DNA from: Deltaproteobacteria bacterium
GTDB taxonomy: Bacteria; Desulfobacterota; Binatia; HRBIN30; JACQVA1
Assembly: GCA_016210005.1 (NCBI GenBank)
Contig: JACQVA010000127.1
Coordinates: 835 to 64,834 of the forward strand
Length of the DNA stretch: 64,000 nucleotides
Direction of reading: 5' to 3'
The notes beneath the pieces were generated by a model that was not told the origin of the DNA, did not search any database, and saw only the letters and a program-made list of their open reading frames with translations. Of this stretch, positions 1 to 64,000 are shown one piece after another. The first letter of the stretch is position 1. Each line of letters starts with the position of its first letter. The position numbers and the translations under genes were made by a program.

Positions 1-2498
1 TCGCGTGAGGCATGGGCGCCGTCGAGCTTGCAGACTTCCCCAGCCTCACATACGCCGTCGTTGTCGCCGCCGGCGGCCCCGTTGTCCTCGATCTTCAGGC
101 CGACTAGTTCGTTGTACTGCTCGTGGTGTTGAATGTAGTCGCCGGATATCTTCGCCCCGTTGGTAAGAATAGCGGGGTTTGCATCACCGCCGCACTCTGC
201 CCCCTGGCCGGCGGTGTTTTCCGCCCTGATGTGGCACTTACCGCAGGCGTCTTTCGATGTACTGAGGCCCATGTTGTTCCCGGACGGGTCCTTGACGTGA
301 TTCACGCCCGTGCCGTGGCAGGCCTCACACTGCACGCCAGTGAGGGACCAGGAGCTATAGAATCCGCCGTGGTTCGCCACCGGGCTCATGCCGGTGCTAG
401 CCCAGGGCTCGGTTCGGGCCGGTGAGAGATCGGTCCCCGGATCGGTGTAGCAAGAATATCCGGAGGTCGAGACGATGCCGTTGGTGTTGTGACAGATAGC
501 GCACTCGTACTTCTTGGACTGACCCGAAGAGGAGCCGTAGGTGGACCAGTCGGCCCGTTTGCTCGCGGGATCGAGAGTCGGGTCGGCCGCCAGCATGTTG
601 AACTGGGCGGCGTAGCCACCGACCAACGAGGCGGCGGACCAGACGTATCCGCTCTTGTCGTCACCGGTGCTGTCTTTGATTCCCCACCTGGCCTTCCAGC
701 CGAAGCCGCCGATCACATAGTTCACGGCGGCCCAGTCAAGCTTGCCGTCGCTGTCGCTGTCGATCTGGCTCGTTGGCACGCTGGCATCGGCATTGAGCGC
801 GGCGACGGACACGATCGTATTGTCCCCGCTGCTGGTGAGCAGAGCCGAAAGCGGGTCCGAACTGCCAGTCGGGGTTGCCCCGGCGGTCATCCTGACCTTG
901 TACGGATGCCCGGACTTGGTGAATTCGTCGTACTCCGCGGCATGGCAACCGGCGCAGGTGGTGGAGCCGACATAACCGCTGTCGATGCCCGTCACGTTGT
1001 GATAGCCGGTTGACTCCGTCTGTGCCGTCGCCTCGTCCGTCGGGCCGGCGATGACGGAACCGTAGATGTTGCTGTCGTGGCACTTACCGCAGGCGTACTT
1101 GGGCGTGATGTAGTTCTGCGCCACGTTAGTGAAGCCATTGCTTCGCACAATGCTCGATCCCGTCGGATTGATGTCGAAGATGTGGGTCTTCAGATCGCCC
1201 TTGCGGCCCCAGCCCGCCGTCGAGTAGTTGATAGCCGTCTTCGTAGCCTCGGCCATGTGACAGTCGACGCAGGTAACGGAGGCATGATCGCCATGCTTTC
1301 CGGTCGGGTTCGCCAACGCACTGGCCGCGTCCGCATCCGCCTGCGCCTTGTGACAGTCGGCGCACTGTTTTCGGATCGCACCGGGCTCCGGATTGGTGTT
1401 GTCGCCAGTGATGCCGAGGGCCGTTGCCACTGCTCCGATGACGCCCACGGCGCGCTTGTGGGGGTCGTGGCAGGTGACGCAGGTCAGCGACTGGTGGACG
1501 CCGTCCTCACTCAAGCCGTGCATCTCGTTGTACTGTTCGTGATGATTGATGAAGGGATCGGCGATCTTGGCGCCGTTGGTCAGGATGGCTGGATTCGCAT
1601 CCCCGCCGCATTCGGCACCGGTGCCGGCGGTGTTCTCCGCGCGGATGTGGCACTTGGCGCAGATCTCGACGCCGCCGGACAGCGTAAGTACGCTTTGCGT
1701 GACGGAAGCACCCGCGTCCGCGTGCCCGGTACTACCGGCGTTGCTGCCCTTGCCGTGACAGGCCTCGCACTGGACGCCGTCGAAGGTCCACTGGCTTCTG
1801 TAGCCGCCGATCTTGCAGGCTTCACCGGTCTCACAAACGGTGTCGTCGTTGCCGATGCCGTCGCCAGCGATTTCCTCGAGTTCCATGCCCGGGTTCGTCA
1901 ACAATGGCTCGGAACGGTTGGAGGTGAGGGGGTCGGTGTAACAACTGTAGCCGTAGGTAAAGATCGACCCGTTCGTCTGGTGGCAGGTGGCGCATTCGTT
2001 CTTCTTGTCCGTATTCGCGTTGTATGCGGACCAGGAGCCGTTCTCGAGGTTGTACTGGCTGGTTCCGGTCCAGACATAACCCGTCTTCACAGCGGCGGGG
2101 TCATTCACTCCCCATCGGATCTTCCAGCCGTAGCCGCCGATCGCATAGTTGATGGCCGACCAGTCGAGATTCAAACTCCCGTCGCAGACAATGAGTCCAT
2201 CGCCGCAATCCTCACCCAGCGTCAACGTGTCCAGGCCCAAGCCGGGCGGCCTCGGAAACAGGCCCGTGAGGGGGTCTGTGGGGAGGGAGCCGCCGGTGTG
2301 CCGGTACTTGTAAGGGTGGCCGGTCTTCTGGAAGCTCATCTTGTTCGTCGCCGCAGAGCCGTCATGGCAGGTCAGACACGCGGCGGTGCCCACATAGCCG
2401 CCGTCGATGCCGCTGGCATGCGCCGACGCGGCGAGGAAGACGAACAAACACGCCGCCATGTAGTGGACTGGCGACAGCTTCTTGCTCGGTTTCTTCAT
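1..2498 (-). CDS. Secreted multiheme c-type cytochrome, at least 12 CXXCH heme sites in window. Partial: the C-terminal part runs off the window start.
   Basis: The reverse-complement translation from ATG at 2498-2496 gives MKKPSKKLSPVHYMAACLFVFLAASAHA, which is a signal peptide. The GGAGAG RBS lies at 2501-2511 (RC). The frame stays open down to position 1. I counted twelve CXXCH motifs: CLTCH, CATCH, CEACH, CAKCH, CVTCH, CADCH, CVDCH, CGKCH, CAGCH, CAICH, CEACH and CGKCH. The long ORF is missing from the track because it has no in-window stop codon. Confidence 0.8.
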   Translation of the reverse strand, partial: MKKPSKKLSPVHYMAACLFVFLAASAHASGIDGGYVGTAACLTCHDGSAATNKMSFQKTGHPYKYRHTGGSLPTDPLTGLFPRPPGLGLDTLTLGEDCGDGLIVCDGSLNLDWSAINYAIGGYGWKIRWGVNDPAAVKTGYVWTGTSQYNLENGSWSAYNANTDKKNECATCHQTNGSIFTYGYSCYTDPLTSNRSEPLLTNPGMELEEIAGDGIGNDDTVCETGEACKIGGYRSQWTFDGVQCEACHGKGSNAGSTGHADAGASVTQSVLTLSGGVEICAKCHIRAENTAGTGAECGGDANPAILTNGAKIADPFINHHEQYNEMHGLSEDGVHQSLTCVTCHDPHKRAVGVIGAVATALGITGDNTNPEPGAIRKQCADCHKAQADADAASALANPTGKHGDHASVTCVDCHMAEATKTAINYSTAGWGRKGDLKTHIFDINPTGSSIVRSNGFTNVAQNYITPKYACGKCHDSNIYGSVIAGPTDEATAQTESTGYHNVTGIDSGYVGSTTCAGCHAAEYDEFTKSGHPYKVRMTAGATPTGSSDPLSALLTSSGDNTIVSVAALNADASVPTSQIDSDSDGKLDWAAVNYVIGGFGWKARWGIKDSTGDDKSGYVWSAASLVGGYAAQFNMLAADPTLDPASKRADWSTYGSSSGQSKKYECAICHNTNGIVSTSGYSCYTDPGTDLSPARTEPWASTGMSPVANHGGFYSSWSLTGVQCEACHGTGVNHVKDPSGNNMGLSTSKDACGKCHIRAENTAGQGAECGGDANPAILTNGAKISGDYIQHHEQYNELVGLKIEDNGAAGGDNDGVCEAGEVCKLDGAHASR
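108..2400 (-). repeat. Intragenic tandem duplication with a period of about 1.42 kb inside the cytochrome gene
   Basis: Nucleotides 108-243 align with 1526-1660 (for example ...cgttggt.agaa/gatggc.gg.tt.gcatc.ccgccgca...gtggcacttaccgca / gtggcacttggcgca). The protein repeats the blocks GYSCYTDP, GDANPAILTNGAKI and HHEQYNE. A further copy may lie off-window. Confidence 0.6.
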
Positions 2499-2620
2499 GA
2501 TGCCTCTCTCCTTTTCGCCTTCCTTCAGACCTCTCACAGTCGCCCGATCGGAGACTCGGACGCCATCCGATGGAGCGCTCGGGCCACAACCACCGCCGAC
2601 CTTGCCCCGCAGCGCCTCAC

Positions 2621-2637
2621 CGCAAGACACGTGCCTT
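2621..2637 (-). promoter_or_regulatory. Sigma-54 (-24/-12) promoter for the multiheme cytochrome
   Basis: The RC reads AAGGCACG-TGTC-TTGCG. Consensus is TGGCACG-N4-TTGCW, and the GG-N10-GC spacing is exact. It lies about 125 nt upstream of the cytochrome start codon. Confidence 0.55.
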
Positions 2638-2687
2638 GGCCATCGCGCAAACCGGCGTTGCGAGCACGCCGCCCGAACCGAAACGTT

Positions 2688-2705
2688 TGTCACGTAGCTG
2701 TGACA
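2688..2705. promoter_or_regulatory. Perfect palindrome TGTCAC-N6-GTGACA, a putative enhancer (UAS) for a sigma-54 activator
   Basis: A 6-6-6 inverted repeat sits about 60 nt upstream of the -24 element. Additional TGTCAC / GTGACA half-sites occur at about 2756 and 2800. Confidence 0.35.
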
Positions 2706-2788
2706 GATAAGGAGATTGAAAGAACCGCTCTCGATGCAGAACTTCGGCGCATAGCGTGTCACATCGATGAGACGGCTGAGGTTCCGAT

Positions 2789-3085
2789 TCACACCGACGT
2801 GACAGATGGCTGTGTACCGCGAAAGGCCTTGGGGTTGAGGCTGTGCTTCTTGAGCAGGCGGTACAGGGTGCCGCGAGGAAGCTGCGCCTCGCGCGCCGCA
2901 GCGGCAACGTCCCCGCAGTGGCGCTCAAGCAGGCCCGCAATAAACTCTCGTTCAAACGCAGCTAATCGCTGCATTCGCAAGGCAAAGAAGCCTCCTGGCC
3001 GTTGGCCTGAGTGGCTGGGATCATTCGCGGCTGGCGCTTGATTACCGGCAAGGGAAACATCATCGAGGATCATCGCCATACTCAC
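2789..3085 (-). CDS. Standalone Fis-type HTH DNA-binding mini-protein (98 aa), a paralog of the C-terminus of the NtrC-family activator at 5631-7019
   Basis: The mini-protein reads GGFFALRMQRLAAFEREFIAGLLERHCGDVAAAAREAQLPRGTLYRLLKKHSLNPKAFR. The activator C-terminus reads GGFFQLRAQRVMAFEKEYLAELLERWQGDVSRAAREARLPRGTLYRLLKKHDLNADDFR. Upstream there is no room for a receiver or AAA+ domain. Confidence 0.5.
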   Translation of the reverse strand: MSMAMILDDVSLAGNQAPAANDPSHSGQRPGGFFALRMQRLAAFEREFIAGLLERHCGDVAAAAREAQLPRGTLYRLLKKHSLNPKAFRGTQPSVTSV

Positions 3086-3093
3086 TTGGGCAA

Positions 3094-3112
3094 GCTTGGG
3101 TCACTTCCAAGC
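3094..3112. promoter_or_regulatory. Palindrome GCTTGG-N7-CCAAGC with flanking GCAAGC repeats, a candidate operator
   Basis: The inverted repeat lies in the divergent intergenic region between the mini-HTH gene and the response-regulator gene. GCAAGC / GCTTGG units repeat four times across 3085-3130. Confidence 0.3.
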
Positions 3113-3147
3113 CGCAAGCTCCGTGCCGAGCAGTTGCACGCGATGAC

Positions 3148-3164
3148 AGGGCACGACGGTTGCT
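3148..3164 (+). promoter_or_regulatory. Sigma-54 (-24/-12) promoter for the RR-HK-activator operon
   Basis: aGGGCACG-ACGG-TTGCT has exact consensus spacing. It lies about 95 nt upstream of the ATG at 3260. Confidence 0.55.
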
Positions 3165-3259
3165 GCCACGACGTGCAAAAGGCGCCCGACGAAGCCTGAA
3201 GGTTAGGTTGCCAGGGCGAGGGCGGGTCTATCTCCGCTCGCTCGTGACGAGAGGGAACG

Positions 3260-3652
3260 ATGGCGAAGGTGCTCGTGATTGACGACGAACCAATGATTCT
3301 CTGGCCAATCCAGCAAGTGCTGGGCGCCGCTGGCCATCAGGTCTGCGTCGCCGAGAGCGCGGCGCAAGGGTTGAGGTTGTTTCAAGAACAGCGTCCCGAC
3401 GTGATCCTTCTCGACATACGGCTGCCCGATGTAGATGGTCTAACGATCTTGCGACGGATCGTTGCTGAAGGCGGACCACGAACCGCCGTGATCATGATGA
3501 CTGCCTTCGACGACTGGGGTGCGAACCGGAGCGCGGCCATGAGTCTGGGTGCCGCCGCATACCTCGCCAAGCCCTTTGATTTCGAGAAGCTCGACACGAT
3601 AGTCCGAAAGACGCTCGCGGCGCAGCCAGGTGCGGATCGCCCAGGCCGATGA
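3260..3652 (+). CDS. Single-domain response regulator (CheY-like receiver)
   Basis: MAKVLVIDDEPMIL...ILLDIRLPDVDGL...MMTAF...AAAYLAKPF shows the receiver Asp and Lys motifs. Confidence 0.85.
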   Translation: MAKVLVIDDEPMILWPIQQVLGAAGHQVCVAESAAQGLRLFQEQRPDVILLDIRLPDVDGLTILRRIVAEGGPRTAVIMMTAFDDWGANRSAAMSLGAAAYLAKPFDFEKLDTIVRKTLAAQPGADRPGR

Positions 3653-3781
3653 CGTGACCCGGCGCACCCCCTAGTGAAGCTCGCTCTCCGCCGCGGCCCC
3701 GGGGTTTAGCATCGAGGCGCACGAGACGCGGGCACGCGGTGTCGTTCCGAGCGCGCCTGTGATAATTGGCCTGCGCGGCAG

Positions 3782-5630
3782 ATGTGGCGCCTATTCATCA
3801 AGCGTGGAGTTAGCGAGGGTGAGGCCGGCGGCATTGCCCCCGAGGCCCACTGGTTCATTTCAACCCGTTGGGCCGCCGTAGCGGTCGGGACCATCGTGTC
3901 CCTGGTGGCAGGCGCCTACGGCGTGCTGCCGCCGGACGTCTTGGCGCGCCTGCTCATTACCATCGCCGGCTCGGCAGGATTGAACATCGGCTTCGCCATC
4001 ATGGCGGGCCACGAAGCGTGCAAGCCCTACCTGCTGGCGCTCCAGATGTACGCCGATCTCGCGATCCTGACGATCCTGCTGCACCTCACCGGCGGGGTCG
4101 AGAATCCGCTGTGCTTATCGCTCCTGATCCACGTGGCCCTCGGCGGTATCCTGCTCTCACGGCGGCAATGCTACCTGGTCGCCACCGCTGCCAGCGTGAT
4201 GTTCATGCTGATGGCGTGGGGCGAATGGTCGGACCTCTTGCACCACTATTTCGTTCCTGCCTTGCCGCACGGAGAGCCGGGGTGGAAGGCCGATGCCGCG
4301 CAAAACACTTTCTATGTGGCTGGCCTCACCAGCCTGCAAACGGCACTGTTCTTCTTCGTGGCCTACATCGTCACCACTTTGGTAGAGCGCGCGCGCTTCC
4401 AAGAGCGCCGGCTCGAAGCCCTGGCGGCGCAGGCGCGGGCCGAGCGCCGACTACTGGAGCAGGCCCTCCAAACCACCGGTACAGCGCTACGAGTCAGCGG
4501 CTCGAACCTGCGCTCTCGCTGGATGAATGGCCGCTGGCAAGAATGGTTCGGCACCGGCGATTCCGGGGGCTTGCCGCTTGACCGGGGTTCGGACCGGCTC
4601 CGCAGTGGCCTCGCAACCGCGGGCGGCATGCCCGTCGCCGCCGAGATCTCGCAAGCGATTGAGTGCCGGAGCGTGGCGCCGGACGGGATTCGCGTTACTG
4701 AAGTCGTCTTGCCGTCGGGAAAAGCAGCCCCGGGCAATGCCCGCAGCGGTCGGCATGACCGCGTCTTTCGTGTCACAATCGCTCCGTTAACCAGCGGCGA
4801 CGGCCCGGCCGGTGAGTTCGTCGAGTTGGCGCAGGAGATCACCGAGCAGAAGCAGGCTGAAGCCCAAATGATGCGCGCCGCCAAGCTGGCGGCGGTGGGT
4901 GAACTGGCCGGCCATGTCGCCCACGAGGTCAACAACCCCATCGCCATCATCAGCGCCAAGGGGCGATTGCTCTTGCAAGACCACCGCGACGAGATGTCGG
5001 CCAAGACCGCGGCAGAGGTCAACAAGATCGTGGAATTTGCCGACCGCGTCGCCCGCATCGCCCAGGGGCTGCTTTCCTATTGCCGTCCGTCCGCCGCCGT
5101 TCGCACTCCGATCAGCATCCACGCGCCCATTCGTAAGGCCCTGTCGATGATCGAGGAGCGCGCAACCAGCGGCGGCGTGCGCATCGACGAGCGTTTCGGC
5201 CAGGCGAGGCCGACGATCCTCGCCAACAGCTCCGAGATGGAGGAGATCTTTCTCAACCTTTTTCTCAACGCCCTCGATGCCATGCCCGCCGGCGGCGTGC
5301 TGACCATCGCCACGGCCGGCCCGGACGACCACCGCGGTGAGCCGGCGGCTCCGGCCACACTCGCGCCGGACGGCGCCGCGGCGCCGTCCGTTAGCGTGGT
5401 CATCGAAGACACCGGCCACGGCATTGCCGAGGAGGTTCGCAACGAGATCTTCGAGCCTTTCTTCACCACCAAGGAAGCCGGACGCGGTACTGGTCTCGGC
5501 CTGGCGATCTGTCTCGGCATTGTCCGCAATCATGGCGGCACCATTGCGGTCGACAGCGAAGTTGGACGCGGCACCAGGTTCACGGTCAAGCTTCCGGCCC
5601 ACATGCCGAACGAGAGCGTGGATACGCAGT

Positions 5631-5638
<8 letters not shown>
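3782..5638 (+). CDS. Membrane sensor histidine kinase (N-terminal multi-TM domain, HisKA, HATPase_c)
   Basis: The H-box is ELAGHVAHEVNNPIAII. N/G-box motifs are LNLFLNALDAM, EDTGHGI and GTGLGLAI. The N-terminus is hydrophobic. Confidence 0.85.
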
Positions 5639-7019
<1,381 letters not shown>

Positions 7020-7073
7020 TCGCCGCCGTGCGTTCCTGGATCGCCGCGGCCACGCCCCGAAACGGCAGTTCGA

Positions 7074-8180
7074 TCACGAGCTGCTTGGCCCGGCGGCTGG
7101 CCGGCGGCGCTCGGCAATGGAGGTGGGGCCGAGCAATGTCGACGGCAGGTTGATGGTGCCGCCGATGTTGGAGTACGGATAGTGACGCGCGTTCACATGA
7201 GCGTGTACTGGCACACCCAGGCCGTCGTGAATTTCGTAGTCGAGGGAGAGCGGGCCGAGGCTGCTCAAGATCGCTTGGAGCAGATCGGCAAGCGTGTGCA
7301 GCTGCGCGGCCGGCAGATCGACTACCCGCCCGCGATAGCTCGGAAGCACGATCTCGTAACTGCGCGGGAAGATGCCGAAGGGGCAGAAGTACGACACCCA
7401 GCCGTCACGCCGTTCGAGCACGAAGCCTTCACCATCCATGAAGCGGATGATTTCATCCCACAGCCCGGGCTCGCCGGCGAGCGCCGCGGCTTCGAGCTCG
7501 ACGGCCGCGAACGGCAGGTCGGAGCCGATCACCTGGCAATGCAGGTGGGGCTGCGAGGCGCCCGAATCGCGGCCCTGGTTCTTGCGCACCAGCACCGCGT
7601 TCACCGCCGGGTTGCGATACGCCCGGCGCGCCACCACTATCGCCGCCTCGATCAGGGCACGAAACTGTTCGGGCGGCAGCATCGCGGTGTAAAGAATATC
7701 CTCATGGCCGCGCGCATCGTCGGCGAAGTGGCGCGGATCCTCGACCACAACGTACGATTCGTTGCGCCCGCCGGTGCAGCATTCCGGCAAGCGCGGCACG
7801 ATGTTGTAGAAAGCGCGAATCAGCCAATCACCCCGGGTATGGCTGGCGGCCGCGTGCGCACCGAACACCTGGCTCGGGCTCAGGCGACAGACCTCTTCCA
7901 TCGTCAAGTGCTCGTTACCGGGGCAAAACGCGCAATCGCGGCGTGCCCGTTCCAATTCCGCGCGCCGCTCGGCCTCGGCCGCCACCGAGTCCGGCGGGGC
8001 CGGTCGCAGCGCGGCTTCCTGTGCGCGGCGGATGAAACCACTGCGCTTGAGATGCACATGAGTGAAGTAGGTGATCGCGCGGGTGAAGGGATTGCGCACC
8101 CAGACGAGTTGATCGCCGTCCTTGCGGAACTCAACCGGCATGGCCGCATCCAAACTGCCAGCCCCGGCGCGCAGGTGCAA
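7074..8180 (-). CDS. GalT-like HIT-superfamily nucleotidyltransferase (galactose-1-phosphate uridylyltransferase / ADP-glucose phosphorylase-like)
   Basis: CAFCPGNE is a Zn-binding CxxC-like motif. SQPHLHCQVIG is an HxHxQ-type active site. There are two half-domains. The true start may be the internal MPVEF at about 8141. Confidence 0.5.
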   Translation of the reverse strand: MHLRAGAGSLDAAMPVEFRKDGDQLVWVRNPFTRAITYFTHVHLKRSGFIRRAQEAALRPAPPDSVAAEAERRAELERARRDCAFCPGNEHLTMEEVCRLSPSQVFGAHAAASHTRGDWLIRAFYNIVPRLPECCTGGRNESYVVVEDPRHFADDARGHEDILYTAMLPPEQFRALIEAAIVVARRAYRNPAVNAVLVRKNQGRDSGASQPHLHCQVIGSDLPFAAVELEAAALAGEPGLWDEIIRFMDGEGFVLERRDGWVSYFCPFGIFPRSYEIVLPSYRGRVVDLPAAQLHTLADLLQAILSSLGPLSLDYEIHDGLGVPVHAHVNARHYPYSNIGGTINLPSTLLGPTSIAERRRPAAGPSSS

Positions 8181-8225
8181 CCGTGTTGCACTTGTTCCCG
8201 GAAGCCGGCGCCCAGCGGGCGGCGG

Positions 8226-9908
8226 TTACGGGCTCTGGTTGCTGACAATCCAGCGGTTGCCGATGTGGGCCACGACCCACATCGGCTCGGGCACAATCCC
8301 CACCATCGACTGGCGGCCTCGTGCCAGCGGATCGGACACCAGGAAGATGCGCTCAGCGCCGTGCCAGCGGCGCTCCAGTTCAGCCCGGTCGATGAACAGC
8401 TCGCCCTGATGCGGCGCCAAGTACGGCGGCGGCACGAAGCCAGCGGGGCGCAGCACGGCCCACTTGCGGCGGGTGTAGAAGAACAAGCCGGCGCCGCTCT
8501 GGTACTCGATCGGAGCTTCGTAGACCAAGGTGTCGCCCGCGGCCGCCACGTTGTTAATGACGGCCGCCAGCGGTGCGCTCGAGTTGAACGGCGCCATCAT
8601 CGTTAGTCCTTGACGCATGATCGGCACCAGCGCGCACATCGCCACTAGCACCGGGCCGGCCGCCAACCGCGGCCGCACCGCGGCCAGCGCCAGCATGGCC
8701 ACCGCCGCGGCCGTGAAGACGTACCCGGCTAGCCGGCTCAATTCGGGCAGTCCTGTGGCCGCTTCGAGAAAATCGGCCGACGCCAACAGCGGTGGCACCA
8801 CCAGCACCATCCCGACGCCGGTGCCGATCAGCGGCAGTACGTGCGCAATCAGCAGTGCGCGTCCCAGCCCGTTATGGAAGAGCGCGCCGACCATCAGCGC
8901 GCAGGCCGGCAGCGCCGGGATGGCATAGTGCTCTAAGCGCGATCCGGCGGCCGAAAACAAGGCCATCACCGCAGCGGCCCAGCCCAGCACTAATCCGCCC
9001 GCCCATCGTCGGCTGAAATCGCCGCGGGGCCGGAGCTTAACCGCGGCCAGCGGAACAAACACCGTCCAGGGAAACAACCGTGCCGCAAACGCGGCCCAGA
9101 AATGCCAGAGTGCGATCCCCTCTGAGTCGCGGGGAATCTTGCGATCGAGGAAGAACAGCAGGTGTTGGTTGACGATGTAATCCCAGGCAAAGCCCGCGTG
9201 GCGCAGCCCCGCCACCACGTGCCACGGCACAACCAGCAGCGCGAACAGCCACCAGGCGCGTGGGTGCGACAGCGTCCGAACCAGCTCAGCACGACCGGCC
9301 GCCAACACCGCCACTACCAGCGCGCCGCCCGGCAGCAGCAGCCCGACTATACCTTTGGCCAGCAACGCCGCCGCCAACGCCACCTGCCAGCTGATCAGCG
9401 CCCAACGATCAGTGGGGCATTGCCGCAGGCGGGTACATGCCAGCAACGCCCCGGCAACGGCCGCCGTCAGTAGCAAGTCAGGGCGCACAAAGCGCGCCTC
9501 GATCAGAACGCCCGCGGTGCCCAGCCACACCGCCGCGGCATTGAGCCCAACCCACTCGTTCCACAGCGCGCAACCCAGGCGCCACATCAACCACGCCAGC
9601 ACCAGCGCACTCAACGCCCCCGGCAGGCGCGCGGCTAACTCGCTTACGCCGAAGATCTTATACGACACCCCGATCAGCCAATACGCCAGCGGCGGCTTGT
9701 TGAGGAACAGCACGCCGTCAAGCTGCGGGCTGAGCCACTCGCCGCTCTCGACCATCTCACGCGCCACCTCCGCGTATTGCGCGTCGTTGGGGTCGTCCAG
9801 CAACACCGGCTCGCCCAGCCCGCTGCCGTAAACCCACGCGGCCACCGCCAGCACAACGACTAGCAGTGCCGCCGCCGCTTTCGGTGGCGCCAGGCGCGCG
9901 GCGAACAT
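8226..9908 (-). CDS. GT-C fold glycosyltransferase (GT39/GT83 family, ArnT/PMT-like), polytopic membrane protein
   Basis: YAEVAREMVESGEWLSPQLDGVLFLNKPPLAYWL is the ArnT/PMT signature region. There are many TM segments. The start is taken at MFAARL. Confidence 0.65.
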   Translation of the reverse strand: MFAARLAPPKAAAALLVVVLAVAAWVYGSGLGEPVLLDDPNDAQYAEVAREMVESGEWLSPQLDGVLFLNKPPLAYWLIGVSYKIFGVSELAARLPGALSALVLAWLMWRLGCALWNEWVGLNAAAVWLGTAGVLIEARFVRPDLLLTAAVAGALLACTRLRQCPTDRWALISWQVALAAALLAKGIVGLLLPGGALVVAVLAAGRAELVRTLSHPRAWWLFALLVVPWHVVAGLRHAGFAWDYIVNQHLLFFLDRKIPRDSEGIALWHFWAAFAARLFPWTVFVPLAAVKLRPRGDFSRRWAGGLVLGWAAAVMALFSAAGSRLEHYAIPALPACALMVGALFHNGLGRALLIAHVLPLIGTGVGMVLVVPPLLASADFLEAATGLPELSRLAGYVFTAAAVAMLALAAVRPRLAAGPVLVAMCALVPIMRQGLTMMAPFNSSAPLAAVINNVAAAGDTLVYEAPIEYQSGAGLFFYTRRKWAVLRPAGFVPPPYLAPHQGELFIDRAELERRWHGAERIFLVSDPLARGRQSMVGIVPEPMWVVAHIGNRWIVSNQSP

Positions 9909-9930
9909 GTTGCTGCGCTTTACGCCGCTT

Positions 9931-10719
9931 TCAACCAGCGCGCAGCGCCTTGAGGCGCTCCACCAGCTGGGAGAGCACCTCACCGGCGGGTCCTGCCAGC
10001 GTGACCGTGCACAGCGACGAGATTTCGCTTTCGTAGGGATTGATTTCGATCAGGTGGCCGTGCCGCTGCCGCACCGAGAGCGGAAACTGCGCCGCCGGAT
10101 AGACCGTGGCCGAGGTGCCGGCCACCAACATGCAGTCGGCCCGTTCGCTCTCGTCAAAGCAGCGCTCGAGCACGTCGGGCGGGATCGGCTCGCCGAACGA
10201 AACGGTATCGCTCTTCATGATGCCGCCGCATTGCCGGCAGCGTGGCGGCAGCTCGGCCAACGAGACCTCTTCGAACGGCAAGCGCACCCCGCACTCGAGG
10301 CAGCGTACCAGCCGGTAGTTGCCGTGAATCTCGGCCACCTGCCGGCTGCCCGCCTGGCGGTGGAGGTCGTCCACGTTCTGCGTGATCAGGCAGCGCAACA
10401 CGCCAAGCGCTTCCAACTCGGCAAGCGCGTAATGGCCCGGGTTCGGTCTTGCCTGTTGCAGCGTCTGCCACAGCTCACCCATCGGGCCGCTCGGCCGCAG
10501 GCGCTCTTCCCACGCCTGGCGCGGATCGGCGAGAAAACGCTGGTAGCCGTTCAGCGGCGGCTCGCCGTGCTTGGTCCACAAGCCGCCCGGCCCGCGAAAC
10601 GGCGGAATGCCGCTTTCCACCGAGATCCCGGCACCGGTCAGGGCGACCGCATAGCGCGCTGCCGCAAGCAACGCCGCCGCTTGACCAATATGCGCTGCGA
10701 GTTTGTCCGCGGTCTCCAT
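9931..10719 (-). CDS. cobB: NAD-dependent protein deacylase (sirtuin, Sir2/CobB family)
   Basis: GAGISVESGIPPFRG, QNVDDLH, a CxxC...CxxC zinc ribbon (CLECG...CRQCGG) and GTSATVYPAA all match. The start is taken at METADKL. Confidence 0.8.
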   Translation of the reverse strand: METADKLAAHIGQAAALLAAARYAVALTGAGISVESGIPPFRGPGGLWTKHGEPPLNGYQRFLADPRQAWEERLRPSGPMGELWQTLQQARPNPGHYALAELEALGVLRCLITQNVDDLHRQAGSRQVAEIHGNYRLVRCLECGVRLPFEEVSLAELPPRCRQCGGIMKSDTVSFGEPIPPDVLERCFDESERADCMLVAGTSATVYPAAQFPLSVRQRHGHLIEINPYESEISSLCTVTLAGPAGEVLSQLVERLKALRAG

Positions 10720-10841
10720 CAATCCACTCCGGCGTCCCGCCGCGTTGAGCCCGGCACGGCGATGCAGTATAGGAGGCGCCGTCGGATTACTCAATGTTGC
10801 GTCACCGACGACGCGCTGGGGCTCAAGGAGGAGCGGTAACG

Positions 10842-11387
10842 ATGGCGATGGGACGTATGGCAGGCATGATAGTGGTGCTGGCGGCGTCGTCCGCGTGGGC
10901 GGTGACGATTGCCGACGAGCAGCGGCTGAAGGACCCGGACGGCGGCAAGACCTTGGCCATCGTAGTGACGTGCAACGAATGCCCAGGCAAGAAGCCGGCC
11001 GGAAAGAAGTGCCTCAACGGTACGGCTAAGGGCTTCTGGGAGGGCGCTCCCTGCGGCGAGTGTCTGATCAAGTCCAACTACGGCACCAGGCTGGGCTACC
11101 CCTACGACGTGTCGCTCACGGGCACGCTGAAAGACGCCGCCGGCAAGCCGCTGGCCGAGCAGTTCGTCAAGCTGTCGCTGCCCAACGGCTGGACGGTGTT
11201 CGGCCGCACGAACAGCGAAGGGCTCTTCCGCCTGATGCTAGGGGCAACGCTGGAGCGGCGCTCGAAGACCCCGCTAACCAAGGAGCTGGGGACCTTTACG
11301 CACAAGAAGGGCACCGGCAAAGACAACGCCTTCAACTTCTACATGCTCCCCGAGGATTTCAAACCCTGCGCCGGCAAGGCCAAGTAA
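10842..11387 (+). CDS. Secreted hypothetical protein with a CarboxypepD_reg-like beta-sandwich segment
   Basis: The signal peptide is MAMGRMAGMIVVLAASSAWA. The segment LTGTLKDAAGKPLAEQFVKLSLPNGWTVFGRTNSEGLFRL is the beta-sandwich-like region. There are Cys pairs. Confidence 0.45.
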   Translation: MAMGRMAGMIVVLAASSAWAVTIADEQRLKDPDGGKTLAIVVTCNECPGKKPAGKKCLNGTAKGFWEGAPCGECLIKSNYGTRLGYPYDVSLTGTLKDAAGKPLAEQFVKLSLPNGWTVFGRTNSEGLFRLMLGATLERRSKTPLTKELGTFTHKKGTGKDNAFNFYMLPEDFKPCAGKAK

Positions 11388-11434
11388 ATACGCTTGCCAC
11401 CGCCGGAGGCGGGTCGTAGAGTGCCGAGCGGGGC

Positions 11435-13990
11435 ATGACGACCACGCCGCTTGTTGATCTGACAGCCGGGCTCAGAAGAGACCTCATTCAGCGGGCAGCA
11501 TACCCGCTGCTGGTCTTGCGTGTGGTCGAGGGCCTGGCGTCCTGGGTACTCTTCAACGAGGTCTTCCTGGTCCACACCCGGCCCGCGCATGCCTGGCTGG
11601 TCCACTGCGGCTACCTGACCTACTTCGCCGCCAACCTGTTTGTCAGCCTACGCTACCGCTCCGGCAAGGTCTCGCGACGGTTGGTGGCGATTGACGTGCT
11701 GGCCAACCTCATCCCGCCGCTGCTGGTGATCGCGGGCGTCGGCGGTTTGGCCAACCCGGTGTTGCTGATCTTCCTCCTGAAGATGTTCAGCTACGCCTTC
11801 ATCTTCGGGCCAGAGTGGGGTGCCGTCGGTATCGGGGTCGGCACCACTGGGATCGCGCTGTTGCTAGCCGTCAATCGGCTCGGCTGGTGGATCATCGCGC
11901 CGATCACGCAGGTGCCGCTCGAGACCCAACGGATGGCCACCGATCTGGTGTTGGGGCTGGTGCTGGCGATGGCCAGCGGCGGGGCGATGTACTTCCTGCG
12001 TTACGCCAGCCAACGCGAAGCCGATGCCCACCAGGAGATCGTACGGGCGCGCGAGGCGGCCGACCGCCAGCACGCCACTGCCGGTGTCACCAGTGCACTA
12101 CTGGCGGTCAGCCAGGCCATCAGCCGGCTCACCCGCCTCGACGATATTCTCGCCACGGTCGTGGAAGTGGTGCCGCAAGTGCTGTCGGTCGAGTACTGTA
12201 CCGTCTTTCTGTGGCGTGAGGACAGCGGCGTGTACGCGGGCGCGGCCGCGGCCGGGGTGGAGCACGACATTGCCGAACGATTCACGACCATGCGGTTGCG
12301 GCCGGAGGAGGTCCCGGACTTCGAGTGGGTGCGCCGGTTGGGCCATTGCGCCGTGGTGTCGCCGAGCGACGGGCTGCCGCCTGGGGTTCCCGCCGTCCCG
12401 ACATTGCTGATCACGCCGCTGACGAGCGGCGGCCACTTCTTCGGCGTCATGCAGCTGGCCCGCCAGCGCCGGGGCGCCACCTTTACACAGAATGACCTCA
12501 AGATCGCCGACGGTGTGGCGGGCCAAACCGCGGTCGCGCTCGAACGCGCGCAATTGGTCGAAGAAAGCCGCCGGCTGGTGCGCGCGGTTGAGAGCACGGG
12601 CGAGGCCGTGCTGATAACCGATGCACGCCAGCGCGTTCACTTCGTCAACGCCGCCTTTCTGCGGACCTTTGGTTACACCCGGGAGGAAATCATCGGCCAG
12701 GATGCCGCGCGGCTCACCCAGGGCCTGTCTCCCGAATGGGTGCAGCAGCTCAACCGCGAGCTGCTGTCGCAAGGGTGGCGGGGTGAAGCAGTGGCGCGGC
12801 GACGCGACGGCAGCGAAGTGCCGATTCTGCTCGACGCCAGCCTGATTCGCGACGAGCGCGGGCGCGTGCTCGGAGCGGTGGCGCTGATCGAGGACATTTC
12901 GCAGCAAAAGCTGTTGCAGGAGCAGTTACGCCGCGCCGATCGCCTGGCCGCCAGCGGCGAGATGGCCGCCGGCATCGCCCACGAGGTCAACAATGCTCTG
13001 GTCGGCATTCTCGTCCAAACCGAGCTGGCCGACGGCGACGCACCCGCCGAGGAGTTGCGCGGCGCACTGCGCCGCGTCGAGGGCCAGGGACGGCGGATCG
13101 CCTCCATCGTGCAGGCGCTGCTCGGCTTCGCCCGCCCGCAGGCGCCCCGGCGCGAACCGGTCGAATTGCGCGCCCTCATTACCGAAACCCTGGCCTTGCT
13201 CGACCACGAGCTGCGCCGCAATGCCGTGACGGTGCGGCTCGATTGTCCCGCCGCGCTGCCGCCGGTACTGGCGGACAGCAAACAGATCGAGCAAGTGCTG
13301 GTAAACCTCTTCACCAACGCCATCCAGGCCATGGGCCGCGGCGGCGGCACGCTGAGCATCCGCGGCAACGCCGAGGACGAGCGGGTGCGCGTAGAAGTCA
13401 GCGACACCGGCCCGGGCATCACGCCGGAGAACCTCGAACGTGTTTTTGATCCCTTCTTCACCACCAAACCCGAGGGCAGCGGCCTGGGCCTGAGCGTCAG
13501 CTACGGCATCATGCGCGCCCACGACGGCGACCTGACCGCGCGCAGCGAGCCGGGCTGCGGCACGACCTTCTGCTTGCTGCTCCCCAGCGCACCCCGCGTG
13601 GCCATCAGCGGCCTGCGGGCGGCGCTGGTGGTCGACGACGACGATCAAGTTGCCGAGTCCTTGGTCAGCTTGCTGCAGCACGTCGGCTTGACGGCACAAC
13701 GGGTCGCCAGCGGCACCGAGGCGCTCGCGGTGCTCCTCGACCGGCGCGATCACTTCGACGTCGTGCTGCTCGACGTGCGCTTGCCGGACATCTCGGGACC
13801 ACAGGTGTTCGCCCGCTTACAGGCCGAGCGCCCGCAAGTTGCCCGCTGCGTGATCTTCGTCACCGGCGGCCTATGGCGCAGCGAAAGCCGCTTGCGCGAG
13901 CAGCTGCCGCCGCAACCCGTGCTCAGCAAGCCGTGCACGGAATCGCGGCTGCGCGAGGCGCTGAGGGCATTATCGGCTGCGCCCGCCTGA
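11435..13990 (+). CDS. Hybrid sensor histidine kinase (multi-TM sensor, GAF, PAS, HisKA, HATPase and C-terminal REC domains)
   Basis: The H-box is MAAGIAHEVNNAL. HATPase motifs are LFTNAIQAM, SDTGPGI and GSGLGLS. The C-terminal receiver reads LVVDDDDQVAESL...VLLDVRLPDISG. Confidence 0.85.
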   Translation: MTTTPLVDLTAGLRRDLIQRAAYPLLVLRVVEGLASWVLFNEVFLVHTRPAHAWLVHCGYLTYFAANLFVSLRYRSGKVSRRLVAIDVLANLIPPLLVIAGVGGLANPVLLIFLLKMFSYAFIFGPEWGAVGIGVGTTGIALLLAVNRLGWWIIAPITQVPLETQRMATDLVLGLVLAMASGGAMYFLRYASQREADAHQEIVRAREAADRQHATAGVTSALLAVSQAISRLTRLDDILATVVEVVPQVLSVEYCTVFLWREDSGVYAGAAAAGVEHDIAERFTTMRLRPEEVPDFEWVRRLGHCAVVSPSDGLPPGVPAVPTLLITPLTSGGHFFGVMQLARQRRGATFTQNDLKIADGVAGQTAVALERAQLVEESRRLVRAVESTGEAVLITDARQRVHFVNAAFLRTFGYTREEIIGQDAARLTQGLSPEWVQQLNRELLSQGWRGEAVARRRDGSEVPILLDASLIRDERGRVLGAVALIEDISQQKLLQEQLRRADRLAASGEMAAGIAHEVNNALVGILVQTELADGDAPAEELRGALRRVEGQGRRIASIVQALLGFARPQAPRREPVELRALITETLALLDHELRRNAVTVRLDCPAALPPVLADSKQIEQVLVNLFTNAIQAMGRGGGTLSIRGNAEDERVRVEVSDTGPGITPENLERVFDPFFTTKPEGSGLGLSVSYGIMRAHDGDLTARSEPGCGTTFCLLLPSAPRVAISGLRAALVVDDDDQVAESLVSLLQHVGLTAQRVASGTEALAVLLDRRDHFDVVLLDVRLPDISGPQVFARLQAERPQVARCVIFVTGGLWRSESRLREQLPPQPVLSKPCTESRLREALRALSAAPA

Positions 13991-14014
13991 GCCCCGTGCC
14001 GCCCGCACGACGGC

Positions 14015-15661
14015 TCACGGCCCGAACAGGTCGCGTAGCCCGCGCTCCAGCAGGTCGCCGGCATCGGGCGCTGGCGTACCGCTCGCCGGCTTCTTGCCGC
14101 CGAGCAGCTTGCCGAGCAACTCGCCGGCCGCGCCCCGGGCCACCGCCTGTTCGAGCACGTGGGCGAGGTAGGCGGCGTCCGGGCGCGGCTTGGCCTCGCC
14201 GAGTTTCCCCTTGAGCTCGAACGGTATGGCCAACTGGCCGACATCGTTCACCAGGTAGCGGACTTCCTTGACCTGACCGATAACATCGTCGCTGAACCGC
14301 TTAGACATCAGCAGCTGTCCAGTCAGGTTGAGATCGCGATCAAAATCGAACCAGCCGGCCGCACGGACGCCGAAGTCCTCCGCAGTCGCCGTCAGGTCAT
14401 TGGTCTCGGCCCGGCCGGCGGCGAGCCGGAAGGTCGCCTTCAGCTGGTCGAAGTTGGTGTCGGTGCCGCTGAACAGGCGGCTGTACTTGGGCTTGATTCG
14501 CCCGGCGATCAGCTGGGTCAATCCCGGCATACCGGCGGTTCGTTCAAGCAACTCGCTGGCTAAGTTGAAGTCGTGGATTGCGCCCCCGGCCACATCCGCG
14601 GCGACGGTGCCGGCCAGCGTTCGCAGCACGTTGGCCCCGGTACTTCCATGCAAGTCGAGCCGCAGCACCCCGTCGCCCTCGACGGAGCGCGACGGCGGCG
14701 CGCCACGCACCGCCAGCAATTGCGCGATGCTGATGCCGCGCAACTCGCCCGCCAGCTGCAGCGGCGCGCCCGCGCTCAAGCCGGATGAGCCGGTGAAGCG
14801 AAAGCTGCCGCCAAGCGCGTTGCCGCCGAGATGCTCCAACTCGGCCGCGTTCGGCGTCAAGAAGGCCTGCACCTCGAGATCATCAATCACTGCCTGTAGC
14901 CCGGTGAACGGCCCCAGCCTTCCTTTCACCGACAGCGGCACCCGTTCTCGCCGCACCAGCGGCCCGACCACGCCGGTGAGTCGGACATTCGGCGTGTCAC
15001 CACCGACCGTCGCGATCAGGTCAACGCCGATCGGCCGTTCGCGGCTCACATCACGCAGCTCGAGGTTGACGTGTCGCACCGTGGTCACCGCCGGCGGCGA
15101 CGACAGGCGATCGATGATGATGAGCGTGCCGCCGCGCACCGCCGCCGACTCGACCAGCAACGTGAACGGCCCACCCGCTTCGCCGCGGTAGCCGGCGGGT
15201 GCGCCGCCCGCTCTTGCCGCTAACACCACCGGACGGAAAGCCGCTCCGGCAGCGGCCCGCGGCGGCGCCGGCCCGAGGCTCTGGTAGTTCCACTGCCCAG
15301 TGGCCGACCGCACCAGCCGGATAGTGGGGGCGGCCAACACCATCCGCCCGACCTCCATCCGCCCGCGCAACAACGGCCACAGTTTCAGCCCGGCGGTCAG
15401 CTCGGCCGCTTGCAAGCACGGCTCGCTCCCGAAGGCCGCATCCTCACTCACGGTGATGTCAGTAAGTCCGATGCCGAGTCCGGCCGCCAGCCGCACTGCC
15501 ATGCCGCCGACTTGCACCGGGCGGCCGGCGGCCGCCTGCACGCGGCTGAGGATGGCATCGCGGTTGGCCGCGATCAGGCGATTGAGCGACACCGCGGCGA
15601 TCACCAGGCCGAGGCCCAGCACGAGAGCGAGTGCCGCCGAGGTGAGCGCCAGTTTGTGCAT
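14015..15661 (-). CDS. AsmA-family outer-membrane biogenesis protein
   Basis: There is an N-terminal anchor, MHKLALTSAALALVLGLGLVIAAV. The protein is AsmA-like, repetitive and beta-rich. The start is taken at the internal M. Confidence 0.55.
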   Translation of the reverse strand: MHKLALTSAALALVLGLGLVIAAVSLNRLIAANRDAILSRVQAAAGRPVQVGGMAVRLAAGLGIGLTDITVSEDAAFGSEPCLQAAELTAGLKLWPLLRGRMEVGRMVLAAPTIRLVRSATGQWNYQSLGPAPPRAAAGAAFRPVVLAARAGGAPAGYRGEAGGPFTLLVESAAVRGGTLIIIDRLSSPPAVTTVRHVNLELRDVSRERPIGVDLIATVGGDTPNVRLTGVVGPLVRRERVPLSVKGRLGPFTGLQAVIDDLEVQAFLTPNAAELEHLGGNALGGSFRFTGSSGLSAGAPLQLAGELRGISIAQLLAVRGAPPSRSVEGDGVLRLDLHGSTGANVLRTLAGTVAADVAGGAIHDFNLASELLERTAGMPGLTQLIAGRIKPKYSRLFSGTDTNFDQLKATFRLAAGRAETNDLTATAEDFGVRAAGWFDFDRDLNLTGQLLMSKRFSDDVIGQVKEVRYLVNDVGQLAIPFELKGKLGEAKPRPDAAYLAHVLEQAVARGAAGELLGKLLGGKKPASGTPAPDAGDLLERGLRDLFGP

Positions 15662-15779
15662 AGCGAGCACGGCCACGCTACGAGCCCGCGCCGCCGAAGT
15701 CAATTTGGCCGCGGTCTAATCGGCTTTTGACTGGCTCGCGGCCCGCCGCTACAACCGGCACCAGCCGAGGAGGGCACGC

Positions 15780-16580
15780 ATGGTGTACGAGCACATCACC
15801 CTGACCCGCAGCGACGAGGGCATCGTCACTCTGACCTTCAACCGGCCGGAGACCCGCAACTCGATGACCCCCGCGATGGGGGACGAGGTGGTGGCGGCGG
15901 TCGGTGAGATTCGCGCCGACTCGCAGGCCCGCGTGTTCGTCCTCACCGGTGCGGGTAAGGCTTTCAGTTCCGGCGGTGATCTCGGCATGCTCGCCCGCGA
16001 CAGCGGCGCCGCCAGTGGCGGCGGGCCGAGCATGCTCGGTGCCCCGCGCGATTTCTATGCCCGCTATCTCGCGCTCAGACAGCTGGCGATCCCCACCATC
16101 GCCGCCATCAACGGCCACGCCATCGGCGCCGGCCTCTGCATCGCACTCGCTTGTGATCTGCGCATGGCTGCCAGTGACGCGAAGATGGGGATGACCTTCG
16201 CCAAGCTGGGCATTCACCCGGGCATGGGCGCGACTTACTTCTTGCCGCGCTTGATCGGCACCGCGCGCGCGGCCGAGCTGTTCTTCACCGGTCGCGTCTT
16301 CGACGCCGCCGAGGCCGAGCGCCTCGGCGTCATCAATCGCGCCGTGCCGCGCGAGCAACTCCACGACCAGGTCATGGCGCTGGCGCGCGAGATCGCCGGT
16401 TGCGCGCCGCTGGCCGTGCGGATGACCAAGAAGGCGCTCTACCGCGGCGGCGAGCATAGCCTGGATGACATGCTCGACTTCGAAGCCCTGCAACAAGGCA
16501 TCACCTTCACTACCGACGATGCCCGCGAGGGCGTGCTGGCGATCATGGAGAAACGGACCCCGAAGTTCCGCGGGGCCTGA
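15780..16580 (+). CDS. Enoyl-CoA hydratase/isomerase (crotonase family)
   Basis: LTFNRPETRNSM, LTGAGKAFSSGGDL and AINGHAIGAGLCIALACD form the oxyanion-hole region. Confidence 0.8.
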   Translation: MVYEHITLTRSDEGIVTLTFNRPETRNSMTPAMGDEVVAAVGEIRADSQARVFVLTGAGKAFSSGGDLGMLARDSGAASGGGPSMLGAPRDFYARYLALRQLAIPTIAAINGHAIGAGLCIALACDLRMAASDAKMGMTFAKLGIHPGMGATYFLPRLIGTARAAELFFTGRVFDAAEAERLGVINRAVPREQLHDQVMALAREIAGCAPLAVRMTKKALYRGGEHSLDDMLDFEALQQGITFTTDDAREGVLAIMEKRTPKFRGA

Positions 16581-16609
16581 GGCGACGCCGGCCGCTGCCG
16601 GCGGGGCGC

Positions 16610-17167
16610 TTACTTGATGAGCCGCTGCACCACTCTGAAATCCGGTGTCGCGGCAGTGCGCACCCATTCGAGCGCGATCATCTCGACGCTGGTGGGCACG
16701 GCCCCCGAGCCGATCATCTTGTCCCACGCCACCCGATAGTCGGCTTCGAAGCGCGAGGAAATCGCGTCGTGGGGCAGGTGGACCTGATAGCCTTGGTCCA
16801 GCAGATCGTGCACGGTCTGGTTCACACAAGCGTGAGCTTCCACGCCGCAGACTACGATCTGGCGCCGCCGCAAGGCCTCGAGTGCCGTCACAAAGCCGGC
16901 CTCGCCGCAACAGCTGAGCGAGAGCTTGGTCACCACCTCCTGGCCCGACGGGAAGACTTCGGCAACCTCTTTCATGGTATGGCCGAGCCCCTTCGGGTAC
17001 TGCTCGGTAACCAGCAAGGGAATGTGCACCGCCGTGGCCACCTGCAACAAACGACGCAGGCTGCCAACCAAGGCATCGTGGCCGAAGGTGACCCCGCGAT
17101 ACGCTTCCTGCACGTCGATTACGACCAGGGCACTGTGTACCCGATCGAGCACGCGAGCATGAGCCAT
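16610..17167 (-). CDS. Isochorismatase-family cysteine hydrolase
   Basis: ALVVIDVQEAY and VVCGVEAHACV show the catalytic Cys context. Confidence 0.75.
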   Translation of the reverse strand: MAHARVLDRVHSALVVIDVQEAYRGVTFGHDALVGSLRRLLQVATAVHIPLLVTEQYPKGLGHTMKEVAEVFPSGQEVVTKLSLSCCGEAGFVTALEALRRRQIVVCGVEAHACVNQTVHDLLDQGYQVHLPHDAISSRFEADYRVAWDKMIGSGAVPTSVEMIALEWVRTAATPDFRVVQRLIK

Positions 17168-17189
17168 GACACCACCCGATCAGTTCTGG

Positions 17190-17777
17190 CTAGAACGAAA
17201 CGCGAGTCGGGCACGGCACGCGTTGCGCCCGACGCGACAGCAGCGGACCGAGCACAACACCGTTGCCGACCGGCAAGCGCCCGCGGTGAATGGATCGGCC
17301 GTCCCGATCCTGCTGAAACTGGTCTTGCAAGCGCATCCGCAGCGTCCGGTGGCGCGATCGGCCACGATCGAAGGAAGTGGTGATCCAGGGCGAGTACACC
17401 GGCGCAGGTCGAAGCGGGGCGCGGTAAGCGTTGGCGATGGCCAGCGGCCCATTGATCTGGACCGCGCCGCCGGCACCGGCGCCCAGCGCCAGCCCGCGTT
17501 CGAGACCTTCGACGTAAGCATCAGCCGCCGCGCTGTAATCGTACACCACTTGCGCTTGCCGCGGTTCCTCGGGTGCTGCGGCCGGCGCCTGCGAGCAGGG
17601 GGCGCTCGGCGACGGGGCACTTTCGCTCACCACCACGCGCACGGTAGCCGCCGGCATCTCGGCTTTTCTGTTGGTGAAGTGGCGCACCCCGTGCGCGTCT
17701 TGCCATTCGATGATATCGGCGCGGCCGGCATCGGCGAGCAGCAGCACACTGAGCACGGCAATTACCCCGCACTTCAT
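17190..17777 (-). CDS. Secreted DUF4124-like protein
   Basis: The signal peptide is MKCGVIAVLSVLLLADA. IIEWQDAHGVRHFTN resembles the DUF4124 motif. Confidence 0.45.
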   Translation of the reverse strand: MKCGVIAVLSVLLLADAGRADIIEWQDAHGVRHFTNRKAEMPAATVRVVVSESAPSPSAPCSQAPAAAPEEPRQAQVVYDYSAAADAYVEGLERGLALGAGAGGAVQINGPLAIANAYRAPLRPAPVYSPWITTSFDRGRSRHRTLRMRLQDQFQQDRDGRSIHRGRLPVGNGVVLGPLLSRRAQRVPCPTRVSF

Positions 17778-17886
17778 GGCCGCGGATTGTACGTGAAACG
17801 GCGCCGGCAGTCGATCGGCGGGCCGAGCACGCCGGCAGCTACTAGCCGCAGCCGCGGCCAACACTAACGTCACGGCGGCCACCGCT

Positions 17887-19086
17887 TCAGCGGCAGGCGC
17901 TCAGGACGGCATCGGCGAGCGCCACCTGGCGGTGGGTGTTGCTGGCGCGGTCGCGCACACCGTTGGTCAGATAGGCGTAAGCGGCACCGCGCTGCGGATC
18001 ACCCCAGGCGACGGTGCTGCCGTGGCCGGAGTGACCGAAGGTACTCGGCGAGCTCAGGCTCCCGAACGGATTGCCCGCACCGCCGCCGAGGTGGAAGCCA
18101 TAAGCCCAGCGCACCGGCACGCCCAGGGTCTTGTCGGGATTGGCGAACACCGCCTCAGAAGTGGCGCGCCTGATGGTCTCGGGTTGCAGCACCCGCACGC
18201 CCGCCAGCTCACCGCCGTTGAGCAGCATGACGTAGAAGCGCGCCAGCGCGCGCGCCGTGGCAATCAGGTTGGCGGCGGGGGCTTCGCAACGATACACCTC
18301 GGGGCGATTCCACAGCTCGATACCGGGCACGACCGCCTCAGCGGAGTCGGCGCCGGCCTCCGGCATCAGCGCGTGATGATGGGCGACACGCTGGTCGTAT
18401 TCGGCAGGTAGCCCCAAGAAAGCCTCCCGGATGCCAAGCGGCTGCAAGAACTCCTCGCGCAAGTACTGGCCGATCTTGCGGCCGCTGACCCGGCGCACCA
18501 GCTCGCGTACCATCCAACCCCAGTTGAGCGGGTGATAACCGACCTCCTCCCCCACCGGCCAACGCGGTACTCGCTCCTCCATGGCGCGCGCGCCGGCGGC
18601 ATAATCTCCCCAAAGATCCGGGGTGAACCAGCGCGGCCCGAGTGGAATGCCGACACGATGGGTGAGCACGTGGGCGATCGTGGCCGCTTGCTTGCCGTTG
18701 GCGGCGAACTCCGGCCAGTAGCGAGCCACCGGGTCGTCGAGACTCAGCTCGCCGGCTTCGGCCAGCTTGTGAATGCACATCGCACCGAACGGCTTGGACG
18801 CGGAGAACACCAAGAAGAGCGTCTCGGCCGTGACCGGCTCCCCGGTTTCGCGCCGGGCCACGCCGATGTGCCGATCGAGAACACAGCGCCCGTGCCGGAA
18901 GACGCACAATTGCGCACCGGGGTGCAGTCCCTCGGCGTGTTGGGCTTCGAATATCGCCACCACCCGGGCCAATGCGTCCGGGTCCATTTCGACGGAGCGG
19001 GGATCGACTTCGGGCAACGCAACCATGCCGAGATAGTCACCAGTCGGACGGCGAAAGTCAAAGCCCGAGTTCAACCGGCGAGGCAA
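17887..19086 (-). CDS. Serine hydrolase of the beta-lactamase/transpeptidase superfamily (class C / esterase-like)
   Basis: FSASKPF is an SxxK motif and YAN/YLTNG is a Y-x-N-like motif. The gene is translationally coupled to the upstream transglutaminase-like gene. Confidence 0.75.
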   Translation of the reverse strand: MPRRLNSGFDFRRPTGDYLGMVALPEVDPRSVEMDPDALARVVAIFEAQHAEGLHPGAQLCVFRHGRCVLDRHIGVARRETGEPVTAETLFLVFSASKPFGAMCIHKLAEAGELSLDDPVARYWPEFAANGKQAATIAHVLTHRVGIPLGPRWFTPDLWGDYAAGARAMEERVPRWPVGEEVGYHPLNWGWMVRELVRRVSGRKIGQYLREEFLQPLGIREAFLGLPAEYDQRVAHHHALMPEAGADSAEAVVPGIELWNRPEVYRCEAPAANLIATARALARFYVMLLNGGELAGVRVLQPETIRRATSEAVFANPDKTLGVPVRWAYGFHLGGGAGNPFGSLSSPSTFGHSGHGSTVAWGDPQRGAAYAYLTNGVRDRASNTHRQVALADAVLSACR

Positions 19087-20541
19087 TCACCGGCTGCCGA
19101 GCACGTCGATGTGAACCCGGCCGATGACTTGGAGGATGGCGAATTCCTCCTCGGGCCCGCCTTGCACGAACTTGAGGTGGGTCGGATCCGCGGGGAACTG
19201 ATTGAAGACGGGGTCAACGGAGACCCAGTGACCGAGCCAGACCTCGTTCCAAGCGTGGTAGTAGAAAGCACCGTCGAGGTAGACCACCCCCGCCACCACG
19301 CGCGCCGGCAAGCCGGCCGCGCGCGCCAGCGCGGCGAATAACACCGCATGCTCGTTGCAGTCGCCTTGGCGGTCAGCCAGCACTTGCAGCGCATTGGGAA
19401 TGGAGGCAGTCGGGGCTTGCTTCATGTAGCCCGCGATCCACGCCAGCAGCCGGTGAACCGCGGCGAGCGCGTCGTGCTCGCCGGCCAGCGCTTCGGCGGC
19501 CGCTGACTGCACCCGCGGGTGCTCGACCTGTAGCAGCGCTGTGGCAGCCAGCTCGGCGCGATGCTCCGAAGCGACATCCGGCAGTGTGTACGACGCGGCC
19601 GCCGCCAAGTCCTCGCGGCGAATGGTCCAGATTTCCCCGCCGCGCTGCTGCCGGGCATCGGAGGGCACCTGATCGAGATCAATACCGCGCAGCCGCAGGC
19701 GTAGCTCTCTCAGCTCGCGGGGCGTGTCGATCGTGCCCACCACCGGGATTGCCACGGTGCGCACCAAGTCGAGCGCCGTGTCGCTGCTCCAGCTGCCGTG
19801 CAATGCGTCGCGGGCGTCGGTGCGCACCAGCACCAACCCCATCGGCCCCTGCTCGCGCAGGACCGTGCCGGCATCATCAATCCAGGCCGTAGTCTGAATG
19901 CCGCGAAACTCCTCGCGCACGCGCCAAGCCACCTGCCCCGGCGACCCGTTGGGCACCGGCTCGCGCTGCTCAACCGTCACCTGCACGGGCGCGTTCTTCA
20001 TCGCCGAAGGATCGAAGACCGACACCTGCAACGTGCGCCCGGCGCGCAGTTCTCCGGCCGCCACGAAGTTGCGCAGGGTGGCCGGCAAGTACACCGGAGC
20101 GCTGAGCGCGAGACGCTGGGTGGAGTGCTCGGCACCGGTCGCCAGGGTCAGATCGAGCGCGTCGCCGGTGACGGTGCCGCGCACATTCAGCGTGCCCACC
20201 CCGCTGCTCAGTTCAAAGCTGAACTGTTGCAAGGCGTAATCGGCATCGGTTCGGCCGCTGACGATCGTGCGCACCGTCTGTGGGGTATCCATTACGACCA
20301 GGCGCAGGAGTGAGTGCTCCTCGACCACGAAGCCGCCGCCTTCAGCCGGCGCCGAACGGTGGTGTACATAGCCGATCTTGTGCTCCTGGTGATAGACGTT
20401 GAGCCACTCGTCGGCGGGCACGATGGCCGCCGGTGTGACGGCCACAGGCGGAGCCGGCGTCGTGCTCCAGCGCTCGCGTAGCAGCAGCCCGAGCAAGACC
20501 AGCCAGACGGCCACGATGCTGAGGCGGATGGTTCGTGCCAT
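19087..20541 (-). CDS. Transglutaminase-like cysteine protease domain protein with an N-terminal membrane anchor
   Basis: GDCNEHAVLFAALARAAGLPARVV...YHAWNEVW...VDP gives the Cys-His-Asp triad of the TGc domain. Confidence 0.75.
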   Translation of the reverse strand: MARTIRLSIVAVWLVLLGLLLRERWSTTPAPPVAVTPAAIVPADEWLNVYHQEHKIGYVHHRSAPAEGGGFVVEEHSLLRLVVMDTPQTVRTIVSGRTDADYALQQFSFELSSGVGTLNVRGTVTGDALDLTLATGAEHSTQRLALSAPVYLPATLRNFVAAGELRAGRTLQVSVFDPSAMKNAPVQVTVEQREPVPNGSPGQVAWRVREEFRGIQTTAWIDDAGTVLREQGPMGLVLVRTDARDALHGSWSSDTALDLVRTVAIPVVGTIDTPRELRELRLRLRGIDLDQVPSDARQQRGGEIWTIRREDLAAAASYTLPDVASEHRAELAATALLQVEHPRVQSAAAEALAGEHDALAAVHRLLAWIAGYMKQAPTASIPNALQVLADRQGDCNEHAVLFAALARAAGLPARVVAGVVYLDGAFYYHAWNEVWLGHWVSVDPVFNQFPADPTHLKFVQGGPEEEFAILQVIGRVHIDVLGSR

Positions 20542-20568
20542 ACTTGCTCCGCTCAGCGCCGGCCGGTT

Positions 20569-21084
20569 ATGGTTGACCGTACGATGGCAGAATCGGCCGT
20601 TAGCTTCGCCGCCGACCGCATGCTCGGGCGTCTAGCCACTTGGCTGCGCCTGCTCGGCTTCGACACGCGATACGGGCCGCAGTGGAGCGGACGCGCGCTG
20701 TTGCGCCTGGCGCGCGATGAAGGGCGCGTGGTGCTCACCCGCGACACCCGCCTGCAAAGAGTTCGGCAAGGGCCACCGCTGCTCTTCATTGAAAGCGATC
20801 ACTTCCGTGCTCAGCTGCGACAGGTACTGTCCGCCTATCAGCTCGATCCTTACACCCGGCTGATGACCCGGTGCGCACGCTGCAACGAAGCGCTGCAAGC
20901 CGTGGCCAAGGAGTCGGTCGCGCAACAAGTGCCGCCGTACGTTTACGCCACCCAGGCCGAGTTCGTGCGCTGCCCGCACTGCCGGCGCCTCTATTGGCCG
21001 GCCACGCACGCCGCGCACGTACGCGTGGAACTGGCTCACCTCGGCTATCAACCGTCTGCTGCCGACTTGCCGCCCACCTCATGA
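20569..21084 (+). CDS. Mut7-C RNase domain protein (DUF82)
   Basis: ADRMLGRLATWLRLLGFDT is the PIN-like Mut7-C N-terminal signature. The C-terminal Zn-ribbon has CARC...CPHC. Confidence 0.6.
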   Translation: MVDRTMAESAVSFAADRMLGRLATWLRLLGFDTRYGPQWSGRALLRLARDEGRVVLTRDTRLQRVRQGPPLLFIESDHFRAQLRQVLSAYQLDPYTRLMTRCARCNEALQAVAKESVAQQVPPYVYATQAEFVRCPHCRRLYWPATHAAHVRVELAHLGYQPSAADLPPTS

Positions 21085-21156
21085 TGTCTCCTTGGCACGC
21101 CGGCGCAGCTGCGGCAACCGCTCGCGCGCCAATCCACCACGCGCTAGCATGAAGCC

Positions 21157-21423
21157 ATGAGCACCCCGCGATCGGCTGAAGCGGAGTTCATCTTCGCCAG
21201 CTGTGGCAGTTGCCGCAAAGCGGTGCTCACGCACGTGATCGAGGTCGATGCCGAGGGCCGAGAAAGCCGCCGCTGCGTCCACTGTGACGGCGAGGTGGGC
21301 GAGGACTGGCGCCTGGTCACAGCTTCTGAGCTAGGTGCGCACGGCTACGAGCTGGTGCACAACCTTGGCTGTCGAGGTGAGGGCGGTTGTGGCTCGGGCT
21401 GCGCCCCGCGCTCGCGGCACTGA
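21157..21423 (+). CDS. Small Cys-rich (zinc-ribbon-like) hypothetical protein
   Basis: CGSC...CVHCDG plus the C-terminal GCRGEGGCGSGC. There is no family assignment. Confidence 0.3.
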   Translation: MSTPRSAEAEFIFASCGSCRKAVLTHVIEVDAEGRESRRCVHCDGEVGEDWRLVTASELGAHGYELVHNLGCRGEGGCGSGCAPRSRH

Positions 21424-21464
21424 GCCAATCCCGCCGAGAGCGGTGGCGCCGCGCCAGGGCTGCT

Positions 21465-21929
21465 TCATTCGGCCGGCAGGCGACCGAGCTGCCGCAAGGC
21501 GTCGTAAACGACGATGGCTACCGCGTTGGCAAGGTTGAGGCTGCGCACGTGCGGGCTGAAGATCGGGATGGTGAAGGTCGAGTCGGCGTGGGCGGCGAGC
21601 AGCACCCGGGGCAAGCCCCTAGTTTCACCACCAAACACCAGGTGTTCACCAGGCGCGTGTGTCACCGCCAGGTACGATCGCGGCGCGCGCGCCGAGAAGT
21701 AGATCAGGCGGTCGCCGCCGTGGACGGCGTCAAAGGCCTGCCAATCGGGGTAAACGCGCAGATCGACGTGCGGCCAGTAATCCAGCCCCGCACGCTTGAG
21801 GTAACGATCTTCGAGCGAGAAGCCGAGCGGCCCGACCAGGTGCAAGCGCACGCGCGTGGCGGCGCACAGTCGGGCGATGCTGCCCGTGTTGGGTGGGATT
21901 TCCGGCTGCACCAGGACCACGTGCAGCAC
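21465..21929 (-). CDS. trmL: tRNA (cytidine/uridine-2'-O)-methyltransferase TrmL (SpoU/TrmH family)
   Basis: VLHVVLVQPEIPPNTGSIARLCAATRVRLHLVGPLGF...GGETRGLP...RSLNLANAVAIVVYDALRQ is near-collinear with E. coli TrmL. A GTG start is inferred. Confidence 0.85.
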   Translation of the reverse strand: MLHVVLVQPEIPPNTGSIARLCAATRVRLHLVGPLGFSLEDRYLKRAGLDYWPHVDLRVYPDWQAFDAVHGGDRLIYFSARAPRSYLAVTHAPGEHLVFGGETRGLPRVLLAAHADSTFTIPIFSPHVRSLNLANAVAIVVYDALRQLGRLPAE

Positions 21930-22158
21930 CGGTTCAGCCGCAGGCGATGGCGGGCTCGGGGTCACAGCCGTGCAGCGTGTTCCGGAGCCTGCGATAGATC
22001 GCTGCAGGCAGCTTGGCGGCCGGGGGCGTACACAGTGGCACCATAGCATGGGTCTGCTCCTGCCGGCCATCGAGCCACTCGGCCGGCGCCGCCGCGCCCG
22101 TCGGCTTGTTTCGCAAGCCAGCACGGGGCTAAGCTGCCGGCGCTCGAGGGAGGTATTC

Positions 22159-23772
22159 ATGGCGGCACGGCGGCGCAAGTTTTGGGGCTGGGGCTGGGAA
22201 GACGAGGGCATATCCCCGCAGCAGCAGGAATACCTCGCGCAACTGTTGGTGGCGCGCTTCCAGCTTCCCGGGGTGTCGTTGGTGGCGCCGCCGCGGATCG
22301 AGGAGATCGCACTGCGGCCGCCGCGGCTGACACCGCCGGTCGCGCTCGCCGACATCTGCTCCACCACTGCGCACGACCGTGCCGGCCACAGTTACGGCAA
22401 GGCCTTCCGCGATGTGGTGCGCGCGTTCCGCCGCGATTACTCCGATCCGATCGATGTTGTGGTGTTTCCCCGCAACGAAGCGGAGATTGCCGCGACCTTG
22501 GATTGGTGCACGAGCGCACGCGCGGCAGCGATTCCGTACGGGGGCGGGTCGAGTGTGGTCGGCGGGGTTGAGCCGCGTATCGGCTCGGCCTATCGCGGGG
22601 CGGTTGCCATCGATCTGGCCCGTCTCGATCGCGTGCTCGAGATCGACCGCGTCTCGCGCGCGGCGCGCATTCAAGCCGGCGTCATGGGACCGGCCCTGGA
22701 AGACCAGCTGCGACCACACGGGCTGACACTGCGGCACTTCCCGCAGTCATTCGAGTTTTCAGCGCTGGGGGGGTGGATCGCCACGCGCTCGGGCGGGCAC
22801 TATGCCACCCTCTACACCCACATCGACGAGTTCGTGGAATCACTGCGGGTGCTGACACCCACCGGGGCAGTCGAGTCGCGCCGCTTGCCCGGATCGGGTG
22901 CCGGGCCGAGCCCCGACCGCTTGTTCATCGGCTCCGAAGGGATTCTCGGCATTATCACGGAGGCCTGGATGCGGTTGCAGGAACGGCCACGCTTTCGCGC
23001 CTCGGCGTCGGTAACCTTCCCGGATTTCATCGCGGGCGCGCAGGCCGTGCGGGCAATCAGCCAGGCCGGCTTGTATCCGTCCAACTGCCGGCTGCTCGAT
23101 CCCGCCGAGGCGATGACCGCCGGTGCCGGCGATGGCAGCGCTGCGGTACTGGTGCTCGCTTTTGAGTCGGCGGACCACACTCTTGATGGGTGGATGGCGC
23201 GGGCGCTGGAGTGTTGCCGCGACCATGGCGGGGAGGTGCCGGCGGGGGCCGGCAAGACCCGCACCGACGAAGGTGCCGGTCGTGAAGGCGCCGCCGGGGC
23301 CTGGCGGCAGGCGTTTCTCAGTGCCCCCTACTTGCGCGATGCGCTGGTGGCCATGGGGATGATCACCGACACCTTCGAAACCGCCATCACCTGGGAGCGC
23401 TTCGAGCAGTTTCACGCCGGCGTAATGGCGGAGGTAACCGCGGCCATCACTCGCATCTGTGGCAGCGGGCAGCTGGCCTGCCGATTCACCCATACCTACC
23501 CCGATGGCTCGGCGCCCTACTACTCGGTAATCGCCCCGGGCAAGCCCAACAGTCAGCTGGAGCAATGGGATGAGATCAAGGCTGCGGCCGCCGAGGTGGT
23601 GCTCAGGCTCGGTGGGACGATCACTCACCACCACGCGATCGGCCGCGATCATCGCCGCTGGTACGACCGCCAGCGTCCGGACGGTTTTGCCCGGGCGCTC
23701 GTCGCCGCGAAGGCCGCGCTCGATCCCGCCGGCATTCTCAACCCCGGTGTCTTGATCGATCCACGGCGATAA
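22159..23772 (+). CDS. FAD-linked oxidase (FAD_binding_4 / alkyl-DHAP synthase-like / D-lactate dehydrogenase-like)
   Basis: The start is MAARRRKFWGWGWEDEGI with a GAGGGA RBS. The FAD-binding PCMH-type domain has GGGSSVVGG. The C-terminus reads HHHAIGRDH. Confidence 0.7.
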   Translation: MAARRRKFWGWGWEDEGISPQQQEYLAQLLVARFQLPGVSLVAPPRIEEIALRPPRLTPPVALADICSTTAHDRAGHSYGKAFRDVVRAFRRDYSDPIDVVVFPRNEAEIAATLDWCTSARAAAIPYGGGSSVVGGVEPRIGSAYRGAVAIDLARLDRVLEIDRVSRAARIQAGVMGPALEDQLRPHGLTLRHFPQSFEFSALGGWIATRSGGHYATLYTHIDEFVESLRVLTPTGAVESRRLPGSGAGPSPDRLFIGSEGILGIITEAWMRLQERPRFRASASVTFPDFIAGAQAVRAISQAGLYPSNCRLLDPAEAMTAGAGDGSAAVLVLAFESADHTLDGWMARALECCRDHGGEVPAGAGKTRTDEGAGREGAAGAWRQAFLSAPYLRDALVAMGMITDTFETAITWERFEQFHAGVMAEVTAAITRICGSGQLACRFTHTYPDGSAPYYSVIAPGKPNSQLEQWDEIKAAAAEVVLRLGGTITHHHAIGRDHRRWYDRQRPDGFARALVAAKAALDPAGILNPGVLIDPRR

Positions 23773-23945
23773 CTGGTCAGGTCGCCCGCGGGTCAGGCGC
23801 GCGGTAACAAAGAGAGAGTGGGCACTACTGCCCAGCCGCCGAATTTTGTGCTATGAGAGCGCCACAGTTGATCAGTTGGCATCGTGCTGTACCCGTAAAC
23901 GAGGCGTGCCCGGGAGGGTGTGCTTGGCAGAAAGGAGTAGCGACG

Positions 23946-25772
23946 ATGAAGACCGCATTTCGTGCAACCTTGTTGCTCGCCGGAGCTGCCGTGGCTGTCG
24001 GCGGATTGAGCCTGGTGCCACAATTGGGGCGCTCGGCGCCAAGCGCCAACAACGTGATTGCCCGCGAACTAGCCATCGAGCTGGGACAGGCCGCGCGGCT
24101 GCACCACCAGCGGCCGCTCTCGTCCGGCCCGGTGTACGCGGCGCTGCAAGGAACCGGGGAACTGGCCAGACGCGCAGCGGCAGCAGCACCGCAGGCGCTC
24201 TCTGAGGCATTCGTGGCACCGCCACCGATAACCCAAGGCTGCCAGAACAGCTTCGGCGGCGGGCAAAACATCCGCGTTAATCAGGACTGCTCCCTGCGGC
24301 GGCAGGCGGAGGAAGTGATCGCGGTGAACCCAGCCAACCAGCTCAATCTCATTGCCGGTCAGAACGACTCGCGCATTGGGTTCAACCATTGTGGTTACGA
24401 CTGGTCTCTGGACGGCGGGCTCACATGGGGCGATCTCGTTCCGCCCTTCTACCAGTTCCAAATGCTCGACGGCCACGTTGCCGACGTCTGTTCCGATCCG
24501 ACTGCTACCTTCGACAGACTCGGCAACGCTTACATCGCCGGTATTCTGTTTGACATTGCTTCCCCCGCCAGCGCCCTAGTCGTGGCGAAATCCAACGCCG
24601 GCATTGGCGGCCGGTATTTTCACAGCCCCCAGCCGGTACCGTTCCAGAATTATCGCACCGACCCACTCGGTGTGGTGGCCAACGATCTCAGCGCCGACGT
24701 CTTCAACGACAAGGAGTTCATCGTGGCCGACGCCAGTCCGATAAGCCCGAAGACCGGCAACGTCTACGTGGCGTGGACGCGGTTTCTCTTCATGACCGGC
24801 TCCGGTGTAGGCGCACACAGCCCGATCTACTTCAGTCAGTCGACCGACGGCGGCGCCACCTGGTCGCCGGGCATCGAGATCAGCGGCGCCAACCCGGCCA
24901 TTTGTTCGCTTTGGAGCGCCGAGCCTGATCCGAATGCGTGCGATCAAAACCAGGGGCCGCACCCGATCGTGGGGCGGGACGGCGCGGTGTACGTCGCATT
25001 CAACAACGGCAACACACCGGCTCTCGGGATCAACCAGTACCTCATCACCTCGTGTCCGCCGACGGCAGATTGCAGCAACGTGGCGAGTTGGACGACGCCG
25101 GTTAAGATTGCGGACGATATCGGCACCCAGCCCATTGGCCCCGACGCCGCCACGGGATGTCCGGCTGGCCGGCAGTGTCTGCCGCCCAACGGCTATCGTG
25201 TCACCGGTGCCACCGCCGGCTCACTGTCGATTGACCGCAACGACTTCCTCTATTTGGCGTGGGCGGATTACCGCAATGGCGGTGGTACCTGCCCGCCGCT
25301 GGGCAATGCCGCGACCGCAACCCCGCCTTGCGACAATGACGTCTTCTACGCCTTCTCGACCGACGGCGGCGCCACCTGGAGCGCGCCGCGCAACATCACT
25401 CCAGCGTCGCGCTTCGGCGCCAACGCCCAGTGGCAGCCGTGGAGCGCGGTGTCACCGAACGGCGCCAAGCTCTGGGTGGGGTACTACGACCGCTCTTACG
25501 ACGGCTGCGAGGCCTTAGGCTGTAACGACATCACGCTGGCGAAGGTAGCGATGCCCGCTTCCGGAGCACCCACCTACACCTACACGCGGGTGACCACGGC
25601 CTCGATGCCGAATCTGGTGGTGGCGAACAACCCGCTGCAAGCGGGCTTTCTCGGCGACTACATCTGGGTCACGGTGGACAAACGAGGCCGGCCGTACATC
25701 GTCTGGGCTGACACCCGCGGCCTCGGCGGCACGGTGGAAGAGGACATTTACTTCCGCCCGCCGCCCAGCTGA
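23946..25772 (+). CDS. Secreted BNR/Asp-box repeat protein (sialidase-like beta-propeller)
   Basis: The signal peptide is MKTAFRATLLLAGAAVAVG. BNR motifs are SQSTDGGATWSPG, AFSTDGGATWSAP and LDGGLTWGD. Confidence 0.7.
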   Translation: MKTAFRATLLLAGAAVAVGGLSLVPQLGRSAPSANNVIARELAIELGQAARLHHQRPLSSGPVYAALQGTGELARRAAAAAPQALSEAFVAPPPITQGCQNSFGGGQNIRVNQDCSLRRQAEEVIAVNPANQLNLIAGQNDSRIGFNHCGYDWSLDGGLTWGDLVPPFYQFQMLDGHVADVCSDPTATFDRLGNAYIAGILFDIASPASALVVAKSNAGIGGRYFHSPQPVPFQNYRTDPLGVVANDLSADVFNDKEFIVADASPISPKTGNVYVAWTRFLFMTGSGVGAHSPIYFSQSTDGGATWSPGIEISGANPAICSLWSAEPDPNACDQNQGPHPIVGRDGAVYVAFNNGNTPALGINQYLITSCPPTADCSNVASWTTPVKIADDIGTQPIGPDAATGCPAGRQCLPPNGYRVTGATAGSLSIDRNDFLYLAWADYRNGGGTCPPLGNAATATPPCDNDVFYAFSTDGGATWSAPRNITPASRFGANAQWQPWSAVSPNGAKLWVGYYDRSYDGCEALGCNDITLAKVAMPASGAPTYTYTRVTTASMPNLVVANNPLQAGFLGDYIWVTVDKRGRPYIVWADTRGLGGTVEEDIYFRPPPS

Positions 25773-25790
25773 TAGCGGGCGGCGGATACG

Positions 25791-26510
25791 CTATGGCTGG
25801 TCGCTGCCTCGGTTCTGCAAGTGGATGTGAATCGAGGCCACGAAGTAGTAGATCGGGAAGTACAGCGATACAGCCGCCAGCAGCCTTGAAGGCAGCGGAA
25901 ACTGTAGCAGCAGGACTGCTACCAGCAGACCCCACGCGATGCCGAGGGCGTAGGTGCGCTTGCGCGCCACAGACGAGCGGCTGGGGTATAAGTAGCGAAT
26001 CGGCACGAACACCAAGACGGTGAGGACAAGCAGGGCGGCCACGTTGAACCACGGCGGGGTCCGCAGCGCATACAGGTAAAAGACGACAATGTTCCAGTAC
26101 GACGGGAAGCCAGTGAAGAAGTGATCGGGGGTCTTGGCCTCGGATTGGCAGAAGCCATACCCGCTGGCCAGCAACGGTGCGCTGCCGATGACCAGCCCGG
26201 CCCAACCGGTCGGGATCAGCCCGGCCTGATAGGCGAGCACGATCGGCACTACGACGTAGTTGAGGTAATCTACGATATCGTCCAGCTTCGCCCCGTCGAA
26301 ATGCGGTAGCACCTGCTTTACGCCCACTCGGCGAGCCAAGGCCCCGTCCGTTGCATCGACAACCGTGGCGATGGCCATCCACAGGAAAGCGAGGCCGAAG
26401 TTGCCGCGACCGGAAGCCTCCAGTGCCAGCAACCCCAACGGCGCCCCCAGCCCGGTGTAGAGGTGAACGCCCCAAGCCGCAACCGTGCGCGCCGTGCTCG
26501 CTGTGTTCAT
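25791..26510 (-). CDS. CDP-alcohol phosphatidyltransferase family membrane protein (phosphatidylcholine-synthase-like size)
   Basis: DATDGALAR...GAKLDDIVD follows the D-x2-DG-x2-AR...G-x3-D-x3-D motif. The protein has multiple TM segments and is 239 aa. Confidence 0.7.
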   Translation of the reverse strand: MNTASTARTVAAWGVHLYTGLGAPLGLLALEASGRGNFGLAFLWMAIATVVDATDGALARRVGVKQVLPHFDGAKLDDIVDYLNYVVVPIVLAYQAGLIPTGWAGLVIGSAPLLASGYGFCQSEAKTPDHFFTGFPSYWNIVVFYLYALRTPPWFNVAALLVLTVLVFVPIRYLYPSRSSVARKRTYALGIAWGLLVAVLLLQFPLPSRLLAAVSLYFPIYYFVASIHIHLQNRGSDQP

Positions 26511-26574
26511 GGTAACTCGCAGCCCCGGCGGTACTTCCTAAACACCGCCGTGTGCGCTCCTATCAGTACACGGG

Positions 26575-27441
26575 TCAGCGACGCAAGAAGTTGCGGATGG
26601 CTCGCTCGACGGCGTCGGGGCGCTCCATCGGGACGAAATGGCTGGTACGGGCGATGGTCTTGACCGAGGCGCTGGGCAAAACGGTGGCGATCCTGGCTGC
26701 ACTGGCCAAGGGGAAAGCCTCGCTATTCTCGCCCCGCAGTACCAACAGCGGAATCGTGATCTTCGGCAAGAATCCCCATCCGTCCAGGCTGGCAGCCTCA
26801 TCGAACACCTGGCCCTCGACCTCCCCCGGGCACTTCAGCTCCACGTGCCCGTCGGGACGCAACACGGTGCCCTCCTCGATGTACGCCCAGAGCACGTCTT
26901 CGCGCCAGGTATTGAAGGGCGCGCGCGTGCGGTAAGAGTGAAACATCGAGGTGCGGCTCTCCCAGATCATCCGCCGCTTGCGCGCCCGCTGAGCCAACGG
27001 ATTATGGAAGACTTGGCCGGCCTCTAACTTGGGGACTAGAATCGGATCTATCAGAATCGCCCGAGCAATCGCACCCGGGTGATGCGCGGCACAATGGGCG
27101 ATGGCGGTTGCCCCGGCCGAGTGCCCGACGGCTACGATGCGCTGTAAGCCAAGGGCTTCCAGGAAACCGTGCAGGTCGTTGCCGAAGTGATCCCAGGTAT
27201 AGCCGCTCTCCGGCTTATTGCTGTCACCATGGCCGCGTTGGTCGAGGGCGACGACGCGAAATGTCTGACTGAGCAATTGGGCGATCGGCTTCCATACGTA
27301 ACCATGGAAGCCAGTGCCGTGCACTAATACGATAGTCGGGCCGCTGCTTTCCCACTCGAAGTAGTGCAGCCGGATACGATCGACGTTGACGAAACGGTGC
27401 TGTGGGACCGCGCCGAGCAGCGCGTCACGGCGGGCAATCAT
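26575..27441 (-). CDS. Alpha/beta-hydrolase fold protein
   Basis: LVHGTGFHG, the GHSAG nucleophile elbow and DQRGHGDS. Confidence 0.75.
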   Translation of the reverse strand: MIARRDALLGAVPQHRFVNVDRIRLHYFEWESSGPTIVLVHGTGFHGYVWKPIAQLLSQTFRVVALDQRGHGDSNKPESGYTWDHFGNDLHGFLEALGLQRIVAVGHSAGATAIAHCAAHHPGAIARAILIDPILVPKLEAGQVFHNPLAQRARKRRMIWESRTSMFHSYRTRAPFNTWREDVLWAYIEEGTVLRPDGHVELKCPGEVEGQVFDEAASLDGWGFLPKITIPLLVLRGENSEAFPLASAARIATVLPSASVKTIARTSHFVPMERPDAVERAIRNFLRR

Positions 27442-27581
27442 CGCGGTTCAGTTCCTGTTCCAGTTATCTAATTTGGGGATGCTGCTACGGGCACCGCCGG
27501 CGCGCCCGAGGCGCGGCCGCCGCCACACGAGAAGATCCTGCTTGCTGATAGCAAGCGCCTGGCGCTGCGGCAAGGCAAGCC

Positions 27582-27622
27582 GGCGAAAAAACCAAGTCCC
27601 CGGCCGGTAGCCGGCCGGGGGC
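27582..27622 (-). terminator. Rho-independent terminator downstream of cspA
   Basis: On the minus strand the hairpin is cccccggccgg-cta-ccggccgggg followed by TTTTTTCG. It lies immediately 3' of the csp stop. Confidence 0.55.
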
Positions 27623-27654
27623 TTGGGTGCGCGCCGAGGGCTCTTCAGTTCGTA

Positions 27655-27861
27655 TTAGAGCTTAGCCACGTTGGTGGCTTGCAGGCCTTTGGGCCCTTGC
27701 GTGATCTCAAACTCGACCCGCTGGCCCTCGTCCAACGTGCGGAACCCTTGGCCCAGAATGGCCGAGTAGTGGACAAACACATCCTGCCCATCATCTTTGG
27801 TGATGAACCCGTAACCCTTCTGACCATTGAACCATTTCACCGTACCCTGCGGCATGGGCAC
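27655..27861 (-). CDS. cspA: Cold-shock protein (CspA family)
   Basis: [33 protein letters not shown]...[27 protein letters not shown] contains the RNP1 and RNP2 motifs. Confidence 0.9.
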
Positions 27862-28173
27862 CCCCTCCTTTCTGCTATCTGTCTCTTATGATTTTGTTTG
27901 AGGGAAAGCCCAGACGAAAGGCCGTTTCGGAGGATGCCGAACACGCTGGCGAGGAGTCAGCTGCCACCACTTTGTACCCACAGAGTTCAGGAACCTTCGC
28001 CCCCAATTCGAGGCGCATATAGCATGCGCCTTGGCTAGGTAGCAATAGAAAATTTTTCCGTTTGGCAGCCCTGCCTTATGCGCGCCGAAAGGCGGCCAGT
28101 GCGTCACCCGCCTTTACTCCCCCGACAGGCGATGGTATTTTTCTTGCTCTGAGCCGGCGGCCCGTCTGTCAGT

Positions 28174-28764
28174 GTGATGAAGAAGCGTCTGCGCATTGCT
28201 CTGATTGGGGTCATCGCGGTGCTGCTCGGGGGCATTGTGGTGCTGGTGGCCCGCAGCCTCCAGCGCCAATGGCGCCAAGAAGCGGCCCAGGGCGGGTTGG
28301 ACCTGCTACCGCAAGTGGCCCAACGAATTCAGGACTTTCACCGGATTAAGACCGAGGACGGACGCACGGTGTGGGAAGTGGCGGCACGCGAAGCTCAGTA
28401 TCACGAGGACGAGCACGAATTCGTCGTGCTCGAACCACTGGTGCGCCTGTATCTCAAAGACGGACGCCCCGTCGGCCTCAGCGGCCACGAAGGACACGTC
28501 AAACTAGAAGGCCGGGAGCTGCGTGAGGTTGAGGTCACCGGCGGCATCGAGCTGCGGTTTGCCGATTACACGGTGCGCACCGATCGCGCCCGCTATCAAC
28601 ACGGCAGCGACACGATCTCCGCTCCCGCGCCGGTCGAGATCAAAGGTGGCGCGCTGGAGTTGCGCGGGGAGCAAATGGAGTTCGAGGTCAAAGCCCAGCG
28701 CTTGCGGCTCTTCCGCAATGTCACGATGATCCTGCGGCCAGTGCCGAGCGAGGAGACCAAGTGA
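28174..28764 (+). CDS. lptC: LPS export protein LptC
   Basis: The N-terminal TM is MMKKRLRIALIGVIAVLLGGIVVLV. The gene sits directly upstream of lptA-lptB-rpoN, and the 4-nt overlap with lptA suggests coupling. Confidence 0.6.
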   Translation: MMKKRLRIALIGVIAVLLGGIVVLVARSLQRQWRQEAAQGGLDLLPQVAQRIQDFHRIKTEDGRTVWEVAAREAQYHEDEHEFVVLEPLVRLYLKDGRPVGLSGHEGHVKLEGRELREVEVTGGIELRFADYTVRTDRARYQHGSDTISAPAPVEIKGGALELRGEQMEFEVKAQRLRLFRNVTMILRPVPSEETK

Positions 28765-29378
28765 GGCTTGGGCCATCGCGCCGCCGGTGGCTCGCGGCAC
28801 TTGCGCCGCTCATGAGCGTTGCGCTCTGGGCAACGGCGTCGGTGGCTGCGGCCACCGAGCCGGCGGGCAAGTCGGGTGCGGCGGACTGGGCCCGCTCCGG
28901 GCTGCTGGGAGATTTCTCGCTGGGCTCCAGTCGCGCTCCTATTCGCATCAGCGCCGACATGCTCGAGTTCGATTACAAGCGCCGCGTGGTGGTTTACCGT
29001 GGCGGCGTCGAGGTGACGCAAGGCGATTTGATGCTGCGCAGTACCACACTGACCGTACGTTTCGACGAGCGCGCCCCCGAGCGCGAGAAGCTCAAGGAGA
29101 TCGTGGCCGAGGGCGAGGTGCGGATCGGCAAGGGCACCCGCTTTGCCACCGGCGGCCGCGCCGTGTTCGATCAGGCGGCGCGAACAGTGGTGCTGAGCCA
29201 GGACGCGGTCCTCCACGACGGCGAGAACCGGGTCGCCGGGCAGCGAGTTGTGGTGTTTCTGGACGAGGGACGCAGCGTGGTCGAGGGCGGCGACGAGCGC
29301 GTGCACGCGGTGCTGGCGCCGCCCGCGCACGACGACCAGAGCACGGGGAACAGCAGTGGCGCAGAACGGGCAAAGTAA
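28761..29378 (+). CDS. lptA: LPS export periplasmic protein LptA (OstA-like)
   Basis: There is a signal peptide and an OstA N-terminal beta-jellyroll ([41 protein letters not shown]). Confidence 0.7.
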
Positions 29379-30120
29379 CGGCGACCAGCGCCAACCGGCA
29401 GGCGCACTTGGCGCGCAGCATCTGTGCAAGCGGCTGGGCGGGCGCCAAATCCTGCGCGACGTCAGCGTCAACGTGCGCGCTGGAGAAGTGGTCGGCTTGC
29501 TCGGTCCAAACGGCGCGGGAAAGACTACCACTTTTTACGCCATCGTCGGCCTCATCCGCCCCGATAGCGGCGCCATCGTGCTCAACGGTAACGACGTGAC
29601 CCGCGAACCGATGTACCAGCGCGCGCGCCGGGGCATCAGCTACCTGCCGCAAGAGCCCTCGGTGTTCCGCAAGCTGACCGTGGAGGACAACATCCGCGCC
29701 ATCTTGGAAACGCTGCCCCTGAGCCACGAGGAACGCAACGAGCGCCTGGCCGAACTGCTCGAAGAGCTCAGCATCGCCCACCTCGCCAAGAACAAGGCGT
29801 TCTCCCTCTCCGGCGGCGAGCGCCGCCGCGTGGAGATCACCCGCGCCTTGGTTACCTCGCCCGGCTTCATGTTGCTCGACGAGCCCTTCGCCGGTATCGA
29901 TCCCATCGCGGTACTGGACATTCAGAACATTGTGGGTCAACTAAGAGAGCGGGGCATTGGCGTGTTGATCACCGACCACAACGTGCGCGAAACTCTCGGC
30001 ATCTGCGACCGGGCGTACATCCTCAACGCCGGCACTATCCTCGAAGAGGGCACACCCGACGCCATCGCCAACAGCCCCGTGGCTCGCGAATTCTACCTCG
30101 GTCAACGCTTCACCCTGTAG
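29356..30120 (+). CDS. lptB: LPS export ABC transporter ATPase LptB
   Basis: [15 protein letters not shown] is the Walker A motif. [15 protein letters not shown] is the ABC signature. [11 protein letters not shown] is the Walker B motif. The sequence is near-collinear with E. coli LptB. A GTG start at 29356 is inferred. Confidence 0.9.
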
Positions 30121-30128
30121 GTAGTGCT

Positions 30129-31616
30129 ATGGCTCTGGAAACCCGCCTGTACCAAAAGCTGAGTCAGCAACTGGTCATGACGCCCCAGCTGCGCCAGGCC
30201 ATCAAGATTCTGCAAGTCTCACGTGCCGAACTCGAAGAGCTGATCGACCAGGAACTCACCGAGAATCCCACCCTGGAAGAAGAGATCGGGGCGGAAGTGG
30301 AGCCGGAGCGCCCGCGCACAGAGGAAAACCTCGACCCCGCGCCGGCCGACGACGTCGAGTCGTGGTCCGAACCGACCGAACCCAGTCGCGAGACCACCGC
30401 CGAAATCGAGCCCGAGAACCAGTCCAACGAGATCGACTGGAAGGAATACCTCGAAAACTACCGCAACGACTGGCAGGGCGCGACCGCGACCCCGGCCGAC
30501 TATGACGAGGACAAGCGCCCGTCGCTGGAAAACACCCTGGTGCGCACGACCTCGTTGACCGAACACCTCATCTGGCAACTGCGCATGGTCGGGCTCAGCC
30601 CGGTCGAAGAGTCGGTGGCGGCCCTCATGATCGGCAACATCGACGAGGCCGGCTACTTGCGCGTGCCGGTCGAAGACATTGCCTTCCAGAGCGGGCAGGA
30701 CCTCGAGCTGGTCGAGCACGTGCTCGAGAGCATCCAGGAGTTGGACCCGCCCGGTATCGGCGCCCGCGATCTGCGCGAGTGCTTGTTGCTCCAGCTGCGC
30801 GTCGAGGGCCTGGCCGACTCGGTCGCCGCCGCGGTGGTGGCCGACCACTTGCTGCTGCTCGAAAACAAGCGCTACGACAAGATCGCCAAGGAGCTCAACG
30901 TCTCGATCGAGGAGGTGGTGGCCGCCGCCAACACCATCGCCACCCTCGAACCCAAACCCGGCCGCAATTTCGGCGGCGGCGACACCCGTTACATCACCCC
31001 CGATGTGACGGTGCAGAAGGTCGACGGTGACTTCGTCGTTACCCTCAACGAGGAAGGCTTGCCGCGCTTGCGCGTCAGCTCCTTCTACCGCAGCGTGCTC
31101 GGCAACGACGAAACCACCGAGGCCAAACGCTACATTCAAGAAAAGATGCGCGCCGCCGCCTGGCTGATCAAGAGCATCCATCAGCGCCAGCGCACCTTGT
31201 TCATGGTCACCAGCAGCATCGTCAAATTCCAACGCGACTTCCTCGATCGCGGCATCGCTTACCTCAAGCCGCTCGTGCTCAAAGACGTCGCCATGGACAT
31301 CGGTATGCACGAGTCCACCGTCAGCCGCGCCACCGCCAACAAGTACGTGCATACACCGCAAGGCATTTATGAGTTGAAGTTCTTCTTTACTTCGAGCCTC
31401 AATCGCAGCGACGGCGGCGAGGACGTGTCCGCCGAGAGCGTCAAGGAGCGGATTCGCACCATCATCTCCGCCGAGGATCAGCGCCGGCCCTTCAGCGACC
31501 AACACATCGCCCAGGTGTTGGCCAAAGAGGGCGTCGACATTGCCCGCCGCACGGTGGCCAAGTACCGCGAGATGATGGCCATCCTGCCGTCCTCGAAGCG
31601 GCGGCAAGTGTACTAA
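30129..31616 (+). CDS. rpoN: RNA polymerase sigma-54 factor RpoN
   Basis: MALETRLYQKLSQQLVMTPQLRQAIKILQ is region I. The C-terminus has the RpoN box ARRTVAKYRE. Confidence 0.95.
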   Translation: MALETRLYQKLSQQLVMTPQLRQAIKILQVSRAELEELIDQELTENPTLEEEIGAEVEPERPRTEENLDPAPADDVESWSEPTEPSRETTAEIEPENQSNEIDWKEYLENYRNDWQGATATPADYDEDKRPSLENTLVRTTSLTEHLIWQLRMVGLSPVEESVAALMIGNIDEAGYLRVPVEDIAFQSGQDLELVEHVLESIQELDPPGIGARDLRECLLLQLRVEGLADSVAAAVVADHLLLLENKRYDKIAKELNVSIEEVVAAANTIATLEPKPGRNFGGGDTRYITPDVTVQKVDGDFVVTLNEEGLPRLRVSSFYRSVLGNDETTEAKRYIQEKMRAAAWLIKSIHQRQRTLFMVTSSIVKFQRDFLDRGIAYLKPLVLKDVAMDIGMHESTVSRATANKYVHTPQGIYELKFFFTSSLNRSDGGEDVSAESVKERIRTIISAEDQRRPFSDQHIAQVLAKEGVDIARRTVAKYREMMAILPSSKRRQVY

Positions 31617-31644
31617 CCCCAACCCCCACGAAGAGGAGTCCACC

Positions 31645-32178
31645 ATGCCTGTGACGGTGACCTTTCGGCGGGTGCGGCCGACCGATGCGTTGCGCCGCTA
31701 CGCCGAGACCAAGAGCCAGCGCTTGCAGAAGTTCGTACACGCGCCGGTTGATGCCCATGTGATCCTGTCGGTCGACAAGCACCGCCACATCGCCGAATTG
31801 GTGGTCAACGCCGACCGCCTGAACCTGACCGCAACCGAGGAAACCGCCGATCTCTATTCCGCCATCGACTTGGCCCTCGATAAGATCGAACGCCAACTGG
31901 CCAGACGCACCACCAAGCGCAAAGACCGCAAGTTCAACAGCGGCGCCACCGTCGAACGCGCCGCCACGGTCGGACGCGCCACCCGCGACCGCCGCGCTCG
32001 CGTGATCGCCACCGAGCGGGTCGCGGTCAAGCCGATGTCGGTAGATGAAGGCGTGCTGCAAATGAACCTGCTCAAGAAGGACTTCCTGCTGTTCAAGAAC
32101 GAGGCCACCAATGCGCTCAGCGTCGTCTACCGTCGCCGCGACGGCAACTATGGACTGATTGAACCGGAGGTGCCCTGA
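31645..32178 (+). CDS. hpf: Ribosome hibernation promoting factor, long form (HPF/YfiA)
   Basis: The S30AE N-domain reads ILSVDKHRHIAELVV...YSAIDLALDKIERQL. A C-terminal dimerisation extension is present. The gene sits at the typical position after rpoN. Confidence 0.9.
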   Translation: MPVTVTFRRVRPTDALRRYAETKSQRLQKFVHAPVDAHVILSVDKHRHIAELVVNADRLNLTATEETADLYSAIDLALDKIERQLARRTTKRKDRKFNSGATVERAATVGRATRDRRARVIATERVAVKPMSVDEGVLQMNLLKKDFLLFKNEATNALSVVYRRRDGNYGLIEPEVP

Positions 32179-32187
32179 GGCGCGGCC

Positions 32188-32649
32188 ATGAAAATCAGCG
32201 ACATCTTGCCCGAGGCGCTGGTCTTTCCGTCCCTGCGCGCCCAAACCAAGGCCGAAGTGGTGCGGGAGTTGGCCGAGCAACTGGCCGCCCAGTACCCCGA
32301 AATCGATCCCAACCGCCTCATCGAGGTGCTCTGGGAGCGCGAACGCTTGGGCAGTACCGCCATCGGCGACGGCATCGCTATCCCCCACGGCAAACTGCCC
32401 GGCCTGCGCCAGGTGCTCGGGGCCTTCGGCCGCCACGTGCAGGGCGTCGATTTCCAGTCGCTGGATGGACGTCCAACGCAGCTGTTCTTTCTGCTGGTGG
32501 CCCCGGACGACTCCGTGGGCCAGCACCTCAAAGCCTTGGCGCGGGTCTCGCGCTTGCTCAAGGATCGCGCCTTTCGCGCCCGCCTGCTGGCCGCCCCGGA
32601 TCGCGCCGAACTGTGCCGCATCATCCGCGAGGAAGATGAACGACTCTAG
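32188..32649 (+). CDS. ptsN: PTS-Ntr EIIA component PtsN
   Basis: The EIIA-2 fold is shown by GIAIPHGKL with its phospho-His. Confidence 0.85.
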   Translation: MKISDILPEALVFPSLRAQTKAEVVRELAEQLAAQYPEIDPNRLIEVLWERERLGSTAIGDGIAIPHGKLPGLRQVLGAFGRHVQGVDFQSLDGRPTQLFFLLVAPDDSVGQHLKALARVSRLLKDRAFRARLLAAPDRAELCRIIREEDERL

Positions 32650-32709
32650 CGTCAGAACCGCCGCCGCCGGCGGGATGAACCTCCAGCGCTCTTCGGGCGG
32701 GAACCCGCC

Positions 32710-33576
32710 GTGAAACGGATCCTGCGTGTCGTCATCGTGACCGGGATGGCCGGCGCCGGCAAGAGCACGGCCATCCATGTGCTGGAGGACCTGGGCTTCT
32801 ATTGCATCGACAACCTGCCGGTGGTGCTGCTGCCGCGGTTCTTGGAGCTGTGTGAGACCGCCACGGAAGGCATCGGCCGGGTGGCGCTCGGCATCGACTT
32901 GCGCGAGCGCGAGTTCCTGCACGGCTACCCGGCGGTCCTCGACGACCTGCGCCGGCAAGGCCGGCGGGTGGAAGTGCTGTTTCTTGATGCCTCGGACGCG
33001 GTGCTGGTGCAGCGTTTCGGCGAGACCCGACGGCCGCATCCGCTCGCGGGCGATGCCGGCCCGCTGGCCGGCATCGCCCGCGAGCGCGAGCAAATCGCCG
33101 GCTTGCGCGAGCGCGCCGATCGCATCGTCGACACCAGCGCCTTGACCATTCATCAGCTGCGGGCCGAACTCACGCGTGGTTATGCCGCCGGACAGATCGA
33201 AGGCACGCTGCGCTTGCTCCTGACCTCGTTCGGCTTCAAGTTCGGGCTGCCCGCCGACGCCGAAATGGTCTTCGATACCCGCTTTGTGACCAACCCCTAC
33301 TTCGTCGACGAATTGCGTGACCGCGACGGTCTCGACGCGGCGGTGGCGCAGTTCGTGCTCGATCGGGACGAGACTCGCCAGTTGCTCGCCGGCATTACCG
33401 GCTTGCTCGAACTGGTCTTTCCGCTCTACCAGCGCGACGGCAAGTCCTCGCTGGCAGTGGCTGTGGGCTGCACCGGCGGCCGCCACCGCTCGGTGGTCAT
33501 CGTCGAACGGCTGGCGCAGCTCCTGGCCGCCAAGGGCCTGGCCACCCAGGTGCGCCACCGCGACCTCGGACGCTGA
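32710..33576 (+). CDS. rapZ: RNase adapter protein RapZ (YhbJ), P-loop NTPase
   Basis: IVTGMAGAGKSTA is the Walker A motif. CIDNLP and the conserved C-terminal CTGGRHRS are present. Confidence 0.9.
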   Translation: MKRILRVVIVTGMAGAGKSTAIHVLEDLGFYCIDNLPVVLLPRFLELCETATEGIGRVALGIDLREREFLHGYPAVLDDLRRQGRRVEVLFLDASDAVLVQRFGETRRPHPLAGDAGPLAGIAREREQIAGLRERADRIVDTSALTIHQLRAELTRGYAAGQIEGTLRLLLTSFGFKFGLPADAEMVFDTRFVTNPYFVDELRDRDGLDAAVAQFVLDRDETRQLLAGITGLLELVFPLYQRDGKSSLAVAVGCTGGRHRSVVIVERLAQLLAAKGLATQVRHRDLGR

Positions 33577-33581
33577 TCATC

Positions 33582-33860
33582 ATGGACCCCGTCCGCCGTG
33601 TCCTGCGCATCCAGAACCGCCTCGGCCTGCACATGCGCGCCGCCGCCAAGCTGGTACAGACGGCAAACAAGTACGATGCCGAGATCACCATCAGTAAGGA
33701 CGGCCAGGATGTCAGCGGCAAGAGTATCCTGGCGCTGATGATGCTGGCGGCCCCGCAGGGCAGCCTGATCGAGGTCGAAGCCGCCGGGCCGCAGGCGGCC
33801 GAGGCCGTCGACGCCATCGGTGACTTGCTCGACCGCCGGTTCGATGAAGACGACGAATGA
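33582..33860 (+). CDS. ptsO: HPr-family phosphocarrier NPr (PtsO)
   Basis: GLHMRAAAKLV carries the active His. A GKS serine region is present. The protein is 92 aa. Confidence 0.85.
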   Translation: MDPVRRVLRIQNRLGLHMRAAAKLVQTANKYDAEITISKDGQDVSGKSILALMMLAAPQGSLIEVEAAGPQAAEAVDAIGDLLDRRFDEDDE

Positions 33861-33975
33861 AGCGCCCTTGACCGCCGCCGGGGGGCCGTATTATTCAGCG
33901 CACTTCCGGACGCCGGCAGCATAGGCCCACGGGGGCACCAACCCCGGCCGAGTTCCCTTTATGAAAGGACCATCA

Positions 33976-35250
33976 ATGGCGACGCAGCGATTCGACGTGA
34001 AAGACGCGAAACTCGCCCCGCTCGGCCAGAAGCGCATGGAGTGGGCCGATCAGCAGATGCCCGTGCTGCGCTCGATCCGCACCCGCTTCGAGCGCGAGCA
34101 GCCGTTGCGCGGCCTGACACTCGGCGCTTGCCTGCACGTGACCACCGAGACCGCCAACCTGATGCGGACGCTGAAGGCGGCCGGCGCCAGGGTCTTCCTC
34201 TGTGCCTCCAACCCGCTCTCCACCCAAGACGACGTCGCGGCGGCCTTGGCCAAAGGCGACGGCATCCCGACCTTCGCCATCAAGGGCGAGGACCACAAGA
34301 CCTACTACGATCACCTGCGCGCCGTGCTCGAACAGAAGCCGGTGATCACCATCGACGACGGCGCCGACTTGGTGACTCTACTCCACACCGAGTACGCCAA
34401 GCAGGCCGGCGAGGTGCGCGCCAGCCTCGAAGAAACCACCACCGGGGTGATGCGCCTGCGCGCCATGGAGCGCGACGGCGCGTTGCGCATTCCCGTCATC
34501 TCCATCAACGATGCCGATACCAAGCACCTCTTCGACAACCGCTACGGCACCGGACAATCGACGCTCGACGGCTTGATCCGCGCCACCAATCTGCTGTTAG
34601 CCGGCCGCCTGGTGGTGGTGGCGGGCTACGGCTGGTGCGGCCGCGGCGTCGCCAGCCGCGCCCGCGGCCTCGGCGCTCAAGTGGTGGTAACCGAGGTCGA
34701 CCCGATCCGGGCGCTGGAAGCCGCCATGGACGGCTTCCGCGTCATGCCGATGCGCGATGCCGCCAAAATCGGCGAGGTCTTCATCACCGTCACCGGCGAC
34801 AAGCACGTCGTCCGCGAAGAGCATTTCGTGCAGATGCAGGACGGCGCCATCCTCTGCAACTCCGGCCACTTCGACATCGAGATTGACCTCAAGACGCTGC
34901 GCCGCCTCAGCAAGCGCCTGGATAAAGAAGTGCGCCCCATGGTTGACCGCTACGTGCTCAACAACGACCGCTCGCTTTACGTCATCGCCGAAGGCCGTCT
35001 GGTGAACCTGGCGGCCGCCGAAGGACATCCGGCGGCAGTGATGGATATGAGCTTCGCTACCCAGGCCCTGTGCGCCGAGTGGGCGGTGCGCTCGAGCCGC
35101 AACGGCGGCTTAGCGCTGCGCGTTCACGAGGTACCGAAAGACATCGAGGAGACCGTCGCCACACTCAAACTCGCCAGCATGGGCATCAAGCTCGATCGCC
35201 TCACCACCGACCAGCGCCACTACCTGACCTCGTGGTCCGAAGGCACGTGA
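33976..35250 (+). CDS. ahcY: Adenosylhomocysteinase (S-adenosyl-L-homocysteine hydrolase)
   Basis: CLHVTTETANLMRTL, NPLSTQDDVAAAL and the NAD-binding GYGWCGRGVA are present. Confidence 0.9.
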   Translation: MATQRFDVKDAKLAPLGQKRMEWADQQMPVLRSIRTRFEREQPLRGLTLGACLHVTTETANLMRTLKAAGARVFLCASNPLSTQDDVAAALAKGDGIPTFAIKGEDHKTYYDHLRAVLEQKPVITIDDGADLVTLLHTEYAKQAGEVRASLEETTTGVMRLRAMERDGALRIPVISINDADTKHLFDNRYGTGQSTLDGLIRATNLLLAGRLVVVAGYGWCGRGVASRARGLGAQVVVTEVDPIRALEAAMDGFRVMPMRDAAKIGEVFITVTGDKHVVREEHFVQMQDGAILCNSGHFDIEIDLKTLRRLSKRLDKEVRPMVDRYVLNNDRSLYVIAEGRLVNLAAAEGHPAAVMDMSFATQALCAEWAVRSSRNGGLALRVHEVPKDIEETVATLKLASMGIKLDRLTTDQRHYLTSWSEGT

Positions 35251-35265
35251 ACACCGCCATCAGGC

Positions 35266-37119
<1,854 letters not shown>

Positions 37120-37234
37120 CTGGTCACATCTACGGACGGCAGCGGCGCTTTACTTCCGTCTTTCTTGACGCTCTGACGCGGCATTGCCGCGACGCGCTCG
37201 TGCCTGCCGGCGCTCACCACGTGGGTGGTGTCCG

Positions 37235-37690
37235 TCACACCGGCGGCCGGCATGGTACCAGCACCCGCCGCCGTAGTGACAACACCGGCTCATTGCGCTG
37301 GTTCCAGGCGCGGGTCTCGACGTACAGCACGCCGCGATCGGCACGCCCGCGCGAGCGGGTCTTCTCCAAGATCTCGCTCTCCGCATAGATGGTGTCGCCG
37401 TGAAACGTCGGGCCGAGGTGCTTGATGTTCTCGTATTCGAGGTTGGCGATCGCGTTCTGGCTGATGTCTTTCACGCTCATGCCGACCGCGAGGGCGAACA
37501 CCAAAATCCCGTTGACCAAGCACTTGCCATGCTGGGACTGGCTGGCGTAGTGGTCGTCGAAGTGGATCGGGTTGGTGTTCATCGTCAGCAAGGTGAACCA
37601 GGTGTCATCGAAGTCACGGATGGTCCGCCCGGGCCAGTGCTTGATGACCTGACCGGCGCTGAGGTCGTCGAAGTAAGGGCCGTTGTGCAT
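37235..37690 (-). CDS. MaoC-like (R)-specific enoyl-CoA hydratase / hotdog-fold dehydratase
   Basis: NTNPIHFD and the hotdog signature. The start is taken at MHNGPYFDD. Confidence 0.75.
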   Translation of the reverse strand: MHNGPYFDDLSAGQVIKHWPGRTIRDFDDTWFTLLTMNTNPIHFDDHYASQSQHGKCLVNGILVFALAVGMSVKDISQNAIANLEYENIKHLGPTFHGDTIYAESEILEKTRSRGRADRGVLYVETRAWNQRNEPVLSLRRRVLVPCRPPV

Positions 37691-37778
37691 TGGGCCACCT
37701 CCGGCGCGGCTCATAACAACGGCGCAGCGCCGGCTCAAGCCGAAAGCGGCCAAGACCGCTCGCCGGATCCGCGTCCAC

Positions 37779-38186
37779 TTACTCGCCGACCTCGGAGTAA
37801 CCGACCACCTCCACCGTGGTTTCGAAATGTCCGTCGCTACGGTCTGGCAACGGCGGGTTGGGGCGGTACTTGAAGGCGACGCTGACGTCGGGGGGGATTT
37901 CTTCGTGCACGGTATAGTATGCCACTCGTCCGGGATTGTCGGGGCCTGGGTTGCGTTCGTTCTTCCAAATCCACTGGTGGCGGATTAGCAGCCGCACGTC
38001 GCGCAGCGGCTTGCGGGCATTGTTGACCACCAGCCCCGACACGGCCCCTGCCCGCACCCGCAGATCGCGCACGACCACCTGCTGGGCGACGCGCTCCTCG
38101 GTTATGACCTGTCCGCCGCGAGCCTCACCCGCACCGGCCACCACCACCAATCCCGCGACCACGCCTGCTATGACTCTCACCTGCAT
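37779..38186 (-). CDS. Secreted hypothetical protein
   Basis: The signal peptide is MQVRVIAGVVAGLVVVAGAGEA. There is no family assignment. Confidence 0.35.
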   Translation of the reverse strand: MQVRVIAGVVAGLVVVAGAGEARGGQVITEERVAQQVVVRDLRVRAGAVSGLVVNNARKPLRDVRLLIRHQWIWKNERNPGPDNPGRVAYYTVHEEIPPDVSVAFKYRPNPPLPDRSDGHFETTVEVVGYSEVGE

Positions 38187-38252
38187 TGCCCTGATCCCCC
38201 CTTCCCTGCTTGCTCCTAACTGCCCACCCTCAGCGAGTCCGCCCGCGTACAC

Positions 38253-40289
38253 CTAACCGCCGACGCTGGCGCGCAATCGCACCACCTCCGGCTCGCCCGG
38301 AGCGATCTCTTCGGCCCGCCACACGTGCCGGCGGGCTTCATCGAGTTGCTCGCGCTGGGTGTAGTAGAACGCCAAGCGTAAACGCACCGGCAACTCGCTC
38401 TGTGCCGGCACCCCCAACTCAAGCCAGCGCTCATAGAGCTGCGCCGCCGCCTCAGAAGCGCCGATGAGATCCAATACCTCGGCATAGCTCGACAACGCCG
38501 CCGCGCGGCCCGACGGCCATTGCCAAGAAGTGACTGGTGCTAACAGGTCGTCGATAGCGCTCTTCTGCTCCGCGGTTGCCCGTTGGAGGGCCGCCGCGAT
38601 CAGCTCCTCGTTGCCGGCAATGCGCACAAACACGATCGCGACCTCGTCGACGTAGACCAAGGACCAGTTCTCACTCGCCATCAGCCAGCTGATCAGGGTG
38701 TGGCGATTGCTCCAGCGGTGAAACAAGATGGCCGTCGAAATCGCGCGCCGGTCGGCTTCCGCCTGCCAGCGTTCGGGGTCGGCAAGAGCGGCCATGTAAG
38801 CGGAGAAGAACTCCGCGTCGTATACCTCCAAGCGCCCGTCGATGTAAACGCCGCCGTCGGACGGCGCCGCCCACGTCAGGTAGCCGCCGGCAGCCAGATC
38901 GTTATACAAGCGCGGCGGCAGCTTCATCTCTTTGACGAATTCCGCGGCCCGGATCGGGAAGTTCACCGCCAGCACGCCGGTGCCGAACTCACGCGGCTCC
39001 AGACTCAAGCGATAGAGCTGATTGCTGGCAATCCCGGCGCCGGCCAGCAGCAGCAGCGGCACCATGGCCGCCGTCAGGGCGTGCTCTACCGGCCGCAGCG
39101 ACTGGCGGACCCGCTGCGGCAGTGCCGCCGGCAACAGCGCCAGGCACTGGCCTACGAACGGCGCCGCCCCCAAGGTAAACAGCGCCGTGTTCCTCCGCGC
39201 CAACAGCGAGAGATAGGCGAGGCCGGCAAAGAACAGCAGGCCGGAGAGGTCCAAGCCCGCCCTGCGACCGGTGGGGGCCAATGCCGCTTGCCCGCCTTGA
39301 CGCCGGCGCGCCGCTCGCCCCGATGCACCAGTAACCGACCGCCCGGCCACTAGACTCAGCACCACTACCGACAGGACAACCAGCACGCTGAACATCAGGA
39401 ACAGCTGGTAGGCGCCCAATGCCACGGTGGGAAAATATCCCGAGAACGGCGGGCGGAACTCACCGATGCTTTGAAACACCGGATTGCTGCCGTTGATCCG
39501 CGACAGCAGCTTGAACGGGAACAGCACCCCGGTAGCGAAGTAGGGATTGACCAACGTTGCCAGCATGGCGGCGCCGCCGCTCAGCAGTACCCGTCGGTTG
39601 CCGACAGGCCCAAAGGACGAGGCCCGGCGCCAGTTCACCGGCAACATCGGCAAGTGCTCCGCCGTCGCTGCCACCATCTGACACCCGATGGCGAATATCC
39701 CGACGATAAACAACGAGTGAACGTTGACCCACAGCAGCATCACCACCGGTACCAGCCACAGCCGCCGGCCCCCATCCCGCCGCGCGCTGGCAAACAGGTA
39801 CAGCAGCGCTTGCAAAAACAAGAACGAGGCGATCTCCGGACGGATCTGCAACCGCTCTTCCGCCGTCAGCACAACCCACAGCGCCAGCACCGCCGCGGTC
39901 AGCGGGGTGAGCACCGAGCGCAGGGACTTCAGCACCAGAGCGATCGTCAGCCCGAAGATCACCGCCGTTGTGATTACCAGCGCGTCCGCGCCGCCGAGTT
40001 GATAGAGGGCGTACAAGAGGACGTCGTACAGCCACTGCAAGTTGATCCACGGATGCTCCGGCACCGTGTGTGACAAGGTGTCGGTATGGGGCACGCGCAG
40101 GTGCTGCACCATCCACCGGCCGGCGGCCAGGTGCCACCAGGTGTCGGTGTCTTCCATCCGCCGCAGCGCCAAGATGACCGCGAAGCCGGTGGTCAGCGCC
40201 GGCAACAAAGCGCCGGCCTTCTCGCTCACGAGGCTCAAAGATAGCCGCGGGCGCACGCGCGCTTGCGGTTCGACACTCGCAGCGTTCAT
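38253..40289 (-). CDS. Large polytopic membrane protein (GT-C-like or DUF2723-like) with a C-terminal TPR-like helical region
   Basis: There are more than 10 predicted TM helices. The segment WWHLAAGRWMVQHL...HPWINLQWLYDVLLYALY is present. The C-terminal region AAAQLYERWLELG...EEIAPGEP is TPR-like. The start is taken at MNAASVEP. Confidence 0.5.
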   Translation of the reverse strand: MNAASVEPQARVRPRLSLSLVSEKAGALLPALTTGFAVILALRRMEDTDTWWHLAAGRWMVQHLRVPHTDTLSHTVPEHPWINLQWLYDVLLYALYQLGGADALVITTAVIFGLTIALVLKSLRSVLTPLTAAVLALWVVLTAEERLQIRPEIASFLFLQALLYLFASARRDGGRRLWLVPVVMLLWVNVHSLFIVGIFAIGCQMVAATAEHLPMLPVNWRRASSFGPVGNRRVLLSGGAAMLATLVNPYFATGVLFPFKLLSRINGSNPVFQSIGEFRPPFSGYFPTVALGAYQLFLMFSVLVVLSVVVLSLVAGRSVTGASGRAARRRQGGQAALAPTGRRAGLDLSGLLFFAGLAYLSLLARRNTALFTLGAAPFVGQCLALLPAALPQRVRQSLRPVEHALTAAMVPLLLLAGAGIASNQLYRLSLEPREFGTGVLAVNFPIRAAEFVKEMKLPPRLYNDLAAGGYLTWAAPSDGGVYIDGRLEVYDAEFFSAYMAALADPERWQAEADRRAISTAILFHRWSNRHTLISWLMASENWSLVYVDEVAIVFVRIAGNEELIAAALQRATAEQKSAIDDLLAPVTSWQWPSGRAAALSSYAEVLDLIGASEAAAQLYERWLELGVPAQSELPVRLRLAFYYTQREQLDEARRHVWRAEEIAPGEPEVVRLRASVGG

Positions 40290-41080
40290 GCCGCCACCGC
40301 GCCAGCCGTCACCGCGACGGCGAGAAAGCGTTCGATCATCGCATTCACCTGTTCCGGCACTTCCAGCTGGTTGAAATGGCCGGCGCCCACCGTCTGGCCG
40401 GTGAGCACGTGCGGGCAGAGCGCTCGCAAGTGTGCCAGGTCGACGAAAGGCGGATGGGCCGACAGCGCCAGCCACGGCACCCGGCAACTAGTGGCGGCGC
40501 TGGTGTAATCATAACTGGCGATGTGCTCGAAGGCCGAGGCCATGACGTGTTGCGGGGCAGAAGACATCAGGTCAACGATTCGCGCCTTCCGCTGCGCGTC
40601 GTCGCTGGGTAAGAACAACATTGAGGAGACGAACTGCCGCTGTGCCTCGCGGTACTCGGGCGTGCGCAACATGGCGGCGATCGCCGCCATGCTCTCCCTG
40701 GCAGCCGCCAGCGGCGGAATCGGCGAATCGACGCTCACGATCGCGGCGGGCAGCTGCGGGTAGCGGCTGGACAACTCCAACGCGATCACGCCCCCCATGC
40801 TGTGGCCGATCACCACCGGCCGCTCCAGCCCCAGCTGATCGCAGAGCCAGACCAGGTCATCGGCAAATGCCGTCATGCTGTAATGCTGTTGCGGTTTGTC
40901 GCTGCGGCCGTGGCCGCGCAGATCAACTGCCACCACGCGGTGACGCCGGCGAAAATGCTCGAACTGGGGAGCGAAGAAACTGTGATCACAGGTCCACCCG
41001 TGCACCAGCAGCAGCGGCGGGCGACCGCCCCCGGCTTCCTCGAAAAACAACCGCACGCCGTCGTGATCGATTAGGGGCAT
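40286..41080 (-). CDS. Alpha/beta-hydrolase fold protein
   Basis: LLLVHGWTCDHSFF, GHSMGG and DLRGHGRSD. Confidence 0.75.
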   Translation of the reverse strand: MPLIDHDGVRLFFEEAGGGRPPLLLVHGWTCDHSFFAPQFEHFRRRHRVVAVDLRGHGRSDKPQQHYSMTAFADDLVWLCDQLGLERPVVIGHSMGGVIALELSSRYPQLPAAIVSVDSPIPPLAAARESMAAIAAMLRTPEYREAQRQFVSSMLFLPSDDAQRKARIVDLMSSAPQHVMASAFEHIASYDYTSAATSCRVPWLALSAHPPFVDLAHLRALCPHVLTGQTVGAGHFNQLEVPEQVNAMIERFLAVAVTAGAVAA

Positions 41081-41202
41081 GGCTTCCTCCGGGCGCCGAG
41101 CCTAAATCGGATGCCGGCAAACGTAAAGCCGCGCCAACACCCTGCTGCGGCCGCGGGACGCGCCGGTTGCGGCGCCGGCCCGGGCGCGGTACTCAAGCGG
41201 CC

Positions 41203-42489
41203 ATGAAGGTCGCAATCATTGGCGCGGGAGCTGCGGGCCTGGCCGCGGCGTACGATCTGGCCGGCGCGGGCCAGGCGGTGACGGTCTACGAAGCCGCCGC
41301 CCAGGTCGGCGGGCTGGCCTCCGGATTCAAGGAGCCGCATTGGGACTGGACCATCGAGCGTTTCTATCACCACTGGTTCCAGACCGACAAAGCGGTGCTG
41401 GAGCTGGCTAGCGAAATCGGCGCCGGCGACAAGGTCCGGTTTCCCCGGCCGATCACCGCGGTTTACGACCGCGGCCGCTTTCATGCCTTTGATTCGCCGC
41501 TGGCGGTGCTGACGTTTCCCGGCCTGTCGTGGCTCGATAAGCTTCGGTTCGCTCTCGCGGGGGCATATTTGCGTTTCAGCCCGTGGTGGCAGCCGCTCGA
41601 GCGGGTCACCGCGCACCAATGGCTCAGCCGCTGGATGGGCAGGCGCGCTTACGAAAAGCTGTGGCAACCGCTGCTGGTCGGCAAATTCGGCGACGAGCAC
41701 GCGCGCCAGGTGAATATGGCTTGGTTCTGGGCCCGCCTGCACGCCCGCACCACGCGGCTCGGCACCTTCGTCGGCGGCTTCCAAGCCTTCTTCGACGCGC
41801 TCGCTGAAGCCGCGCGCCAGCGCGGTGCGGTGATCCGGCTCGATACCGCCGTGCGCACAATCGCGCCCCGCGCCGGCGGCGGGCTCACCCTCCAGACCCC
41901 CGCCGGCGCGCTCGACTACGATGCCTGCTTGGTGACGACCTCGCCGGCCTTGCTCTCGCGCTTGGCGCCGGCACTCCCACCGCAGTACCTGGCGCAGCTC
42001 TCGGCGCTCAAGTCGATGGGCGCCGTGGTGCTGATCTTGTCACTCAGCCACCAGCTCAGCGAGCAGGGCGTATACTGGCACAACCTGCCCAAGGGCGAGG
42101 GCTTCCCCTTTCTCGCCTTGTGTGAGCACACCAACTTCGTCGAGTGCGAGCACTTCGGCGGCGATCACATCGTGTACTGCGGCGACTATCTCGACCCCAG
42201 TCACCGCTACTTCCAGTGCTCGCACGAGGAGATCGTGGCAGAGTTCCTGCCCGCGTTGTCGCGCTTCAACGCCAAGTTTGAGCGCTCTTGGGTCAAGAAG
42301 ACCTGGCTGTTCCGCGAGCCCTACGCGCAACCCGTGCCGCCGGTCAATCACTCGCGCAACATCCCCGATGTGCGCACGCCGATCCCCGGGCTGTACTTGG
42401 CCTCGATGTCGCAGGTCTATCCCTGGGACCGCGGCACCAACTTCGCCGTCGAACTCGGCCGGCGCACCGCCAAGCTGATGCGCGGGTGA
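41203..42489 (+). CDS. FAD/NAD(P)-binding oxidoreductase, amine-oxidase / phytoene-desaturase / protoporphyrinogen-oxidase fold
   Basis: MKVAIIGAGAAGLAAAYDLAGAGQAVTVYEA is the GxGxxG Rossmann motif. The C-terminal FAD-closing segment is GLYLASMSQVYPWDRGTNFAVELG. Confidence 0.7.
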   Translation: MKVAIIGAGAAGLAAAYDLAGAGQAVTVYEAAAQVGGLASGFKEPHWDWTIERFYHHWFQTDKAVLELASEIGAGDKVRFPRPITAVYDRGRFHAFDSPLAVLTFPGLSWLDKLRFALAGAYLRFSPWWQPLERVTAHQWLSRWMGRRAYEKLWQPLLVGKFGDEHARQVNMAWFWARLHARTTRLGTFVGGFQAFFDALAEAARQRGAVIRLDTAVRTIAPRAGGGLTLQTPAGALDYDACLVTTSPALLSRLAPALPPQYLAQLSALKSMGAVVLILSLSHQLSEQGVYWHNLPKGEGFPFLALCEHTNFVECEHFGGDHIVYCGDYLDPSHRYFQCSHEEIVAEFLPALSRFNAKFERSWVKKTWLFREPYAQPVPPVNHSRNIPDVRTPIPGLYLASMSQVYPWDRGTNFAVELGRRTAKLMRG

Positions 42490-42522
42490 GCTGCGGCTCG
42501 CTGGTCCGGCGGCGCCGCCGGG

Positions 42523-44712
42523 TCAGAACTCGCCGACCGCGCCGCGCGGCAAATCGACGTGAAACGTGGCCCCGTGCGGTTGCACCGGGGCGAAGGTGAG
42601 GTTGCCGCCGTGGGCTTGCACCATCTGGCGCGCCACCGCCAAGCCCAAGCCGGTGCCGTGCGGCTTGGTGGTCTCGAACAGCCGAAACAGCTGCACCGAC
42701 GCGGGCAGACCGGGACCGGTATCGCTCACCGAGATGCGCACCCGGTCCTGGGCCAGCGCGCTGACCTCGATGCTGACGCAGCCGGGGCCTTGCTCGATCG
42801 CTTCCAGCGCGTTCTTGACCAGGTTGTCCAGCACCCGGCGCAGCTTGTCTTCGTCGGCTACCAGGCTGGCAGCAGCACGATCAGCGGCCCTGGTCGCCAG
42901 CGTGATACCACGGGCTGCCGCCAGCGGCTGCCACAGGTCGATCACCTCCTGCACGAATCGCGGCACCGCAATGGTCTTCAGCTCCAAGCGCTGCTCGCGG
43001 GCGAAGTCGCGGAACTCGGCGATCAGCGTGTTCAAACGGTGAGCTTCAGCCACAATCCGTTCGGCCGCGGCGCGCACCGTGCTGACGGGCCGATCGGGAT
43101 CACGGCTGGCCCGGCGCGCGATCAGTTGCGCTTGCATCGAGACGCCCGCCAGCGGGTTTCCCAGATCATGAATGATTTGCGCCGTGATCGCGCCGATGTC
43201 GGCCAGCCGCTCGCGTTGCTGCACCAGCCGCTGACTGACGGCCAACTCCGCTTCCGCCCGCTTGCGGACAATGAAATCGCCGATCTGCTTGCCGAGCGAC
43301 TCCAGCGTATCGAGCGTCTCGCGGCTGCACCTCCGCAAGTCGCGGCGGTAAAACGCCATCACCCCAATCACCTCATGGCCGTTGCCGAGCGGGAAGGCGC
43401 AGGCATGGGGCAAGCCCAACTTGATGACTATGGACGAGCGGTGAAAGCCTTCATCCGCCGTGACGTCGGGGATGCAGACGGCGCGGCCGCTGGCCCACAC
43501 CCGGCCAGGCAACCCGCCGGCGATCTGGAAGACGCTCCGGCTGCTGGCGGCTTGGAATTCCGTGGCGTCCAGCGACGGTACGTGCCACATGCCATCCCAG
43601 CGCAATTCCTGGCTCGCGGCGTCAAGGTGCCACAGCTCCCCCAACTGCCATCCCAGCCCCTCGCAGATCGCTTGCAGCAACGCAGGGGTAGCCTCCGCCA
43701 GCGATGGCGAGGCCGCCAACACCCGCGTCACCGCGTACTGCGCACTCAACCGCTGCGCCGCGCAGAGGCGCTCCGTGATGTCGTGTCCCACCGCCAGCAC
43801 GCCGAGGACGCTGCCACCGGGGTCTGTGAGCGTCTTGGTGTACCACTCGATCTCGCGTTCGTGGCCGTGCTTGGTGACAATCGGATTGATATTGCCTTGC
43901 ACCCGGGCGCCGCTGACCGCGGTCTCGAATAACTCCCGGATGCGCTGGCGGTCGCGCTGCGGCAAGAAGGTCGCAAACCAGTCGTGGCCTTGCACCTCCG
44001 ACAAGCTATAGCCGGAAACCTCCTCGAAGAAGGGGTTGAAGCGAACGATCCGGCCACGACTATCGAGCACCAACACGATCACCTGGGCGGTCTCAATCAA
44101 GCTCTCGGCGAAGTCGCGCTCGCGCCGCAGCGCCTCCTCGACGCGGATGCGTTCACTGACATCCCGCACCAGCCAGCGCACGCCCGTCAGGCGGCCGCTG
44201 GCATCGCTCACGGCGGTAGCAACCAAAGCGGCGTCAAAGCCAGAGCCATCGTCACTGGTCGGCTGCAGGCGAACGATCCACTCTTGTCCGCCCTTGTCCT
44301 GGCCTTTCTCCAAGCGCGATAGCTGCTGGCGAAATACCGGCCGCTGCTCCGGGCACACGAAAACCGCCAACGGCTTGCGCTGCAACGAGTCACGGCGCCG
44401 ATTGAGGAGTCGCGCGGCCGCGCGGTTGGCTTCCACAATCGTGCCCGCGGCGTCAGTTAGCAGGTGGGCATCGGGAGCAAGCTCGAACAGCTCCTGGTAA
44501 CGCCGGCATCGCGCTTCGAGTGCCTGCCGCGCGGCCAGCAATTCCTTACTCTCGGCTTGCGCCTCCTCCTCGGCACTGCGCAGCTTCTCCAGCGTCTCGG
44601 CCAGCGCCGCCATCGTGTTTGCGGGCAGAGCCGTACGCCGCTGGCTGCGTCCCAGCCGCTCCAACTGCACTCGCGCGGCTTTGATCTTTGCGCCGAAACG
44701 AAGCTGCGCCAT
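42523..44712 (-). CDS. Sensor histidine kinase with coiled-coil, PAS and GAF domains (start uncertain; the ORF could extend to 44808)
   Basis: The H-box is ITAQIIHDLGNPLAG. There are PAS-like segments. HATPase motifs are NLVKNALEAI, SDTGPGL and GTGLGLAV. Confidence 0.8.
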   Translation of the reverse strand: MAQLRFGAKIKAARVQLERLGRSQRRTALPANTMAALAETLEKLRSAEEEAQAESKELLAARQALEARCRRYQELFELAPDAHLLTDAAGTIVEANRAAARLLNRRRDSLQRKPLAVFVCPEQRPVFRQQLSRLEKGQDKGGQEWIVRLQPTSDDGSGFDAALVATAVSDASGRLTGVRWLVRDVSERIRVEEALRRERDFAESLIETAQVIVLVLDSRGRIVRFNPFFEEVSGYSLSEVQGHDWFATFLPQRDRQRIRELFETAVSGARVQGNINPIVTKHGHEREIEWYTKTLTDPGGSVLGVLAVGHDITERLCAAQRLSAQYAVTRVLAASPSLAEATPALLQAICEGLGWQLGELWHLDAASQELRWDGMWHVPSLDATEFQAASSRSVFQIAGGLPGRVWASGRAVCIPDVTADEGFHRSSIVIKLGLPHACAFPLGNGHEVIGVMAFYRRDLRRCSRETLDTLESLGKQIGDFIVRKRAEAELAVSQRLVQQRERLADIGAITAQIIHDLGNPLAGVSMQAQLIARRASRDPDRPVSTVRAAAERIVAEAHRLNTLIAEFRDFAREQRLELKTIAVPRFVQEVIDLWQPLAAARGITLATRAADRAAASLVADEDKLRRVLDNLVKNALEAIEQGPGCVSIEVSALAQDRVRISVSDTGPGLPASVQLFRLFETTKPHGTGLGLAVARQMVQAHGGNLTFAPVQPHGATFHVDLPRGAVGEF

Positions 44713-44865
44713 GCGCGCCACCTGCCGATTCACGCCGGGGCGAGATCCCCGGTTACGAGGCAGTTGACCACGTTCGCCCACGGCAAACAAGCGACGGGCG
44801 AAGTGCAAACCGCCGCCGGGCTTCGCGCCGCCGGCCGTTCCGTGCTAAGGGACGGTGCGCTTTCT

Positions 44866-46419
44866 ATGAACACCCTGCATGAGGAGCCGGCACTTGCCTG
44901 CGCCCCGGCGGCGCCCCCGGCGCTGACTCCGCTGCGCGTCCTGGTCGTCGAGGACTCGGAAGACGATGCCCTGTTGGTAATTGCCGAACTCCGCCGGGGC
45001 GCGTTCGAGCCGAGGTGGATGCGGGTGGAGACTGCGGAGACCATGGCGGCTGCGCTAGCGCAGCAGCCCTGGGACGTAATTCTGGCGGACTACGAGATGC
45101 CCCATTTCAGTGGACCCGCGGCGCTCAAGCTGGTGCGCGAGGCGCGCCACGATCTCCCGTTCATAATGGTGTCGGGCACCATTGGCGAAGAGGTGGCGGT
45201 GGCGATGATGCGGGCCGGTGCGCACGATTACGTGATGAAGACCAATTTGACCCGCCTGAGCGCGGCCGTGGCGCGCGAGTTGCGCGACGCCGAGGAGCGG
45301 CGCTTACGCTCCGCCGCCGAGGTCGCCCTGCGCGATAGCGAAGCCCGCTTCCAGGCTTTCATGGACCACAGTCCGGCGGTGGCCTTCATCAAGGACGACG
45401 CCGGCCGCTACGTCTACGTCAGCTCCGCTTTTGAACGGTTCTTCCAAACCACGATGGCAGCCACGCGCGGTAAGACCGATGATGACCTGTGGCCGGCGGC
45501 GGTAGCACAACGGATACGGGAAAACGACGAGGTCGTGCTCAGCCGCAACCAGGCCGTCGAGCTAACCGAAACCGTGCCGACCACCGACGGCCTGGTGCGC
45601 GACTGGGTGGTACTCAAGTTTCCCATCACCGATGCCGGCGGGCAGCGCTTTATCGGCGGCGTCGCCGTCGACGTCACCGACCGAAAGCTGGTCGAGGCCC
45701 GGGTGCAAGCGCTCGAGAAGCTGGCGCAGCAGCGCGCTCGCCTCGCTGACATCGGCGCTATCACCGCTCAAATCGTGCACGACTTGGGCAACCCGCTGGC
45801 CGGCTTGGCAATGCAAGCGCAGCTCATCTTGCACCGCGCCAAGCGTGACCCGAACCAACCGCTCAGCAGCGTCACTCAAGCGGCTGAACGCATCGTCGGT
45901 GAGGTGTTCCGCCTTGACTCGTTGATCAAGGAGTTCATGGACTTCTCCCGCGAGCAGCGGCTGGAGCTGAAACCGCTCCAGCTGTCGCGTTTCTTGCGCG
46001 AGGTGGTCAGCTTCTGGCGCCCGGTGGCCGCCGCTCGCCGGATCGATGTCGCCCTCGATGTCCCTAGGAACCTGCCGCAGTTGCTCGCCGATGAAGAGAA
46101 GCTGCGCCGGGTGTTCGAGAACTTGGTGAAGAACGCGGTCGAGGCCATCGAGATGGGGCCCGGGCGCATTCACATTGCGGTCAGTCAACCCGCACCGCAG
46201 CGCATTCGCATTTCGGTGGCCGATGACGGGCCGGGCATTCCCGAGACGGTGCAGGTGTTCCGCCTCTTCGAGACCACCAAGCGTCACGGTACCGGCCTCG
46301 GCCTGGCCATTGCCAAGCAAATCGTGCTGGCACACGGCGGCGACATCGCTTTCGAGCGGGTAAAACCCCACGGCACGGTCTTCCACGTCGAGCTGCAACA
46401 GCAGGCGCCAGGGGGATGA
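44866..46419 (+). CDS. Response-regulator receiver, PAS and histidine kinase fusion protein
   Basis: The N-terminal REC domain is RVLVVEDSEDDALL...ILADYEMPHFSG...MVSG. The H-box is ITAQIVHDLGNPLAG. The HATPase core is 65% identical to the kinase encoded divergently at 42523. Confidence 0.8.
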   Translation: MNTLHEEPALACAPAAPPALTPLRVLVVEDSEDDALLVIAELRRGAFEPRWMRVETAETMAAALAQQPWDVILADYEMPHFSGPAALKLVREARHDLPFIMVSGTIGEEVAVAMMRAGAHDYVMKTNLTRLSAAVARELRDAEERRLRSAAEVALRDSEARFQAFMDHSPAVAFIKDDAGRYVYVSSAFERFFQTTMAATRGKTDDDLWPAAVAQRIRENDEVVLSRNQAVELTETVPTTDGLVRDWVVLKFPITDAGGQRFIGGVAVDVTDRKLVEARVQALEKLAQQRARLADIGAITAQIVHDLGNPLAGLAMQAQLILHRAKRDPNQPLSSVTQAAERIVGEVFRLDSLIKEFMDFSREQRLELKPLQLSRFLREVVSFWRPVAAARRIDVALDVPRNLPQLLADEEKLRRVFENLVKNAVEAIEMGPGRIHIAVSQPAPQRIRISVADDGPGIPETVQVFRLFETTKRHGTGLGLAIAKQIVLAHGGDIAFERVKPHGTVFHVELQQQAPGG

Positions 46420-46657
46420 GGGGCAGCTGCATGACAAGGATCGCATTCCGGCCCGCGGCGGGCGGGAAGAGCGCCGGGCGCTGGCGCCGATTGCAGCCCT
46501 GGTCCGGGTTTACCAGGGGTGAGAATCCCTGCGCGCCCGGGCGGCCGCAGAGGCGTGTTCTGCGCCGGGCTGGTTGCTGGCAAGACATTTGCGGCACAGG
46601 CGGTGGCCTGGCCTCGGCGTGCGCGCCGGGCCAGTGAGTTGTCGCATGGAGGAGGCC

Positions 46658-47137
46658 ATGAGCGTAGCCGAGATGATGAGCCAAGACGTGAAGACGTGCC
46701 GCCCGCAGGACACCTTGAACTCGGCGGCCCACTTGATGTGGGAGTTTGACTGCGGCTGTGTGCCGGTGGTCGACAGCGATAACCACGTTGTCGGCATGCT
46801 GACCGACCGCGACATCTGCATGGCCGCCTATACCCAGGGCGCCCTGCTGAGCGAGCTGGGCGTGGCCAGCGCGATGTCGAAGGAGGTATACACGTGCGGG
46901 CCGCAGGACACGCCAGCGGCGGCGGAAGAGTTGATGCGGGCGCACCAGATCCGGCGCCTGCCGGTGGTCGATGCTGCCGGCCGCCTCGTCGGCCTCGTGT
47001 CGTTGAACGACCTGGCGCGGGAAGCCGGGCGCCAGCCCGCGCGCAAGACCAAGAGGCAAGTCAAAGCCGACGAAGTGATAACTACGCTGGCTGCAATCTG
47101 TGCCCGGCGCCCCGGGCCGCAACTGAGCGCAGCGTAA
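46658..47137 (+). CDS. CBS-domain pair protein
   Basis: There are two CBS repeats (CVPVVDSDNHVVGMLTDRDI and RLPVVDAAGRLVGLVSLNDL). Confidence 0.75.
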   Translation: MSVAEMMSQDVKTCRPQDTLNSAAHLMWEFDCGCVPVVDSDNHVVGMLTDRDICMAAYTQGALLSELGVASAMSKEVYTCGPQDTPAAAEELMRAHQIRRLPVVDAAGRLVGLVSLNDLAREAGRQPARKTKRQVKADEVITTLAAICARRPGPQLSAA

Positions 47138-47231
47138 CTTGACCGCCCGCCACCGATGCCGCCAGTCCATCCGGCGCGCGGCCGCCGCGGCGGCGCCGCG
47201 CCCGCGACTCGCGCGTAGTCAGGAGTGACAC

Positions 47232-47792
47232 ATGCAACTGCCGTTACAGATCACTTTTCGTGAGATGGAACCGTCCGCCGCGGTCGCCGCCAAGATTCGC
47301 GAGCGCGCCGCCAAACTCGACGAATACTACGAGCGCATCATGAGCTGCCGCGTGGTGGTCGAGGCCCCGCATCGCCATCGCCACCAAGGTAAGTTGTTTC
47401 ACGTCCGCATCGATCTAACCGTGCCCAACGGCGAACTGGTGGTCAAGCGCGAGCCCGCCGCTCATCACGCCCATGAAGACGTTTATGTGGCCATCCGCGA
47501 TGCCTTCAATGCCGCGCAACGCCAGCTCGCGGACTATGCCCGCCGCCAGCGCCGCGACGTGAAGACCCACGAGGCGGCGCCGCCGGCCCGAGTCGCTCAG
47601 CTGTTTCCCGAAGCTGAATACGGCTTCATCGTTACCTTCGATGGCCGCGAGATCTACTTCCACAAGAACAGTGTGCTCAACCACGGCTTCGCGCGCTTGG
47701 AGGTGGGCACCGAGGTGCAGTTTGTGGAGGAGCAGGGCGAGAAAGGCCCGCAGGCGAGCACGGTCAGAGTGGTGGGCAAGCCCCGCGGCTGA
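47232..47792 (+). CDS. Fusion of an HPF/YfiA (S30AE) ribosome-associated inhibitor domain and a cold-shock domain
   Basis: The N-terminus MQLPLQITFREME...YYERIMSCRVVVEAPHRHRHQGKLFHVRIDL...YVAIRDAFNAAQRQL matches HPF. The C-terminus YGFIVTFDGREIYFHKNSV...GFARLEVGTEVQFVEEQGEKGPQAS matches a cold-shock domain. Confidence 0.65.
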   Translation: MQLPLQITFREMEPSAAVAAKIRERAAKLDEYYERIMSCRVVVEAPHRHRHQGKLFHVRIDLTVPNGELVVKREPAAHHAHEDVYVAIRDAFNAAQRQLADYARRQRRDVKTHEAAPPARVAQLFPEAEYGFIVTFDGREIYFHKNSVLNHGFARLEVGTEVQFVEEQGEKGPQASTVRVVGKPRG

Positions 47793-47828
47793 GGGTGACC
47801 GCCGTGCTCATCCCCAAGCACCTCGTGT

Positions 47829-48740
47829 CTACGCCGGCACGATGGTCGTGCCGGTGGTGCCGCTGAGAGCGCCTTCGATAGCGCCGAGGGTGGCGATAAC
47901 CGCGGGCCGCGCGGTGGCGCTGGCGAATTGCACTGCGCTCTCCACCTTGGGCGCCATCGAGCCGGGCGCAAAGACGTGATGCGCCAGACGCTCGCGGGCT
48001 TGTGCCACCGTCATCCGATGAATTGCCTGCTGATCGCTGGCACCGAATTGATCAAAGGCGTGCGACACGTCGGTCACGAACAGCAGACACTCGGCTCGTA
48101 AGGCTACCGCCAGGAGCGCGGCCACCCAATCCTTGTCGATCACCGCCGGTTGTGCCCGGCGCACCCCGGCAGTCTGCGCCAGCGCTACGCCGCCACCGCC
48201 GCCAGCCACAACGTGACCAGTGGCCAACAGTGTGCGAATCGCCTCGGCTTCGATCACCGCCAACGGGCGCGGCGACGCCACCACCCGGCGCCAGCCGCGG
48301 CCGTCGGGTGTCGGCAACGAGGCTACGCCGGCGGGCTTACTACTCAGTACCGCCCCCACCGGCTTGGTGGGCTGCGCAAAGGCCGGGTCGCCCGCGTCGA
48401 CCAGCACCCGAGTGATTATCGCTACGCCGGCGGCCCCGCCCAGCTCGTGATCTAATGCTTCCGCCAGCAAGTAGCCGATCTCCCCTTGCGTCTGCGCCAC
48501 GTGCACATCGAGGCGCTCGGAATCGCCGAAGCCCGGGGCGGCAAGCAGGCGGCCTACTTGCGGGCCGTTGCCGTGGACAACGAGCAAGCGCCAGCCGCGC
48601 CGCGCCAGGCCGGCCAGCTCACTAACCGCGCGTTCGATGACCTCGCGCTCGGTGGCAAATGATAGATCCCCGGCCGGCGGCGTGATGGCATTGCCGCCGA
48701 GCGCCACAACCATCAGCGGTGAGCTGGCCGCGACACTCAT
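47829..48740 (-). CDS. arcC: Carbamate kinase (amino-acid kinase family)
   Basis: MVVALGGNA and VVHGNGPQVG are signatures. The C-terminal region AVIDKD...FVTDV is present. Confidence 0.75.
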   Translation of the reverse strand: MSVAASSPLMVVALGGNAITPPAGDLSFATEREVIERAVSELAGLARRGWRLLVVHGNGPQVGRLLAAPGFGDSERLDVHVAQTQGEIGYLLAEALDHELGGAAGVAIITRVLVDAGDPAFAQPTKPVGAVLSSKPAGVASLPTPDGRGWRRVVASPRPLAVIEAEAIRTLLATGHVVAGGGGGVALAQTAGVRRAQPAVIDKDWVAALLAVALRAECLLFVTDVSHAFDQFGASDQQAIHRMTVAQARERLAHHVFAPGSMAPKVESAVQFASATARPAVIATLGAIEGALSGTTGTTIVPA

Positions 48741-50092
48741 GGAATCACAGCGCCGAACCGGGCAGCAAGGAAGTCGTCGACGATGGTACCCAGGGTCGGC
48801 TCGCCCGCGTCGGCGTACTCGTAGCGGGCGCGCACCACCGGCTTGTCGAGCGCGATCAGCGCTGCCAAGTCAATCGGCGTGGCCGCCACCACCACCTCGG
48901 CCGCCGCCGCGTTGATCGTCTGGCGCAGGGCCGCGAGCTGCTCGGTGTTGTAACCGACCGCAGGCAGGACCGGCCCGATGTGGGGATACTGCCCGAAGAC
49001 GGCCCGCAAGCTGGCAGCAGCGAACGGCCGCGGATCGACGATCGCCGCCGCCCCCACCGCCATCGCCGCGCGGTACCCAGCCCCGTGCGGCAGGCCCCCG
49101 TGCGTGATCGTCGGCCCATCCTCGACCACCAGCACCCGGCGCCCGCGGACGGCATCGGGATCATCCAAGCGCACCGGCGAAGCCGCCCGCACAATGGCGG
49201 CGGACGCGTTGACGGCGCGGATGTCGTTGACCACCTGCTCGACCTGTGCCGGCGTAGCCGCGTCCACTTTGTTCACCACCGCCACGTCGGCCATGCGCAA
49301 CACCGCCTCACCCGGGTGATACGCTGCCGCCTGTCCCGGCCGCAGTGCATCGGTCATCGCAATCAGCAGGCTCGGGCGAACGAACGGAAAATCATTGTTG
49401 CCGCCGTCCCAGACGATGATGTCCGCCTCGCGTTGCGCCTGCGCGACAATGGCGGCGTAATCCACGCCGGCGAAGACAACGTTGCCGGCCTCCAAGTGCG
49501 GCTCATACTCTTCGCGCTCCTCGGCCGTGCACCGAGCCGCGTCGAGATCGGCGGCGGTGGCAAAGCGCTGCACCCCTTCGCGCTCCAAATCGCCGTACGG
49601 CATCGGATGGCGCAGGACGGCCACCCGCAGGCCACGGCTGCGCAAGCGGCGGCCCAGCCAGCGCGCGGTCTGCGACTTGCCGCAGCCGGTGCGGATGGCA
49701 CAGACCGCGATCACCGGTACGCTCGCCAGCAACATGGTGCGCTGGGGTCCGAGCAAAACGAAGTCGGCGCCGCAGGCGAGCGCCCGCGCGGCCAGGTGCA
49801 TCACGTGCGCGTGCGACACGTCGCTGTAAGCGAACACGACTTGATCGATGCGCTCGCGCCGGCAGATAGCTTCCAGTTCGGTTTCGTCCGCAATCGGGAT
49901 GCCCGCCGGATAGCGGGCACCGGCCAGCGCTGCCGGATAACGGCGGCCACTGATGCCGGGAATCTGCGCGGCGGTAAACGCCGCCACCGTGACCGCCGGA
50001 TCGTCGCGGTAAACGACGTTGAAATTGTGGAAGTCGCGCCCGGCGGCACCGAGGATGAGCACACGGATCGGCGTGGCCACGGTCACCTGCAC
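48737..50092 (-). CDS. Cyclic-2,3-diphosphoglycerate-synthetase-like / DUF1611-type protein (Rossmann-like N-domain plus P-loop domain)
   Basis: The N-terminus RVLILGAAGRDFHNFNVV is Rossmann-like. The P-loop is IRTGCGKSQTARWLG. A 4-nt overlap couples it to the carbamate kinase. Confidence 0.4.
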   Translation of the reverse strand: MQVTVATPIRVLILGAAGRDFHNFNVVYRDDPAVTVAAFTAAQIPGISGRRYPAALAGARYPAGIPIADETELEAICRRERIDQVVFAYSDVSHAHVMHLAARALACGADFVLLGPQRTMLLASVPVIAVCAIRTGCGKSQTARWLGRRLRSRGLRVAVLRHPMPYGDLEREGVQRFATAADLDAARCTAEEREEYEPHLEAGNVVFAGVDYAAIVAQAQREADIIVWDGGNNDFPFVRPSLLIAMTDALRPGQAAAYHPGEAVLRMADVAVVNKVDAATPAQVEQVVNDIRAVNASAAIVRAASPVRLDDPDAVRGRRVLVVEDGPTITHGGLPHGAGYRAAMAVGAAAIVDPRPFAAASLRAVFGQYPHIGPVLPAVGYNTEQLAALRQTINAAAAEVVVAATPIDLAALIALDKPVVRARYEYADAGEPTLGTIVDDFLAARFGAVIP

Positions 50093-50644
50093 CTATTTCA
50101 GCGCCTCGATGATCTTCGTGCCCGCGTCGGCTTCCAGATCCACCGCTGTGGTTTCCAGCAGGCGTGCGATCATCATGTAGTAGCCCACCGCCAGGATCAG
50201 CTCGACGGTTTCGCGCGCCGAGAAGTGCTGGCGGGCGGCGGCGAAGGTGGCGTCCGAAACCCGCACGTCGCGGATCAGCTCATCGGTAAAGCGCAGCATG
50301 ACCTGCTCGCGGGCGTCGAAGCAGACCGCGGCGGTATCGCCGCGTTCAAGTGCGGCGACTTGCTCTTCGCTGGCGCCGGCGGCCTTGGCGATGGGCACAT
50401 GCTGCACCCACTCGTAGCGGGCACGCGAGAGCTGGGCGACGCGCAGGATGGCCAACTCGCGCAGCTTGCCGCTCAGCTGTTGCTTGGCCAAAATGCGGCT
50501 GCCCAGGCGCACCAACGGGCGAAAGTTGGTTTCCGCGTGCGCCATCATGTGAAAGACGTTGAGCGGCACCGCCAGCCGGCTGAAGGTATCGCGGACCTCG
50601 TCGGCGGTGGCGGTGGCCGGGTCAACGTACGGTAGTCGTGCCAT
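50093..50644 (-). CDS. Carboxymuconolactone decarboxylase-family (AhpD-like) protein
   Basis: CMD-domain helices. ELAILRVAQLSRARYEW is present. Confidence 0.7.
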   Translation of the reverse strand: MARLPYVDPATATADEVRDTFSRLAVPLNVFHMMAHAETNFRPLVRLGSRILAKQQLSGKLRELAILRVAQLSRARYEWVQHVPIAKAAGASEEQVAALERGDTAAVCFDAREQVMLRFTDELIRDVRVSDATFAAARQHFSARETVELILAVGYYMMIARLLETTAVDLEADAGTKIIEALK

Positions 50645-50901
50645 GGGTTCTCCTTCGCCTTAGCCGGCGTTGCCCCGGCATCGGCGCTGCTTGTACTGCG
50701 CCCGCCCTCGCCCTGCAATCACGCCGCCGGCATATACTGCTACTTTCAACAGACTAGGGATGAGTCAGTCAGCACTAGGGCAGACTGTGCCTGCCGCTCG
50801 CTTGTCGCGCCCAGAGTTGGCAGGCACAGCCTGCCCTACTACTGACCTGAAACTCGCACCCGCAGAACTTGCCACTTCCAACAACTCTCGCCCTGGGTTA
50901 G

Positions 50902-52845
50902 ATGATGCCCCGGCAAGGGGGAGTGATGGAACGGATCTGTGGCCCGGAGCGACCGGGAGGACAAGGTCTCGATGCGCAACAGGAGGAGTCCGGCAACCGC
51001 GCGATCGTGGCGCTGCTTACCGACCCACAAGTGCGGGAGCAGACGGATTTGGTGATCACTTGTCGTGACCAAGCCTACGAGGTGTGGGCGCGGCGCGGTA
51101 TGATCCGCTTCCAGCGCGTATTAGCCGAGGGGCGCTACCATTACCGCATCGTCGAGCAGATCGGTGTCAACCCGATCGCGGACCAGCGCCACACGCTCCT
51201 GGCCACCTGCGCCGAAGAGCTGCAAGCCGCCGGCACCGGCGGACATCGTACCGCCGACGCCAATCAGGCATTCATCGAGCCGGAGCAAGCCAGCTATCCG
51301 CACGCCTACGAGCGCATCGCGCAGTTGTTCGACAGCCCGAACGCTCCCGACCTGGTGATCAACCCCAAGCCGTACGCCTTCGGCTTGCAGCTCGGGCAAC
51401 ATGGCGCACTCGACGTCGTGCAATCGCGCGCCCCGCTGGCCTTTGCCGGCCCCGGGGTTCGCCCGGGCCTGTACGAGAGCGCGCCCCGCCACGTGGATAT
51501 CGCCCCCACCATCTGCCGCGCGCTGGGCTTCCCGGCCATTGACGGGGCAAATGAGACCGGGCGCACCGCCGCTGAGCGCGGCGTCGCCCCCGACGTCTAC
51601 CTGAAGCGGCAGGACGGCAACGTGCTCGACGAGGTCCTCGATCCGGGCCAGCGCCCCGCGCGGGTCTATGTCGTGATCTTTGACGGGCTCAGCAACAGCG
51701 AGCTGCAACACCTGCTCGACACCGACGACCACGCCATTACCAACCTGCGGCGGATCTTGGACCGCAGCGCGCGTTTCCGTTACGGCTCGACGGTAAACTT
51801 CCCGTCAATCACCTGGCCGAGCCACAGCACGCTGCTCACCGGGGCCTGGTGCGGGCACCACGACATCGTCAACCCGAGCTACTACGAGCGGGCCACGCGC
51901 CGGGCGCTCACGCCCCAAGGCCAGGGGCTGCAAACCGAGGGCTACCTTGGCAGCGGGGTCGAAACTCTGTACGAGGCATTCCATCGCGTGCTCGGCCCAC
52001 AGGCGTTCACGGCCAATATTCACGAGCCGCAGGGGCGCGGCGCCGACCACGCCGCCCTCGAACGGCGCATCGTCGGCCCGCGCGACCGCCTCAAGGCGCT
52101 GACGGCGGAGTTCAACGAAACCATCAGCCCGCGCTATCTCGCCGACGGCCACGAGGGCGTGCACCGCGAGGCGGCGCTGGACGCGCGCGGCATGGCTCAG
52201 GCGATGGTACTGTTCGACAATCCGGCGCAAGCACCGCCGCTGTTGCTGGTGCACGAGTTCTCGGTCACTGACGGCGCCGGGCATGACTACGGCCCGCACG
52301 GCGCCGGGCTGCGCACGGCCGTCGCCCAGGCCGACAAATGGCTCGGCCAAGTGCTCGACTTGCTCGCCGCCAAGGACCTGCTCGATTCCACGCTGTTCGT
52401 CTTCACCGCCGATCACGGCATGGCCGCGCAGAATGCCGGCTTGGCCGCTAACCCGGCGCGGCATCTCGAACGCATCGGCATGAAGACGATTACCGGCGAG
52501 CCGATGGTCTGGCTGCGCGACCTGGCGGTCGAAGTCGAGCCCGCGCCCGACGGCCGCACCGCCCGCATCACTGTGCTCGACAACGATCTTGACCCGGCCG
52601 GCGAACACCCGCCGGTCGGCGGTGCCGAAATTCTTGTGCACGCGCATCCTGAAACCCTGCTGGCGCGGTTGCAGACCGGCCCGGAGGGCGTCGCGGGCTT
52701 GGCGACGCCGGCGGATGTCAGGCCTGCCGCCATAGTCCTCTCCGTCCGCCATCCGGACTTCAACCCGCGCCACCTACGGTTGGACGGCAGCGCGCTCGTC
52801 ATCGACCCGCGCCGCCAGTTGTACGAACGCGAAGTGGCGCGCTGA
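50902..52845 (+). CDS. Alkaline-phosphatase superfamily enzyme (type I phosphodiesterase / nucleotide pyrophosphatase-like)
   Basis: VIFDGLSNSEL...NFPSITWPSHSTLLTGAWCGHHDI is a metal-site region. The later segments VHEFSVTDGAGHDYGPHG and FTADHGM are also present. Confidence 0.55.
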   Translation: MMPRQGGVMERICGPERPGGQGLDAQQEESGNRAIVALLTDPQVREQTDLVITCRDQAYEVWARRGMIRFQRVLAEGRYHYRIVEQIGVNPIADQRHTLLATCAEELQAAGTGGHRTADANQAFIEPEQASYPHAYERIAQLFDSPNAPDLVINPKPYAFGLQLGQHGALDVVQSRAPLAFAGPGVRPGLYESAPRHVDIAPTICRALGFPAIDGANETGRTAAERGVAPDVYLKRQDGNVLDEVLDPGQRPARVYVVIFDGLSNSELQHLLDTDDHAITNLRRILDRSARFRYGSTVNFPSITWPSHSTLLTGAWCGHHDIVNPSYYERATRRALTPQGQGLQTEGYLGSGVETLYEAFHRVLGPQAFTANIHEPQGRGADHAALERRIVGPRDRLKALTAEFNETISPRYLADGHEGVHREAALDARGMAQAMVLFDNPAQAPPLLLVHEFSVTDGAGHDYGPHGAGLRTAVAQADKWLGQVLDLLAAKDLLDSTLFVFTADHGMAAQNAGLAANPARHLERIGMKTITGEPMVWLRDLAVEVEPAPDGRTARITVLDNDLDPAGEHPPVGGAEILVHAHPETLLARLQTGPEGVAGLATPADVRPAAIVLSVRHPDFNPRHLRLDGSALVIDPRRQLYEREVAR

Positions 52846-52871
52846 CAGGGGCGCGATCAGCTCCCCCAACC

Positions 52872-53309
52872 TCAATGCCGCGGCGCCAGCGTGTGTTTGT
52901 GCTCAGTGATCGTGCAATGCTGCAAACACACCTTCCCGCCGTCCTGCTTCTTCGCCCGCAGGACCGTTCGCTTCACCGGGCGGGACAAGAACTCATACTT
53001 CAAGTTGGGCTCGTGCGCGCCGGGCGGCAATGCCAACGAGGAGTTCTCCTTCACTACCTCCCAGTTCTTGTCGACCAACGTCAGGCTGGCAATGCGGCTG
53101 CCGAGGTCGACTTCGCACGGCCTCGCGCGTGGCTTGTCGTCCGGCTTTCGCTTGAAACGGCTCTGGTATCCGCCGCGCAGCAGCTGCCGCCAGGTTTCAT
53201 TGAGACGGCCGATCTCGCCGTTACCGGTTGCGGCCACCCGCGGGCTGGCTTGGTGTGTTTGGCGCCGCGGCGCTGGCTTGCGCTTATTGTCCCTCTTGCT
53301 CCGAGGCAT
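52872..53309 (-). CDS. Small basic hypothetical protein with a C-terminal Cys/His cluster; the last gene of the novel operon
   Basis: The N-terminus is Arg/Lys-rich (MPRSKRDNKRKPAPRRQ). The C-terminus is CLQHCTITEHKH. There is no family assignment. Confidence 0.3.
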   Translation of the reverse strand: MPRSKRDNKRKPAPRRQTHQASPRVAATGNGEIGRLNETWRQLLRGGYQSRFKRKPDDKPRARPCEVDLGSRIASLTLVDKNWEVVKENSSLALPPGAHEPNLKYEFLSRPVKRTVLRAKKQDGGKVCLQHCTITEHKHTLAPRH

Positions 53310-53329
53310 AGTGCACTCTCCCTGTTGCG

Positions 53330-55645
53330 CTATTGCTTAGCCAGTCGTTGTTCGAGCCCGAGCGCTTGTAGATCAGGGTCCGGGCGCAACAGCGCGCGCG
53401 GCACCTCGCGCAGATCGAGAATGTCGGCGAAGTGGGGCAAGTCGAGCGCGCGCAGTTGCTCGTCCAGCTCGACGAGGAGACGCAGGTCCGCCGGCTCATA
53501 GTCCTCCGGATTGGCGACCGAGCAGCGTTCACCCTCGAAGAGGTCGGCATCGAGGATGGCGTTGACGGCGTAGCGCGCGGACTCGTTGGCGGCTTCCATG
53601 CTGGTCAGCCGGGTGTGGGTTTGCATCAGCACTCCGGCGAGCACCAGCTTGTTGAAATGCACCCGGTAATTGCCCGGCTGGCCCGGGCGGCGGCGGTATT
53701 GGCCCGGGCGGTTGGTCAGGTAGGGCATGCGGTTCTTGTTCGGCAGATTGGGTCGCGCGCTACCGGGCCGGCCGAAGACGATACCGTCATCGAGATGGTA
53801 GAAGACCGGGTCGGGCAAGTGCCGGGGCTGCAAGCCCTGGGCGGCGAGCTGTTTTTCCGCGATCGAGCGGATCTGGGCCCAGGCTTCGCGGGCGATCTCA
53901 TCGCGGGTGCATTCCCAGGCGCAACGGCCGTTACCACCGGGATTCGACCAGTCGGAGATGTCGACCGAGAGCACGCCGCGGTAGCCGCTCCACCAGCCGC
54001 GCTTCTCCATCCAGAACTGCGGCTGCGCGATGGCCGACAGGCGCCAGGGCGAATCGGGGTAGACCGAGTGGCCTTCCAAAATGCGGATGTCACTGTTGAA
54101 GTAGTACTGGATGCCGCTCATATGGGCGTAGCCGCCGCCGCTGTCGGCGGCCGTGCGCACGCCCAGGGGGAAGCTGCGCAGGCGCTCGAAGTCTTCCCCG
54201 TACAGCTCGGGGTAATCGCGCGCCAAGCCCTGGAGCACGTGCGCCGGCAGGGCGAGGACGTAGTAGTCACGGATCAGCGCGGCCGCGTGCTCCTCCTCTT
54301 GCGCTTTGCCGCGGGGCCGCTGCGCGCCGTCTTCTTGCTCGCGCTCGACGATCACCATCGGCCACACCTGGCCGTCGAAGAACTCGAAGCCGTCGAGGAC
54401 ACCGCGCCGGAATTCGACTCCTTGGGCCTCCAGATAACGCCGCCAGTGATCAAACCACACTTGGCTGGCAGGGCCGTTGAGCGTACCGTCGACGCGGGCC
54501 GCGGGGTCGAACTGGTCGTGCAGCATCTGCGCGGCGATGGTGCCGTAGGTGCGGGCATCGCACTGCCGCGCGGTCATGGCCAAGGCGGTCTGAGTGGTGG
54601 TCTCGATATATTTCTGCGCCCCCGGGCTGAACTGCTCGGCCTCGAGGAAGTTCCACCACGACATCTGCTCGTAGTCGGCGCGGCGCGCCTTACAGCTGGT
54701 CATGTACTTGAACATCTTGAGCTGAAAGCGCGCCACGTCACTGAGCGTGAGCCCCATGGCCTTGAGCAGGTCGCAGAGCTCGTCGAAGAACGCCTGCACC
54801 GACGGCGTCGTGCGGCGGCGAAATGCCGAGGGCGCCTTGGCCGTGCTGGTGCCGAGCCCCTGGAACGGCGTCGGCACGACGTTGTCGAGCACCGTGCGGG
54901 GGCTCTCCTCGAACATCGGCCGGTCTTCCTTGGCCACGGGAGTGCGCCGCATGCTGTCGAAGAGGTTGCGGTAGAACGACGGGAAGAAGCGGAAACCGTG
55001 CTCGCCGGGAACCCAGTCTTCGACGATGTGGAAGGAGACGAAGTCGCGCTCCGCGTCCGGCCGGCTCCAGTCGTCGGCAAACCCGAGCCCCATGGCTACC
55101 GGCTTGAGCTCGAGCACGCGGCCACTCTTCTTCAGCTCCGGGCTGAGCAACTTGCGCAGCTGTTCCTTGACCGCCAGCGCGCGTTGCCAATCGATGCGCT
55201 CCGGCTTGCGGTAGTTCTCGTACGGGACGGCCCCGCGTTGGTCGCAGTGGCCGCGCACCTCGACCAGCTTTACGGCCTCGGCTTCGAGTAGCTCCTTGAC
55301 CACGGCCTGCAAGGCGTCGCTGGCGGCCGCGGGCTCGGCAAAGCGCGTGGAGTTCTTGCGGAACTTGATCCTAGCGTCCGGCAACAGCCGCAGTTGCTGC
55401 GTCGAGAACATGGGGCCGGCCGCCAGCGGTCGGTCCACCCGCTCCCACTGGGTGTGAGCCATGCCGCCGACGCCGCAGGCGACGCCGTCGATGCGCTCGA
55501 AGATCGAGGGCTTGCGCATCTCGTAGACCTCGACCTTGTACCCGCGCTCGACCAGCTCGTGGGCCACGGTCAAGCCGGTGATACCAGCGCCGAAAACAGC
55601 CACCTCCTTGGGCTTGCTCAGGTAATCGCTAAGACTGTTGCTCAT
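53330..55645 (-). CDS. 771-aa flavin amine-oxidase-fold protein (NAD/FAD Rossmann N-terminus, amine-oxidase C-terminal closure) with an embedded OmpA-like motif
   Basis: The N-terminus reads KEVAVFGAGITGLTVAHELVERGYKVEVYE. The internal motif reads RIKFRKNSTRFAEPAAASDALQAVVKELLEAEAVKLVEVRGHCDQRGAVPYENYR...RALAVKEQL; compare the OmpA C-domain pattern F-x-SA-L-x8-L-x13-GHTD-x2-G-x3-YN-x2-LS-x2-RA-x2-V. The C-terminus reads LVLAGVLMQTHTRLTSMEAANESARYAVNAIL. Confidence 0.6.
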   Translation of the reverse strand: MSNSLSDYLSKPKEVAVFGAGITGLTVAHELVERGYKVEVYEMRKPSIFERIDGVACGVGGMAHTQWERVDRPLAAGPMFSTQQLRLLPDARIKFRKNSTRFAEPAAASDALQAVVKELLEAEAVKLVEVRGHCDQRGAVPYENYRKPERIDWQRALAVKEQLRKLLSPELKKSGRVLELKPVAMGLGFADDWSRPDAERDFVSFHIVEDWVPGEHGFRFFPSFYRNLFDSMRRTPVAKEDRPMFEESPRTVLDNVVPTPFQGLGTSTAKAPSAFRRRTTPSVQAFFDELCDLLKAMGLTLSDVARFQLKMFKYMTSCKARRADYEQMSWWNFLEAEQFSPGAQKYIETTTQTALAMTARQCDARTYGTIAAQMLHDQFDPAARVDGTLNGPASQVWFDHWRRYLEAQGVEFRRGVLDGFEFFDGQVWPMVIVEREQEDGAQRPRGKAQEEEHAAALIRDYYVLALPAHVLQGLARDYPELYGEDFERLRSFPLGVRTAADSGGGYAHMSGIQYYFNSDIRILEGHSVYPDSPWRLSAIAQPQFWMEKRGWWSGYRGVLSVDISDWSNPGGNGRCAWECTRDEIAREAWAQIRSIAEKQLAAQGLQPRHLPDPVFYHLDDGIVFGRPGSARPNLPNKNRMPYLTNRPGQYRRRPGQPGNYRVHFNKLVLAGVLMQTHTRLTSMEAANESARYAVNAILDADLFEGERCSVANPEDYEPADLRLLVELDEQLRALDLPHFADILDLREVPRALLRPDPDLQALGLEQRLAKQ

Positions 55646-56073
55646 ATTGCCTCCTCTCGTGGCGCGCCGGAGTTCAGGCGGTATGACTGCAGTAGCTGTG
55701 GAAACGACGGTGCGCGCACCGCCCCGTGCAGGTACGCCATCAGACCGTCGTAGAAGCCGAGCACGTCGTCGGGGTGGCCGCGCAACTGTAACTGCTCCGC
55801 GAGCACGGCCTCGAGCAGCGTGGATTGCGCGTCAACCAGCGCCAGAATCGCCGCGCGCGTGGTCCGCACGCTCAGCGCGGGCCGCTGGTGCGCAATCACG
55901 GTGAGAGCCGCGGCGCGCTCGAACCGCAAGCATACGGTGTCGTCATCGACCGTGATGGCAACCGCCCGCGGCGCCAAGCGCCGGCACATCTCCTCGTAGG
56001 CGTGCGGCAGCTCGCGGCGCAGCACGGCGAAGGACTCGGCCAAGAAGTCGGAGAAGCGCTTCTCAGTAGTCAC
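55642..56073 (-). CDS. Hypothetical protein, possibly SCP2-like fold
   Basis: AVAITVDDDTVCLRF...ILALVDAQSTLLEAVLAEQLQLRGHPDDVLGFYDGL loosely fits the SCP2 pattern. There are 4-nt overlaps on both sides. Confidence 0.35.
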   Translation of the reverse strand: MTTEKRFSDFLAESFAVLRRELPHAYEEMCRRLAPRAVAITVDDDTVCLRFERAAALTVIAHQRPALSVRTTRAAILALVDAQSTLLEAVLAEQLQLRGHPDDVLGFYDGLMAYLHGAVRAPSFPQLLQSYRLNSGAPREEAI

Positions 56074-57130
56074 GGATAAACTCCAGAATCGAGCGGCCGC
56101 AAAACTCCACCCGTTCGCCGTCGATGCAGCCCTGCACGCTGGCGCGCGCCGAGACTTCGTTGAAGATCGTCACCCCCAACCTGGTCTCGCTCGGAATCAC
56201 CACTTGCGCCATATCACTGCCGGTGCAGCGGCAGGTGAGCCAATCGCCGCGGGCGCGCGCCCGCACCTCGTACGAGCGCGGCACATCGGTCGAGCACTCG
56301 GGCGCCACCAGCGCCATCACGCGCGGCACCTTGAACACCTGCGCCGGCCGCAGGTGCACCAGCTCGGCCTCGGCCTCGAGGTCGCACTCGCGAAACAGCG
56401 CCAGCAAGTGCGCGCCGCGCCACAGCAGCAGCTGCTGCGCCAACGCGCGGGTGCGCGCCCGATCGGTCAGGCGCACGAAGGTGAGGCACCACGGCACCGT
56501 CTCGCTCTCCGGCAGGACAAAGCCCCACTCCCACGACACGTCGTGACCCCACAGAAAGTGACCCCAGTTGTGGTCGTGGTACGCCGGCGCACCGTCGAGC
56601 TGGTAGCGCCGCCCCGCCACCGTGACCACGCCGCGGACTTGCAGCCGCGGCACCACCACCCAGTTCAGCGGCGGCCCGTCGAGCATGGGAATACTGGGCA
56701 CATAAGCCGGCTGCGTCACCGGCGCCAGTGCCAGCTCGACGGTGATCGGCCGTTCTCGCAGAGCAACCGCAATCAGGAAGCGGCCGTCGTGAAACCGCAG
56801 CCGGTTGCCGCCGAAGGTCAGGTCGATGCGCCCGCCCCGCGAAGTCGCTTCCGCCATGGCGAACTGCTCGACGTCGCCGTCCCAGCCGCGCTCGCGCAGC
56901 AGCAAGACCAGGCGCGGAAATTCCGCCCCCTGCAGCGCCCGCGGCCGCGCATCGTCGCAGTAACTGAAGTTGACCAGCAGATCGAGCTCGGCGCTGAGGA
57001 CGACGAAGTGTTGCCACTCCTTGTGATGGCGCGCTCCGCCGAGGGCGAAGGGCGATCGCCGGACGAAGTCGATGCGCTCGATGGCTTGCCCGAAATCGCC
57101 GAGCGCCGGCGCGGCTGCCGGCACCGTCAT
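56063..57130 (-). CDS. Hypothetical 355-aa protein (conserved YHDHNWGHFLWGHDVSWEWGF segment)
   Basis: The frame is open, and an ATGA overlap links it to the upstream small ORF. The composition is Trp-rich and beta-strand-like. There is no confident family assignment. Carotenoid 1,2-hydratase (CrtC), lipocalin-like, is one low-confidence guess. Confidence 0.45.
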   Translation of the reverse strand: MTVPAAAPALGDFGQAIERIDFVRRSPFALGGARHHKEWQHFVVLSAELDLLVNFSYCDDARPRALQGAEFPRLVLLLRERGWDGDVEQFAMAEATSRGGRIDLTFGGNRLRFHDGRFLIAVALRERPITVELALAPVTQPAYVPSIPMLDGPPLNWVVVPRLQVRGVVTVAGRRYQLDGAPAYHDHNWGHFLWGHDVSWEWGFVLPESETVPWCLTFVRLTDRARTRALAQQLLLWRGAHLLALFRECDLEAEAELVHLRPAQVFKVPRVMALVAPECSTDVPRSYEVRARARGDWLTCRCTGSDMAQVVIPSETRLGVTIFNEVSARASVQGCIDGERVEFCGRSILEFIRDY

Positions 57131-57444
57131 CAGACTAGCACCCCGCGGAGTTCTAGGCGGCGCGCCGGCTTGGGCGGCTCCTCGGGCGACTGAGTAGCGG
57201 AGCGGGCCGCGCTCAGATGCGTCATCACTTGTCGTGACAGAGCGATCAAGCCGAGAGCGGCGTCGACGACCGGGGCAGGCTCAGCGCCGGCGGCGGCGCC
57301 GGCCGACGGCCGGCCATAGTCGTCCGCCAAGCAATCGAGTTGCCGGCAGAAGGACACCAGGCCGAGCGCGACCTGCAGGAACATGTTGCGGTCGTCGAAC
57401 TCGTCGCCGAGTTTATGCAGTGCCGGAGCCATTGCTATTGGCAT
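57130..57444 (-). CDS. Hypothetical small protein (104 aa at most; start uncertain)
   Basis: The stop codon overlaps the ATG of the downstream 355-aa gene (ATGA). Confidence 0.3.
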   Translation of the reverse strand: MPIAMAPALHKLGDEFDDRNMFLQVALGLVSFCRQLDCLADDYGRPSAGAAAGAEPAPVVDAALGLIALSRQVMTHLSAARSATQSPEEPPKPARRLELRGVLV

Positions 57445-57829
57445 CGCCGCGCGCGAATTCGAGCAGCGCGCGATCGAGATCTGGGCGACTGATGGCCTGC
57501 ACTACGGCATCGATGATCGCGCTCGGCATCACCGCCTCCGGGCTGTCTTCGAGCGCGTTGAGCATCGAGCCCTCCCACAACGCCCGCCCGCGCCGGATCA
57601 GTTCCGAGCCGGCCAGCTGCGCCTGCCAGCGCCGGCCTTCCGGTGTTTGCGCGAAGCGGCGCCCTTCCGCCACCAACGCGCGAAACGCCGCCTGTGCCGC
57701 CGCCGGGTGCTTTAGCATCAGCAGCGCCGCGGCCCGCAGCACGGTGGCGAGGGAATCCTCGACCGGCAACAACAGGTGCGGGGCGTCTTCCCAGCGCTCA
57801 GCCTGCGGCCCACACCCAGGCTGCGTCAC
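57413..57829 (-). CDS. Hypothetical helical protein (about 139 aa), GTG start overlapping the upstream stop (GTGA)
   Basis: The in-frame GTG at 57829 overlaps the stop of the 217-aa gene. The track's 202-aa ORF is its over-extended form. Confidence 0.3.
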   Translation of the reverse strand: MTQPGCGPQAERWEDAPHLLLPVEDSLATVLRAAALLMLKHPAAAQAAFRALVAEGRRFAQTPEGRRWQAQLAGSELIRRGRALWEGSMLNALEDSPEAVMPSAIIDAVVQAISRPDLDRALLEFARGDANSNGSGTA

Positions 57830-58479
57830 TGTAACACCTCGACTTCCAAGCTCAGGCGGCCGACCACCTTGGCCCCGGCGCAGACGTTCGCTTCGCCCCG
57901 ATAGCAACCCGCGCCGGCGCGCTGATCGGGCACGACCACGAACTGAAAGCGTGCGCTCTGGCGGGGCTCCAGCTCGTTGTAGCCCGCTACCGCCCGGCCT
58001 TGGTCGTCGATACGTTCGCAACTGACCATGGCCGGCAGCACGAGACCGCCGGCCTCTTGGCGCAGCACGGGGACCGTAAAGGAGACTTGCGCGCGCTGCG
58101 CCAGCGGGTTCTCGATGACCAAGCGTGCCGTCGCGCGCTCACCCGGCTTTGCCGCCGCCTTCAGGCTGAGTTGCGCCGGCGAGGGCGCATGACGGCCGAG
58201 ACGAACGAGAGTATCGGCTATGAAGTCGAAATGCTTGCCGCTGAGCTTCAGCCATTGCTCGTAGTTCAGCAGCGATAGCCGTGTGACGTCGAACAACAGG
58301 TCCGAAGCTTCGCTCTGTACCGACGGCGGCAAGGCGTAGGGTGCGGCCTGGCCGCTTTGCGCCAGCGGCGAGCGCTGCTTCAGTTCGTGAATCAAGCGTA
58401 GCTGCTGCACTGCGGTCGCGAGTGCCGCCGCCCGCGCCCGTTTCAGCAGTTCGGCGTCGTCCCGTGGTTCGTCTGTCAT
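57826..58479 (-). CDS. Hypothetical 217-aa protein
   Basis: The ORF starts 12 nt after the stop of the polyprenyl synthase gene. The C-terminal half is beta-rich. There is no family assignment. Confidence 0.4.
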   Translation of the reverse strand: MTDEPRDDAELLKRARAAALATAVQQLRLIHELKQRSPLAQSGQAAPYALPPSVQSEASDLLFDVTRLSLLNYEQWLKLSGKHFDFIADTLVRLGRHAPSPAQLSLKAAAKPGERATARLVIENPLAQRAQVSFTVPVLRQEAGGLVLPAMVSCERIDDQGRAVAGYNELEPRQSARFQFVVVPDQRAGAGCYRGEANVCAGAKVVGRLSLEVEVLQ

Positions 58480-58491
58480 ACGCCACCTTCC

Positions 58492-59648
58492 TTACCATTC
58501 CCGGCTGACCGCGAAGTCGACAAGACCGCGCAAGAAGTCGCGATGCAGTGACGGAGTCAGCCACTCGGCCTTGGCCAGCGCCTTACTGGCCTTGAGCGCG
58601 AAGCGTCGCGCCACGCTGCGGGCGTAGTCGACGCTGCCGCGGCGTTTAATCAAGTTGAGCAGGTAGTCGATTTCTTTCTGCGTCTTGACGCCGGCGCCGT
58701 TGCCGGCGCGCGCCACGGCGTCTTCGATCACCCGCCTAGCCGCAGGCCTGAGCTGAGCGCGCGCCTGCAAGTCGTCCAAAACCGCGGCCAGCTGCTGCGC
58801 CGTGCCGGGCGCCGGCAACGGCCGGCGCTTGCCGAGGATGCGCCAGGCGCGCTTGCGCTCCGTGTCGCTGGCGGTGCGCAGGGCATGCATTAGGATGAGC
58901 GTATGCTTGCCCTCCCACAGGTCGCCGGCGATCTCTTTGCCGTAGACTTCACCCTCGCCGGTGAGGTTGAGAACGTCGTCTTGAATCTGGAAAGCGACGC
59001 CGAGCAAGCCGGCGAAGCGGCGTAAGGCGGCGCTATGTTCGGGGGTCGCCCCGGCGACGATGCCGCCGATGACTGTGGGCGCGATGAAGGTGTACCAACT
59101 GGTCTTCTTGAACACCATGCGGAGGTAGTCGCTATCGGCCAGCTGCCACTGGTGACTGCGGATCCAGTCCAGTTCGATGGCCTGCCCTTCGGTGGATTCG
59201 CGGGCCATGCGCGCCACGACTTGCAGGATGCGCAGGGCTTTGCCCAGCCCGAGCAGGCGCATGTTGTCGAGCAGCGGCTCCAGCGCCAGGGCCAGCATCG
59301 CGTCGCCGACGTTGACCGCTATCGGCATCCCATGGGACCAGTGCAGCGTCGGCCGGCCGCGCCGATTCTCCGAGCCGTCCTCGACGTCGTCGTGGATCAG
59401 GAAAGCATTATGATACAGCTCCAGGATCGCGGCCGAGCGCAGCACCGCCTCCAGCGATCCGCCGAGCGCGCGGCAGGTGGCGATACACAGCGCCGGGCGC
59501 AAGGCCTTGGCCTCGCGCAGCGGGTAGTCGAGTACCAGCCCGTAGAGCACCGCATGACAGCGGCTGCTCTTCGGGATGATCTCGCGGATCTCGTGCAGCG
59601 TCAGCTGGCGACAGTCGGTCAAGTAGGCATCCAACTCGGCTGAATCCA
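58492..59648 (-). CDS. Polyprenyl diphosphate synthase (trans-isoprenyl diphosphate synthase; GGPP-synthase-like) with a C-terminal extension of about 90 aa
   Basis: The FARM motif is FLIHDDVEDGSENRRGRPT. The SARM motif FQIQDDVLNLTG reads DDVLN, with the last Asp replaced by Asn. The conserved KT, GQ and KxxD blocks are present. The start is taken at MDSAELD. Confidence 0.8.
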
Positions 59649-59982
59649 TCCTGCTTTCGTCCGTGCGGCCGGGGCGGTGTAGTCTCGCCGCTGTTACTGA
59701 ACTAATCGTTTCGCTGCGTAGCACAAACGCAACACACGGCTCAAGCGCAAAAGACCAAGCCGTAAACCCGCACCGGGCAGCATCCAGGCAATTCTGCAAC
59801 CTAGCGTGCCACGCGCCTCATCGCGGCCGCGTTGCGCGCCACGTCCAAGCACTCGCCTATCCCGCGCGACCGCTCGACTCGGCTACTGACTACGCCGCGC
59901 AGACAGGGTAATGTGAGCCATGGTTTTCTTGCACATCATCAGGCGCGAACCACTTGCGGGCTTTCGCCCGGTTGGGGGCGCA

Positions 59983-60422
59983 TGGACGTGCTAGGTTTGC
60001 TGGCGATCTTCGGCCTGGGCGCTTTCGAGCTGTGGGCGGCTATTCCTGCGGGCATGGCGCTGCAGCTGCATCCGGTCACCATCGTTGTCACCACCACCCT
60101 GGGTGCAATCGCCGGCATCGTGCTGGTCACTCTTGCGGGTGAGCGCGCGCGGGTATGGCTGGAGCGCTGGCTCAGTCGTGCCGCGGGCACTAACGGCCAG
60201 GGCCGAGTGGCGCGGGTGTGGACCCGCTACGGCGTGGTTGGCCTGGGGCTGCTGTCGCCGTTGCTGGTCGGGGCGCCGATCGGCACCATCGTCGGCATGA
60301 CCCTCGGGGCGCCAATGGGCCGCTTGCTGTTCTGGATGAGTCTGGGCGCCGCACTGTGCAGCGCCGGCCTCACGCTGATCGGCATGATGGGGCTGATGGG
60401 GTGGCAGTCGTTAGGCCAATGA
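59983..60422 (+). CDS. Small integral membrane protein (small multidrug-export-like / DUF-type)
   Basis: MDVLGLLAIFGLGAFELWAAIPAGMALQL... There are 4 predicted TM helices and it is Gly-rich. Confidence 0.4.
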
Positions 60423-60465
60423 TCCCGGTGAATCGGCGGGCGCAGCGCGGCCTTGTCTGATCGCT

Positions 60466-60987
60466 TCATGAATCGCCGCGCGCGTGCTGGTAGAGGCGGG
60501 CGACTTCTATTGCCACCTCCTCCGGGCTGCGACTGTCAGTGTCGATTTGATGGTCGGCGGCGGCTTCGTACAAAGGGGTGCGTTGGCGCAGCACCTCATC
60601 CACTTCCTCGGTAAACGACTTGCCTGCCGTCAGGGCCGGGCGTTCGCCGCCAGCTTCGATGCGGGCGATGATTGCCGGCACCGCAGCTCGCAGCCAGAAG
60701 AGCTTGCCACCACGGCGCAAGTGGCTGACGTTCTCTGGGCGAAGAATGACACCGCCGCCGGCATCAATGATGATGTTGTCGCGCTCGCTCATGCGCTTGG
60801 TGACCTCGGACTCGAGATCGCGGAAATGCGGCCAGCCGTGCTCCGCGACGATCTGTGGGATCGAGCGCCCGGCATGGCGGACGATTTCTTGATCGAGGCT
60901 AACCACCGCCATGCCCAGCTTGGCGCCGAGCAGCTTAGCCACCGTCGATTTGCCGGTCCCGCGGTAGCCGATCAACACTAGATTCAT
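60466..60987 (-). CDS. aroK: Shikimate kinase
   Basis: MNLVLIGYRGTGKSTVAKLLG is the Walker A motif. The LID region is present. An ATGA overlap links it to the aroE stop. Confidence 0.85.
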   Translation of the reverse strand: MNLVLIGYRGTGKSTVAKLLGAKLGMAVVSLDQEIVRHAGRSIPQIVAEHGWPHFRDLESEVTKRMSERDNIIIDAGGGVILRPENVSHLRRGGKLFWLRAAVPAIIARIEAGGERPALTAGKSFTEEVDEVLRQRTPLYEAAADHQIDTDSRSPEEVAIEVARLYQHARGDS

Positions 60988-61865
60988 CGCCGCCTCGACT
61001 CTGCCGCCAAGTGTTCGAGCACCACCTCGCGCATAACCGAGCGCGGCGCCGTCTTGCCGGTCCACAACTCGAACTGAATCACGGCCTGATTGACGAACAT
61101 CTCCACCCCGGAGATGGTCTTGCGCCCCTGGCGCTCGGCATCAGCGAGCAGCTTGGTCTTGAGCGGGTTGTAGACGATGTCCATCACCGCCAGCTCGCGG
61201 TGCAAGAGCGACTCGGGCACCGCGCTGGCGTCGGTGTCAGGGTGCATACCCACCGGGGTGCAATTTATGAGCACCTGGCTTTCCGCCAGTCGTGCCGCCA
61301 AGGTCTTCGGCTCGAGCAACGCACCGCTGGCCTTGACTCCGGTCTTGGTTACCAGGTCGTTCGTCAGCGCCCGCAGCTCAGGCTCAATGACGCCGAGCAG
61401 GAAGAGTGCCCCGGCTTTGGCCTCGGCCAGGGTAAAGGCAATCGCCCGCGCCGCGCCACCCGAGCCCAGGATCGTTACCGATCTTCCCGCCACCTCGACA
61501 CCGGCGTCGCTGAGCGCCTTGAGTGCACCGGGGCCGTCGCTTCCAAAACCTTTGAGCCGGCCGCCGTCGTTGACGACCGTGTTGACCGAACCGATACGGC
61601 GGTCAACCGCAGCCACCTCGTCCAAGTGCGGAATGATCGACACTTTGTGAGGGATGGTGACGCTCAGGCCGCGGAAGTTCTCGAACGCGCGCATGCCCGC
61701 CACCGCCGCGCCGACGTCCTCGACCCGAAAAGCGACGTAGACGTAATCGAGGTTCAACTCGGCAAAGGCACGATTGTGGATCGCCGGCGACATCGAATGG
61801 GCGATCGGGTTGCCGATCACCGCACACAGTGTGGTGCTCGGGGTAATGTCAGTGATAGCTCTCAT
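60984..61865 (-). CDS. aroE: Shikimate dehydrogenase
   Basis: LCAVIGNPIAHSMSPAIHN, GLSVTIPHK and the NADP-binding LGSGGAARAIAF are present. Confidence 0.85.
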   Translation of the reverse strand: MRAITDITPSTTLCAVIGNPIAHSMSPAIHNRAFAELNLDYVYVAFRVEDVGAAVAGMRAFENFRGLSVTIPHKVSIIPHLDEVAAVDRRIGSVNTVVNDGGRLKGFGSDGPGALKALSDAGVEVAGRSVTILGSGGAARAIAFTLAEAKAGALFLLGVIEPELRALTNDLVTKTGVKASGALLEPKTLAARLAESQVLINCTPVGMHPDTDASAVPESLLHRELAVMDIVYNPLKTKLLADAERQGRKTISGVEMFVNQAVIQFELWTGKTAPRSVMREVVLEHLAAESRRR

Positions 61866-61974
61866 CTGGATTCAACCTCAACGCAAGCGCACGCGCGGCC
61901 CCTTAGCATCAGGCGGCGCACTATAGCCACCCTGCCGCCCAACACCAAGCGGCGTCAGGCTCAAGCTGCTTAGC

Positions 61975-62237
61975 GGGTGTGCGACAAATCTGTGGGTAAC
62001 GTGCAGCCGACCGGGCAAATCCTCACCAGTCTGACAGTACTGTGTACTGTCAGGCCGAGGCCCACGGCCGAAAGGGACGCAATTTGTCATTCCCGCGAAA
62101 GCGGGAATCCACGGCACCGGCTCGCTACGACCCGCCAAACGCCAAACTGGATTCCCGCTTTCGCGGGAATGACGGCCTTTCGCGGGAATGACGGCCATAA
62201 CACCGAACCACGTTACCCACAAATTTGTCGCGCACCC
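61975..62237. repeat. 263-bp structured intergenic element bounded by 29-bp imperfect terminal inverted repeats, with nested hairpins and a short direct repeat (MITE / REP-like or structured RNA)
   Basis: The left end is gggtgtgcgacaaatctgtgggtaacgtg. The RC of the right end is gggtgcgcgacaaatttgtgggtaacgtg (27 of 29 identical). Internal hairpins are ctgacagtac/gtactgtcag, attcccgc-gaaa-gcgggaat and attcccgc-tttc-gcgggaat. The direct repeat gcgggaatgacggcc occurs twice. Confidence 0.6.
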
Positions 62238-62245
62238 GTGCTTAG

Positions 62246-62893
62246 CTATGTCGGTGCTGTCGGGCTCAGCCGTGTGATGCGCTGGTCGGCGCGCACGATC
62301 AAGCAGCGGCCGGGCCGGGGCCGGTCACGCTGAGCTAGCTGGGGAAAGCTGGCGGCGTACCACAGCATGGTGACAACGTCCCACGGCGGCGGGCTCGCGC
62401 CCGTGCCGGCGGCGATGTTGTGCACGCAGCGTAGCGGCCGCGGCGGCGCGGCGAGTCCCGCTGCCAGTGCCGTCTCCCAGTCGCGGACGAAGAGCTTCAG
62501 CGGCTGCCCCGGCGCGCGTGCGCCCAGCATTATGATCTTCCTGCCCGCGCCGGCGGCGTCGCCGGCGATCACGATCTTTTCCTCGACCGGGAAGAAGACG
62601 TTCGCCGCCTTGTCCATGAAGGTCGTTTCGTCGCGGCGAATAGGCTCAGCCGCCGGCGACTCGAGGTAGGCCAGCACGCCTGCGAGGGCAGCGCGGTCGC
62701 GGTACCAGAACTCCGTCAGGCAATCGAAGCCGGCAGGCCCGCCGGCGATCTCTTCGGCGACGTGGTTGCGTACATAGCCGCTGAACTGATCGAAATGCCG
62801 CAAGGCGAGCGGGGCGTGCACCTCTTCATAGTGCCGCCGGAACTCGGCGCGAGCGAGCTCATGGCGGCGGACGATGAGGGCGATGATCTTCAC
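62246..62893 (-). CDS. Tandem EthD-domain protein (dimeric alpha+beta barrel)
   Basis: The first domain reads VKIIALIVRRHELARAEFRRHYEEVHAPLAL...GYVRNHV...EFWYRDRAAL. A second, more degenerate copy follows. The start is taken internally to avoid overlap with the B12 gene. Confidence 0.5.
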   Translation of the reverse strand: MKIIALIVRRHELARAEFRRHYEEVHAPLALRHFDQFSGYVRNHVAEEIAGGPAGFDCLTEFWYRDRAALAGVLAYLESPAAEPIRRDETTFMDKAANVFFPVEEKIVIAGDAAGAGRKIIMLGARAPGQPLKLFVRDWETALAAGLAAPPRPLRCVHNIAAGTGASPPPWDVVTMLWYAASFPQLAQRDRPRPGRCLIVRADQRITRLSPTAPT

Positions 62894-62906
62894 CGTCGTC
62901 CGCTCC

Positions 62907-63326
62907 CTAACCTTGGCGGTGTTCGGCGTACCAGTTGCGGATGTAGGCGACGATGTCACCGGTGGGCGTGCCCATGGTGAAGATCTCTTGCACGCCGCCG
63001 CGCCTGAGCGCGCGGGCGTCTTCTTCAGGAATAACGCCGCCGCCGAGCACCAGCTTGTCGCCTGCGCCTTGCGCCCGCAGCAACTCGACCACCCGGGGGA
63101 AGTGGCGCATGTGAGCTGCCGACAGGCTGCTCAGTCCGACCACGTCCACGTCTTCCTCGATCGCGGTCTTGACCACCATCTCCGGCGTCTGCTTGAGGCC
63201 ACTGAAGATCACCTCCATGCCGGCGTCGCGCAGCGCCGCGGCGATCACCGTGACGCCGATGGTATGGCTGTCGAGTCCGAGCTTGGCCAGCAGCACGCGC
63301 ACTCGCTTGTCACCGTCCTTGGTCAT
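62907..63326 (-). CDS. Cobalamin (B12)-binding domain protein, the small subunit of a split acyl-CoA mutase
   Basis: [30 protein letters not shown] carries the DxHxxG B12 motif. VVGLSSLS is present. Confidence 0.8.
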
Positions 63327-63332
63327 CGCCGC

Positions 63333-64000
63333 TCACACTGCTGCTACCATCGCATCCGGGTGGTACTCGCCGAACACCTCGCGCAACACGCCGCAAATCT
63401 CGCCGTGCGTGGCATAGGCGCGGACCGCTGCGAGCACTGACGGCATCAGATTGTCATTCCCTTGCGCCGCCCGCCGCACCTCTGCCAACGCCGTCGCCAC
63501 CCTCGTTCCATCGCGCTGTGCGCGCAAGCGGCGAACTTTTTCGATCTGGCGCTGCTCGACCTCGGGGTCGAGTTTGAAGACCTCGATCGTGCGCCGCTCG
63601 CCGGGCTGCTGCAGGTGATTGACCCCGATCAGCTTGCGGGCGCCGCTTTCGATTGCCAGCGTGCGTTCGTACTGCTGGCGCGCCAGCTCGCGCTGGAAGT
63701 AACCGCTCTTGATCGCCGCCAGGGCACCGCCCAGGGCATCGATCTTAGCGATCTCCGCCAAGACCGCCGCCGCGATCGTCTTGGTCAGGTGCTCGACGTA
63801 GTAGGAACCGCCGAGCGGGTCGACGGTATCGGCGGCGCCGCTTTCGTGGGCGACGATGTTCTGAATGGCCACGCCCACGCGAATGGCTTCCTCACTCGGC
63901 AGCGCGTGGGCTTCATCGTGCAGCGGTGTGGTCATGGTCTGACCGCCGCCGCCGAGCACGCAGGCCAGCATCTGGATGGCCAAGCGGGCGATGTTGTTCA
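63333..64000 (-). CDS. Methylmalonyl-CoA mutase-family catalytic (large) subunit, C-terminal part. Partial: the N-terminus lies beyond the window end.
   Basis: AAIKSGYFQRELARQQYERTLAIESGARKLIGVN is the conserved C-terminal region of the MCM catalytic barrel. The frame is open to the window end. Confidence 0.75.
   Translation of the reverse strand, partial: NNIARLAIQMLACVLGGGGQTMTTPLHDEAHALPSEEAIRVGVAIQNIVAHESGAADTVDPLGGSYYVEHLTKTIAAAVLAEIAKIDALGGALAAIKSGYFQRELARQQYERTLAIESGARKLIGVNHLQQPGERRTIEVFKLDPEVEQRQIEKVRRLRAQRDGTRVATALAEVRRAAQGNDNLMPSVLAAVRAYATHGEICGVLREVFGEYHPDAMVAAV

Follow-up and report, generated by a model that had tools for sequence, protein, structure and literature searches.

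Why should the DNA-binding part of a sigma-54 activator be encoded as a gene of its own, placed directly on an enhancer and close to a complete activator? The common picture of a sigma-54 activator is that of a self-contained machine in which a sensor, an ATPase and a DNA-binding domain are united. A small gene of this kind, hereafter called the mini, is present in the window, i.e., the whole stretch of 64,000 nucleotides of DNA that was analysed. Read from its sequence, the most likely function of the mini is that of an ATPase-less competitor giving negative feedback. The fuller proposal, held at about even confidence, is that the mini is a functional and selectively retained partial duplicate of an activator, which competes for the activator's sites, damps a cytochrome gene and is itself fed by sigma-54 in a negative-feedback loop. 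If this is true, a separate, selected copy of the DNA-binding domain on the enhancer would represent a new layer of control, namely the occupancy of the enhancer by a dead-end binder; to our knowledge, the forms of negative control known for sigma-54 activators target either the ATPase or phosphorylation.

The mini gene and the C-terminus of NtrC-family activators

The mini occupies positions 2789..3085 on the minus strand and appears in the list of open reading frames as a protein of 98 amino acids from a GTG at 3085, with ATG codons at 3079 and 3073 as alternative starts. The NCBI call comprises 94 amino acids from the ATG at 3073 (P0001, 'hypothetical protein HY699_11860', Deltaproteobacteria MAG), and exact-sequence look-ups of the window protein and of P0001 returned no record for either. 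The Pfam family HTH_8 (PF02954, 'Bacterial regulatory protein, Fis family') matches the mini with 25.8 bits, above the gathering cut-off of 22; the HTH_8 scores of P0002, P0017, P0169 and P0199 are 25.3, 28.6, 29.2 and 25.9 bits, respectively. HTH_8 is the sole Pfam domain found in the mini, and the AAA+ sigma-54 interaction domain (PF00158) is absent, in line with the preliminary description, which had characterized the protein as a stand-alone Fis/NtrC-type DNA-binding domain without an ATPase. No NCBIfam model scored above its cut-off, and the sub-threshold matches were all C-termini of full-length sigma-54 activators.

The target gene encodes a secreted multiheme c-type cytochrome (1..2498, minus strand) of more than 832 amino acids, which runs off the window and contains an internal duplication. 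It has many CXXCH motifs and the Pfam domains Cytochrome_C7, MtrC/MtrF and Paired_CXXCH, and is 43% identical to the cytochrome of L011, one of the related loci compared below. On the plus strand, a divergent operon begins with a stand-alone receiver (REC) gene (3260..3652), which is absent at this position in L001, L011 and L021, followed by a histidine kinase with a PilS-like 6TM domain (3782..5638; Pfam 6TM_PilS, HisKA and HATPase_c) and an NtrC-family sigma-54 activator (5640..7019) with the architecture REC-AAA+-lid-HTH_8. The activator passes no NCBIfam equivalog cut-off, the best being AtoC with 442 bits vs 714.

Residues 31-90 of the mini align with residues 400-459 of this activator at 42/60 identities (BLASTP, E 2e-26), so the identity of about 70% claimed earlier was reproduced, here over the last 60 residues of the activator. 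The full open reading frame corresponds approximately to activator residues 372-459 (window 6753-7016), its start aligning with the internal Met372 (MSHRAVISLDDLPDE...), and the recognition helices of the two proteins are identical (LPRGTLYRLLKKH). The mini also keeps every residue that is nearly invariant in an alignment of 76 tail sequences (R37, F44, E45, Y48, L52, L53, G58, A63, A64, A67, P70, R71, G72, T73, Y75, R76, L77, K79 and R89). It had been introduced as a copy of the adjacent activator; its paralogy to the C-terminus of a bEBP is supported, but this particular activator is not demonstrably the source, the tail identity to the mini being 40/57 for the adjacent activator vs 41/57 for the unrelated activators P0165 and P0003 of the same subfamily. 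Since these tails are equally close, the mini is tied to its neighbour by adjacency and not by sequence. The duplication appears to be old, because synonymous sites are saturated.

Upstream of the mini, 174 bp separate it from the start of the divergent REC gene at 3260, and an in-frame stop lies five codons before the GTG. This leaves no space for REC or AAA+ domains, and with no AAA+ sequence upstream, the reading of the mini as a frameshifted or split activator was rejected, both as the preliminary description had argued. A possible vestige of the AAA+ lid at 3140-3196 is suggestive only, having 7/19 identities, a 16-residue gap and a stop codon and being absent in L001 and L013. The mini as a DNA-binding domain acting in trans for an activator that lacks one was also rejected, as the activator next to it already carries an HTH_8 and the window contains no other sigma-54 AAA+ gene.

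In the AF2 model, residues 1-32 are linker-derived, disordered and without secondary structure (pLDDT 50-55), while residues 33-88 form a long helix and an HTH of the Fis/NtrC4 type (helices 33-55, 60-67, 71-80 and 85-88; pLDDT 89-98 over residues 31-90). Foldseek superposed the mini on the DNA-binding domain of NtrC4 (3e7l, 4fth) and on Fis with an rmsd of 0.7-0.9 Å over 47-49 residues and a probability of ~1.0, the E-values being weak (0.3-1) because the domain is small. Profile searches with the mini matched NtrX, ZraR, NtrC4 and Fis, the latter only at the profile level (residues 16-98 of Fis, E 1e-4). The mini is proposed to represent the last ~88 residues of a PilR/NtrC-type activator, comprising the inter-domain linker, a Fis-type dimerisation helix and the HTH, and would fold like the DNA-binding domain of NtrC4 or Fis and dimerise through the long helix.

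The long helix also bears on the possibility that the mini acts as a poison subunit, a logic familiar from truncated transcription-factor paralogues, in which mixed dimers of mini and activator would disturb tethering and hexamer assembly. The hydrophobic positions of this helix are conserved between the two (FALRMQRLAAFEREFIAGLL in the mini vs FQLRAQRVMAFEKEYLAELL in the activator), but it is in the long helix that minis differ most from activators (RLAAFERE vs RV[MV]AFEKE, and ERH/DRH vs ERW/RRC), and strict conservation of the helix that contacts DNA points to selection on DNA binding as such. Interference through mixed dimers is considered unlikely.

Predicted sigma-54 promoters and enhancer sites

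Three GGCACG-N4-TTGC elements lie within 540 bp around the mini, where 4.2 are expected per 64 kb (Poisson P ~7e-6). One is the predicted sigma-54-type promoter of the cytochrome gene, AGGCACGTGTCTTGCG, at 2621..2636 on the minus strand (core 2622-2635); the core GGCACGTGTCTTGC is the same in L021 and reads GGTACGTGTCTTGC in L013. Another, GGGCACGACGGTTGCT, at 3149..3164 on the plus strand (core 3150-3163), would serve the divergent REC-kinase-activator operon. The mini was originally placed between these two promoters, and it does lie there, but a third, its own, had been missed: CGGCACGGAGCTTGCG, at 3113..3128 on the minus strand (GGCACG-N4-TTGC core 3114-3127), stands 28-40 nt before the candidate starts and back-to-back with the operon promoter, 20 bp apart. 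It matches 10 of the 12 positions of the consensus TGGCACG-N4-TTGCW, including the -24 GG and the -12 GC. At this position L001 has CGGCACAACACTTGCC and L013 the degenerate CGACACGTCGCTTGCA, in which the -24 GG reads GA, and the mini of L021 is preceded by a CGGCACGTGTCTTGCC promoter with its own enhancer sites. Between 2300 and 3400, no relevant sigma-70-like promoter and no terminator on the mini strand were found, and Rfam detected no RNA family at E <= 0.1 in positions 1-9000.

The cytochrome promoter is preceded by three candidate enhancer sites. Site a (2787..2804), which reads TGTCAC-N6-GTGAAT on the minus strand, overlaps the last codons and the stop of the mini; site b (2757..2774) matches TGTCAC-N6-GTGACA at 10/12 positions and lies 30 bp centre-to-centre from site a; and site c (2688..2705) is a perfect TGTCAC-N6-GTGACA palindrome, the sole one in the 64 kb window. 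The spacing of a and b is 30-31 bp in the window, L001, L013, L011 and L021. Site a is conserved in L001, L013 and L021, and in L013 and L021 it follows the stop codon of the mini, so what is conserved is the DNA site and not the end of a protein; an apparently conserved tail QPxVTxV was reread as read-through into site a, L013 and L021 stopping before it. L011, which has no mini, still has an a-type site (ATTCAC...GTGACA, 2236-2253). Upstream of the mini promoter of the window, no enhancer site matching at least 9/12 positions was found, so this promoter would have to be activated through sites a-c, which lie downstream of it.

These elements make up the proposed mechanism. Because its recognition helix is identical to that of the activator, the mini would bind the same TGTCAC-N6-GTGACA sites a-c; lacking the AAA+ domain, it could not remodel sigma-54 RNA polymerase. 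A mini bound there would rival the activator and so lower expression of the cytochrome gene, and perhaps transcription from the other two sigma-54 promoters nearby. Since a sigma-54-type promoter precedes the mini, it would be co-induced with its target, closing a negative-feedback loop. As the targets are large multiheme cytochromes, this module may serve to adjust the expensive apparatus for extracellular electron transfer. Of the two roles put forward by the preliminary description, that of an anti-activator can reasonably be inferred, given the identical recognition helix and the position of the gene on the enhancer; nothing was found in support of an insulator.

The same arrangement could also be read in the opposite sense, with the mini as an architectural co-activator that, like Fis or IHF, bends, pre-organises or bookmarks the enhancer and so aids activator assembly and looping. 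It has the same fold as Fis, its gene lies between the enhancer and two further sigma-54 promoters without an enhancer of their own (at least 9/12), and, provided that its sigma-54 promoter is active, it would be switched on along with the target. However, an identical recognition helix predicts binding to the same sites as the activator rather than to sites between enhancer and promoter, the N-terminal arm and helix A of Fis have no counterpart in the mini (residues 1-32 being disordered), and L011 manages without a mini. A helper role is regarded as rather unlikely, and competition for sites a-c is preferred.

Selection, distribution and origin of the mini

Three syntenic versions of the mini were identified, in the window, in L001/L002 and in L013-15, with a common order of mini, three palindromes, sigma-54 promoter and homologous multiheme cytochrome. 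Between the window mini and its two syntenic orthologues the frame is kept, with a pN of 0.13-0.17 and a pS of 0.75-0.84 (saturated); the minis of L001 and L013 differ by a pN of 0.13 and a pS of 0.51-0.53. Judged from these substitutions, the mini is a real gene under purifying selection and not a decaying remnant. Disruption in relatives had been named earlier as the mark of such a remnant; the gene is intact and under purifying selection in the two syntenic orthologues, but L011 lacks it.

The activator tails have a pN of 0.06, and the minis evolve 2-3 times faster. This rate, together with the GTGAAT half-site variant of site a, which is conserved beside every mini, would suit a mini that has come to prefer the asymmetric site a, or that serves other targets, and works independently of the bEBP as a small repressor or activator of the usual kind. 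Against such a divergence in specificity stand the a-type site of L011, where there is no mini, and the unchanged recognition helix, and it is considered improbable.

Retention of the frame also bears on the view that the mini is a non-functional by-product, an untranslated leftover 3' end of a duplicated activator. The layouts of two further loci, L019 and L021, show that such an open reading frame can arise passively by segmental duplication, and the mini is missing in L011. Ahead of the mini, the window has only a weak Shine-Dalgarno sequence and L019 has none, and the GC3 of the mini is low (0.64 vs 0.80-0.85 in the neighbouring genes), which may reflect low expression or a foreign origin. 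However, four to five diverged lineages have kept the frame open, no family-invariant residue has been lost, a GGAGG Shine-Dalgarno sequence precedes the mini in L001 and L021, and the low pN with saturated pS among the window-type orthologues is accompanied by an omega of 0.11 in L019. That the mini is a mere leftover is very improbable, and a selected competitor of the activator remains the preferred reading.

The distribution of the mini is narrow. A metagenome scan with the N-terminus of the kinase recovered two loci only, L011 and L012. The mini is missing in the closely related L011 and was also absent from the examined stretch of the distant L012; it is an accessory modulator, not a core component, because the close relative does without it. 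Peptide patterns specific to the mini hit eight loci in 185,579 species genomes, all of them full-length activators and none an orthologue. A search of 1.84 billion representatives gave a score below 1e-30 for no cluster but that of the mini itself, and the family is thus a very rare one. Five short HTH_8 candidates (P0181, P0182, P0197, P0026 and P0054) were rejected as frameshifted or split full-length activators and left out of the family, as their HTH pieces lie at, or no more than ~190 bp from, the end of an AAA+ open reading frame; they come mostly from error-prone assemblies. Many other short HTH_8 matches proved to be contig-end fragments starting at an internal Met of full-length activators (MTRH..DDLPDE, MIGLDDLPDE).

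Several observations count against the fuller proposal of a functional, competing duplicate, i.e., the weak Shine-Dalgarno sequence of the window, the -24 GA of L013 and the low GC3, and likewise the functioning of L011 without a mini, the missing upstream enhancer and the rarity of the family.

Related loci suggest how such a gene could be born. The enhancer sites of this regulon family begin a few bases past the activator stop codon, so a duplication of enhancer, sigma-54 promoter and target also copies the 3' end of the activator, which would then survive as a small open reading frame directly on the enhancer. In L019, the 3' 199 bp of the activator match the mini of that locus at 84% identity, and the unit of enhancer and cytochrome after the activator is duplicated at 87.5%; the L019 mini and the L019 activator pair up in 100% of bootstraps. 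L021 reads, from the stop codon of the activator onwards, sites a and b, a sigma-54 promoter, the mini, a further set of sites (a, b and c), another sigma-54 promoter and finally the target. The capture of an activator tail is suggested by these sequences to have occurred independently at least twice. The tails span only 57 residues, and in their phylogeny the nodes that bear on a common origin of the L021 mini and those of the window type have bootstrap values of 26% and 3%; the one solid point to be drawn from this tree is the independence of the L019 copy.

Comparison with known systems

Truncated paralogues acting as dominant negatives include TrlR of Agrobacterium and the microProteins of plants. 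The short isoforms of C/EBP similarly keep the DNA-binding part and act as dominant negatives (PMC12507421). They share their logic with the mini, in that a partial copy without the activating module interferes through shared sites or dimer interfaces, but C/EBP isoforms, TrlR and microProteins belong to other protein families. A literature search for a natural paralogue of a bEBP consisting of the DNA-binding domain only found none.

The best fold and profile matches of the mini are the DNA-binding domains of NtrC4 (3e7l/4fth), NtrC1 (4l5e), ZraR (1ojl) and NtrX (5m7n), each made of three helices and holding its activator at palindromic enhancer sites. These are parts of full-length proteins or laboratory truncations, whereas the mini is a gene of its own with its own predicted promoter and is under selection. 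NinH of phage lambda is a small stand-alone Fis/NtrC-type HTH protein that binds DNA as a homodimer (PMC7166090); unlike the mini, it is phage-encoded, has only ~30 residues of similarity and is unlinked to a sigma-54 regulon.

With respect to the regulon, the RpoN regulon of Geobacter includes cytochromes for extracellular electron transfer, and its account names no partner consisting of the DNA-binding domain only (PMC2725144). As in Geobacter, where PilS/PilR-type and other bEBPs control cytochrome and pilin genes, the bEBP gene here adjoins a target, in this case one predicted to be RpoN-dependent, and the kinase has a PilS-like 6TM domain.

The closest known stand-alone protein is Fis of E. 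coli and Pseudomonas, which is likewise an HTH_8 protein of ~98 amino acids with a long helix and an HTH, superposing on the mini with an rmsd of 0.8 Å over 49 residues at 24-31% identity. At 70% identity, however, the tails of bEBPs are much nearer to the mini than Fis is, and the N-terminal beta-hairpin arm and helix A of Fis are not found in it. Fis is a global nucleoid protein of wide distribution, whereas the very rare mini belongs to one regulon beside an activator of the parent type. For Fis, too, a descent from the C-terminal part of NtrC has been proposed (Morett & Bork 1998, cited in PMC7166090), and the concrete birth route seen at the related loci, in which duplication of the target takes with it the 3' end of the activator gene beside it, mirrors that proposal. 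It is tentatively suggested, at somewhat less than even confidence, that the activator tail has repeatedly been released as a gene of its own within a family of PilS/NtrC-type regulons for cytochromes of extracellular electron transfer, that the mini is a sigma-54-induced dominant-negative bEBP, and that it represents a living intermediate of the route from NtrC to Fis.

The HTH_8 ORF and its promoter–enhancer setting

The gene under study, hereafter the mini, is a GTG-started ORF of 98 aa on the minus strand (2789..3085), annotated by NCBI as a 94-aa 'hypothetical protein' of a Deltaproteobacteria MAG that begins at ATG 3073 (P0001). HTH_8 is its sole Pfam domain (25.8 bits, cut-off 22), and the NtrC-family activator on the plus strand (5640-7019) comprises REC, sigma-54 AAA+, lid, and HTH_8 domains. 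Residues 31-90 of the mini and 400-459 of the activator are identical at 42/60 positions (70%; BLASTP, E 2e-26), in agreement with the preliminary description of a stand-alone HTH ORF about 70% like the activator tail. Its statement that there is no room upstream for REC or AAA+ domains also holds: 174 bp separate the mini from a divergently transcribed REC gene and an in-frame stop lies five codons 5' of the GTG, so a frameshifted full-length paralogue is ruled out.

The mini of L001, a related contig found in database searches, aligns with activators end to end, and its start Met coincides with activator M372 (MSHRAVISLDDLPDEIVIQ...), an internal Met where the AAA+ lid ends; this stretch is also matched by the GTG-initiated MSMAMILDDV of the window mini. 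On this alignment, the mini equals activator residues 372-459, namely the inter-domain linker and the DNA-binding domain. The mini has the same recognition helix, LPRGTLYRLLKKH, as its neighbouring activator. Upstream of the start, the mini frame at 3140-3196 (minus strand) translates to GFVGRLLHVVAATVVPCHR. Allowing for a stop codon and a gap of 16 residues, this shares 7/19 positions with the activator lid motif GNVRELQNVVKRTLTMSHR, a faint resemblance; the stretch, where the divergent sigma-54 promoters now lie, may have survived from an initially longer duplication.

The mini lies on the enhancer of a cytochrome gene that is itself preceded by a sigma-54-type element, and it has its own sigma-54-type promoter. 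Downwards from 3260, the minus strand carries a sigma-54-type element directly 5' of the mini (CGGCACGGAGCTTGCG, 3128-3113), the mini, three enhancer palindromes, a second element (AGGCACGTGTCTTGCG, 2636-2621), and a gene for a secreted multiheme c-type cytochrome of >832 aa, which starts at ATG 2498 and extends past the window edge. Sites a (2787-2804, overlapping the mini stop codon) and b (2757-2774) match TGTCAC-N6-GTGACA, of which site c (2688-2705) is a perfect palindrome. On the plus strand, another sigma-54-type element (3149-3164) is followed by the stand-alone REC gene (3260-3652), a histidine kinase whose 6TM domain is PilS-like, and the activator. The pattern GGCACG-N4-TTGC occurs at three sites in 540 bp (Poisson P ~7e-6, on a baseline of 4.2 expected matches to a looser pattern across 64 kb). 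The mini had been placed between two sigma-54 promoters; both outer promoters are present, but the third, facing the mini ORF, had been missed. No sigma-70-like promoter, mini-strand terminator, or Rfam family was found in the mini region.

The mini and divergent promoters of the window are separate, back-to-back, and 20 bp apart, and the mini Shine-Dalgarno is weak. At 686-702 of L001, a sigma-54-type element reads both ways (CGGCACAACACTTGCC on the plus and TGGCAAGTGTTGTGCC on the minus strand), so that the mini and the divergent kinase may have fully overlapping, mutually exclusive sigma-54 promoters there. The REC gene is missing from the equivalent position in L001, L011, L019, and L021; its GC3 is 0.68 and that of the mini 0.64, with higher values (0.80-0.85) in neighbouring genes. 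The window cytochrome (1-2498, minus strand) is internally duplicated, its N-terminal module (GIDGGYVG..C..CH..GHPYKYR) repeating from about residue 504, and the two-module pattern also occurs in the L011 homologue.

Conservation, selection, and a locus lacking the mini

Two further syntenic versions came from database searches: P0002 (94 aa; contigs L001 and L002) and P0017 (88 aa; L013, L014, and L015). In both, the mini ORF is followed by three palindromes, a sigma-54-type promoter, and a gene homologous to the window cytochrome; L001 also has the orthologous kinase, transcribed away from the mini. In L001, a GGAGG Shine-Dalgarno stands six bases 5' of the mini ATG, and a GGCAC-N5-TTGC element is spaced as in the window; L013 has a homologous promoter element with GA for the -24 GG. 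In comparisons over 56-57 alignable codons, pN between the window mini and P0002 or P0017 is 0.13-0.17 and pS 0.75-0.84, with synonymous sites saturated, and the L001 and L013 minis differ by pN 0.13 and pS 0.51-0.53. Such low pN against high pS amounts to clear purifying selection on the protein rather than conservation of the DNA. The nearly invariant positions of a 76-sequence tail alignment are all present in the mini. A decaying duplication remnant, the outcome that would have told against the preliminary description, is contradicted by this selection, by the retained frame, and by the kept residues; that the mini is a non-functional by-product is likewise unlikely, being at odds with the selection data.

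Many short 'HTH_8-only' database proteins are 3' pieces of frameshift-split sigma-54 activators, as in L016, L017, L018, L020, and L022 (ENA ERZ250394xx/ERZ250395xx and one NCBI MAG), mostly from assemblies whose adjacent genes are broken up as well; several have a P-II gene downstream. A census of mini-HTH genes must filter out such pieces.

Between the mini and the activator tail, pS has reached saturation (0.85-0.87), so the duplication is old. In a 57-residue core, the nearest relative of the mini is another mini, P0002 (45/57). The claim that it copies the adjacent activator stands as to the 70% tail identity, but the adjacent tail (40/57) is no closer than those of unrelated activators in the same subfamily (41/57). 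The three syntenic minis cluster in a neighbour-joining tree with a bootstrap of only 26%. Activator tails of the window and L011 differ by pN 0.06 against 0.13-0.17 for the minis, so the latter evolve two to three times faster, yet under constraint.

The 14.9-kb contig L011, which shares its metagenome of origin with L002, has a kinase (68% identical), an activator, and, transcribed divergently, a cytochrome of 1137 aa with 43% identity to that of the window. Its kinase–cytochrome interval of only about 210 bp holds two palindromes and a GGCAT-N5-TTGC element, and the mini is absent from it; the mini is dispensable. The first 141 bases (1-141; 141 is the assembler's k-mer size) and last 116 bases (1561-1676) of L001 are identical to L011 (reverse strand 6560-5481), and between these ends the kinase N-terminus is ~17% diverged and the intergenic sequence cannot be aligned; L002 corresponds to L001 585-1676. 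Mini-plus and mini-minus versions thus coexist, and may be presence/absence alleles that recombination has spread or two paralogous loci whose flanks were converted. A second three-site cluster in L011 (2129-2253), downstream of the first cytochrome gene, has the a-b-c arrangement with 31 and 76 bp spacing, so that one or more further target promoters of the regulon are probable there.

Probable origin by duplication of the activator tail

Two further loci, L019 (NCBI GCA_036679605.1) and L021, surfaced in protein searches. L019 consists of a PilS-like kinase, a complete 459-aa activator, enhancer sites, a sigma-54 promoter, a 276-aa multiheme cytochrome, and a terminator, followed by a 70-aa HTH_8 ORF (P0199), enhancer sites, a sigma-54 promoter, and a second cytochrome copy. 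By BLASTN, the terminal 199 bp of the activator gene and the L019 mini align ungapped at 84% identity, and the next 1.2 kb are duplicated at 87.5%, so the duplication unit started within the activator 3' end. All bootstraps (100%) join this mini to its own activator, so it arose independently of the window mini; it is also constrained (dN 0.077, dS 0.67, omega 0.11). The tandem duplication (2573-3983 and 4009-5514) spans activator 3' end, enhancer, sigma-54 promoter, and 276-aa cytochrome, and dS is 0.18 between cytochrome copies and 0.67 between tail copies, suggesting that the cytochrome copies underwent gene conversion or that the history is complex.

In L021, sites a and b lie within about 20 bp of the activator stop codon, followed by CGGCACGTGTCTTGCC, a 71-aa mini with a GGAGG Shine-Dalgarno (P0169), sites a-b-c, GGGCACGTGTCTTGCG, and a secreted 477-aa protein; 'activator 3' end + sites' and 'mini + sites' are 69% identical. 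Because the enhancer abuts the activator stop codon in this regulon family, any duplication of enhancer and target would also copy the activator tail and land the copy directly on an enhancer, which would explain the overlap of site a with the mini stop in the window and L001. Site a lies just 3' of the mini stop in L013 and L021, so the conserved-looking protein tail QPxVTxV is best read as read-through into the conserved DNA site.

Possible function and comparison with known regulators

The mini is a selected stand-alone Fis/NtrC-type DNA-binding domain with an unchanged recognition helix; its gene is real and rare, an accessory regulator kept by selection, and the mechanism of its birth is clear. 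The protein would dimerise and bind sites a-c; having no AAA+ domain, it could not activate and hence would compete with the activator. Driven by a sigma-54-type promoter, it would be induced together with its target, giving negative feedback. Inactive bacterial enhancer-binding proteins (bEBPs) on their UAS can reportedly repress, as is said of DctD. The mini might instead serve as an architectural co-activator, poison the activator by heterodimer formation, or have diverged specificity for the a-type site. The putative competitive function is plausible; of the preliminary description, which had proposed an anti-activator or insulator, the observation is upheld and the interpretation only in part. 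Control of cytochromes and adjacent target genes by sigma-54 and bEBPs is established in Geobacter (PMC2725144).

Lacking an AAA+ domain, the mini is not a bEBP. Structures of bEBP DNA-binding domains on their own are available (3e7l, 4fth, 4l5e, and 2m8g), one of them bound to double-stranded DNA; a targeted search of incompletely covered literature found no natural bEBP paralogue consisting of this domain only. The AlphaFold model of the mini (mean pLDDT 80) has disordered residues 1-32, a 23-residue helix (33-55), and an HTH at 60-67 and 71-80 (pLDDT 89-98), and the PDB entries that Foldseek ranks highest for it belong to Fis and the NtrC4 DNA-binding domain, with 47-49 residues superposed at rmsd 0.7-0.9 A. 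Its sequence profile reaches NtrX, ZraR, and NtrC4, and Fis weakly (E 1e-4). No NCBIfam model scored above its cut-off, and sub-threshold matches were only to C-termini of full-length sigma-54 activators. Fis, for which an origin from the C-terminus of NtrC has been proposed (Morett & Bork 1998, as cited in PMC7166090), is the closest known entity and shares fold, size, and type of origin with the mini; however, the mini lacks the N-terminal arm and helix A of Fis, matches no curated model, and has a narrow, locus-bound distribution, and it does not belong to Fis proper.

Follow-up and report, generated by a model that had tools for sequence, protein, structure and literature searches.

An HPFcold family member with fused HPF/RaiA and cold-shock domains in an uncultured Binatia-like bacterium

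Introduction

The name of the cold-shock domain (CSD) is historical, and free cold-shock proteins (Csps) bind single-stranded RNA with little specificity. A CSD joined to a ribosome hibernation domain has recently been described in Coxiella burnetii, where the protein CBU_0020, named HPFcold by its authors, consists of an HPF/RaiA domain (PF02482), a six-residue linker, and a CSD (PF00313) (Stuart et al., Nat Commun 2026, PMC13392368). Cryo-EM of ribosome-bound HPFcold (PDB 9T0Z, 9TZE) placed the N-domain in the tRNA/mRNA cleft of the 30S subunit, on the mRNA route, with the CSD on the side where mRNA exits and the anti-Shine-Dalgarno (anti-SD) ACCUC of the 16S rRNA 3′ end wrapped around it (PMC13392368). 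bS21 clamps the CSD, with uS7 in contact as well, and conservation within HPFcold is reported to cluster on the anti-SD interface (PMC13392368). At the level of single contacts, Y142 stacks with U1534 and F132 with C1535, which also forms a pseudo-pair with R123, and R177 bridges two rRNA backbone segments (supplement, PMC13392368). The authors use an insertion in the β2–β3 loop to separate CBU_0020 from the short HPF CBU_0745, and propose that the 16S 3′ end is shielded from RNases in a monomeric 70S ribosome, a 100S-like protection achieved without dimerization (PMC13392368). Expression of the Coxiella HPFcold gene rises 10.5-fold as cells pass into the stationary-phase small-cell variant. 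Taken alone, the Coxiella case might suggest that the fusion replaces lost Csps or a lost 100S machinery.

A study independent of the Coxiella structure, "The evolutionary lifecycle of ribosome hibernation factors" (bioRxiv 10.1101/2025.11.04.686544), describes HPF variants in which the dimerization domain is missing and a Csp, SigE, or CBS domain is attached. Across the genomes analyzed there, chimeras always occur together with a canonical HPF, which stays in the hpf operon while the chimera is found at variable loci; such chimeras are proposed to restore a long HPF that had been truncated (bioRxiv 10.1101/2025.11.04.686544). In archaea, HPF-CBS fusions (Hib/HibA and AHA) are hibernation factors.

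Two further systems frame the comparison. In Escherichia coli, RaiA (YfiA, pY) sits with its N-domain in the decoding cleft in 70S hibernation and RMF binds at the anti-SD region, so that both footprints are combined in a single HPFcold chain; unlike HPFcold, however, RaiA ends in an unstructured C-tail, RMF is a separate small protein, and neither possesses an OB-fold. Long HPFs, such as those of Staphylococcus aureus and Thermus thermophilus, share a homologous N-domain of the same fold with HPFcold and are expected to use the same 30S site, but they carry a dimerization domain where HPFcold carries a CSD; 70S rather than 100S hibernation is accordingly expected of the latter. Here we describe an HPFcold gene from a Binatia-like lineage and compare it with these systems.

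Results and Discussion

Gene and domain architecture

The window, a 64 kb stretch of one contig, encodes a 186-residue two-domain protein with the following features.

47232..47792, + strand: window HPFcold gene; 186-aa ORF with ATG start; HPF/RaiA N-domain, short linker, cold-shock domain
47219..47223, + strand: Shine-Dalgarno-like AGGAG, 6 nt 5′ of the HPFcold ATG, as read from the sequence
47244..47552, + strand: N-terminal HPF/RaiA (S30AE) domain, residues 5–107; β-α-β-β-β-α fold; PF02482
47556..47585, + strand: flexible interdomain linker, approximately residues 109–118; pLDDT <50 at 109–115; β1 of the C-domain begins at 119
47586..47771, + strand: C-terminal cold-shock domain, residues 119–180; five-strand OB fold; PF00313

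Both domains recognized by the sequence-only reading, which had proposed an S30AE-type N-domain followed by a complete CspA-like OB-fold, were confirmed. Pfam assigned PF02482 (Ribosomal_S30AE) to residues 5–107 with 61.9 bits against a gathering cutoff of 23.7, and PF00313 (CSD) to residues 127–180 with 42.7 bits against a cutoff of 27. The PF00313 match starts only at profile position 11; the domain is nonetheless counted as complete because the AlphaFold2 (AF2) model contains all five strands, and a gap-free alignment of 62 residues to the genome's own Csp also covers it. No match to the PF16321 dimerization domain was found by Pfam at E ≤ 1.

NCBIfam returned only sub-threshold hits, to yfiA/RaiA in the N-terminal half and to CspE/CspA in the C-terminal half, and the best Csp model, CspE, scored 34.6 bits against a cutoff of 120. 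The protein falls outside the definition of a free Csp (a single domain of ~70 aa with an NCBIfam equivalog score), as its CSD is fused, and it is not a long HPF, since it is without PF16321, which the product of 31645..32178 in the same window contains. The NCBI annotation of the exact window protein is "HPF/RaiA family protein".

Within the N-domain, the β2–β3 loop, PHRHRHQGK (residues 46–54, between strands 38–47 and 55–64), is rich in His and Arg. The CSD displays an RNP1-like EYGFI (129–133) and an RNP2-like IYFH (141–144). Like CspA-family proteins, it has the five-strand OB fold and RNP1/RNP2-like motifs, and its identity is 35–37% with Csps of Bacillus and with the Csp of the genome itself; it differs in being fused and in replacing the conserved Trp of β1 (KWF) with QLF. 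A further difference from the CspA family is that the ligand in the HPFcold homolog is a defined rRNA tail, with no evidence of induction by cold.

GC content (0.635) and GC3 (0.786) of the gene lie within the range of neighboring genes, and nothing mobile was noted adjoining it. Recent horizontal acquisition thus finds no support in the neighbor-like GC and GC3. That the ORF is a spurious product of high-GC DNA is ruled out by thousands of conserved homologs.

Predicted structure

The AF2 model of the window HPFcold has a mean pLDDT of 79.5 and a pTM of 0.52. Its CSD comprises strands 119–125, 130–134, 140–144, 161–169, and 172–180, which are all five of the OB fold. The helix of the N-domain ends near residue 110 and β1 of the CSD begins at 119; the low confidence of the intervening linker and the pTM of 0.52 are as would be expected for two tethered domains, and the interdomain geometry of the model is unreliable.

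When compared with the PDB by Foldseek, the N-domain of the model matched RaiA/HPF structures at TM scores of 0.83–0.90 (8rd8_D, 0.87; 4hei_A, 0.90), and the C-domain matched Csp structures at a TM score of 0.86 with an rmsd of 1.6–1.7 Å (1hza and 1c9o, 1.7 Å). The predicted structure therefore supports both folds, HPF/RaiA and Csp, independently. Among the top 50 Foldseek matches, all were to a single domain of either RaiA/HPF or Csp type. The chains of 9T0Z and 9TZE were absent from these 50; the PDB library used, which extends to 2026-04-08, presumably predates these entries.

Relation to Coxiella HPFcold and spread of the family

A phmmer search of PDB sequences retrieved a single full-length match, chain 9 of 9T0Z/9TZE (9t0z_9 / 9tze), a 183-aa "Ribosome hibernation promoting factor" that aligns with residues 1–178 of the window protein at an E value of 1.4e-45 and spans both domains. 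BLASTP gave 46% identity to C. burnetii CBU_0020 with a single 5-residue gap, and the phmmer alignment crosses the interdomain linker stretch without a gap. The two proteins have the same domain order, are collinear over their full length, are both without PF16321, and share F132 and Y142; the Coxiella loop PKRHQHQGK aligns with PHRHRHQGK of the window protein, and in both genomes a second, canonical HPF-family gene is present.

The window protein contains an AAHHA insertion (residues 76–80) that is absent from Coxiella but represents the majority state in the family, and Q123 and T177 stand in place of Coxiella R123 and R177, both of which contact the RNA. Other contrasts concern the hosts: the paralog in the window is a long HPF of the 100S-forming type, whereas the Coxiella paralog is a short HPF and RMF is absent there; the window genome retains a free Csp (27655..27861), whereas Coxiella is reported to have lost dedicated Csps, leaving the fusion as its sole CSD protein; and the window derives from a free-living, high-GC Binatia/"Deltaproteobacteria" metagenome-assembled genome (MAG), whereas Coxiella is an intracellular pathogen. 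The differences from the Coxiella type member are of setting, not of kind.

The sequence-only reading was not aware of this architecture having been characterized. That view did not hold, as 9T0Z and 9TZE show a full-length homolog on the ribosome and two papers from 2025–26 name and survey the class as HPFcold or HPF-Csp chimera. The architecture also proved to be widespread and to have an annotated function already, an outcome that the sequence-only reading had itself named as refuting its claim. A word-indexed search retrieved >7,800 homologous clusters at 90% identity, with both Pfam domains present in all of the best 120 of these; an exhaustive search of 50%-identity representatives gave 445 clusters at E ≤ 1e-30; and when GTDB species were scanned, each represented by one genome, HPFcold turned up in at least 575 of them. 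Homologs are named "HPF/RaiA family ribosome-associated protein", "ribosomal subunit interface protein", or [quoted passage not shown]. Among the clusters listed from the word-indexed search, one "Deltaproteobacteria bacterium" MAG has an identical sequence, and the closest relatives are Candidatus Binatia. The species from the GTDB scan span Gamma-, Alpha-, Beta-, and Zetaproteobacteria, Myxococcota (Sorangium cellulosum), Binatia, Nitrospirota, Cyanobacteria (Nostoc, Gloeobacterales), Acidobacteriota, Planctomycetota, and Gemmatimonadota. The window HPFcold is thus an ordinary member of a family that has been named, solved on the ribosome, and surveyed in 2025–26, and it illustrates that family cleanly in a Binatia-like lineage of soil or groundwater that is uncultured and high in GC.

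Conservation of the RNA-binding face

To assess conservation, 125 diverse representatives from the exhaustive search, with 43–65% identity to the query, were aligned with the window protein and its Coxiella counterpart. The stacking aromatics are strongly retained, F132 in 108 and Y142 in 116 of the 125 relatives, and both are identical in the window protein. G131, F143, H144, G159, G172, Q174, and A175 are likewise conserved, and these residues, F132 and Y142 included, agree with the reported clustering of conservation on the anti-SD interface (PMC13392368). The His/Arg-rich β2–β3 loop is also conserved across the family in this alignment.

Of the four named anti-SD contacts in Coxiella, the window protein keeps the stacking pair F132/Y142 and differs at R123 (Q) and R177 (T). 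Q123 is a minority state, as the position is occupied by R in 66 and K in 20 relatives (R/K in 86 of 125) and by E in 12. T177, on the other hand, belongs to the T/S state found in 86 of 125 relatives, with R in only 7, and by this alignment R177 is a peculiarity of Coxiella. Every testable HPFcold feature is present in the window protein except for two of the four named contacts, one of them Coxiella-specific.

These data bear on the ligand of the CSD. The sequence-only reading had suggested an "mRNA- or rRNA-directed stress factor"; the rRNA half of this proposal agrees with the evidence, while the mRNA half survives as a minor rival. Under the latter, the CSD would bind mRNA rather than rRNA, tethering or selecting transcripts at the ribosome, and the protein would act as a translational regulator or RNA chaperone. 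The little-specific binding of single-stranded RNA by free Csps would be compatible with such a role, as would the retention of RNP1/RNP2-like motifs and 37% identity to the genome's own Csp, and Q123, in place of the Arg that pairs with C1535, could loosen anti-SD specificity. We nevertheless regard mRNA binding as highly improbable: in the only solved homolog mRNA is excluded, as its path is filled by the N-domain and the anti-SD is held by the CSD, the window N-domain still has the HPF fold by which the decoding center is blocked, and conservation across the family clusters on the anti-SD interface.

Long HPF and free Csp in the same window

The window also contains a canonical long HPF gene and a canonical free Csp gene.

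30129..31616, + strand: rpoN, directly before the long HPF gene
31645..32178, + strand: canonical long HPF, PF02482 + PF16321, in the rpoN-hpf-ptsN-rapZ operon
32188..32649, + strand: ptsN, after the long HPF gene
32710..33576, + strand: rapZ, last gene of the rpoN-hpf-ptsN-rapZ operon
27655..27861, − strand: canonical free cold-shock protein, a true Csp

The identification of 31645–32178 as a long HPF in the rpoN operon and as a paralog of the fusion stood up, with PF02482 and PF16321 both present in its product and the gene located between rpoN and ptsN/rapZ. The rpoN-hpf(long)-ptsN-rapZ operon (30129..33576, +) is intact and lies 15 kb from the chimera on the same contig; the window HPFcold gene itself stands among unrelated genes. 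The N-domains of the two window HPFs are 26% identical, and the long HPF is a coexisting ancestral paralog of the window HPFcold. This arrangement matches the published HPF-Csp chimeras, which likewise combine a truncated HPF with a Csp at a variable locus while a canonical HPF is found in the hpf operon; it departs from that account in that the paper stresses horizontal transfer and plasmids (bioRxiv 10.1101/2025.11.04.686544), whereas the window gene has neighbor-like GC.

The CSD of the window HPFcold is 37% identical to the genome's own Csp (27655..27861). An origin of the CSD as a recent copy of that Csp was rejected on these grounds, given the 46% identity of the whole fusion to its Coxiella counterpart; the comparison indicates that the fusion is old and was inherited as a unit. 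The presence of HPFcold beside both a long HPF and a free Csp further implies that the fusion does more than stand in for lost Csps or a lost 100S machinery.

The coexisting long HPF also informs a second alternative, in which the CSD would be a dimerization module that takes the place of the lost PF16321, and the protein would drive formation of 100S-like ribosome dimers. CSD dimerization was raised as a formal possibility by the authors of the Coxiella structure (PMC13392368), and the proposal that chimeric HPFs restore a truncated long HPF (bioRxiv 10.1101/2025.11.04.686544) points in the same direction. Dimers were, however, absent from the Coxiella particle set, in which the CSD is buried against 16S rRNA, bS21, and uS7 (PMC13392368), and the window genome already has a long HPF with a true dimerization domain. 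A dimerizing role for the CSD is therefore extremely unlikely.

Proposed function

The window protein is very probably an HPFcold ortholog that acts as a 70S hibernation factor, with the N-domain blocking the decoding cleft and the CSD sequestering and protecting the anti-SD tail. Its architecture, full-length orthology, conserved stacking aromatics, predicted fold, and coexistence with a canonical HPF are results of this analysis; the ribosomal part of the model draws on the Coxiella protein, by homology to which the window protein would bind the ribosome, bind the anti-SD, and protect it from RNases.

On this model, the N-domain would settle in the decoding cleft of the 30S subunit, where it would overlap both the route of the mRNA and the position of the A-site tRNA and so bring translation to a halt. 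The CSD, positioned by the short linker, would lie on the 30S platform where mRNA exits, and there its aromatic face (F132, Y142) would grip the single-stranded anti-Shine-Dalgarno 3′ tail of 16S rRNA. With the tail so held, initiation would be blocked and the 16S 3′ end shielded from RNases. The predicted outcome is a protected, monomeric 70S hibernating ribosome formed without the 100S dimer that the long HPF of the rpoN operon makes.

Against the hibernation reading stand the changes at two of the four named contacts and the long HPF itself, which in the same genome already protects ribosomes via 100S dimers. As to when HPFcold would be used, the expression of the Coxiella gene and the stress genes that neighbor homologs in other genomes suggest stationary phase or dormancy and not cold; no link of the window HPFcold to cold was found.

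Genomic neighborhood and a CBS-pair gene

The immediate surroundings of the window HPFcold gene comprise the following genes.

44464..46419, + strand: hybrid receiver-PAS histidine kinase (N-terminal receiver, PAS, HisKA, HATPase_c), just upstream of the CBS-HPFcold pair
46646..47137, + strand: stand-alone CBS-pair protein gene; PF00571, two stretches, 99 bits; 94 bp upstream of HPFcold
47829..48740, − strand: carbamate kinase, downstream of and convergent with HPFcold
48737..50092, − strand: 451-aa ORF beyond the carbamate kinase gene, convergent with HPFcold

No sigma-70 promoter was predicted in 46300..48100, where a single terminator was predicted at chance level, and an Rfam scan of the whole 64 kb window returned no RNA family, with neither an rRNA nor a leader RNA. 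Neither the 16S 3′ end of the organism nor its bS21 is encoded in the window. A Balon-type neighbor was not identified among the eleven window ORFs scanned.

Across 4 close and 80 distant loci, no conserved operon surrounds HPFcold. The neighborhoods of close homologs already differ, one with a sigma-70 factor and BON, another with DksA/TraR, USP, and ribonucleotide reductase, and another with CBS, radical SAM, FtsH, and HSP20. Stress genes (USP, HSP20, DksA/TraR, BON, CBS) nonetheless occur around homologs, and the pattern across the 80 loci fits both the "variable locus" description and a general association with stress and dormancy. The commonest neighbor family is CBS-pair-like: of 80 species loci, 11 (14%), from several phyla and with varying gene order, have such a gene no more than 4 kb from HPFcold; USP, YbaK-like, HSP20, RtcA/RtcB/archease, and PCMT follow. 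In some loci (L021, L025, L038, L077) the CBS-pair gene is directly adjacent to HPFcold, and another is found in L007/L008. The stand-alone CBS-pair protein has ~150–165 aa, and similar genes near HPFcold in other genomes include the following.

L021, 4599–5048: CBS-pair gene
L025, 822–1271: CBS-pair gene
L038, 3993–4442: CBS-pair gene
L077, 4777–5190: CBS-pair gene
L062, 1825–2316: CBS-pair gene
L067, 2820–3404: CBS-pair gene
L007, 2629–3796: CBS-pair gene

This recurrence is one small lead, given the archaeal HPF-CBS hibernation factors. It raises the possibility that HPFcold and the adjacent CBS-pair protein form a two-part module in which the CBS protein senses the adenylate or energy state and controls loading or release of HPFcold. 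The window CBS ORF is the only one in 64 kb and lies on the same strand as HPFcold with no predicted terminator between them, similar genes recur in the 11 loci above, and HPF-CBS fusions are both established as archaeal hibernation factors and reported among bacterial HPF variants. On the other hand, 86% of the surveyed loci are without a CBS gene and the loci share no conserved operon, CBS pairs occur commonly as generic regulators, the PDB matches of the window CBS protein are not specific to hibernation factors, and Coxiella HPFcold binds ribosomes in the structure without such a partner. A joint module is, on balance, unlikely. In its broader form, the proposal would be that in free-living bacteria with a long HPF, HPFcold is the ribosome-binding half of a split energy-sensing module with the CBS-pair neighbor as sensor, and this, too, we consider doubtful. 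If true, CBS-HPFcold would mirror the archaeal HPF-CBS fusions in trans and provide a stress-specific 70S route parallel to 100S formation.

The PDB matches of the CBS neighbor include possible ribosome-complex chains (e.g., 9znf_4), judged only from single-character chain IDs. As a clue to function these matches were set aside as uninformative, being at the same level as those to generic CBS proteins.

RNA-repair genes were observed within 4 kb of HPFcold in 4–5 of 80 loci; the RtcA-, RtcB-, and archease-like assignments were judged from sequence alone. They are of interest given the proposed guarding of the 16S 3′ end by HPFcold, and may be coincidence.

L031, 2866–3897: RtcA-like gene
L022, 1613–3043: RtcB-like gene
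L014, 6072–6491: archease-like gene

For the hybrid kinase upstream of the CBS-pair gene (44464..46419), the true start is probably internal, as the first ~130 residues resemble read-through. A PAS/GAF kinase, a response regulator, and USP are also found upstream of HPFcold in L005/L006. On the opposite strand, the 451-aa ORF (48737..50092) matched no Pfam or NCBIfam family above threshold and gave a weak MeaB-like P-loop match of 18.6 bits; its stop and the carbamate kinase start overlap by 4 bases, which suggests translational coupling of the two.

Follow-up and report, generated by a model that had tools for sequence, protein, structure and literature searches.

An OmpA-like domain nested in a phytoene desaturase-like, predicted flavoprotein encoded by a putative isoprenoid operon

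Results and Discussion

The locus and its conservation

The window, a stretch of 64,000 nucleotides from contig JACQVA010000127.1 of a genome assigned to the Binatia, harbors on its minus strand a series of closely spaced genes. The features are listed in the order of transcription.

58492..59649, minus strand: g1, trans-type polyprenyl diphosphate synthase (PF00348, 3.1e-59) and first gene of the operon
57826..58479, minus strand: g2, 217 aa, no family match (neither Pfam nor PDB); the most variable member of the operon
57413..57829, minus strand: g3, 138 aa, no family match (neither Pfam nor PDB), with the conserved block AAQAAFxALVAEGRRFAxTPEGRRW; a called gene in the window's own contig
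57130..57432, minus strand: g4, about 100 aa, no Pfam match; a called gene in the same contig, kept in most operon loci
56063..57130, minus strand: g5, 355 aa, from an unannotated family in which the block YHDHNWG is invariant; weak similarity to DUF2804 and tocopherol cyclase
55642..56073, minus strand: g6, 143 aa, weakly SCP2-like, a possible lipid carrier
53330..55645, minus strand: predicted flavoprotein, 771 aa, with a core similar to phytoene desaturase (PDS) and HpnE, in which an OmpA-like domain is nested; the operon's last well-conserved gene
52872..53309, minus strand: g8, 145-aa open reading frame downstream of the flavoprotein gene, poorly conserved

The flavoprotein gene, the subject of this study, is a single frame of 771 codons with an ATG start, as originally proposed. 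A plus-strand reading of the same interval was ruled out by stops that break the translation. All peptides on which the original prediction was based were found in the protein, namely GAGITG (residues 19-24), RIKFRK (92-97), GHCD (132-135), QRALAV (154-159) and LVLAG...AVNAIL (667-698). The flavoprotein start codon and the g6 stop codon overlap, which implies that the genes form an operon. The same gene order was found in six loci, and g1, g3, g5, g6 and the flavoprotein gene co-occur in 29 loci besides the window, from Binatia, Myxococcota and Mycobacterium (g1 in 26-28 of the 29, g3 in 28, g6 in all). By clustering of open reading frames in these 29 loci, the only conserved neighbors were the polyprenyl synthase, g3, g5, g6, the flavoprotein and a large Ser/Thr kinase that often adjoins the operon; no squalene or phytoene synthase, the type of enzyme that makes C30 or C40 substrates, is conserved beside it. 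Although a small gene occupies the g8 position in five of six loci, the sequences align poorly, and it is doubtful that g8 belongs to the operon.

Database searches assigned few of the products. The best NCBIfam matches of g1 were models of short-chain and GGPP synthases, all below cut-off, and the top match, family 2 encapsulin cargo, was dropped at 190 bits against a cut-off of 450. A longer g1 frame, starting from a TTG at 59799, is also possible. Orthologues of g5 showed similarity to DUF2804 (6/6) and Tocopherol_cycl (4/6), in all cases sub-threshold with E-values of at least 0.0068; among its 404 homologues, the best 120 carry no Pfam domain and have 'hypothetical protein' as their only source name. 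For g6, four of six orthologues matched SCP2 (PF02036, best 8.1e-4) and two of six Alkyl_sulf_C, again below threshold. Orthologues of g2, g3 and g4 gave nothing in Pfam, and profiles of g2, g3, g5 and g6 had no significant matches among PDB sequences; matches of the operon-protein profiles to a phosphatidylethanolamine-binding protein and to vinculin were at chance level. The defence-system models of PADLOC returned nothing relevant for any operon protein. The operon is widely conserved and, to judge by its gene content, appears to be of isoprenoid type; a full-text literature search found no paper on it, on the flavoprotein family, or on the combination of an OmpA-like domain with a flavoprotein.

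An OmpA-like domain within the flavoprotein

The segments of the flavoprotein discussed below, all encoded on the minus strand, are as follows.

55511..55609: N-terminal dinucleotide-binding beta-alpha-beta unit, residues 13-45, with GAGITG at 19-24; E42 ends strand 2
55016-55432: whole insertion relative to insert-less relatives, residues ~72-210, a clean gap of ~140 aa in the alignment
55022..55378: OmpA-like domain, residues ~90-208, beta-alpha-beta-alpha-beta-beta, with GHCD at 132-135 and QRALAV at 154-159
54971..55009: motif PGEHGFRFFPSFY, residues 213-225, directly after the insert; it forms the strand by which the FAD-domain hairpin returns
53552..53647: C-terminal FAD closure motif LVLAG...TSMEAANESARYAVNAIL, residues 667-698, with invariant residues

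The segment inside the flavoprotein is a genuine OmpA-like domain, as had been suspected from its sequence motif. Taken alone, the window protein did not reach the gathering score of PF00691 (27.2 bits), neither at full length (E=0.077, 13.8 bits) nor with the insert searched separately (E=0.0047, 17.7 bits), a result that by itself would formally count against the domain. The call is rescued by the orthologues. Of their inserts, 41 in all, 32 are matched by PF00691 with E<0.01, the best at 2.9e-11, and two orthologues exceed the gathering score even at full length (P0003, 31.5 bits; P0024, 37.5 bits). Compared with the PDB, a profile built from the 41 inserts found YiaD (3.7e-11), Pal (5.7e-11) and OmpA (3.2e-10) as well as MotB and YfiB. 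It matched 92 chains at E<=1, and the best 60 of these 92 were of OmpA-family or MotB/MotY type with a single exception, 7f4v_aB, which is labelled photosystem I PsaB. Searched against a library of 1.84 billion representatives, the profile matched 63,023 proteins.

The predicted structure agrees with this assignment. An AF2 model of the insert alone reached a pLDDT of 92 and a pTM of 0.87, and the top 50 Foldseek matches of this model in the PDB were all of OmpA/MotB/Pal/TagL/YfiB/ZorB type (TM 0.5-0.67, probability ~1). In the full-length model the insert consists of strand 93-95, helix 105-121, strand 127-134, helix 151-174 and strands 179-187 and 202-207; the insert-only model has the same elements. 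Its pLDDT there is 90-97 except in the loop 141-150 (78), and in this model the insert seems to be packed rigidly on the core. A chance or artefactual similarity is ruled out by the profile matches to the PDB, the PF00691 matches of the orthologues, the fold and the library-wide matches. The assignment of the insert in the window protein thus relies on the orthologue profiles together with the fold, its own sequence being insufficient.

The insertion point lies at the tip of a beta-hairpin in the FAD-binding domain, with the GG motif on one side and PGEHGFRFF on the other. The protein had been noted to be roughly 300 aa longer than members of related families; this is correct, and ~140 aa of the excess represent the one clean insertion, the rest being smaller loops and a C-terminal tail. 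That the architecture had not been described holds for the literature, in which our search found no paper. Traces of it can be seen in databases, however: some members of the family are already flagged there by precomputed Pfam matches and by source names, 'OmpA family protein' being one example.

The flavoprotein core resembles phytoene desaturase

Both ends of the core carry the motifs of FAD-dependent enzymes that were originally assigned to them. The GxGxxG sequence and the acidic residue at the end of strand 2 confirm the N-terminal dinucleotide-binding fold, which is also matched by the Pfam families NAD_binding_8 (1.8e-6) and DAO (5.7e-8). Across 74 homologues, G19, G21, G24, E30, R34 and G35 are invariant in this region, and G671, T676, R679, E684, N687, E688 and A693 in the C-terminal closure motif, the latter being one of the two peptide patterns with which 582 genomic relatives were recovered. 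Conservation in the family peaks at PGEHGFRFFPSFY, a motif in which E215, G217, R219, P222 and Y225 are invariant in the same 74 homologues and which is present in all insert-less relatives.

Beyond these motifs, similarity to named families is scarce at the sequence level. In single-sequence searches of Pfam, NCBIfam and the PDB the window protein gave matches at the Rossmann motif only, and the PDS, HpnE and Amino_oxidase models cover just its first 30-45 residues. No full-length match was obtained to the curated models TIGR02731 (PDS), TIGR03467 (HpnE) or PF01593 (Amino_oxidase; 13.7 bits against a cut-off of 19.8), and the family profile found no flavoprotein in the PDB past the Rossmann motif. 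The insert-less relatives are informative here, as they match HpnE at 4.5e-26 (residues 13-341) and PDS at 6e-9 in NCBIfam. At the level of the fold, the full-length model (pTM 0.92) shows an FAD domain and a substrate domain that superpose on a solved member of the PDS/HpnE superfamily, and PDS is the best structural match, ahead by 6 Z units. The closest enzymes are isoprenoid oxidoreductases of PDS and HpnE type, not amine oxidases proper.

The flavoprotein most resembles plant phytoene desaturase. The nearest known enzymes are PDS of the plant and cyanobacterial type (rice PDS, PDB 5MOG) and zeta-carotene desaturase. The differences from PDS are considerable: identity is only 17%, TIGR02731 is reached only through insert-less intermediates, the window protein is ~300 aa longer with its nested domain, and phytoene synthase is absent from the neighborhood of the operon in 29 loci. 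HpnE is the best named model for the insert-less relatives (positions 1-311 of 430) and, through the Rossmann motif only, the top NCBIfam match of the window protein as well. Both HpnE and, by prediction, the window protein are FAD enzymes encoded together with genes for building isoprenoid chains. Against the HpnE equivalog cut-off of 283 bits, however, the insert-less relatives score 92 and the window protein 29; in addition, no synthases of HpnC/HpnD type lie near the operon, and HpnE itself has no inserted domain.

Variation at the insertion site

A survey of homologues found the OmpA-like domain in many orthologues but also revealed that it is an optional and swappable accessory. It is absent, leaving a hairpin of 24-44 aa, from eight operon-linked orthologues (L021, L022, L025, L036, L045, L072, L074 and L083); mycobacterial orthologues lack it. 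At the same site, two loci carry WD40 repeats (L018 and L020; PF00400, 46.5 and 35.7 bits) and a third a helical segment (L027). A Kofleriaceae-like group has a decayed yet homologous form of the insert (hhalign 83%, E 8.7e-6). Altogether, the insert model detects the domain in 9 of 31 loci with operon genes, these being the 29 operon loci, the window's own contig and one more (L008). Insert-bearing sequences cluster in a rough neighbor-joining tree, calculated without support values, and the domain was probably acquired once, in one sub-clade. Conserved positions within it, counted in the 74 homologues, are F95 (64/74), G132 (62/74), D152 (56/74), R155 (61/74), A156 (65/74) and R200 (55/74).

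Cellular location and peptidoglycan binding

OmpA-like domains normally lie outside the cytoplasm, their presence being taken as a sign of an envelope protein and of binding to peptidoglycan, and the insert had originally been taken for a peptidoglycan-binding module. As a function this is unlikely. The location was judged by sequence inspection and a hydropathy scan, which revealed no transmembrane or signal-like segment in any operon protein of the window. In the flavoprotein itself inspection found neither a signal peptide nor a twin-arginine motif; the Rossmann strand starts at residue 14 and GxGxxG at residue 19, and in 61 of 74 homologues this motif falls inside residues 1-24, too close to the N-terminus for a signal peptide to precede it. 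Moreover, the pair formed by D135 and R155, which we take from the established structural literature to be the DAP-binding residues in Pal and OmpA, is unevenly kept: by alignment column the Arg is present in 61 of 74 homologues and the Asp in 17 (the pattern GH[TCAS]D matched few homologues). Since signal and membrane segments are missing from the window operon and the Asp is so rarely retained, anchoring to peptidoglycan through the insert is unlikely; orthologues encoded in the same operon that have no insert, or WD40 repeats in its place, point the same way. The window member, however, has both D135 and R155 as well as a GxxxYxN-like loop, and a peptidoglycan fragment may be its ligand.

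In comparison with the OmpA_C, Pal and MotB domains of PF00691, the insert has the same fold, is homologous at the profile level and keeps D135 and R155 in the window protein. It differs in being nested within another domain of a protein without an export signal, in its score below the Pfam threshold, in the rare Asp, in a binding loop ~5 residues longer than canonical, which is also its least confidently modelled part, and in being optional and replaceable. If this reading holds, a conserved OmpA-like copy built into the structure of a cytoplasmic enzyme would run counter to the use of the domain as an envelope marker, and would call for caution with the label 'OmpA family protein' that some sources already apply.

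A proposed function and its alternatives

The explanation that we favor, by a modest degree of confidence, is that of a cytoplasmic isoprenoid oxidoreductase of PDS/HpnE type whose OmpA-like insert has been repurposed as an accessory module and is no murein anchor. The flavoprotein would be the last enzyme of an operon whose first gene encodes a trans-polyprenyl diphosphate synthase, and would, with predicted FAD, most likely desaturate, or else oxidize or reduce, an isoprenoid lipid derived from the g1 product. To judge from the sub-threshold matches, g6 could pass this lipid on as an SCP2-like carrier, and g5 could work beside the flavoprotein as a hydratase or cyclase. For the latter there is an analogy in the carotenoid pathways of purple bacteria, where CrtC is a 1,2-hydratase and CrtD a 3,4-desaturase; here, too, a possibly hydratase- or cyclase-like gene lies two genes upstream of a desaturase-like one in an isoprenoid operon, by analogy only. 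The insert would lie outside the catalytic machinery as a surface module, probably serving in docking or ligand binding in the cytoplasm.

An alternative that we regard as improbable, though the strongest of those considered, sees the insert as an evolutionary relic with a purely structural role, in hairpin stability or homo-oligomerization, without ligand or partner. It is consistent with the decay of the OmpA motifs over the clade, with the detection in 9 of 31 loci, with the hhalign result that still ties decayed forms to the OmpA-like insert, and with the lineages that dispense with it. The conservation of several surface-independent positions (F95, G132, D152, R155, A156 and R200) speaks against a mere relic, and the independent acquisition of WD40 and helical modules by the same hairpin suggests selection for an interaction surface there.

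Somewhat less probable again is a role in which the insert would bind the DAP stem peptide on cytoplasmic precursors (UDP-MurNAc-pentapeptide, lipid I/II) and tether or regulate the flavoenzyme at precursor synthesis, or in which the enzyme acts on a prenyl-linked precursor. The retained D135, R155 and loop, which resembles GHTDxxGxxxYN, would fit such binding, as would the Arg kept in most members, the prenyl diphosphate that g1 would make by its PF00348 assignment, and the presence among the fold matches of the insert of 2AIZ, by its entry title H. influenzae Pal with a UDP-N-acetylmuramyl ligand. This is opposed by the Asp kept in few members, by the lengthened loop with its pLDDT of 78, and by the operon-linked orthologues with no insert or with WD40 repeats. 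Furthermore, g1 is of the trans type, whereas the cell-wall carrier lipid is the product of a cis-prenyltransferase.

An exported, peptidoglycan-anchored flavin amine oxidase that works in the periplasm, oxidizing an amine such as a polyamine or amino acid, is very improbable: the usual location of OmpA-like domains and a Tat-like signal (SRRTVL) in an insert-less relative from Nocardia nova would suit it, but export signals are lacking in the window protein and its operon partners, the Amino_oxidase score is low, PDS leads the structural matches, and the neighbors include a polyprenyl synthase and an SCP2-like protein.

Returning to the cytoplasmic isoprenoid oxidoreductase, a bolder version can be put forward tentatively, with distinctly less confidence than the favored explanation itself. 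The operon might represent a widespread cytoplasmic isoprenoid-lipid pathway that comprises a polyprenyl synthase, four to five proteins without known family, a PDS-like flavoenzyme and often a STAND-type Ser/Thr kinase. The hairpin would then be a 'socket' filled by OmpA-like, WD40 or helical modules, the OmpA-like fold would serve inside the cell for docking or for sensing a ligand, and the product would be a new class of lipid. If the assignment is true, the flavoprotein marks a seven-gene operon with five products lacking a family assignment, from Binatia and Myxococcota to Mycobacterium, and thereby a well-defined target for finding a new bacterial isoprenoid lipid and its enzymes. The single hairpin with its OmpA-like, WD40 or helical modules would likewise amount to a natural experiment on how the amine-oxidase/PDS fold accommodates inserted domains, one that could help to understand the localization or regulation of such enzymes. 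The histone demethylases LSD1 and LSD2, in which the amine-oxidase fold carries an inserted Tower or other module, differ in the point of insertion and the type of module, are eukaryotic chromatin enzymes and show no specific kinship to the window protein, but they provide a precedent for large interaction modules within the same flavoprotein fold, and both were among the fold matches.

Flavoprotein gene and core identity

The interval 53330-55645 holds one open reading frame on the minus strand, which starts with ATG and translates into a protein of 771 aa; the plus-strand reading was rejected, as stops interrupt its frame. All peptides quoted in the original prediction were recovered from the translation, namely GAGITG (residues 19-24), RIKFRK (92-97), GHCD (132-135), QRALAV (154-159), and LVLAG...AVNAIL (667-698). 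The gene overlaps its upstream neighbour, start codon on stop codon, and the product is identical to the NCBI entry “NAD(P)-binding protein [Deltaproteobacteria bacterium]” (P0001) from a metagenome-assembled genome.

A word-indexed search returned about 400 homologues at E<=0.001, and scanning one genome per species recovered 582 relatives. In sequence searches against known families, the window protein matched only at its Rossmann motif. Haloarchaeal and mycobacterial relatives lacking the internal segment described below matched the models of hydroxysqualene dehydroxylase (HpnE; 4.5e-26, residues 13-341) and 15-cis-phytoene desaturase (6e-9 and 4e-12), all under the equivalog cut-offs. Since these insert-less relatives connect the family to named models, the core, as judged from sequence similarity, belongs to the PDS/ZDS/HpnE branch of the amine-oxidase superfamily as a divergent member. 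It has a phytoene desaturase (PDS)-like flavoprotein fold with intact FAD-binding motifs and belongs to no curated enzyme family. PDS and HpnE are closest to it in how it works, but its sequence does not satisfy their curated models and their usual partner genes are missing; it was therefore filed under neither.

The internal segment is an OmpA-like domain

The OmpA-like motif of the original prediction was borne out by orthologue profile and fold, but not by the window sequence alone, which stayed under the PF00691 gathering score of 27.2 bits both at full length (E=0.077, 13.8 bits) and as excised insert (E=0.0047, 17.7 bits). A precomputed PF00691 match is present in many of the ~400 homologues, and two full-length homologues (31.5 and 37.5 bits) exceed the gathering score. 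When the segment equivalent to residues 80-212 was excised from 41 homologues, 32 of these inserts matched PF00691 at E<0.01 (best 2.9e-11). A profile of all 41 matched the solved domains of YiaD (3.7e-11) and Pal (5.7e-11) as well as OmpA, OprF, MotB, and YfiB, with 59 of the 60 chains listed being of the OmpA family or MotB/MotY type. A search of 1.84 billion representative proteins with this profile gave 63,023 matches at E<=0.001, headed by multi-repeat OmpA-type proteins.

Modelled by itself with AlphaFold2 (pLDDT 92, pTM 0.87), the insert shows the element order beta-alpha-beta-alpha-beta-beta. The best 50 Foldseek matches of this model in the PDB were all MotB, PomB, Pal, OmpA, TagL, YfiB or ZorB-type domains, with modest E-values (7e-4 and weaker), a probability of about 1 and TM scores of 0.5-0.67; other folds were absent. 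As family-level profile evidence and structure prediction agree, the insert is a genuine OmpA-like domain.

Some members are already labelled “OmpA family protein” or “NAD(P)-binding protein” in databases. Our literature search found no description of the flavoprotein family or its operon, in keeping with the earlier impression that the architecture is undescribed, though databases flag some members.

Insertion site and its variability

In alignments with insert-less relatives, the window protein shows a single clean additional block of ~140 aa, flanked by the GG motif (GGMAHTQW) on one side and the invariant PGEHGFRFFP block on the other; the relatives have a hairpin of ~20 residues there. 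In the full-length model, the final OmpA-like strand (202-207) continues directly into the returning strand (209-214). The high pTM and a pLDDT of 90-97 through the insert indicate rigid packing of the insert against the enzyme, except for loop 141-150 (pLDDT 78), which corresponds to the canonical ligand-binding loop. We regard a PDS-like flavoprotein with a nested OmpA-like domain as an almost certain description of the architecture.

A survey of homologues showed that this domain, placed at a surface hairpin, is optional or swappable. Among all fetched loci, HMM searches found the short hairpin in every non-operon relative (~550 aa; Nocardia, Kofleriaceae, Solirubrobacteraceae, Ilumatobacteraceae, and haloarchaea). 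In the clade linked to the operon, the OmpA-like insert, intact or decayed, occurs in one group; the decayed form of a Kofleriaceae-like group still aligns with the OmpA-like profile (hhalign probability 83%, E 8.7e-6). In Mycobacterium and several Myxococcales, the stretch at this site is just 24-44 residues long. Two orthologues within the same operon carry WD40 repeats at exactly this hairpin, of ~725 aa in locus L018 (7445-11854; PF00400, 46.5 bits) and ~300 aa in L020 (9599-13108; 35.7 bits), and a third locus (L027) has a helical segment of ~280 aa without Pfam match. A rough distance tree of the core, built by neighbour joining and carrying no support values, puts all OmpA-type inserts into one sub-clade. 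We read this pattern as a probable single acquisition of the OmpA-like domain, with other interaction modules acquired independently at the same hairpin.

The surrounding operon

The flavoprotein gene ends a co-directional, tightly spaced gene set, which we consider a more interesting puzzle than the flavoprotein.

Genes of the operon in the window
58492-59649, minus strand: g1, trans-polyprenyl diphosphate synthase (PF00348, 3.1e-59)
57826-58479, minus strand: g2, 217 aa, product without assigned family
57413-57829, minus strand: g3, 138 aa, product without assigned family
57130-57432, minus strand: g4, ~100 aa, product without assigned family
56063-57130, minus strand: g5, 355 aa, unannotated family
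55642-56073, minus strand: g6, 143 aa, weakly SCP2-like
53330-55645, minus strand: flavoprotein, 771 aa
52872-53309, minus strand: g8, 145 aa, poorly conserved

Five independent loci, among them loci from Polyangium, Sorangium, and Binatia, share this gene order. HMMs built from the order-sharing loci found g1, g3, g5, g6, and the flavoprotein together in 29 loci, three of them Mycobacterium genomes whose flavoprotein has no insert. The only other conserved neighbour, adjoining the operon in 17 of the 29, encodes a protein of ~1,250-1,300 aa with a Ser/Thr kinase and an AAA_16 (STAND-type) NTPase; it lies next to the flavoprotein gene in L002-L006 and 12 further loci (e.g. L002 12572-16345). 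Sigma-54 activators often occur near these kinase-bearing loci. The kinase gene is absent from the window, where a convergent Phosphodiest-family gene (50902-52845, plus strand) is found instead. Across the 29 loci, the operon has no conserved neighbour of the squalene/phytoene synthase, cyclase or prenyltransferase type, and no operon protein matched defence-system models.

The best NCBIfam matches of g1 are short-chain/GGPP synthase models, all under their cut-offs, topped by an encapsulin-cargo polyprenyl transferase model (190 versus a cut-off of 450 bits). Its reading frame (58492-59799) can be extended 50 codons upstream from the publicly called ATG at 59649 to a TTG at 59799; this N-terminal extension varies, as orthologues are between 350 and 449 aa long. 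For g2, g3, and g4, Pfam searches on orthologues gave no match, nor did PDB profile searches for g2 and g3. Orthologues of g6 matched SCP2 in four of six loci (best 8.1e-4, all sub-threshold). Those of g5 matched DUF2804 in six of six loci and tocopherol cyclase in four, all sub-threshold and on the invariant YHDHNWG block; no further similarities of g5 were found. The g5 family is large, with 404 homologues found, and numerous aromatic and acidic positions are invariant in it (EW.HF; YHDHNWG..W.....W.WG); among the 120 homologues listed, none has a Pfam domain and “hypothetical protein” is the sole source name.

An apparent second, partial operon copy lies in the same metagenome-assembled genome (L087 1-4199; Logan SRR12113401), with g2 (225 aa), g3 (138 aa), g4 (134 aa), and g5 (356 aa, 59% identical to window g5), followed on the other strand by HIT-family and HU genes; g6 and the flavoprotein are not on this contig. 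Locus tags are HY699_13895 for the protein P0165 and HY699_12105 for window g5.

Location and proposed function

The insert agrees with the OmpA-like family in fold and profile but differs in missing the Pfam threshold and in its location, which, as deduced from sequence, is not extracytoplasmic. The Rossmann strand of the window protein starts at residue 14, and the GxGxxG motif begins at residue 24 or earlier in 61 of 74 homologues, too close to the N-terminus for a signal peptide to precede it. Across all eight operon proteins, no hydrophobic stretch is strong enough to span a membrane (maximal 19-residue Kyte-Doolittle mean 1.62). In published Pal and OmpA structures, the GHTD Asp and the LSxxRA Arg hold the diaminopimelate (DAP) of peptidoglycan, positions which we take to be D135 and R155. 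Both are present in the window protein, the loop between them being ~5 residues longer than canonical; the Arg is kept in 61 of 74 homologues and the Asp in only 17. The peptidoglycan-binding module of the original prediction thus stands as an OmpA-like domain, but its inferred location and the poorly kept Asp speak against the binding function.

We propose that the flavoprotein binds FAD and would oxidise or desaturate an isoprenoid lipid derived from the g1 product, with g6 as putative lipid carrier and g5, by analogy with CrtC/CrtD, as a possible hydratase or cyclase-type partner, both assigned from sub-threshold matches. The OmpA-like domain would provide a cytoplasmic docking or ligand-binding surface outside catalysis. 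An isoprenoid substrate is probable, a role of the insert not involving murein has an even chance or slightly better, and the scheme as a whole is marginally favoured; the structure models behind it are predictions. That the insert is a structural relic appears unlikely. Somewhat less likely still is binding of DAP-containing precursors in the cytoplasm, which would fit the retained D135 and R155 of the window protein but sits poorly with the weak conservation of the Asp and with orthologues that manage without the insert. An exported, wall-anchored amine oxidase is highly improbable, as an export signal is absent, PDS ranks first in the structural comparison, and the operon context contradicts it.

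An insert-less, non-operon relative of ~585 aa from Nocardia nova NBRC 15556 (L076 9884-11638) begins with MAEKYGAVSRRTVLRGVAGAGVITAGAM..., a twin-arginine-like export signal; its branch may thus be exported, unlike the operon-linked branch.

Other genes in the window

For five open reading frames of 451-744 aa (1077-3041 and 23853-25772, plus strand; 31492-33558, 38253-40487, and 48737-50092, minus strand), Pfam gave no match at E<=1e-5; given a G+C content of ~66%, some may be shadow ORFs. The 64-kb window also encodes three sensor histidine kinases (3782-5638 and 11435-13990, plus strand; 42523-44808, minus strand). Two of them contain PAS and GAF domains, and one of these two is a hybrid that also has a receiver domain. 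Further products are an AsmA-family protein (14015-15703) and a PMT_2 glycosyltransferase (8226-9983).

Follow-up and report, generated by a model that had tools for sequence, protein, structure and literature searches.

A 263-bp element with ISKra4-type ends and paired NTS/SRM hairpins beside aroE, probably the relic of an ssn nuclease cassette

The window, by which we mean the whole 64-kb stretch of DNA that was analysed, carries a 263-bp element at positions 61975-62237, placed between aroE and the genes for an EthD-domain protein and a B12-dependent mutase. This arrangement, proposed in an earlier note from the letters of the sequence, was confirmed by domain matches. The aroE product matches PF08501 and PF18317 and has a shikimate kinase gene on its side of the element, while the other side holds the EthD-domain ORF (62246-62959, minus strand), a B12-binding domain and methylmalonyl-CoA mutase. 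All flanking genes on both sides are encoded by the minus strand. The element and its borders comprise the following features, with the strand given where one applies.

61966..61974: left copy of the target-site duplication, ctgcttagc, abutting the left end of the element
61975..62003: left terminal inverted repeat, GGGTGTGCGACAAATCTGTGGGTAACGTG
62031..62053: small subterminal hairpin, CTGACAGTAC-TGT-GTACTGTCAG, with a 10-bp stem and a 3-nt loop
62085..62112, plus strand: NTS/SRM hairpin copy 1, TGTCATTCCCGCGAAAGCGGGAATCCAC, 26/28 against the NTS consensus
62113..62146: spacer of 34 nt between the two 28-nt hairpin sites, the putative deletion scar at the former position of ssn
62147..62174, minus strand: NTS/SRM hairpin copy 2, CGTCATTCCCGCGAAAGCGGGAATCCAG, 28/28 against the NTS consensus
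62177..62195, minus strand: half of an NTS/SRM site, with the tag, the 5' arm and the loop, GCCGTCATTCCCGCGAAAG, unit 2 of a 19-bp tandem duplication
62209..62237: terminal inverted repeat on the right, GGGTGCGCGACAAATTTGTGGGTAACGTG when read inward, sharing its end type with the left repeat
62238..62246: right copy of the target-site duplication, gtgcttagc, abutting the right end and matching the left copy at 8/9 positions

The structural description in the earlier note, namely 29-bp terminal inverted repeats (TIRs) with two mismatches, three hairpins of which two are built on attcccgc/gcgggaat arms with GAAA and TTTC loops, and a direct repeat occurring twice, held in every detail. For the TIRs, 100 shuffles gave an expectation of 0.00 matches; with positions 61974 and 62238 added, they reach 30 nt at 93%. 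The two larger hairpins, ATTCCCGC-GAAA-GCGGGAAT at 62089-62108 and ATTCCCGC-TTTC-GCGGGAAT at 62151-62170 (0.04 expected by chance), lie within a perfect 26-nt inverted pair (62086-62111 and 62148-62173) with 36 nt between the arms, and the direct repeat, gcgggaatgacggcc, is part of a 19-bp sequence duplicated perfectly in tandem (62158-62176 and 62177-62195). Folding of the element as DNA gave -86.7 kcal/mol (z = -11.3, 0/200 shuffles as good). The ends and hairpins are present in a single copy in the 64 kb, again as first described, and the ORFs of 118 and 114 aa running across the element, earlier regarded as artefacts, have no homologues in 5.8 billion proteins and should not be called by annotators.

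Inspection of the borders for target-site duplications, which had been suggested as a check, revealed the 9-bp direct repeat at both ends. The right copy overlaps the stop codon of the EthD-domain ORF (TAG, reverse complement CTA) by one base, its last base being the first of CTA, and since the repeat reaches only this base of the stop codon, the ORF remains intact after insertion. The element thus leaves the EthD-domain ORF undisrupted, and it lies on the upstream side of the likely aroE promoter. An identical aroE protein is on record as 'MAG: Deltaproteobacteria bacterium', and the nearest aroE relatives, labelled Candidatus Binatia and 87% identical in amino acids, carry a different upstream gene, a TRAM methyltransferase, and no homologous spacer, with homology ending ~18 nt ahead of the aroE start. 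An empty site was found neither among these aroE relatives, which differ in synteny, nor through the EthD-domain protein, which in its exact form is not on record. Because relatives with a different upstream synteny offer no empty site, the insertion is deduced from the duplication alone. The empty site can be reconstructed as CTCAAG[C/G]TGCTTAGCTATGTCGG. An independent Logan assembly of the same aroE terminates within the left TIR, as would be expected at a repeat, where assemblies stop. Against its own reading, the earlier note had set the case of a sequence present once, untranscribed and kept by relatives as ordinary spacer; this does not describe what we found. The aroE relatives have no homologous spacer, and the sequence recurs in many unrelated contexts.

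The two larger hairpins are of a published type. The NTS/SRM consensus, CGTCATTCCCGCGMAVGCGGGAATCYRG (PMC11893778), is matched at all 28 positions by the minus-strand copy and at 26 by the plus-strand copy. Each window hairpin has an 8-bp stem starting with AT and a 4-nt loop, followed by a CCA tail, and carries a CGTC/TGTC tag; the same tag, stem, loop and tail define the CGTC-1 REPs (PMC3733652), for which the TGTC variant of the tag is accepted in the description by Di Nocera 2013 (PMC3733652). These REPs occur mostly as inverted dimers and are described as having 'no dedicated transposase' (PMC3733652). The dRS3 sequence, ATTCCC-N8-GGGAAT, the building block of the Neisseria intergenic mosaic elements (PMC1797815), follows the same pattern. 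For its core, then, the suggestion of a REP-like unit was right, the attcccgc/gcgggaat hairpins being of the CGTC-1 REP, dRS3 and NTS/SRM type.

According to PMC11893778, NTS is the target of SsnA, a 94-aa GIY-YIG nuclease that binds it as single-stranded DNA (ssDNA) only and cuts a few nt upstream of it. The same paper reports that in N. meningitidis SsnA together with NTS repeats lowers transformation by NTS-bearing DNA ~5-fold; the biochemistry of ssDNA binding and cleavage is known only for Neisseria SsnA and the few homologues tested there (PMC11893778). By sequence, the window hairpins are predicted Ssn recognition sites in ssDNA. BLAST of the element against plasmid records matched the hairpin-spacer-hairpin part only (Azospirillum, Sphingopyxis, Neisseria and others) and never the ends of the element, and the exact hairpin 20-mer was present in at least 120 IMG/VR contigs. 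Besides the element's own copies, the 64-kb window contains no further SRM.

The outer shell has the ends of a different kind of mobile DNA. Scanning one genome per species for the TIR core gave seven loci, where 19 specified bases would match by chance ~4 times in 596 Gb: three contigs of one Terriglobia MAG, which together hold several short paired-end copies, two other Acidobacteriota MAGs, one Binatia MAG and one Clostridia MAG. The Clostridia match (L004), which has no partner end and sits beside tRNA-like sequence, was rejected as probably a chance hit. Metagenomes yielded the TIR core at 120 loci or more, about 27 of the listed ones from sample Ga0213870. Paired ends in the listed loci delimit ~16 full-length copies of ~1,850 bp as well as MITE size classes of ~142, 163, 243-248 and 262 bp, and 46 of the 127 listed family loci encode a transposase homologue. 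The ~1.85-kb copies come from Binatia-labelled MAGs and from soil, sediment and groundwater metagenomes, and the shorter MITEs with the same ends from Acidobacteriota MAGs.

The Binatia contig (L007) was informative about the family, since there the repeat and an imperfect partner end bound a 1,859-bp unit with a DUF6788 ORF and a 412-aa transposase ORF. The L007 ORF scored 310.1 bits against NCBIfam NF033572 'ISKra4 family transposase' and that of L081 310.8 bits (cut-off 205). In the full-length insertion sequences (IS), the conserved end, GGGTGTGCGACAAATTTGTGGGTAA, adjoins the C-terminus of the transposase and the opposite end is more divergent. The ends of the window element agree with GGGTGTGCGACAAATTTGTGGGTAA, as it stands in L007, L033 and L081 among other copies, at 23-24 of 25 positions, and this conserved end type is present at both of them. 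Perfect 9-bp duplications flank the full-length copies L033 and L081 and the MITEs L059, L079, L085 and L102. Over the listed loci, 15 of 50 non-redundant elements have a duplication matching at 8/9 or better, compared with none of 142 shifted-flank controls; L095 and several other copies show no target duplication at their flanks.

Between its ends of ~29 nt, the window element does not detectably resemble the internal part of the full-length IS, and its derivation from the IS is therefore read from the ends and from the length of the duplication. With 263 bp and no transposase gene of its own it belongs to the small non-autonomous elements, and the TIR-bounded shell is a putative non-autonomous derivative of an ISKra4-family insertion sequence. 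The earlier alternative of a miniature inverted-repeat element therefore fits the shell, given the ISKra4-family ends and the 9-bp duplication, just as the REP-like alternative fits the core. The family is clearly multi-copy across metagenomes, with one copy in the 64-kb window. Searches of IMG/VR for the TIR core and for the subfamily-specific junction returned zero matches, and within that collection the family is not phage-borne.

Shell and core are combined in a set of larger relatives. Among the ~40 short paired-end elements listed, only the window element and L095 bear SRMs. L095 is 89% identical to the window element over 228 aligned nt, has its two hairpins in the same places and carries a 96-aa GIY-YIG ORF (PF01541, 56.5 bits) exactly between them. 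A protein search with this ORF, the ssn gene of L095, returned more than 4,000 homologues, and for six among the nearest Ssn homologues (86-89% identity) the surrounding DNA had the same TIR-bounded backbone in every case. The order of parts in these cassettes is TIR, ~55 nt, SRM, 13 nt, ssn, ~30 nt, inverted SRM, small hairpin, TIR, the small hairpin between inverted SRM and TIR being CTGATAGTAC...TACTGTCAG. Intact cassettes measure 544-560 bp, occupy at least 12 different genomic sites and are 86-89% identical to the window element. The small hairpin of the window element is conserved in position among the cassettes that carry ssn (in L285, for instance, as CTGATAGTACCACTACTGTCAG), and a degenerate version of its half-site likewise recurs in place in relatives (TCATTGGCGGAAATGCC in L285).

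The cassettes are themselves flanked by 9-bp duplications: gctccagca/gctccagca in L286 (9/9), cagggctgg in L293-296 (9/9 allowing a 1-nt boundary shift) and cagactccc/cagactccg in L297 (8/9). As the same backbone is found at 12 or more sites and with 9-bp duplications, we infer that the cassette moves as a unit by ISKra4-type transposition; in IS nomenclature such a unit is a mobile insertion cassette. The source labels include a MAG of NC10, one of Anaerolineales and a metagenome in which a Binatia aroE relative also occurs, MAG labels being unreliable taxonomic guides for mobile DNA.

Alignment with the intact cassettes locates what the window copy lacks. Against L285 (89% over 256 nt), element positions ~91-397 are missing in the window, and the ssn ORF of L285 occupies positions 104-394; the missing ~307 bp, in comparison with both L095 and L285, correspond to the ssn ORF with a few flanking nt at either end. 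Where the spacer adjoins 62112, it can be aligned with the sequence 3' of ssn in both relatives. While ssn is present in every sister cassette examined, it is absent from the window element, and the 64-kb window as a whole contains neither an ssn nor a transposase gene.

The link between hairpin and nuclease was also approached from the protein side, using 22 IMG/VR loci that encode nuclease homologues and were fetched regardless of hairpins. The tag GTCAT[TC]CC lay near the gene in 21 of the 22 loci, with 57 occurrences in 8.3 kb of ssn flanks versus 5 in 51.6 kb elsewhere, and the hairpin stems covary while the GTCA tag and the CCAG tail are invariant. N. gonorrhoeae has a single ssnA orthologue inside a dRS3 array, 61% identical to the L095 protein, and in A. 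lipoferum the nuclease gene, flanked by a hairpin dimer on either side, is located between sufB and sufC. This association is not new and reproduces the Ssn/NTS/SRM publication of 2025 (PMC11893778).

Taken together, the ends, the duplication and the comparison with the intact cassettes make it very probable that the window element is a decayed non-autonomous cassette, consisting of an ISKra4-type shell and an SRM core from which the ssn gene was deleted. An ISKra4-family DDE transposase acting in trans, as the ends and the duplication suggest, would have inserted the cassette between the EthD stop codon and the region upstream of aroE, with duplication of 9 bp of the target. Deletion of ~307 bp including the ssn ORF would have followed, leaving the two inverted hairpins and the duplicated half-site. 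Parsimony favors loss of ssn here over later gain in the sister elements, given that the gene is present at 12 or more sites and missing from one copy. As no other SRM lies in the 64 kb, it was most likely the cassette that brought the hairpins. The window copy would by now be immobile, and probably a neutral relic. If the host has ssn elsewhere, the hairpins could still be cut whenever the locus becomes single-stranded, a possibility taken from the literature.

Whether the structure has since acquired a role at the locus is a separate question, and it seems unlikely to us that it has been co-opted as a cis-acting element, be it a hairpin stabilizing or attenuating mRNA or an Ssn-cleavable mark lowering recombination with ssDNA. 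The minus-strand RNA, which is the sense strand for both flanking genes, folds with -161.6 kcal/mol (z = -11.6, 0/200 shuffles as good), REPs are reported in the literature to stabilize upstream mRNA, one SRM of the element is a perfect NTS match, and the effect of NTS and SsnA on transformation in N. meningitidis would be a precedent for such a mark (PMC11893778). However, the element is missing from the corresponding region of the nearest relatives, belongs to no Rfam family, has no terminator-like or promoter-like site and has no ssn gene beside it in the window, and inheritance from a cassette explains its structure in full.

The hairpins could also have entered separately, with a plain ISKra4-type MITE inserted first and a REPIN-like SRM doublet entering it later at this locus. 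SRM/CGTC REPs are indeed mostly inverted dimers scattered through genomes (PMC3733652), hairpin-spacer-hairpin units of ~88 bp without TIRs exist in Azospirillum, Sphingopyxis and Neisseria, and most MITE classes of the ISKra4-end family, among the listed loci, have no SRM. We nevertheless regard this order as very improbable, because more than 12 elements at unrelated sites, with a backbone 86-89% identical to that of the window element, have two SRMs at the same positions, which indicates that the hairpins predate the insertion in the window; moreover, no other SRM in the 64 kb points to an active SRM population. A stand-alone structured small RNA or riboswitch gene, the remaining suggestion of the earlier note (as a structured regulatory RNA) and one that strong predicted folding and an intergenic position would favor, is extremely unlikely and went unsupported, as the best Rfam matches (E = 0.7-10) merely trace the palindromes at less than half their gathering scores (Rfam 15 at a permissive threshold, best 16.8 bits vs gathering score 35, E = 0.7), scanning of 61800-62400 on both strands gave no promoter or terminator consensus and no GC-rich stem with a T-run, and the relatives are found among unrelated genes, in either orientation, many of them with a protein gene at their centre.

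As a decayed cassette, the window element resembles several known systems without coinciding with any of them. With MITEs and MICs it shares the short length, the IS-type TIRs, the fixed 9-bp duplication, the lack of an own transposase, the many copies in size classes and the relatives with a passenger gene between IS ends. It differs from them in that both of its ends copy the conserved IS end instead of one of each, its interior did not arise from the IS body by deletion, and the passenger, lost in the window copy, is an ssDNA nuclease accompanied by recognition hairpins of its own. The NTS/SRM-SsnA system (Chenal et al. 2025, PMC11893778) is comparable in that the sister cassettes have the order SRM-ssn-SRM and encode a single-domain GIY-YIG protein of 96 aa. 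In the available part of that paper, NTS-ssnA-NTS is described as IS-like and possibly domesticated, with no DDE-transposon ends described; here, by contrast, the module is the cargo of an ISKra4-type cassette with 9-bp duplications. A further difference is that the window has no ssn and its host is apparently SRM-poor (one locus in 64 kb), whereas the genomes stressed in PMC11893778 are SRM-rich.

The CGTC-1 REPs (Di Nocera, De Gregorio and Rocco 2013, PMC3733652) share the tag, stem, loop, CCA tail and inverted dimer with the window element, but here the dimer is isolated, forms no arrays, is enclosed by unrelated transposon ends and resides in a Binatia-like soil host instead of a proteobacterium. 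The core also fits the dRS3-spacer-dRS3 unit and the ATTCCC-N8-GGGAAT pattern of the Neisseria NIME (PMC1797815); we rejected NIME as a family label because, although the pattern fits, the name is specific to Neisseria and refers to arrays. REP/REPIN-RAYT systems are alike in having hairpin repeats whose tag is unpaired, doublets in inverted orientation, and a small nuclease gene in single copy between repeats of its own. Membership of the GTAG REP/REPIN-RAYT group was rejected, as the tag is CGTC/TGTC and not GTAG and the nuclease is of the GIY-YIG type and not an HUH/Y1 (IS200/IS605-like) transposase.

The hairpins, the nuclease and the MITE/MIC elements are thus known kinds, to which the window element adds one member. 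In the literature searched, including the available part of PMC11893778, we found no SRM-ssn-SRM module inside DDE-transposon ends. We lean, by a little, towards the view that the cassette may be a dedicated vehicle for Ssn and SRMs, moved by an ISKra4-type transposase within genomes and, by horizontal transfer, across phyla (NC10, Anaerolineales and Binatia by label). If so, the cassette would seed new genomes with SRMs and would represent the first concrete transposition mechanism for one lineage of CGTC REPs/NTS, the window copy would be the spent shell of the vehicle, and the recurring group II intron that homes into the SRM tail would form a third layer exploiting this hairpin. The finding bears on the question, raised in PMC3733652, of how CGTC-tagged REPs and NTS can spread when they have no transposase themselves, and on whether NTS-ssnA-NTS is or was a mobile element, as asked in PMC11893778. 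While the element is probably a neutral relic for its source genome, the wider value lies in its relatives, which provide natural pairs of Ssn and hairpin from uncultured soil phyla that would be useful for developing ssDNA-nuclease tools. For recognizing further copies and their junctions, the element sequence GCGACAAATNTGTGGGTAAC can be used.

Intact cassettes that retain ssn are 544-560 bp long and follow the order TIR, SRM hairpin, ssn, SRM hairpin, TIR, with ssn encoding a 96-aa GIY-YIG protein. They occupy at least 12 distinct insertion sites, with 9-bp target duplications present, and come from MAGs labelled NC10 and Anaerolineales and from a Binatia-type metagenome. Six copies are given here as examples, by position in the fetched loci; further copies exist.

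Intact ssn cassettes, examples
L285 898-1456, intact cassette
L286 895-1454, intact cassette
L291 498-1049, intact cassette
L293 905-1448, intact cassette
L297 920-1468, intact cassette
L095 288-833, intact cassette

These cassettes carry the Ssn/SRM system and are probably mobilised by ISKra4-type transposition. The ends of the full-length IS are asymmetric: the highly conserved end adjoins the transposase C-terminus, and the opposite end is divergent and has a possible promoter element, the motif TTGAC(A/T), immediately inside the repeat. The transposase ORF is preceded and overlapped by a DUF6788 ORF.

Full-length ISKra4-family copies, examples
L033 350-2198, full-length IS
L081 18-1865, full-length IS
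L009 1165-3014, full-length IS

A full-length IS (855-2725) and a cassette-type element (from 2742 onward) lie end to end in L022, 16 bp apart, an arrangement common to L022, L057 and L109, which represent one locus from three metagenomes. Separately, locus L075 holds two MITE copies of ~244 bp (2986-3230 and 4682-4924); their flanks are mutually reverse-complementary, suggesting that a larger inverted duplication is present or that the DNA between the copies has inverted. A lone 20-nt match to the TIR core in a Clostridia MAG (L004 4567-4586, CALXND010000007.1) is probably due to chance: it has no partner end, and the DNA around it is AT-rich, with tRNA-like sequence adjacent.

A group II intron, whose ORF contains RVT_1 and GIIM domains, interrupts the SRM hairpin in its tail, at the site GCGGGAATC^CAAGGCCC on the NTS strand; the 5' junction in L022 reads ...GCGGGAATC|GTGCGCC. 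L288, with the intron, and L291, without it, have the same left flank and are therefore filled and empty alleles. The SRM hairpin appears to be a homing target of the intron.

Intron-bearing and comparison loci
L288 ~640-1604, compared with L291 ~920-960
L022 3037-3065
L287, L289, L290, L292 and L109

On the Azospirillum lipoferum 4B plasmid AZO_p3 (L272, NC_016623.1 255374-255992), a unit of hairpin dimer, ssn and hairpin dimer splits sufB from sufC, genes normally in one operon. N. gonorrhoeae has a single ssnA orthologue, unannotated in the record, within a dense dRS3/NTS array (L271, NZ_CP119140.1 1881687-1883156; at 2.17 Mb this is the chromosome, though filed as a plasmid).

At the window locus, synteny with the nearest Binatia relatives stops directly upstream of aroE (window 61866-61974 versus L275 2256-2500), where the relatives have a divergent TRAM methyltransferase gene and the window has the EthD and mutase genes. 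A TATAGT motif, a possible -10 element for aroE, is common to both, ~60 nt 5' of the start of aroE; in the window it falls between the 263-bp element and aroE. A second, independent assembly of this locus, a Logan contig from SRR12113390 (L001 1-27, matching window 62001-61975), breaks off within the left TIR, a hint that the TIR ends are repeated in that sample.
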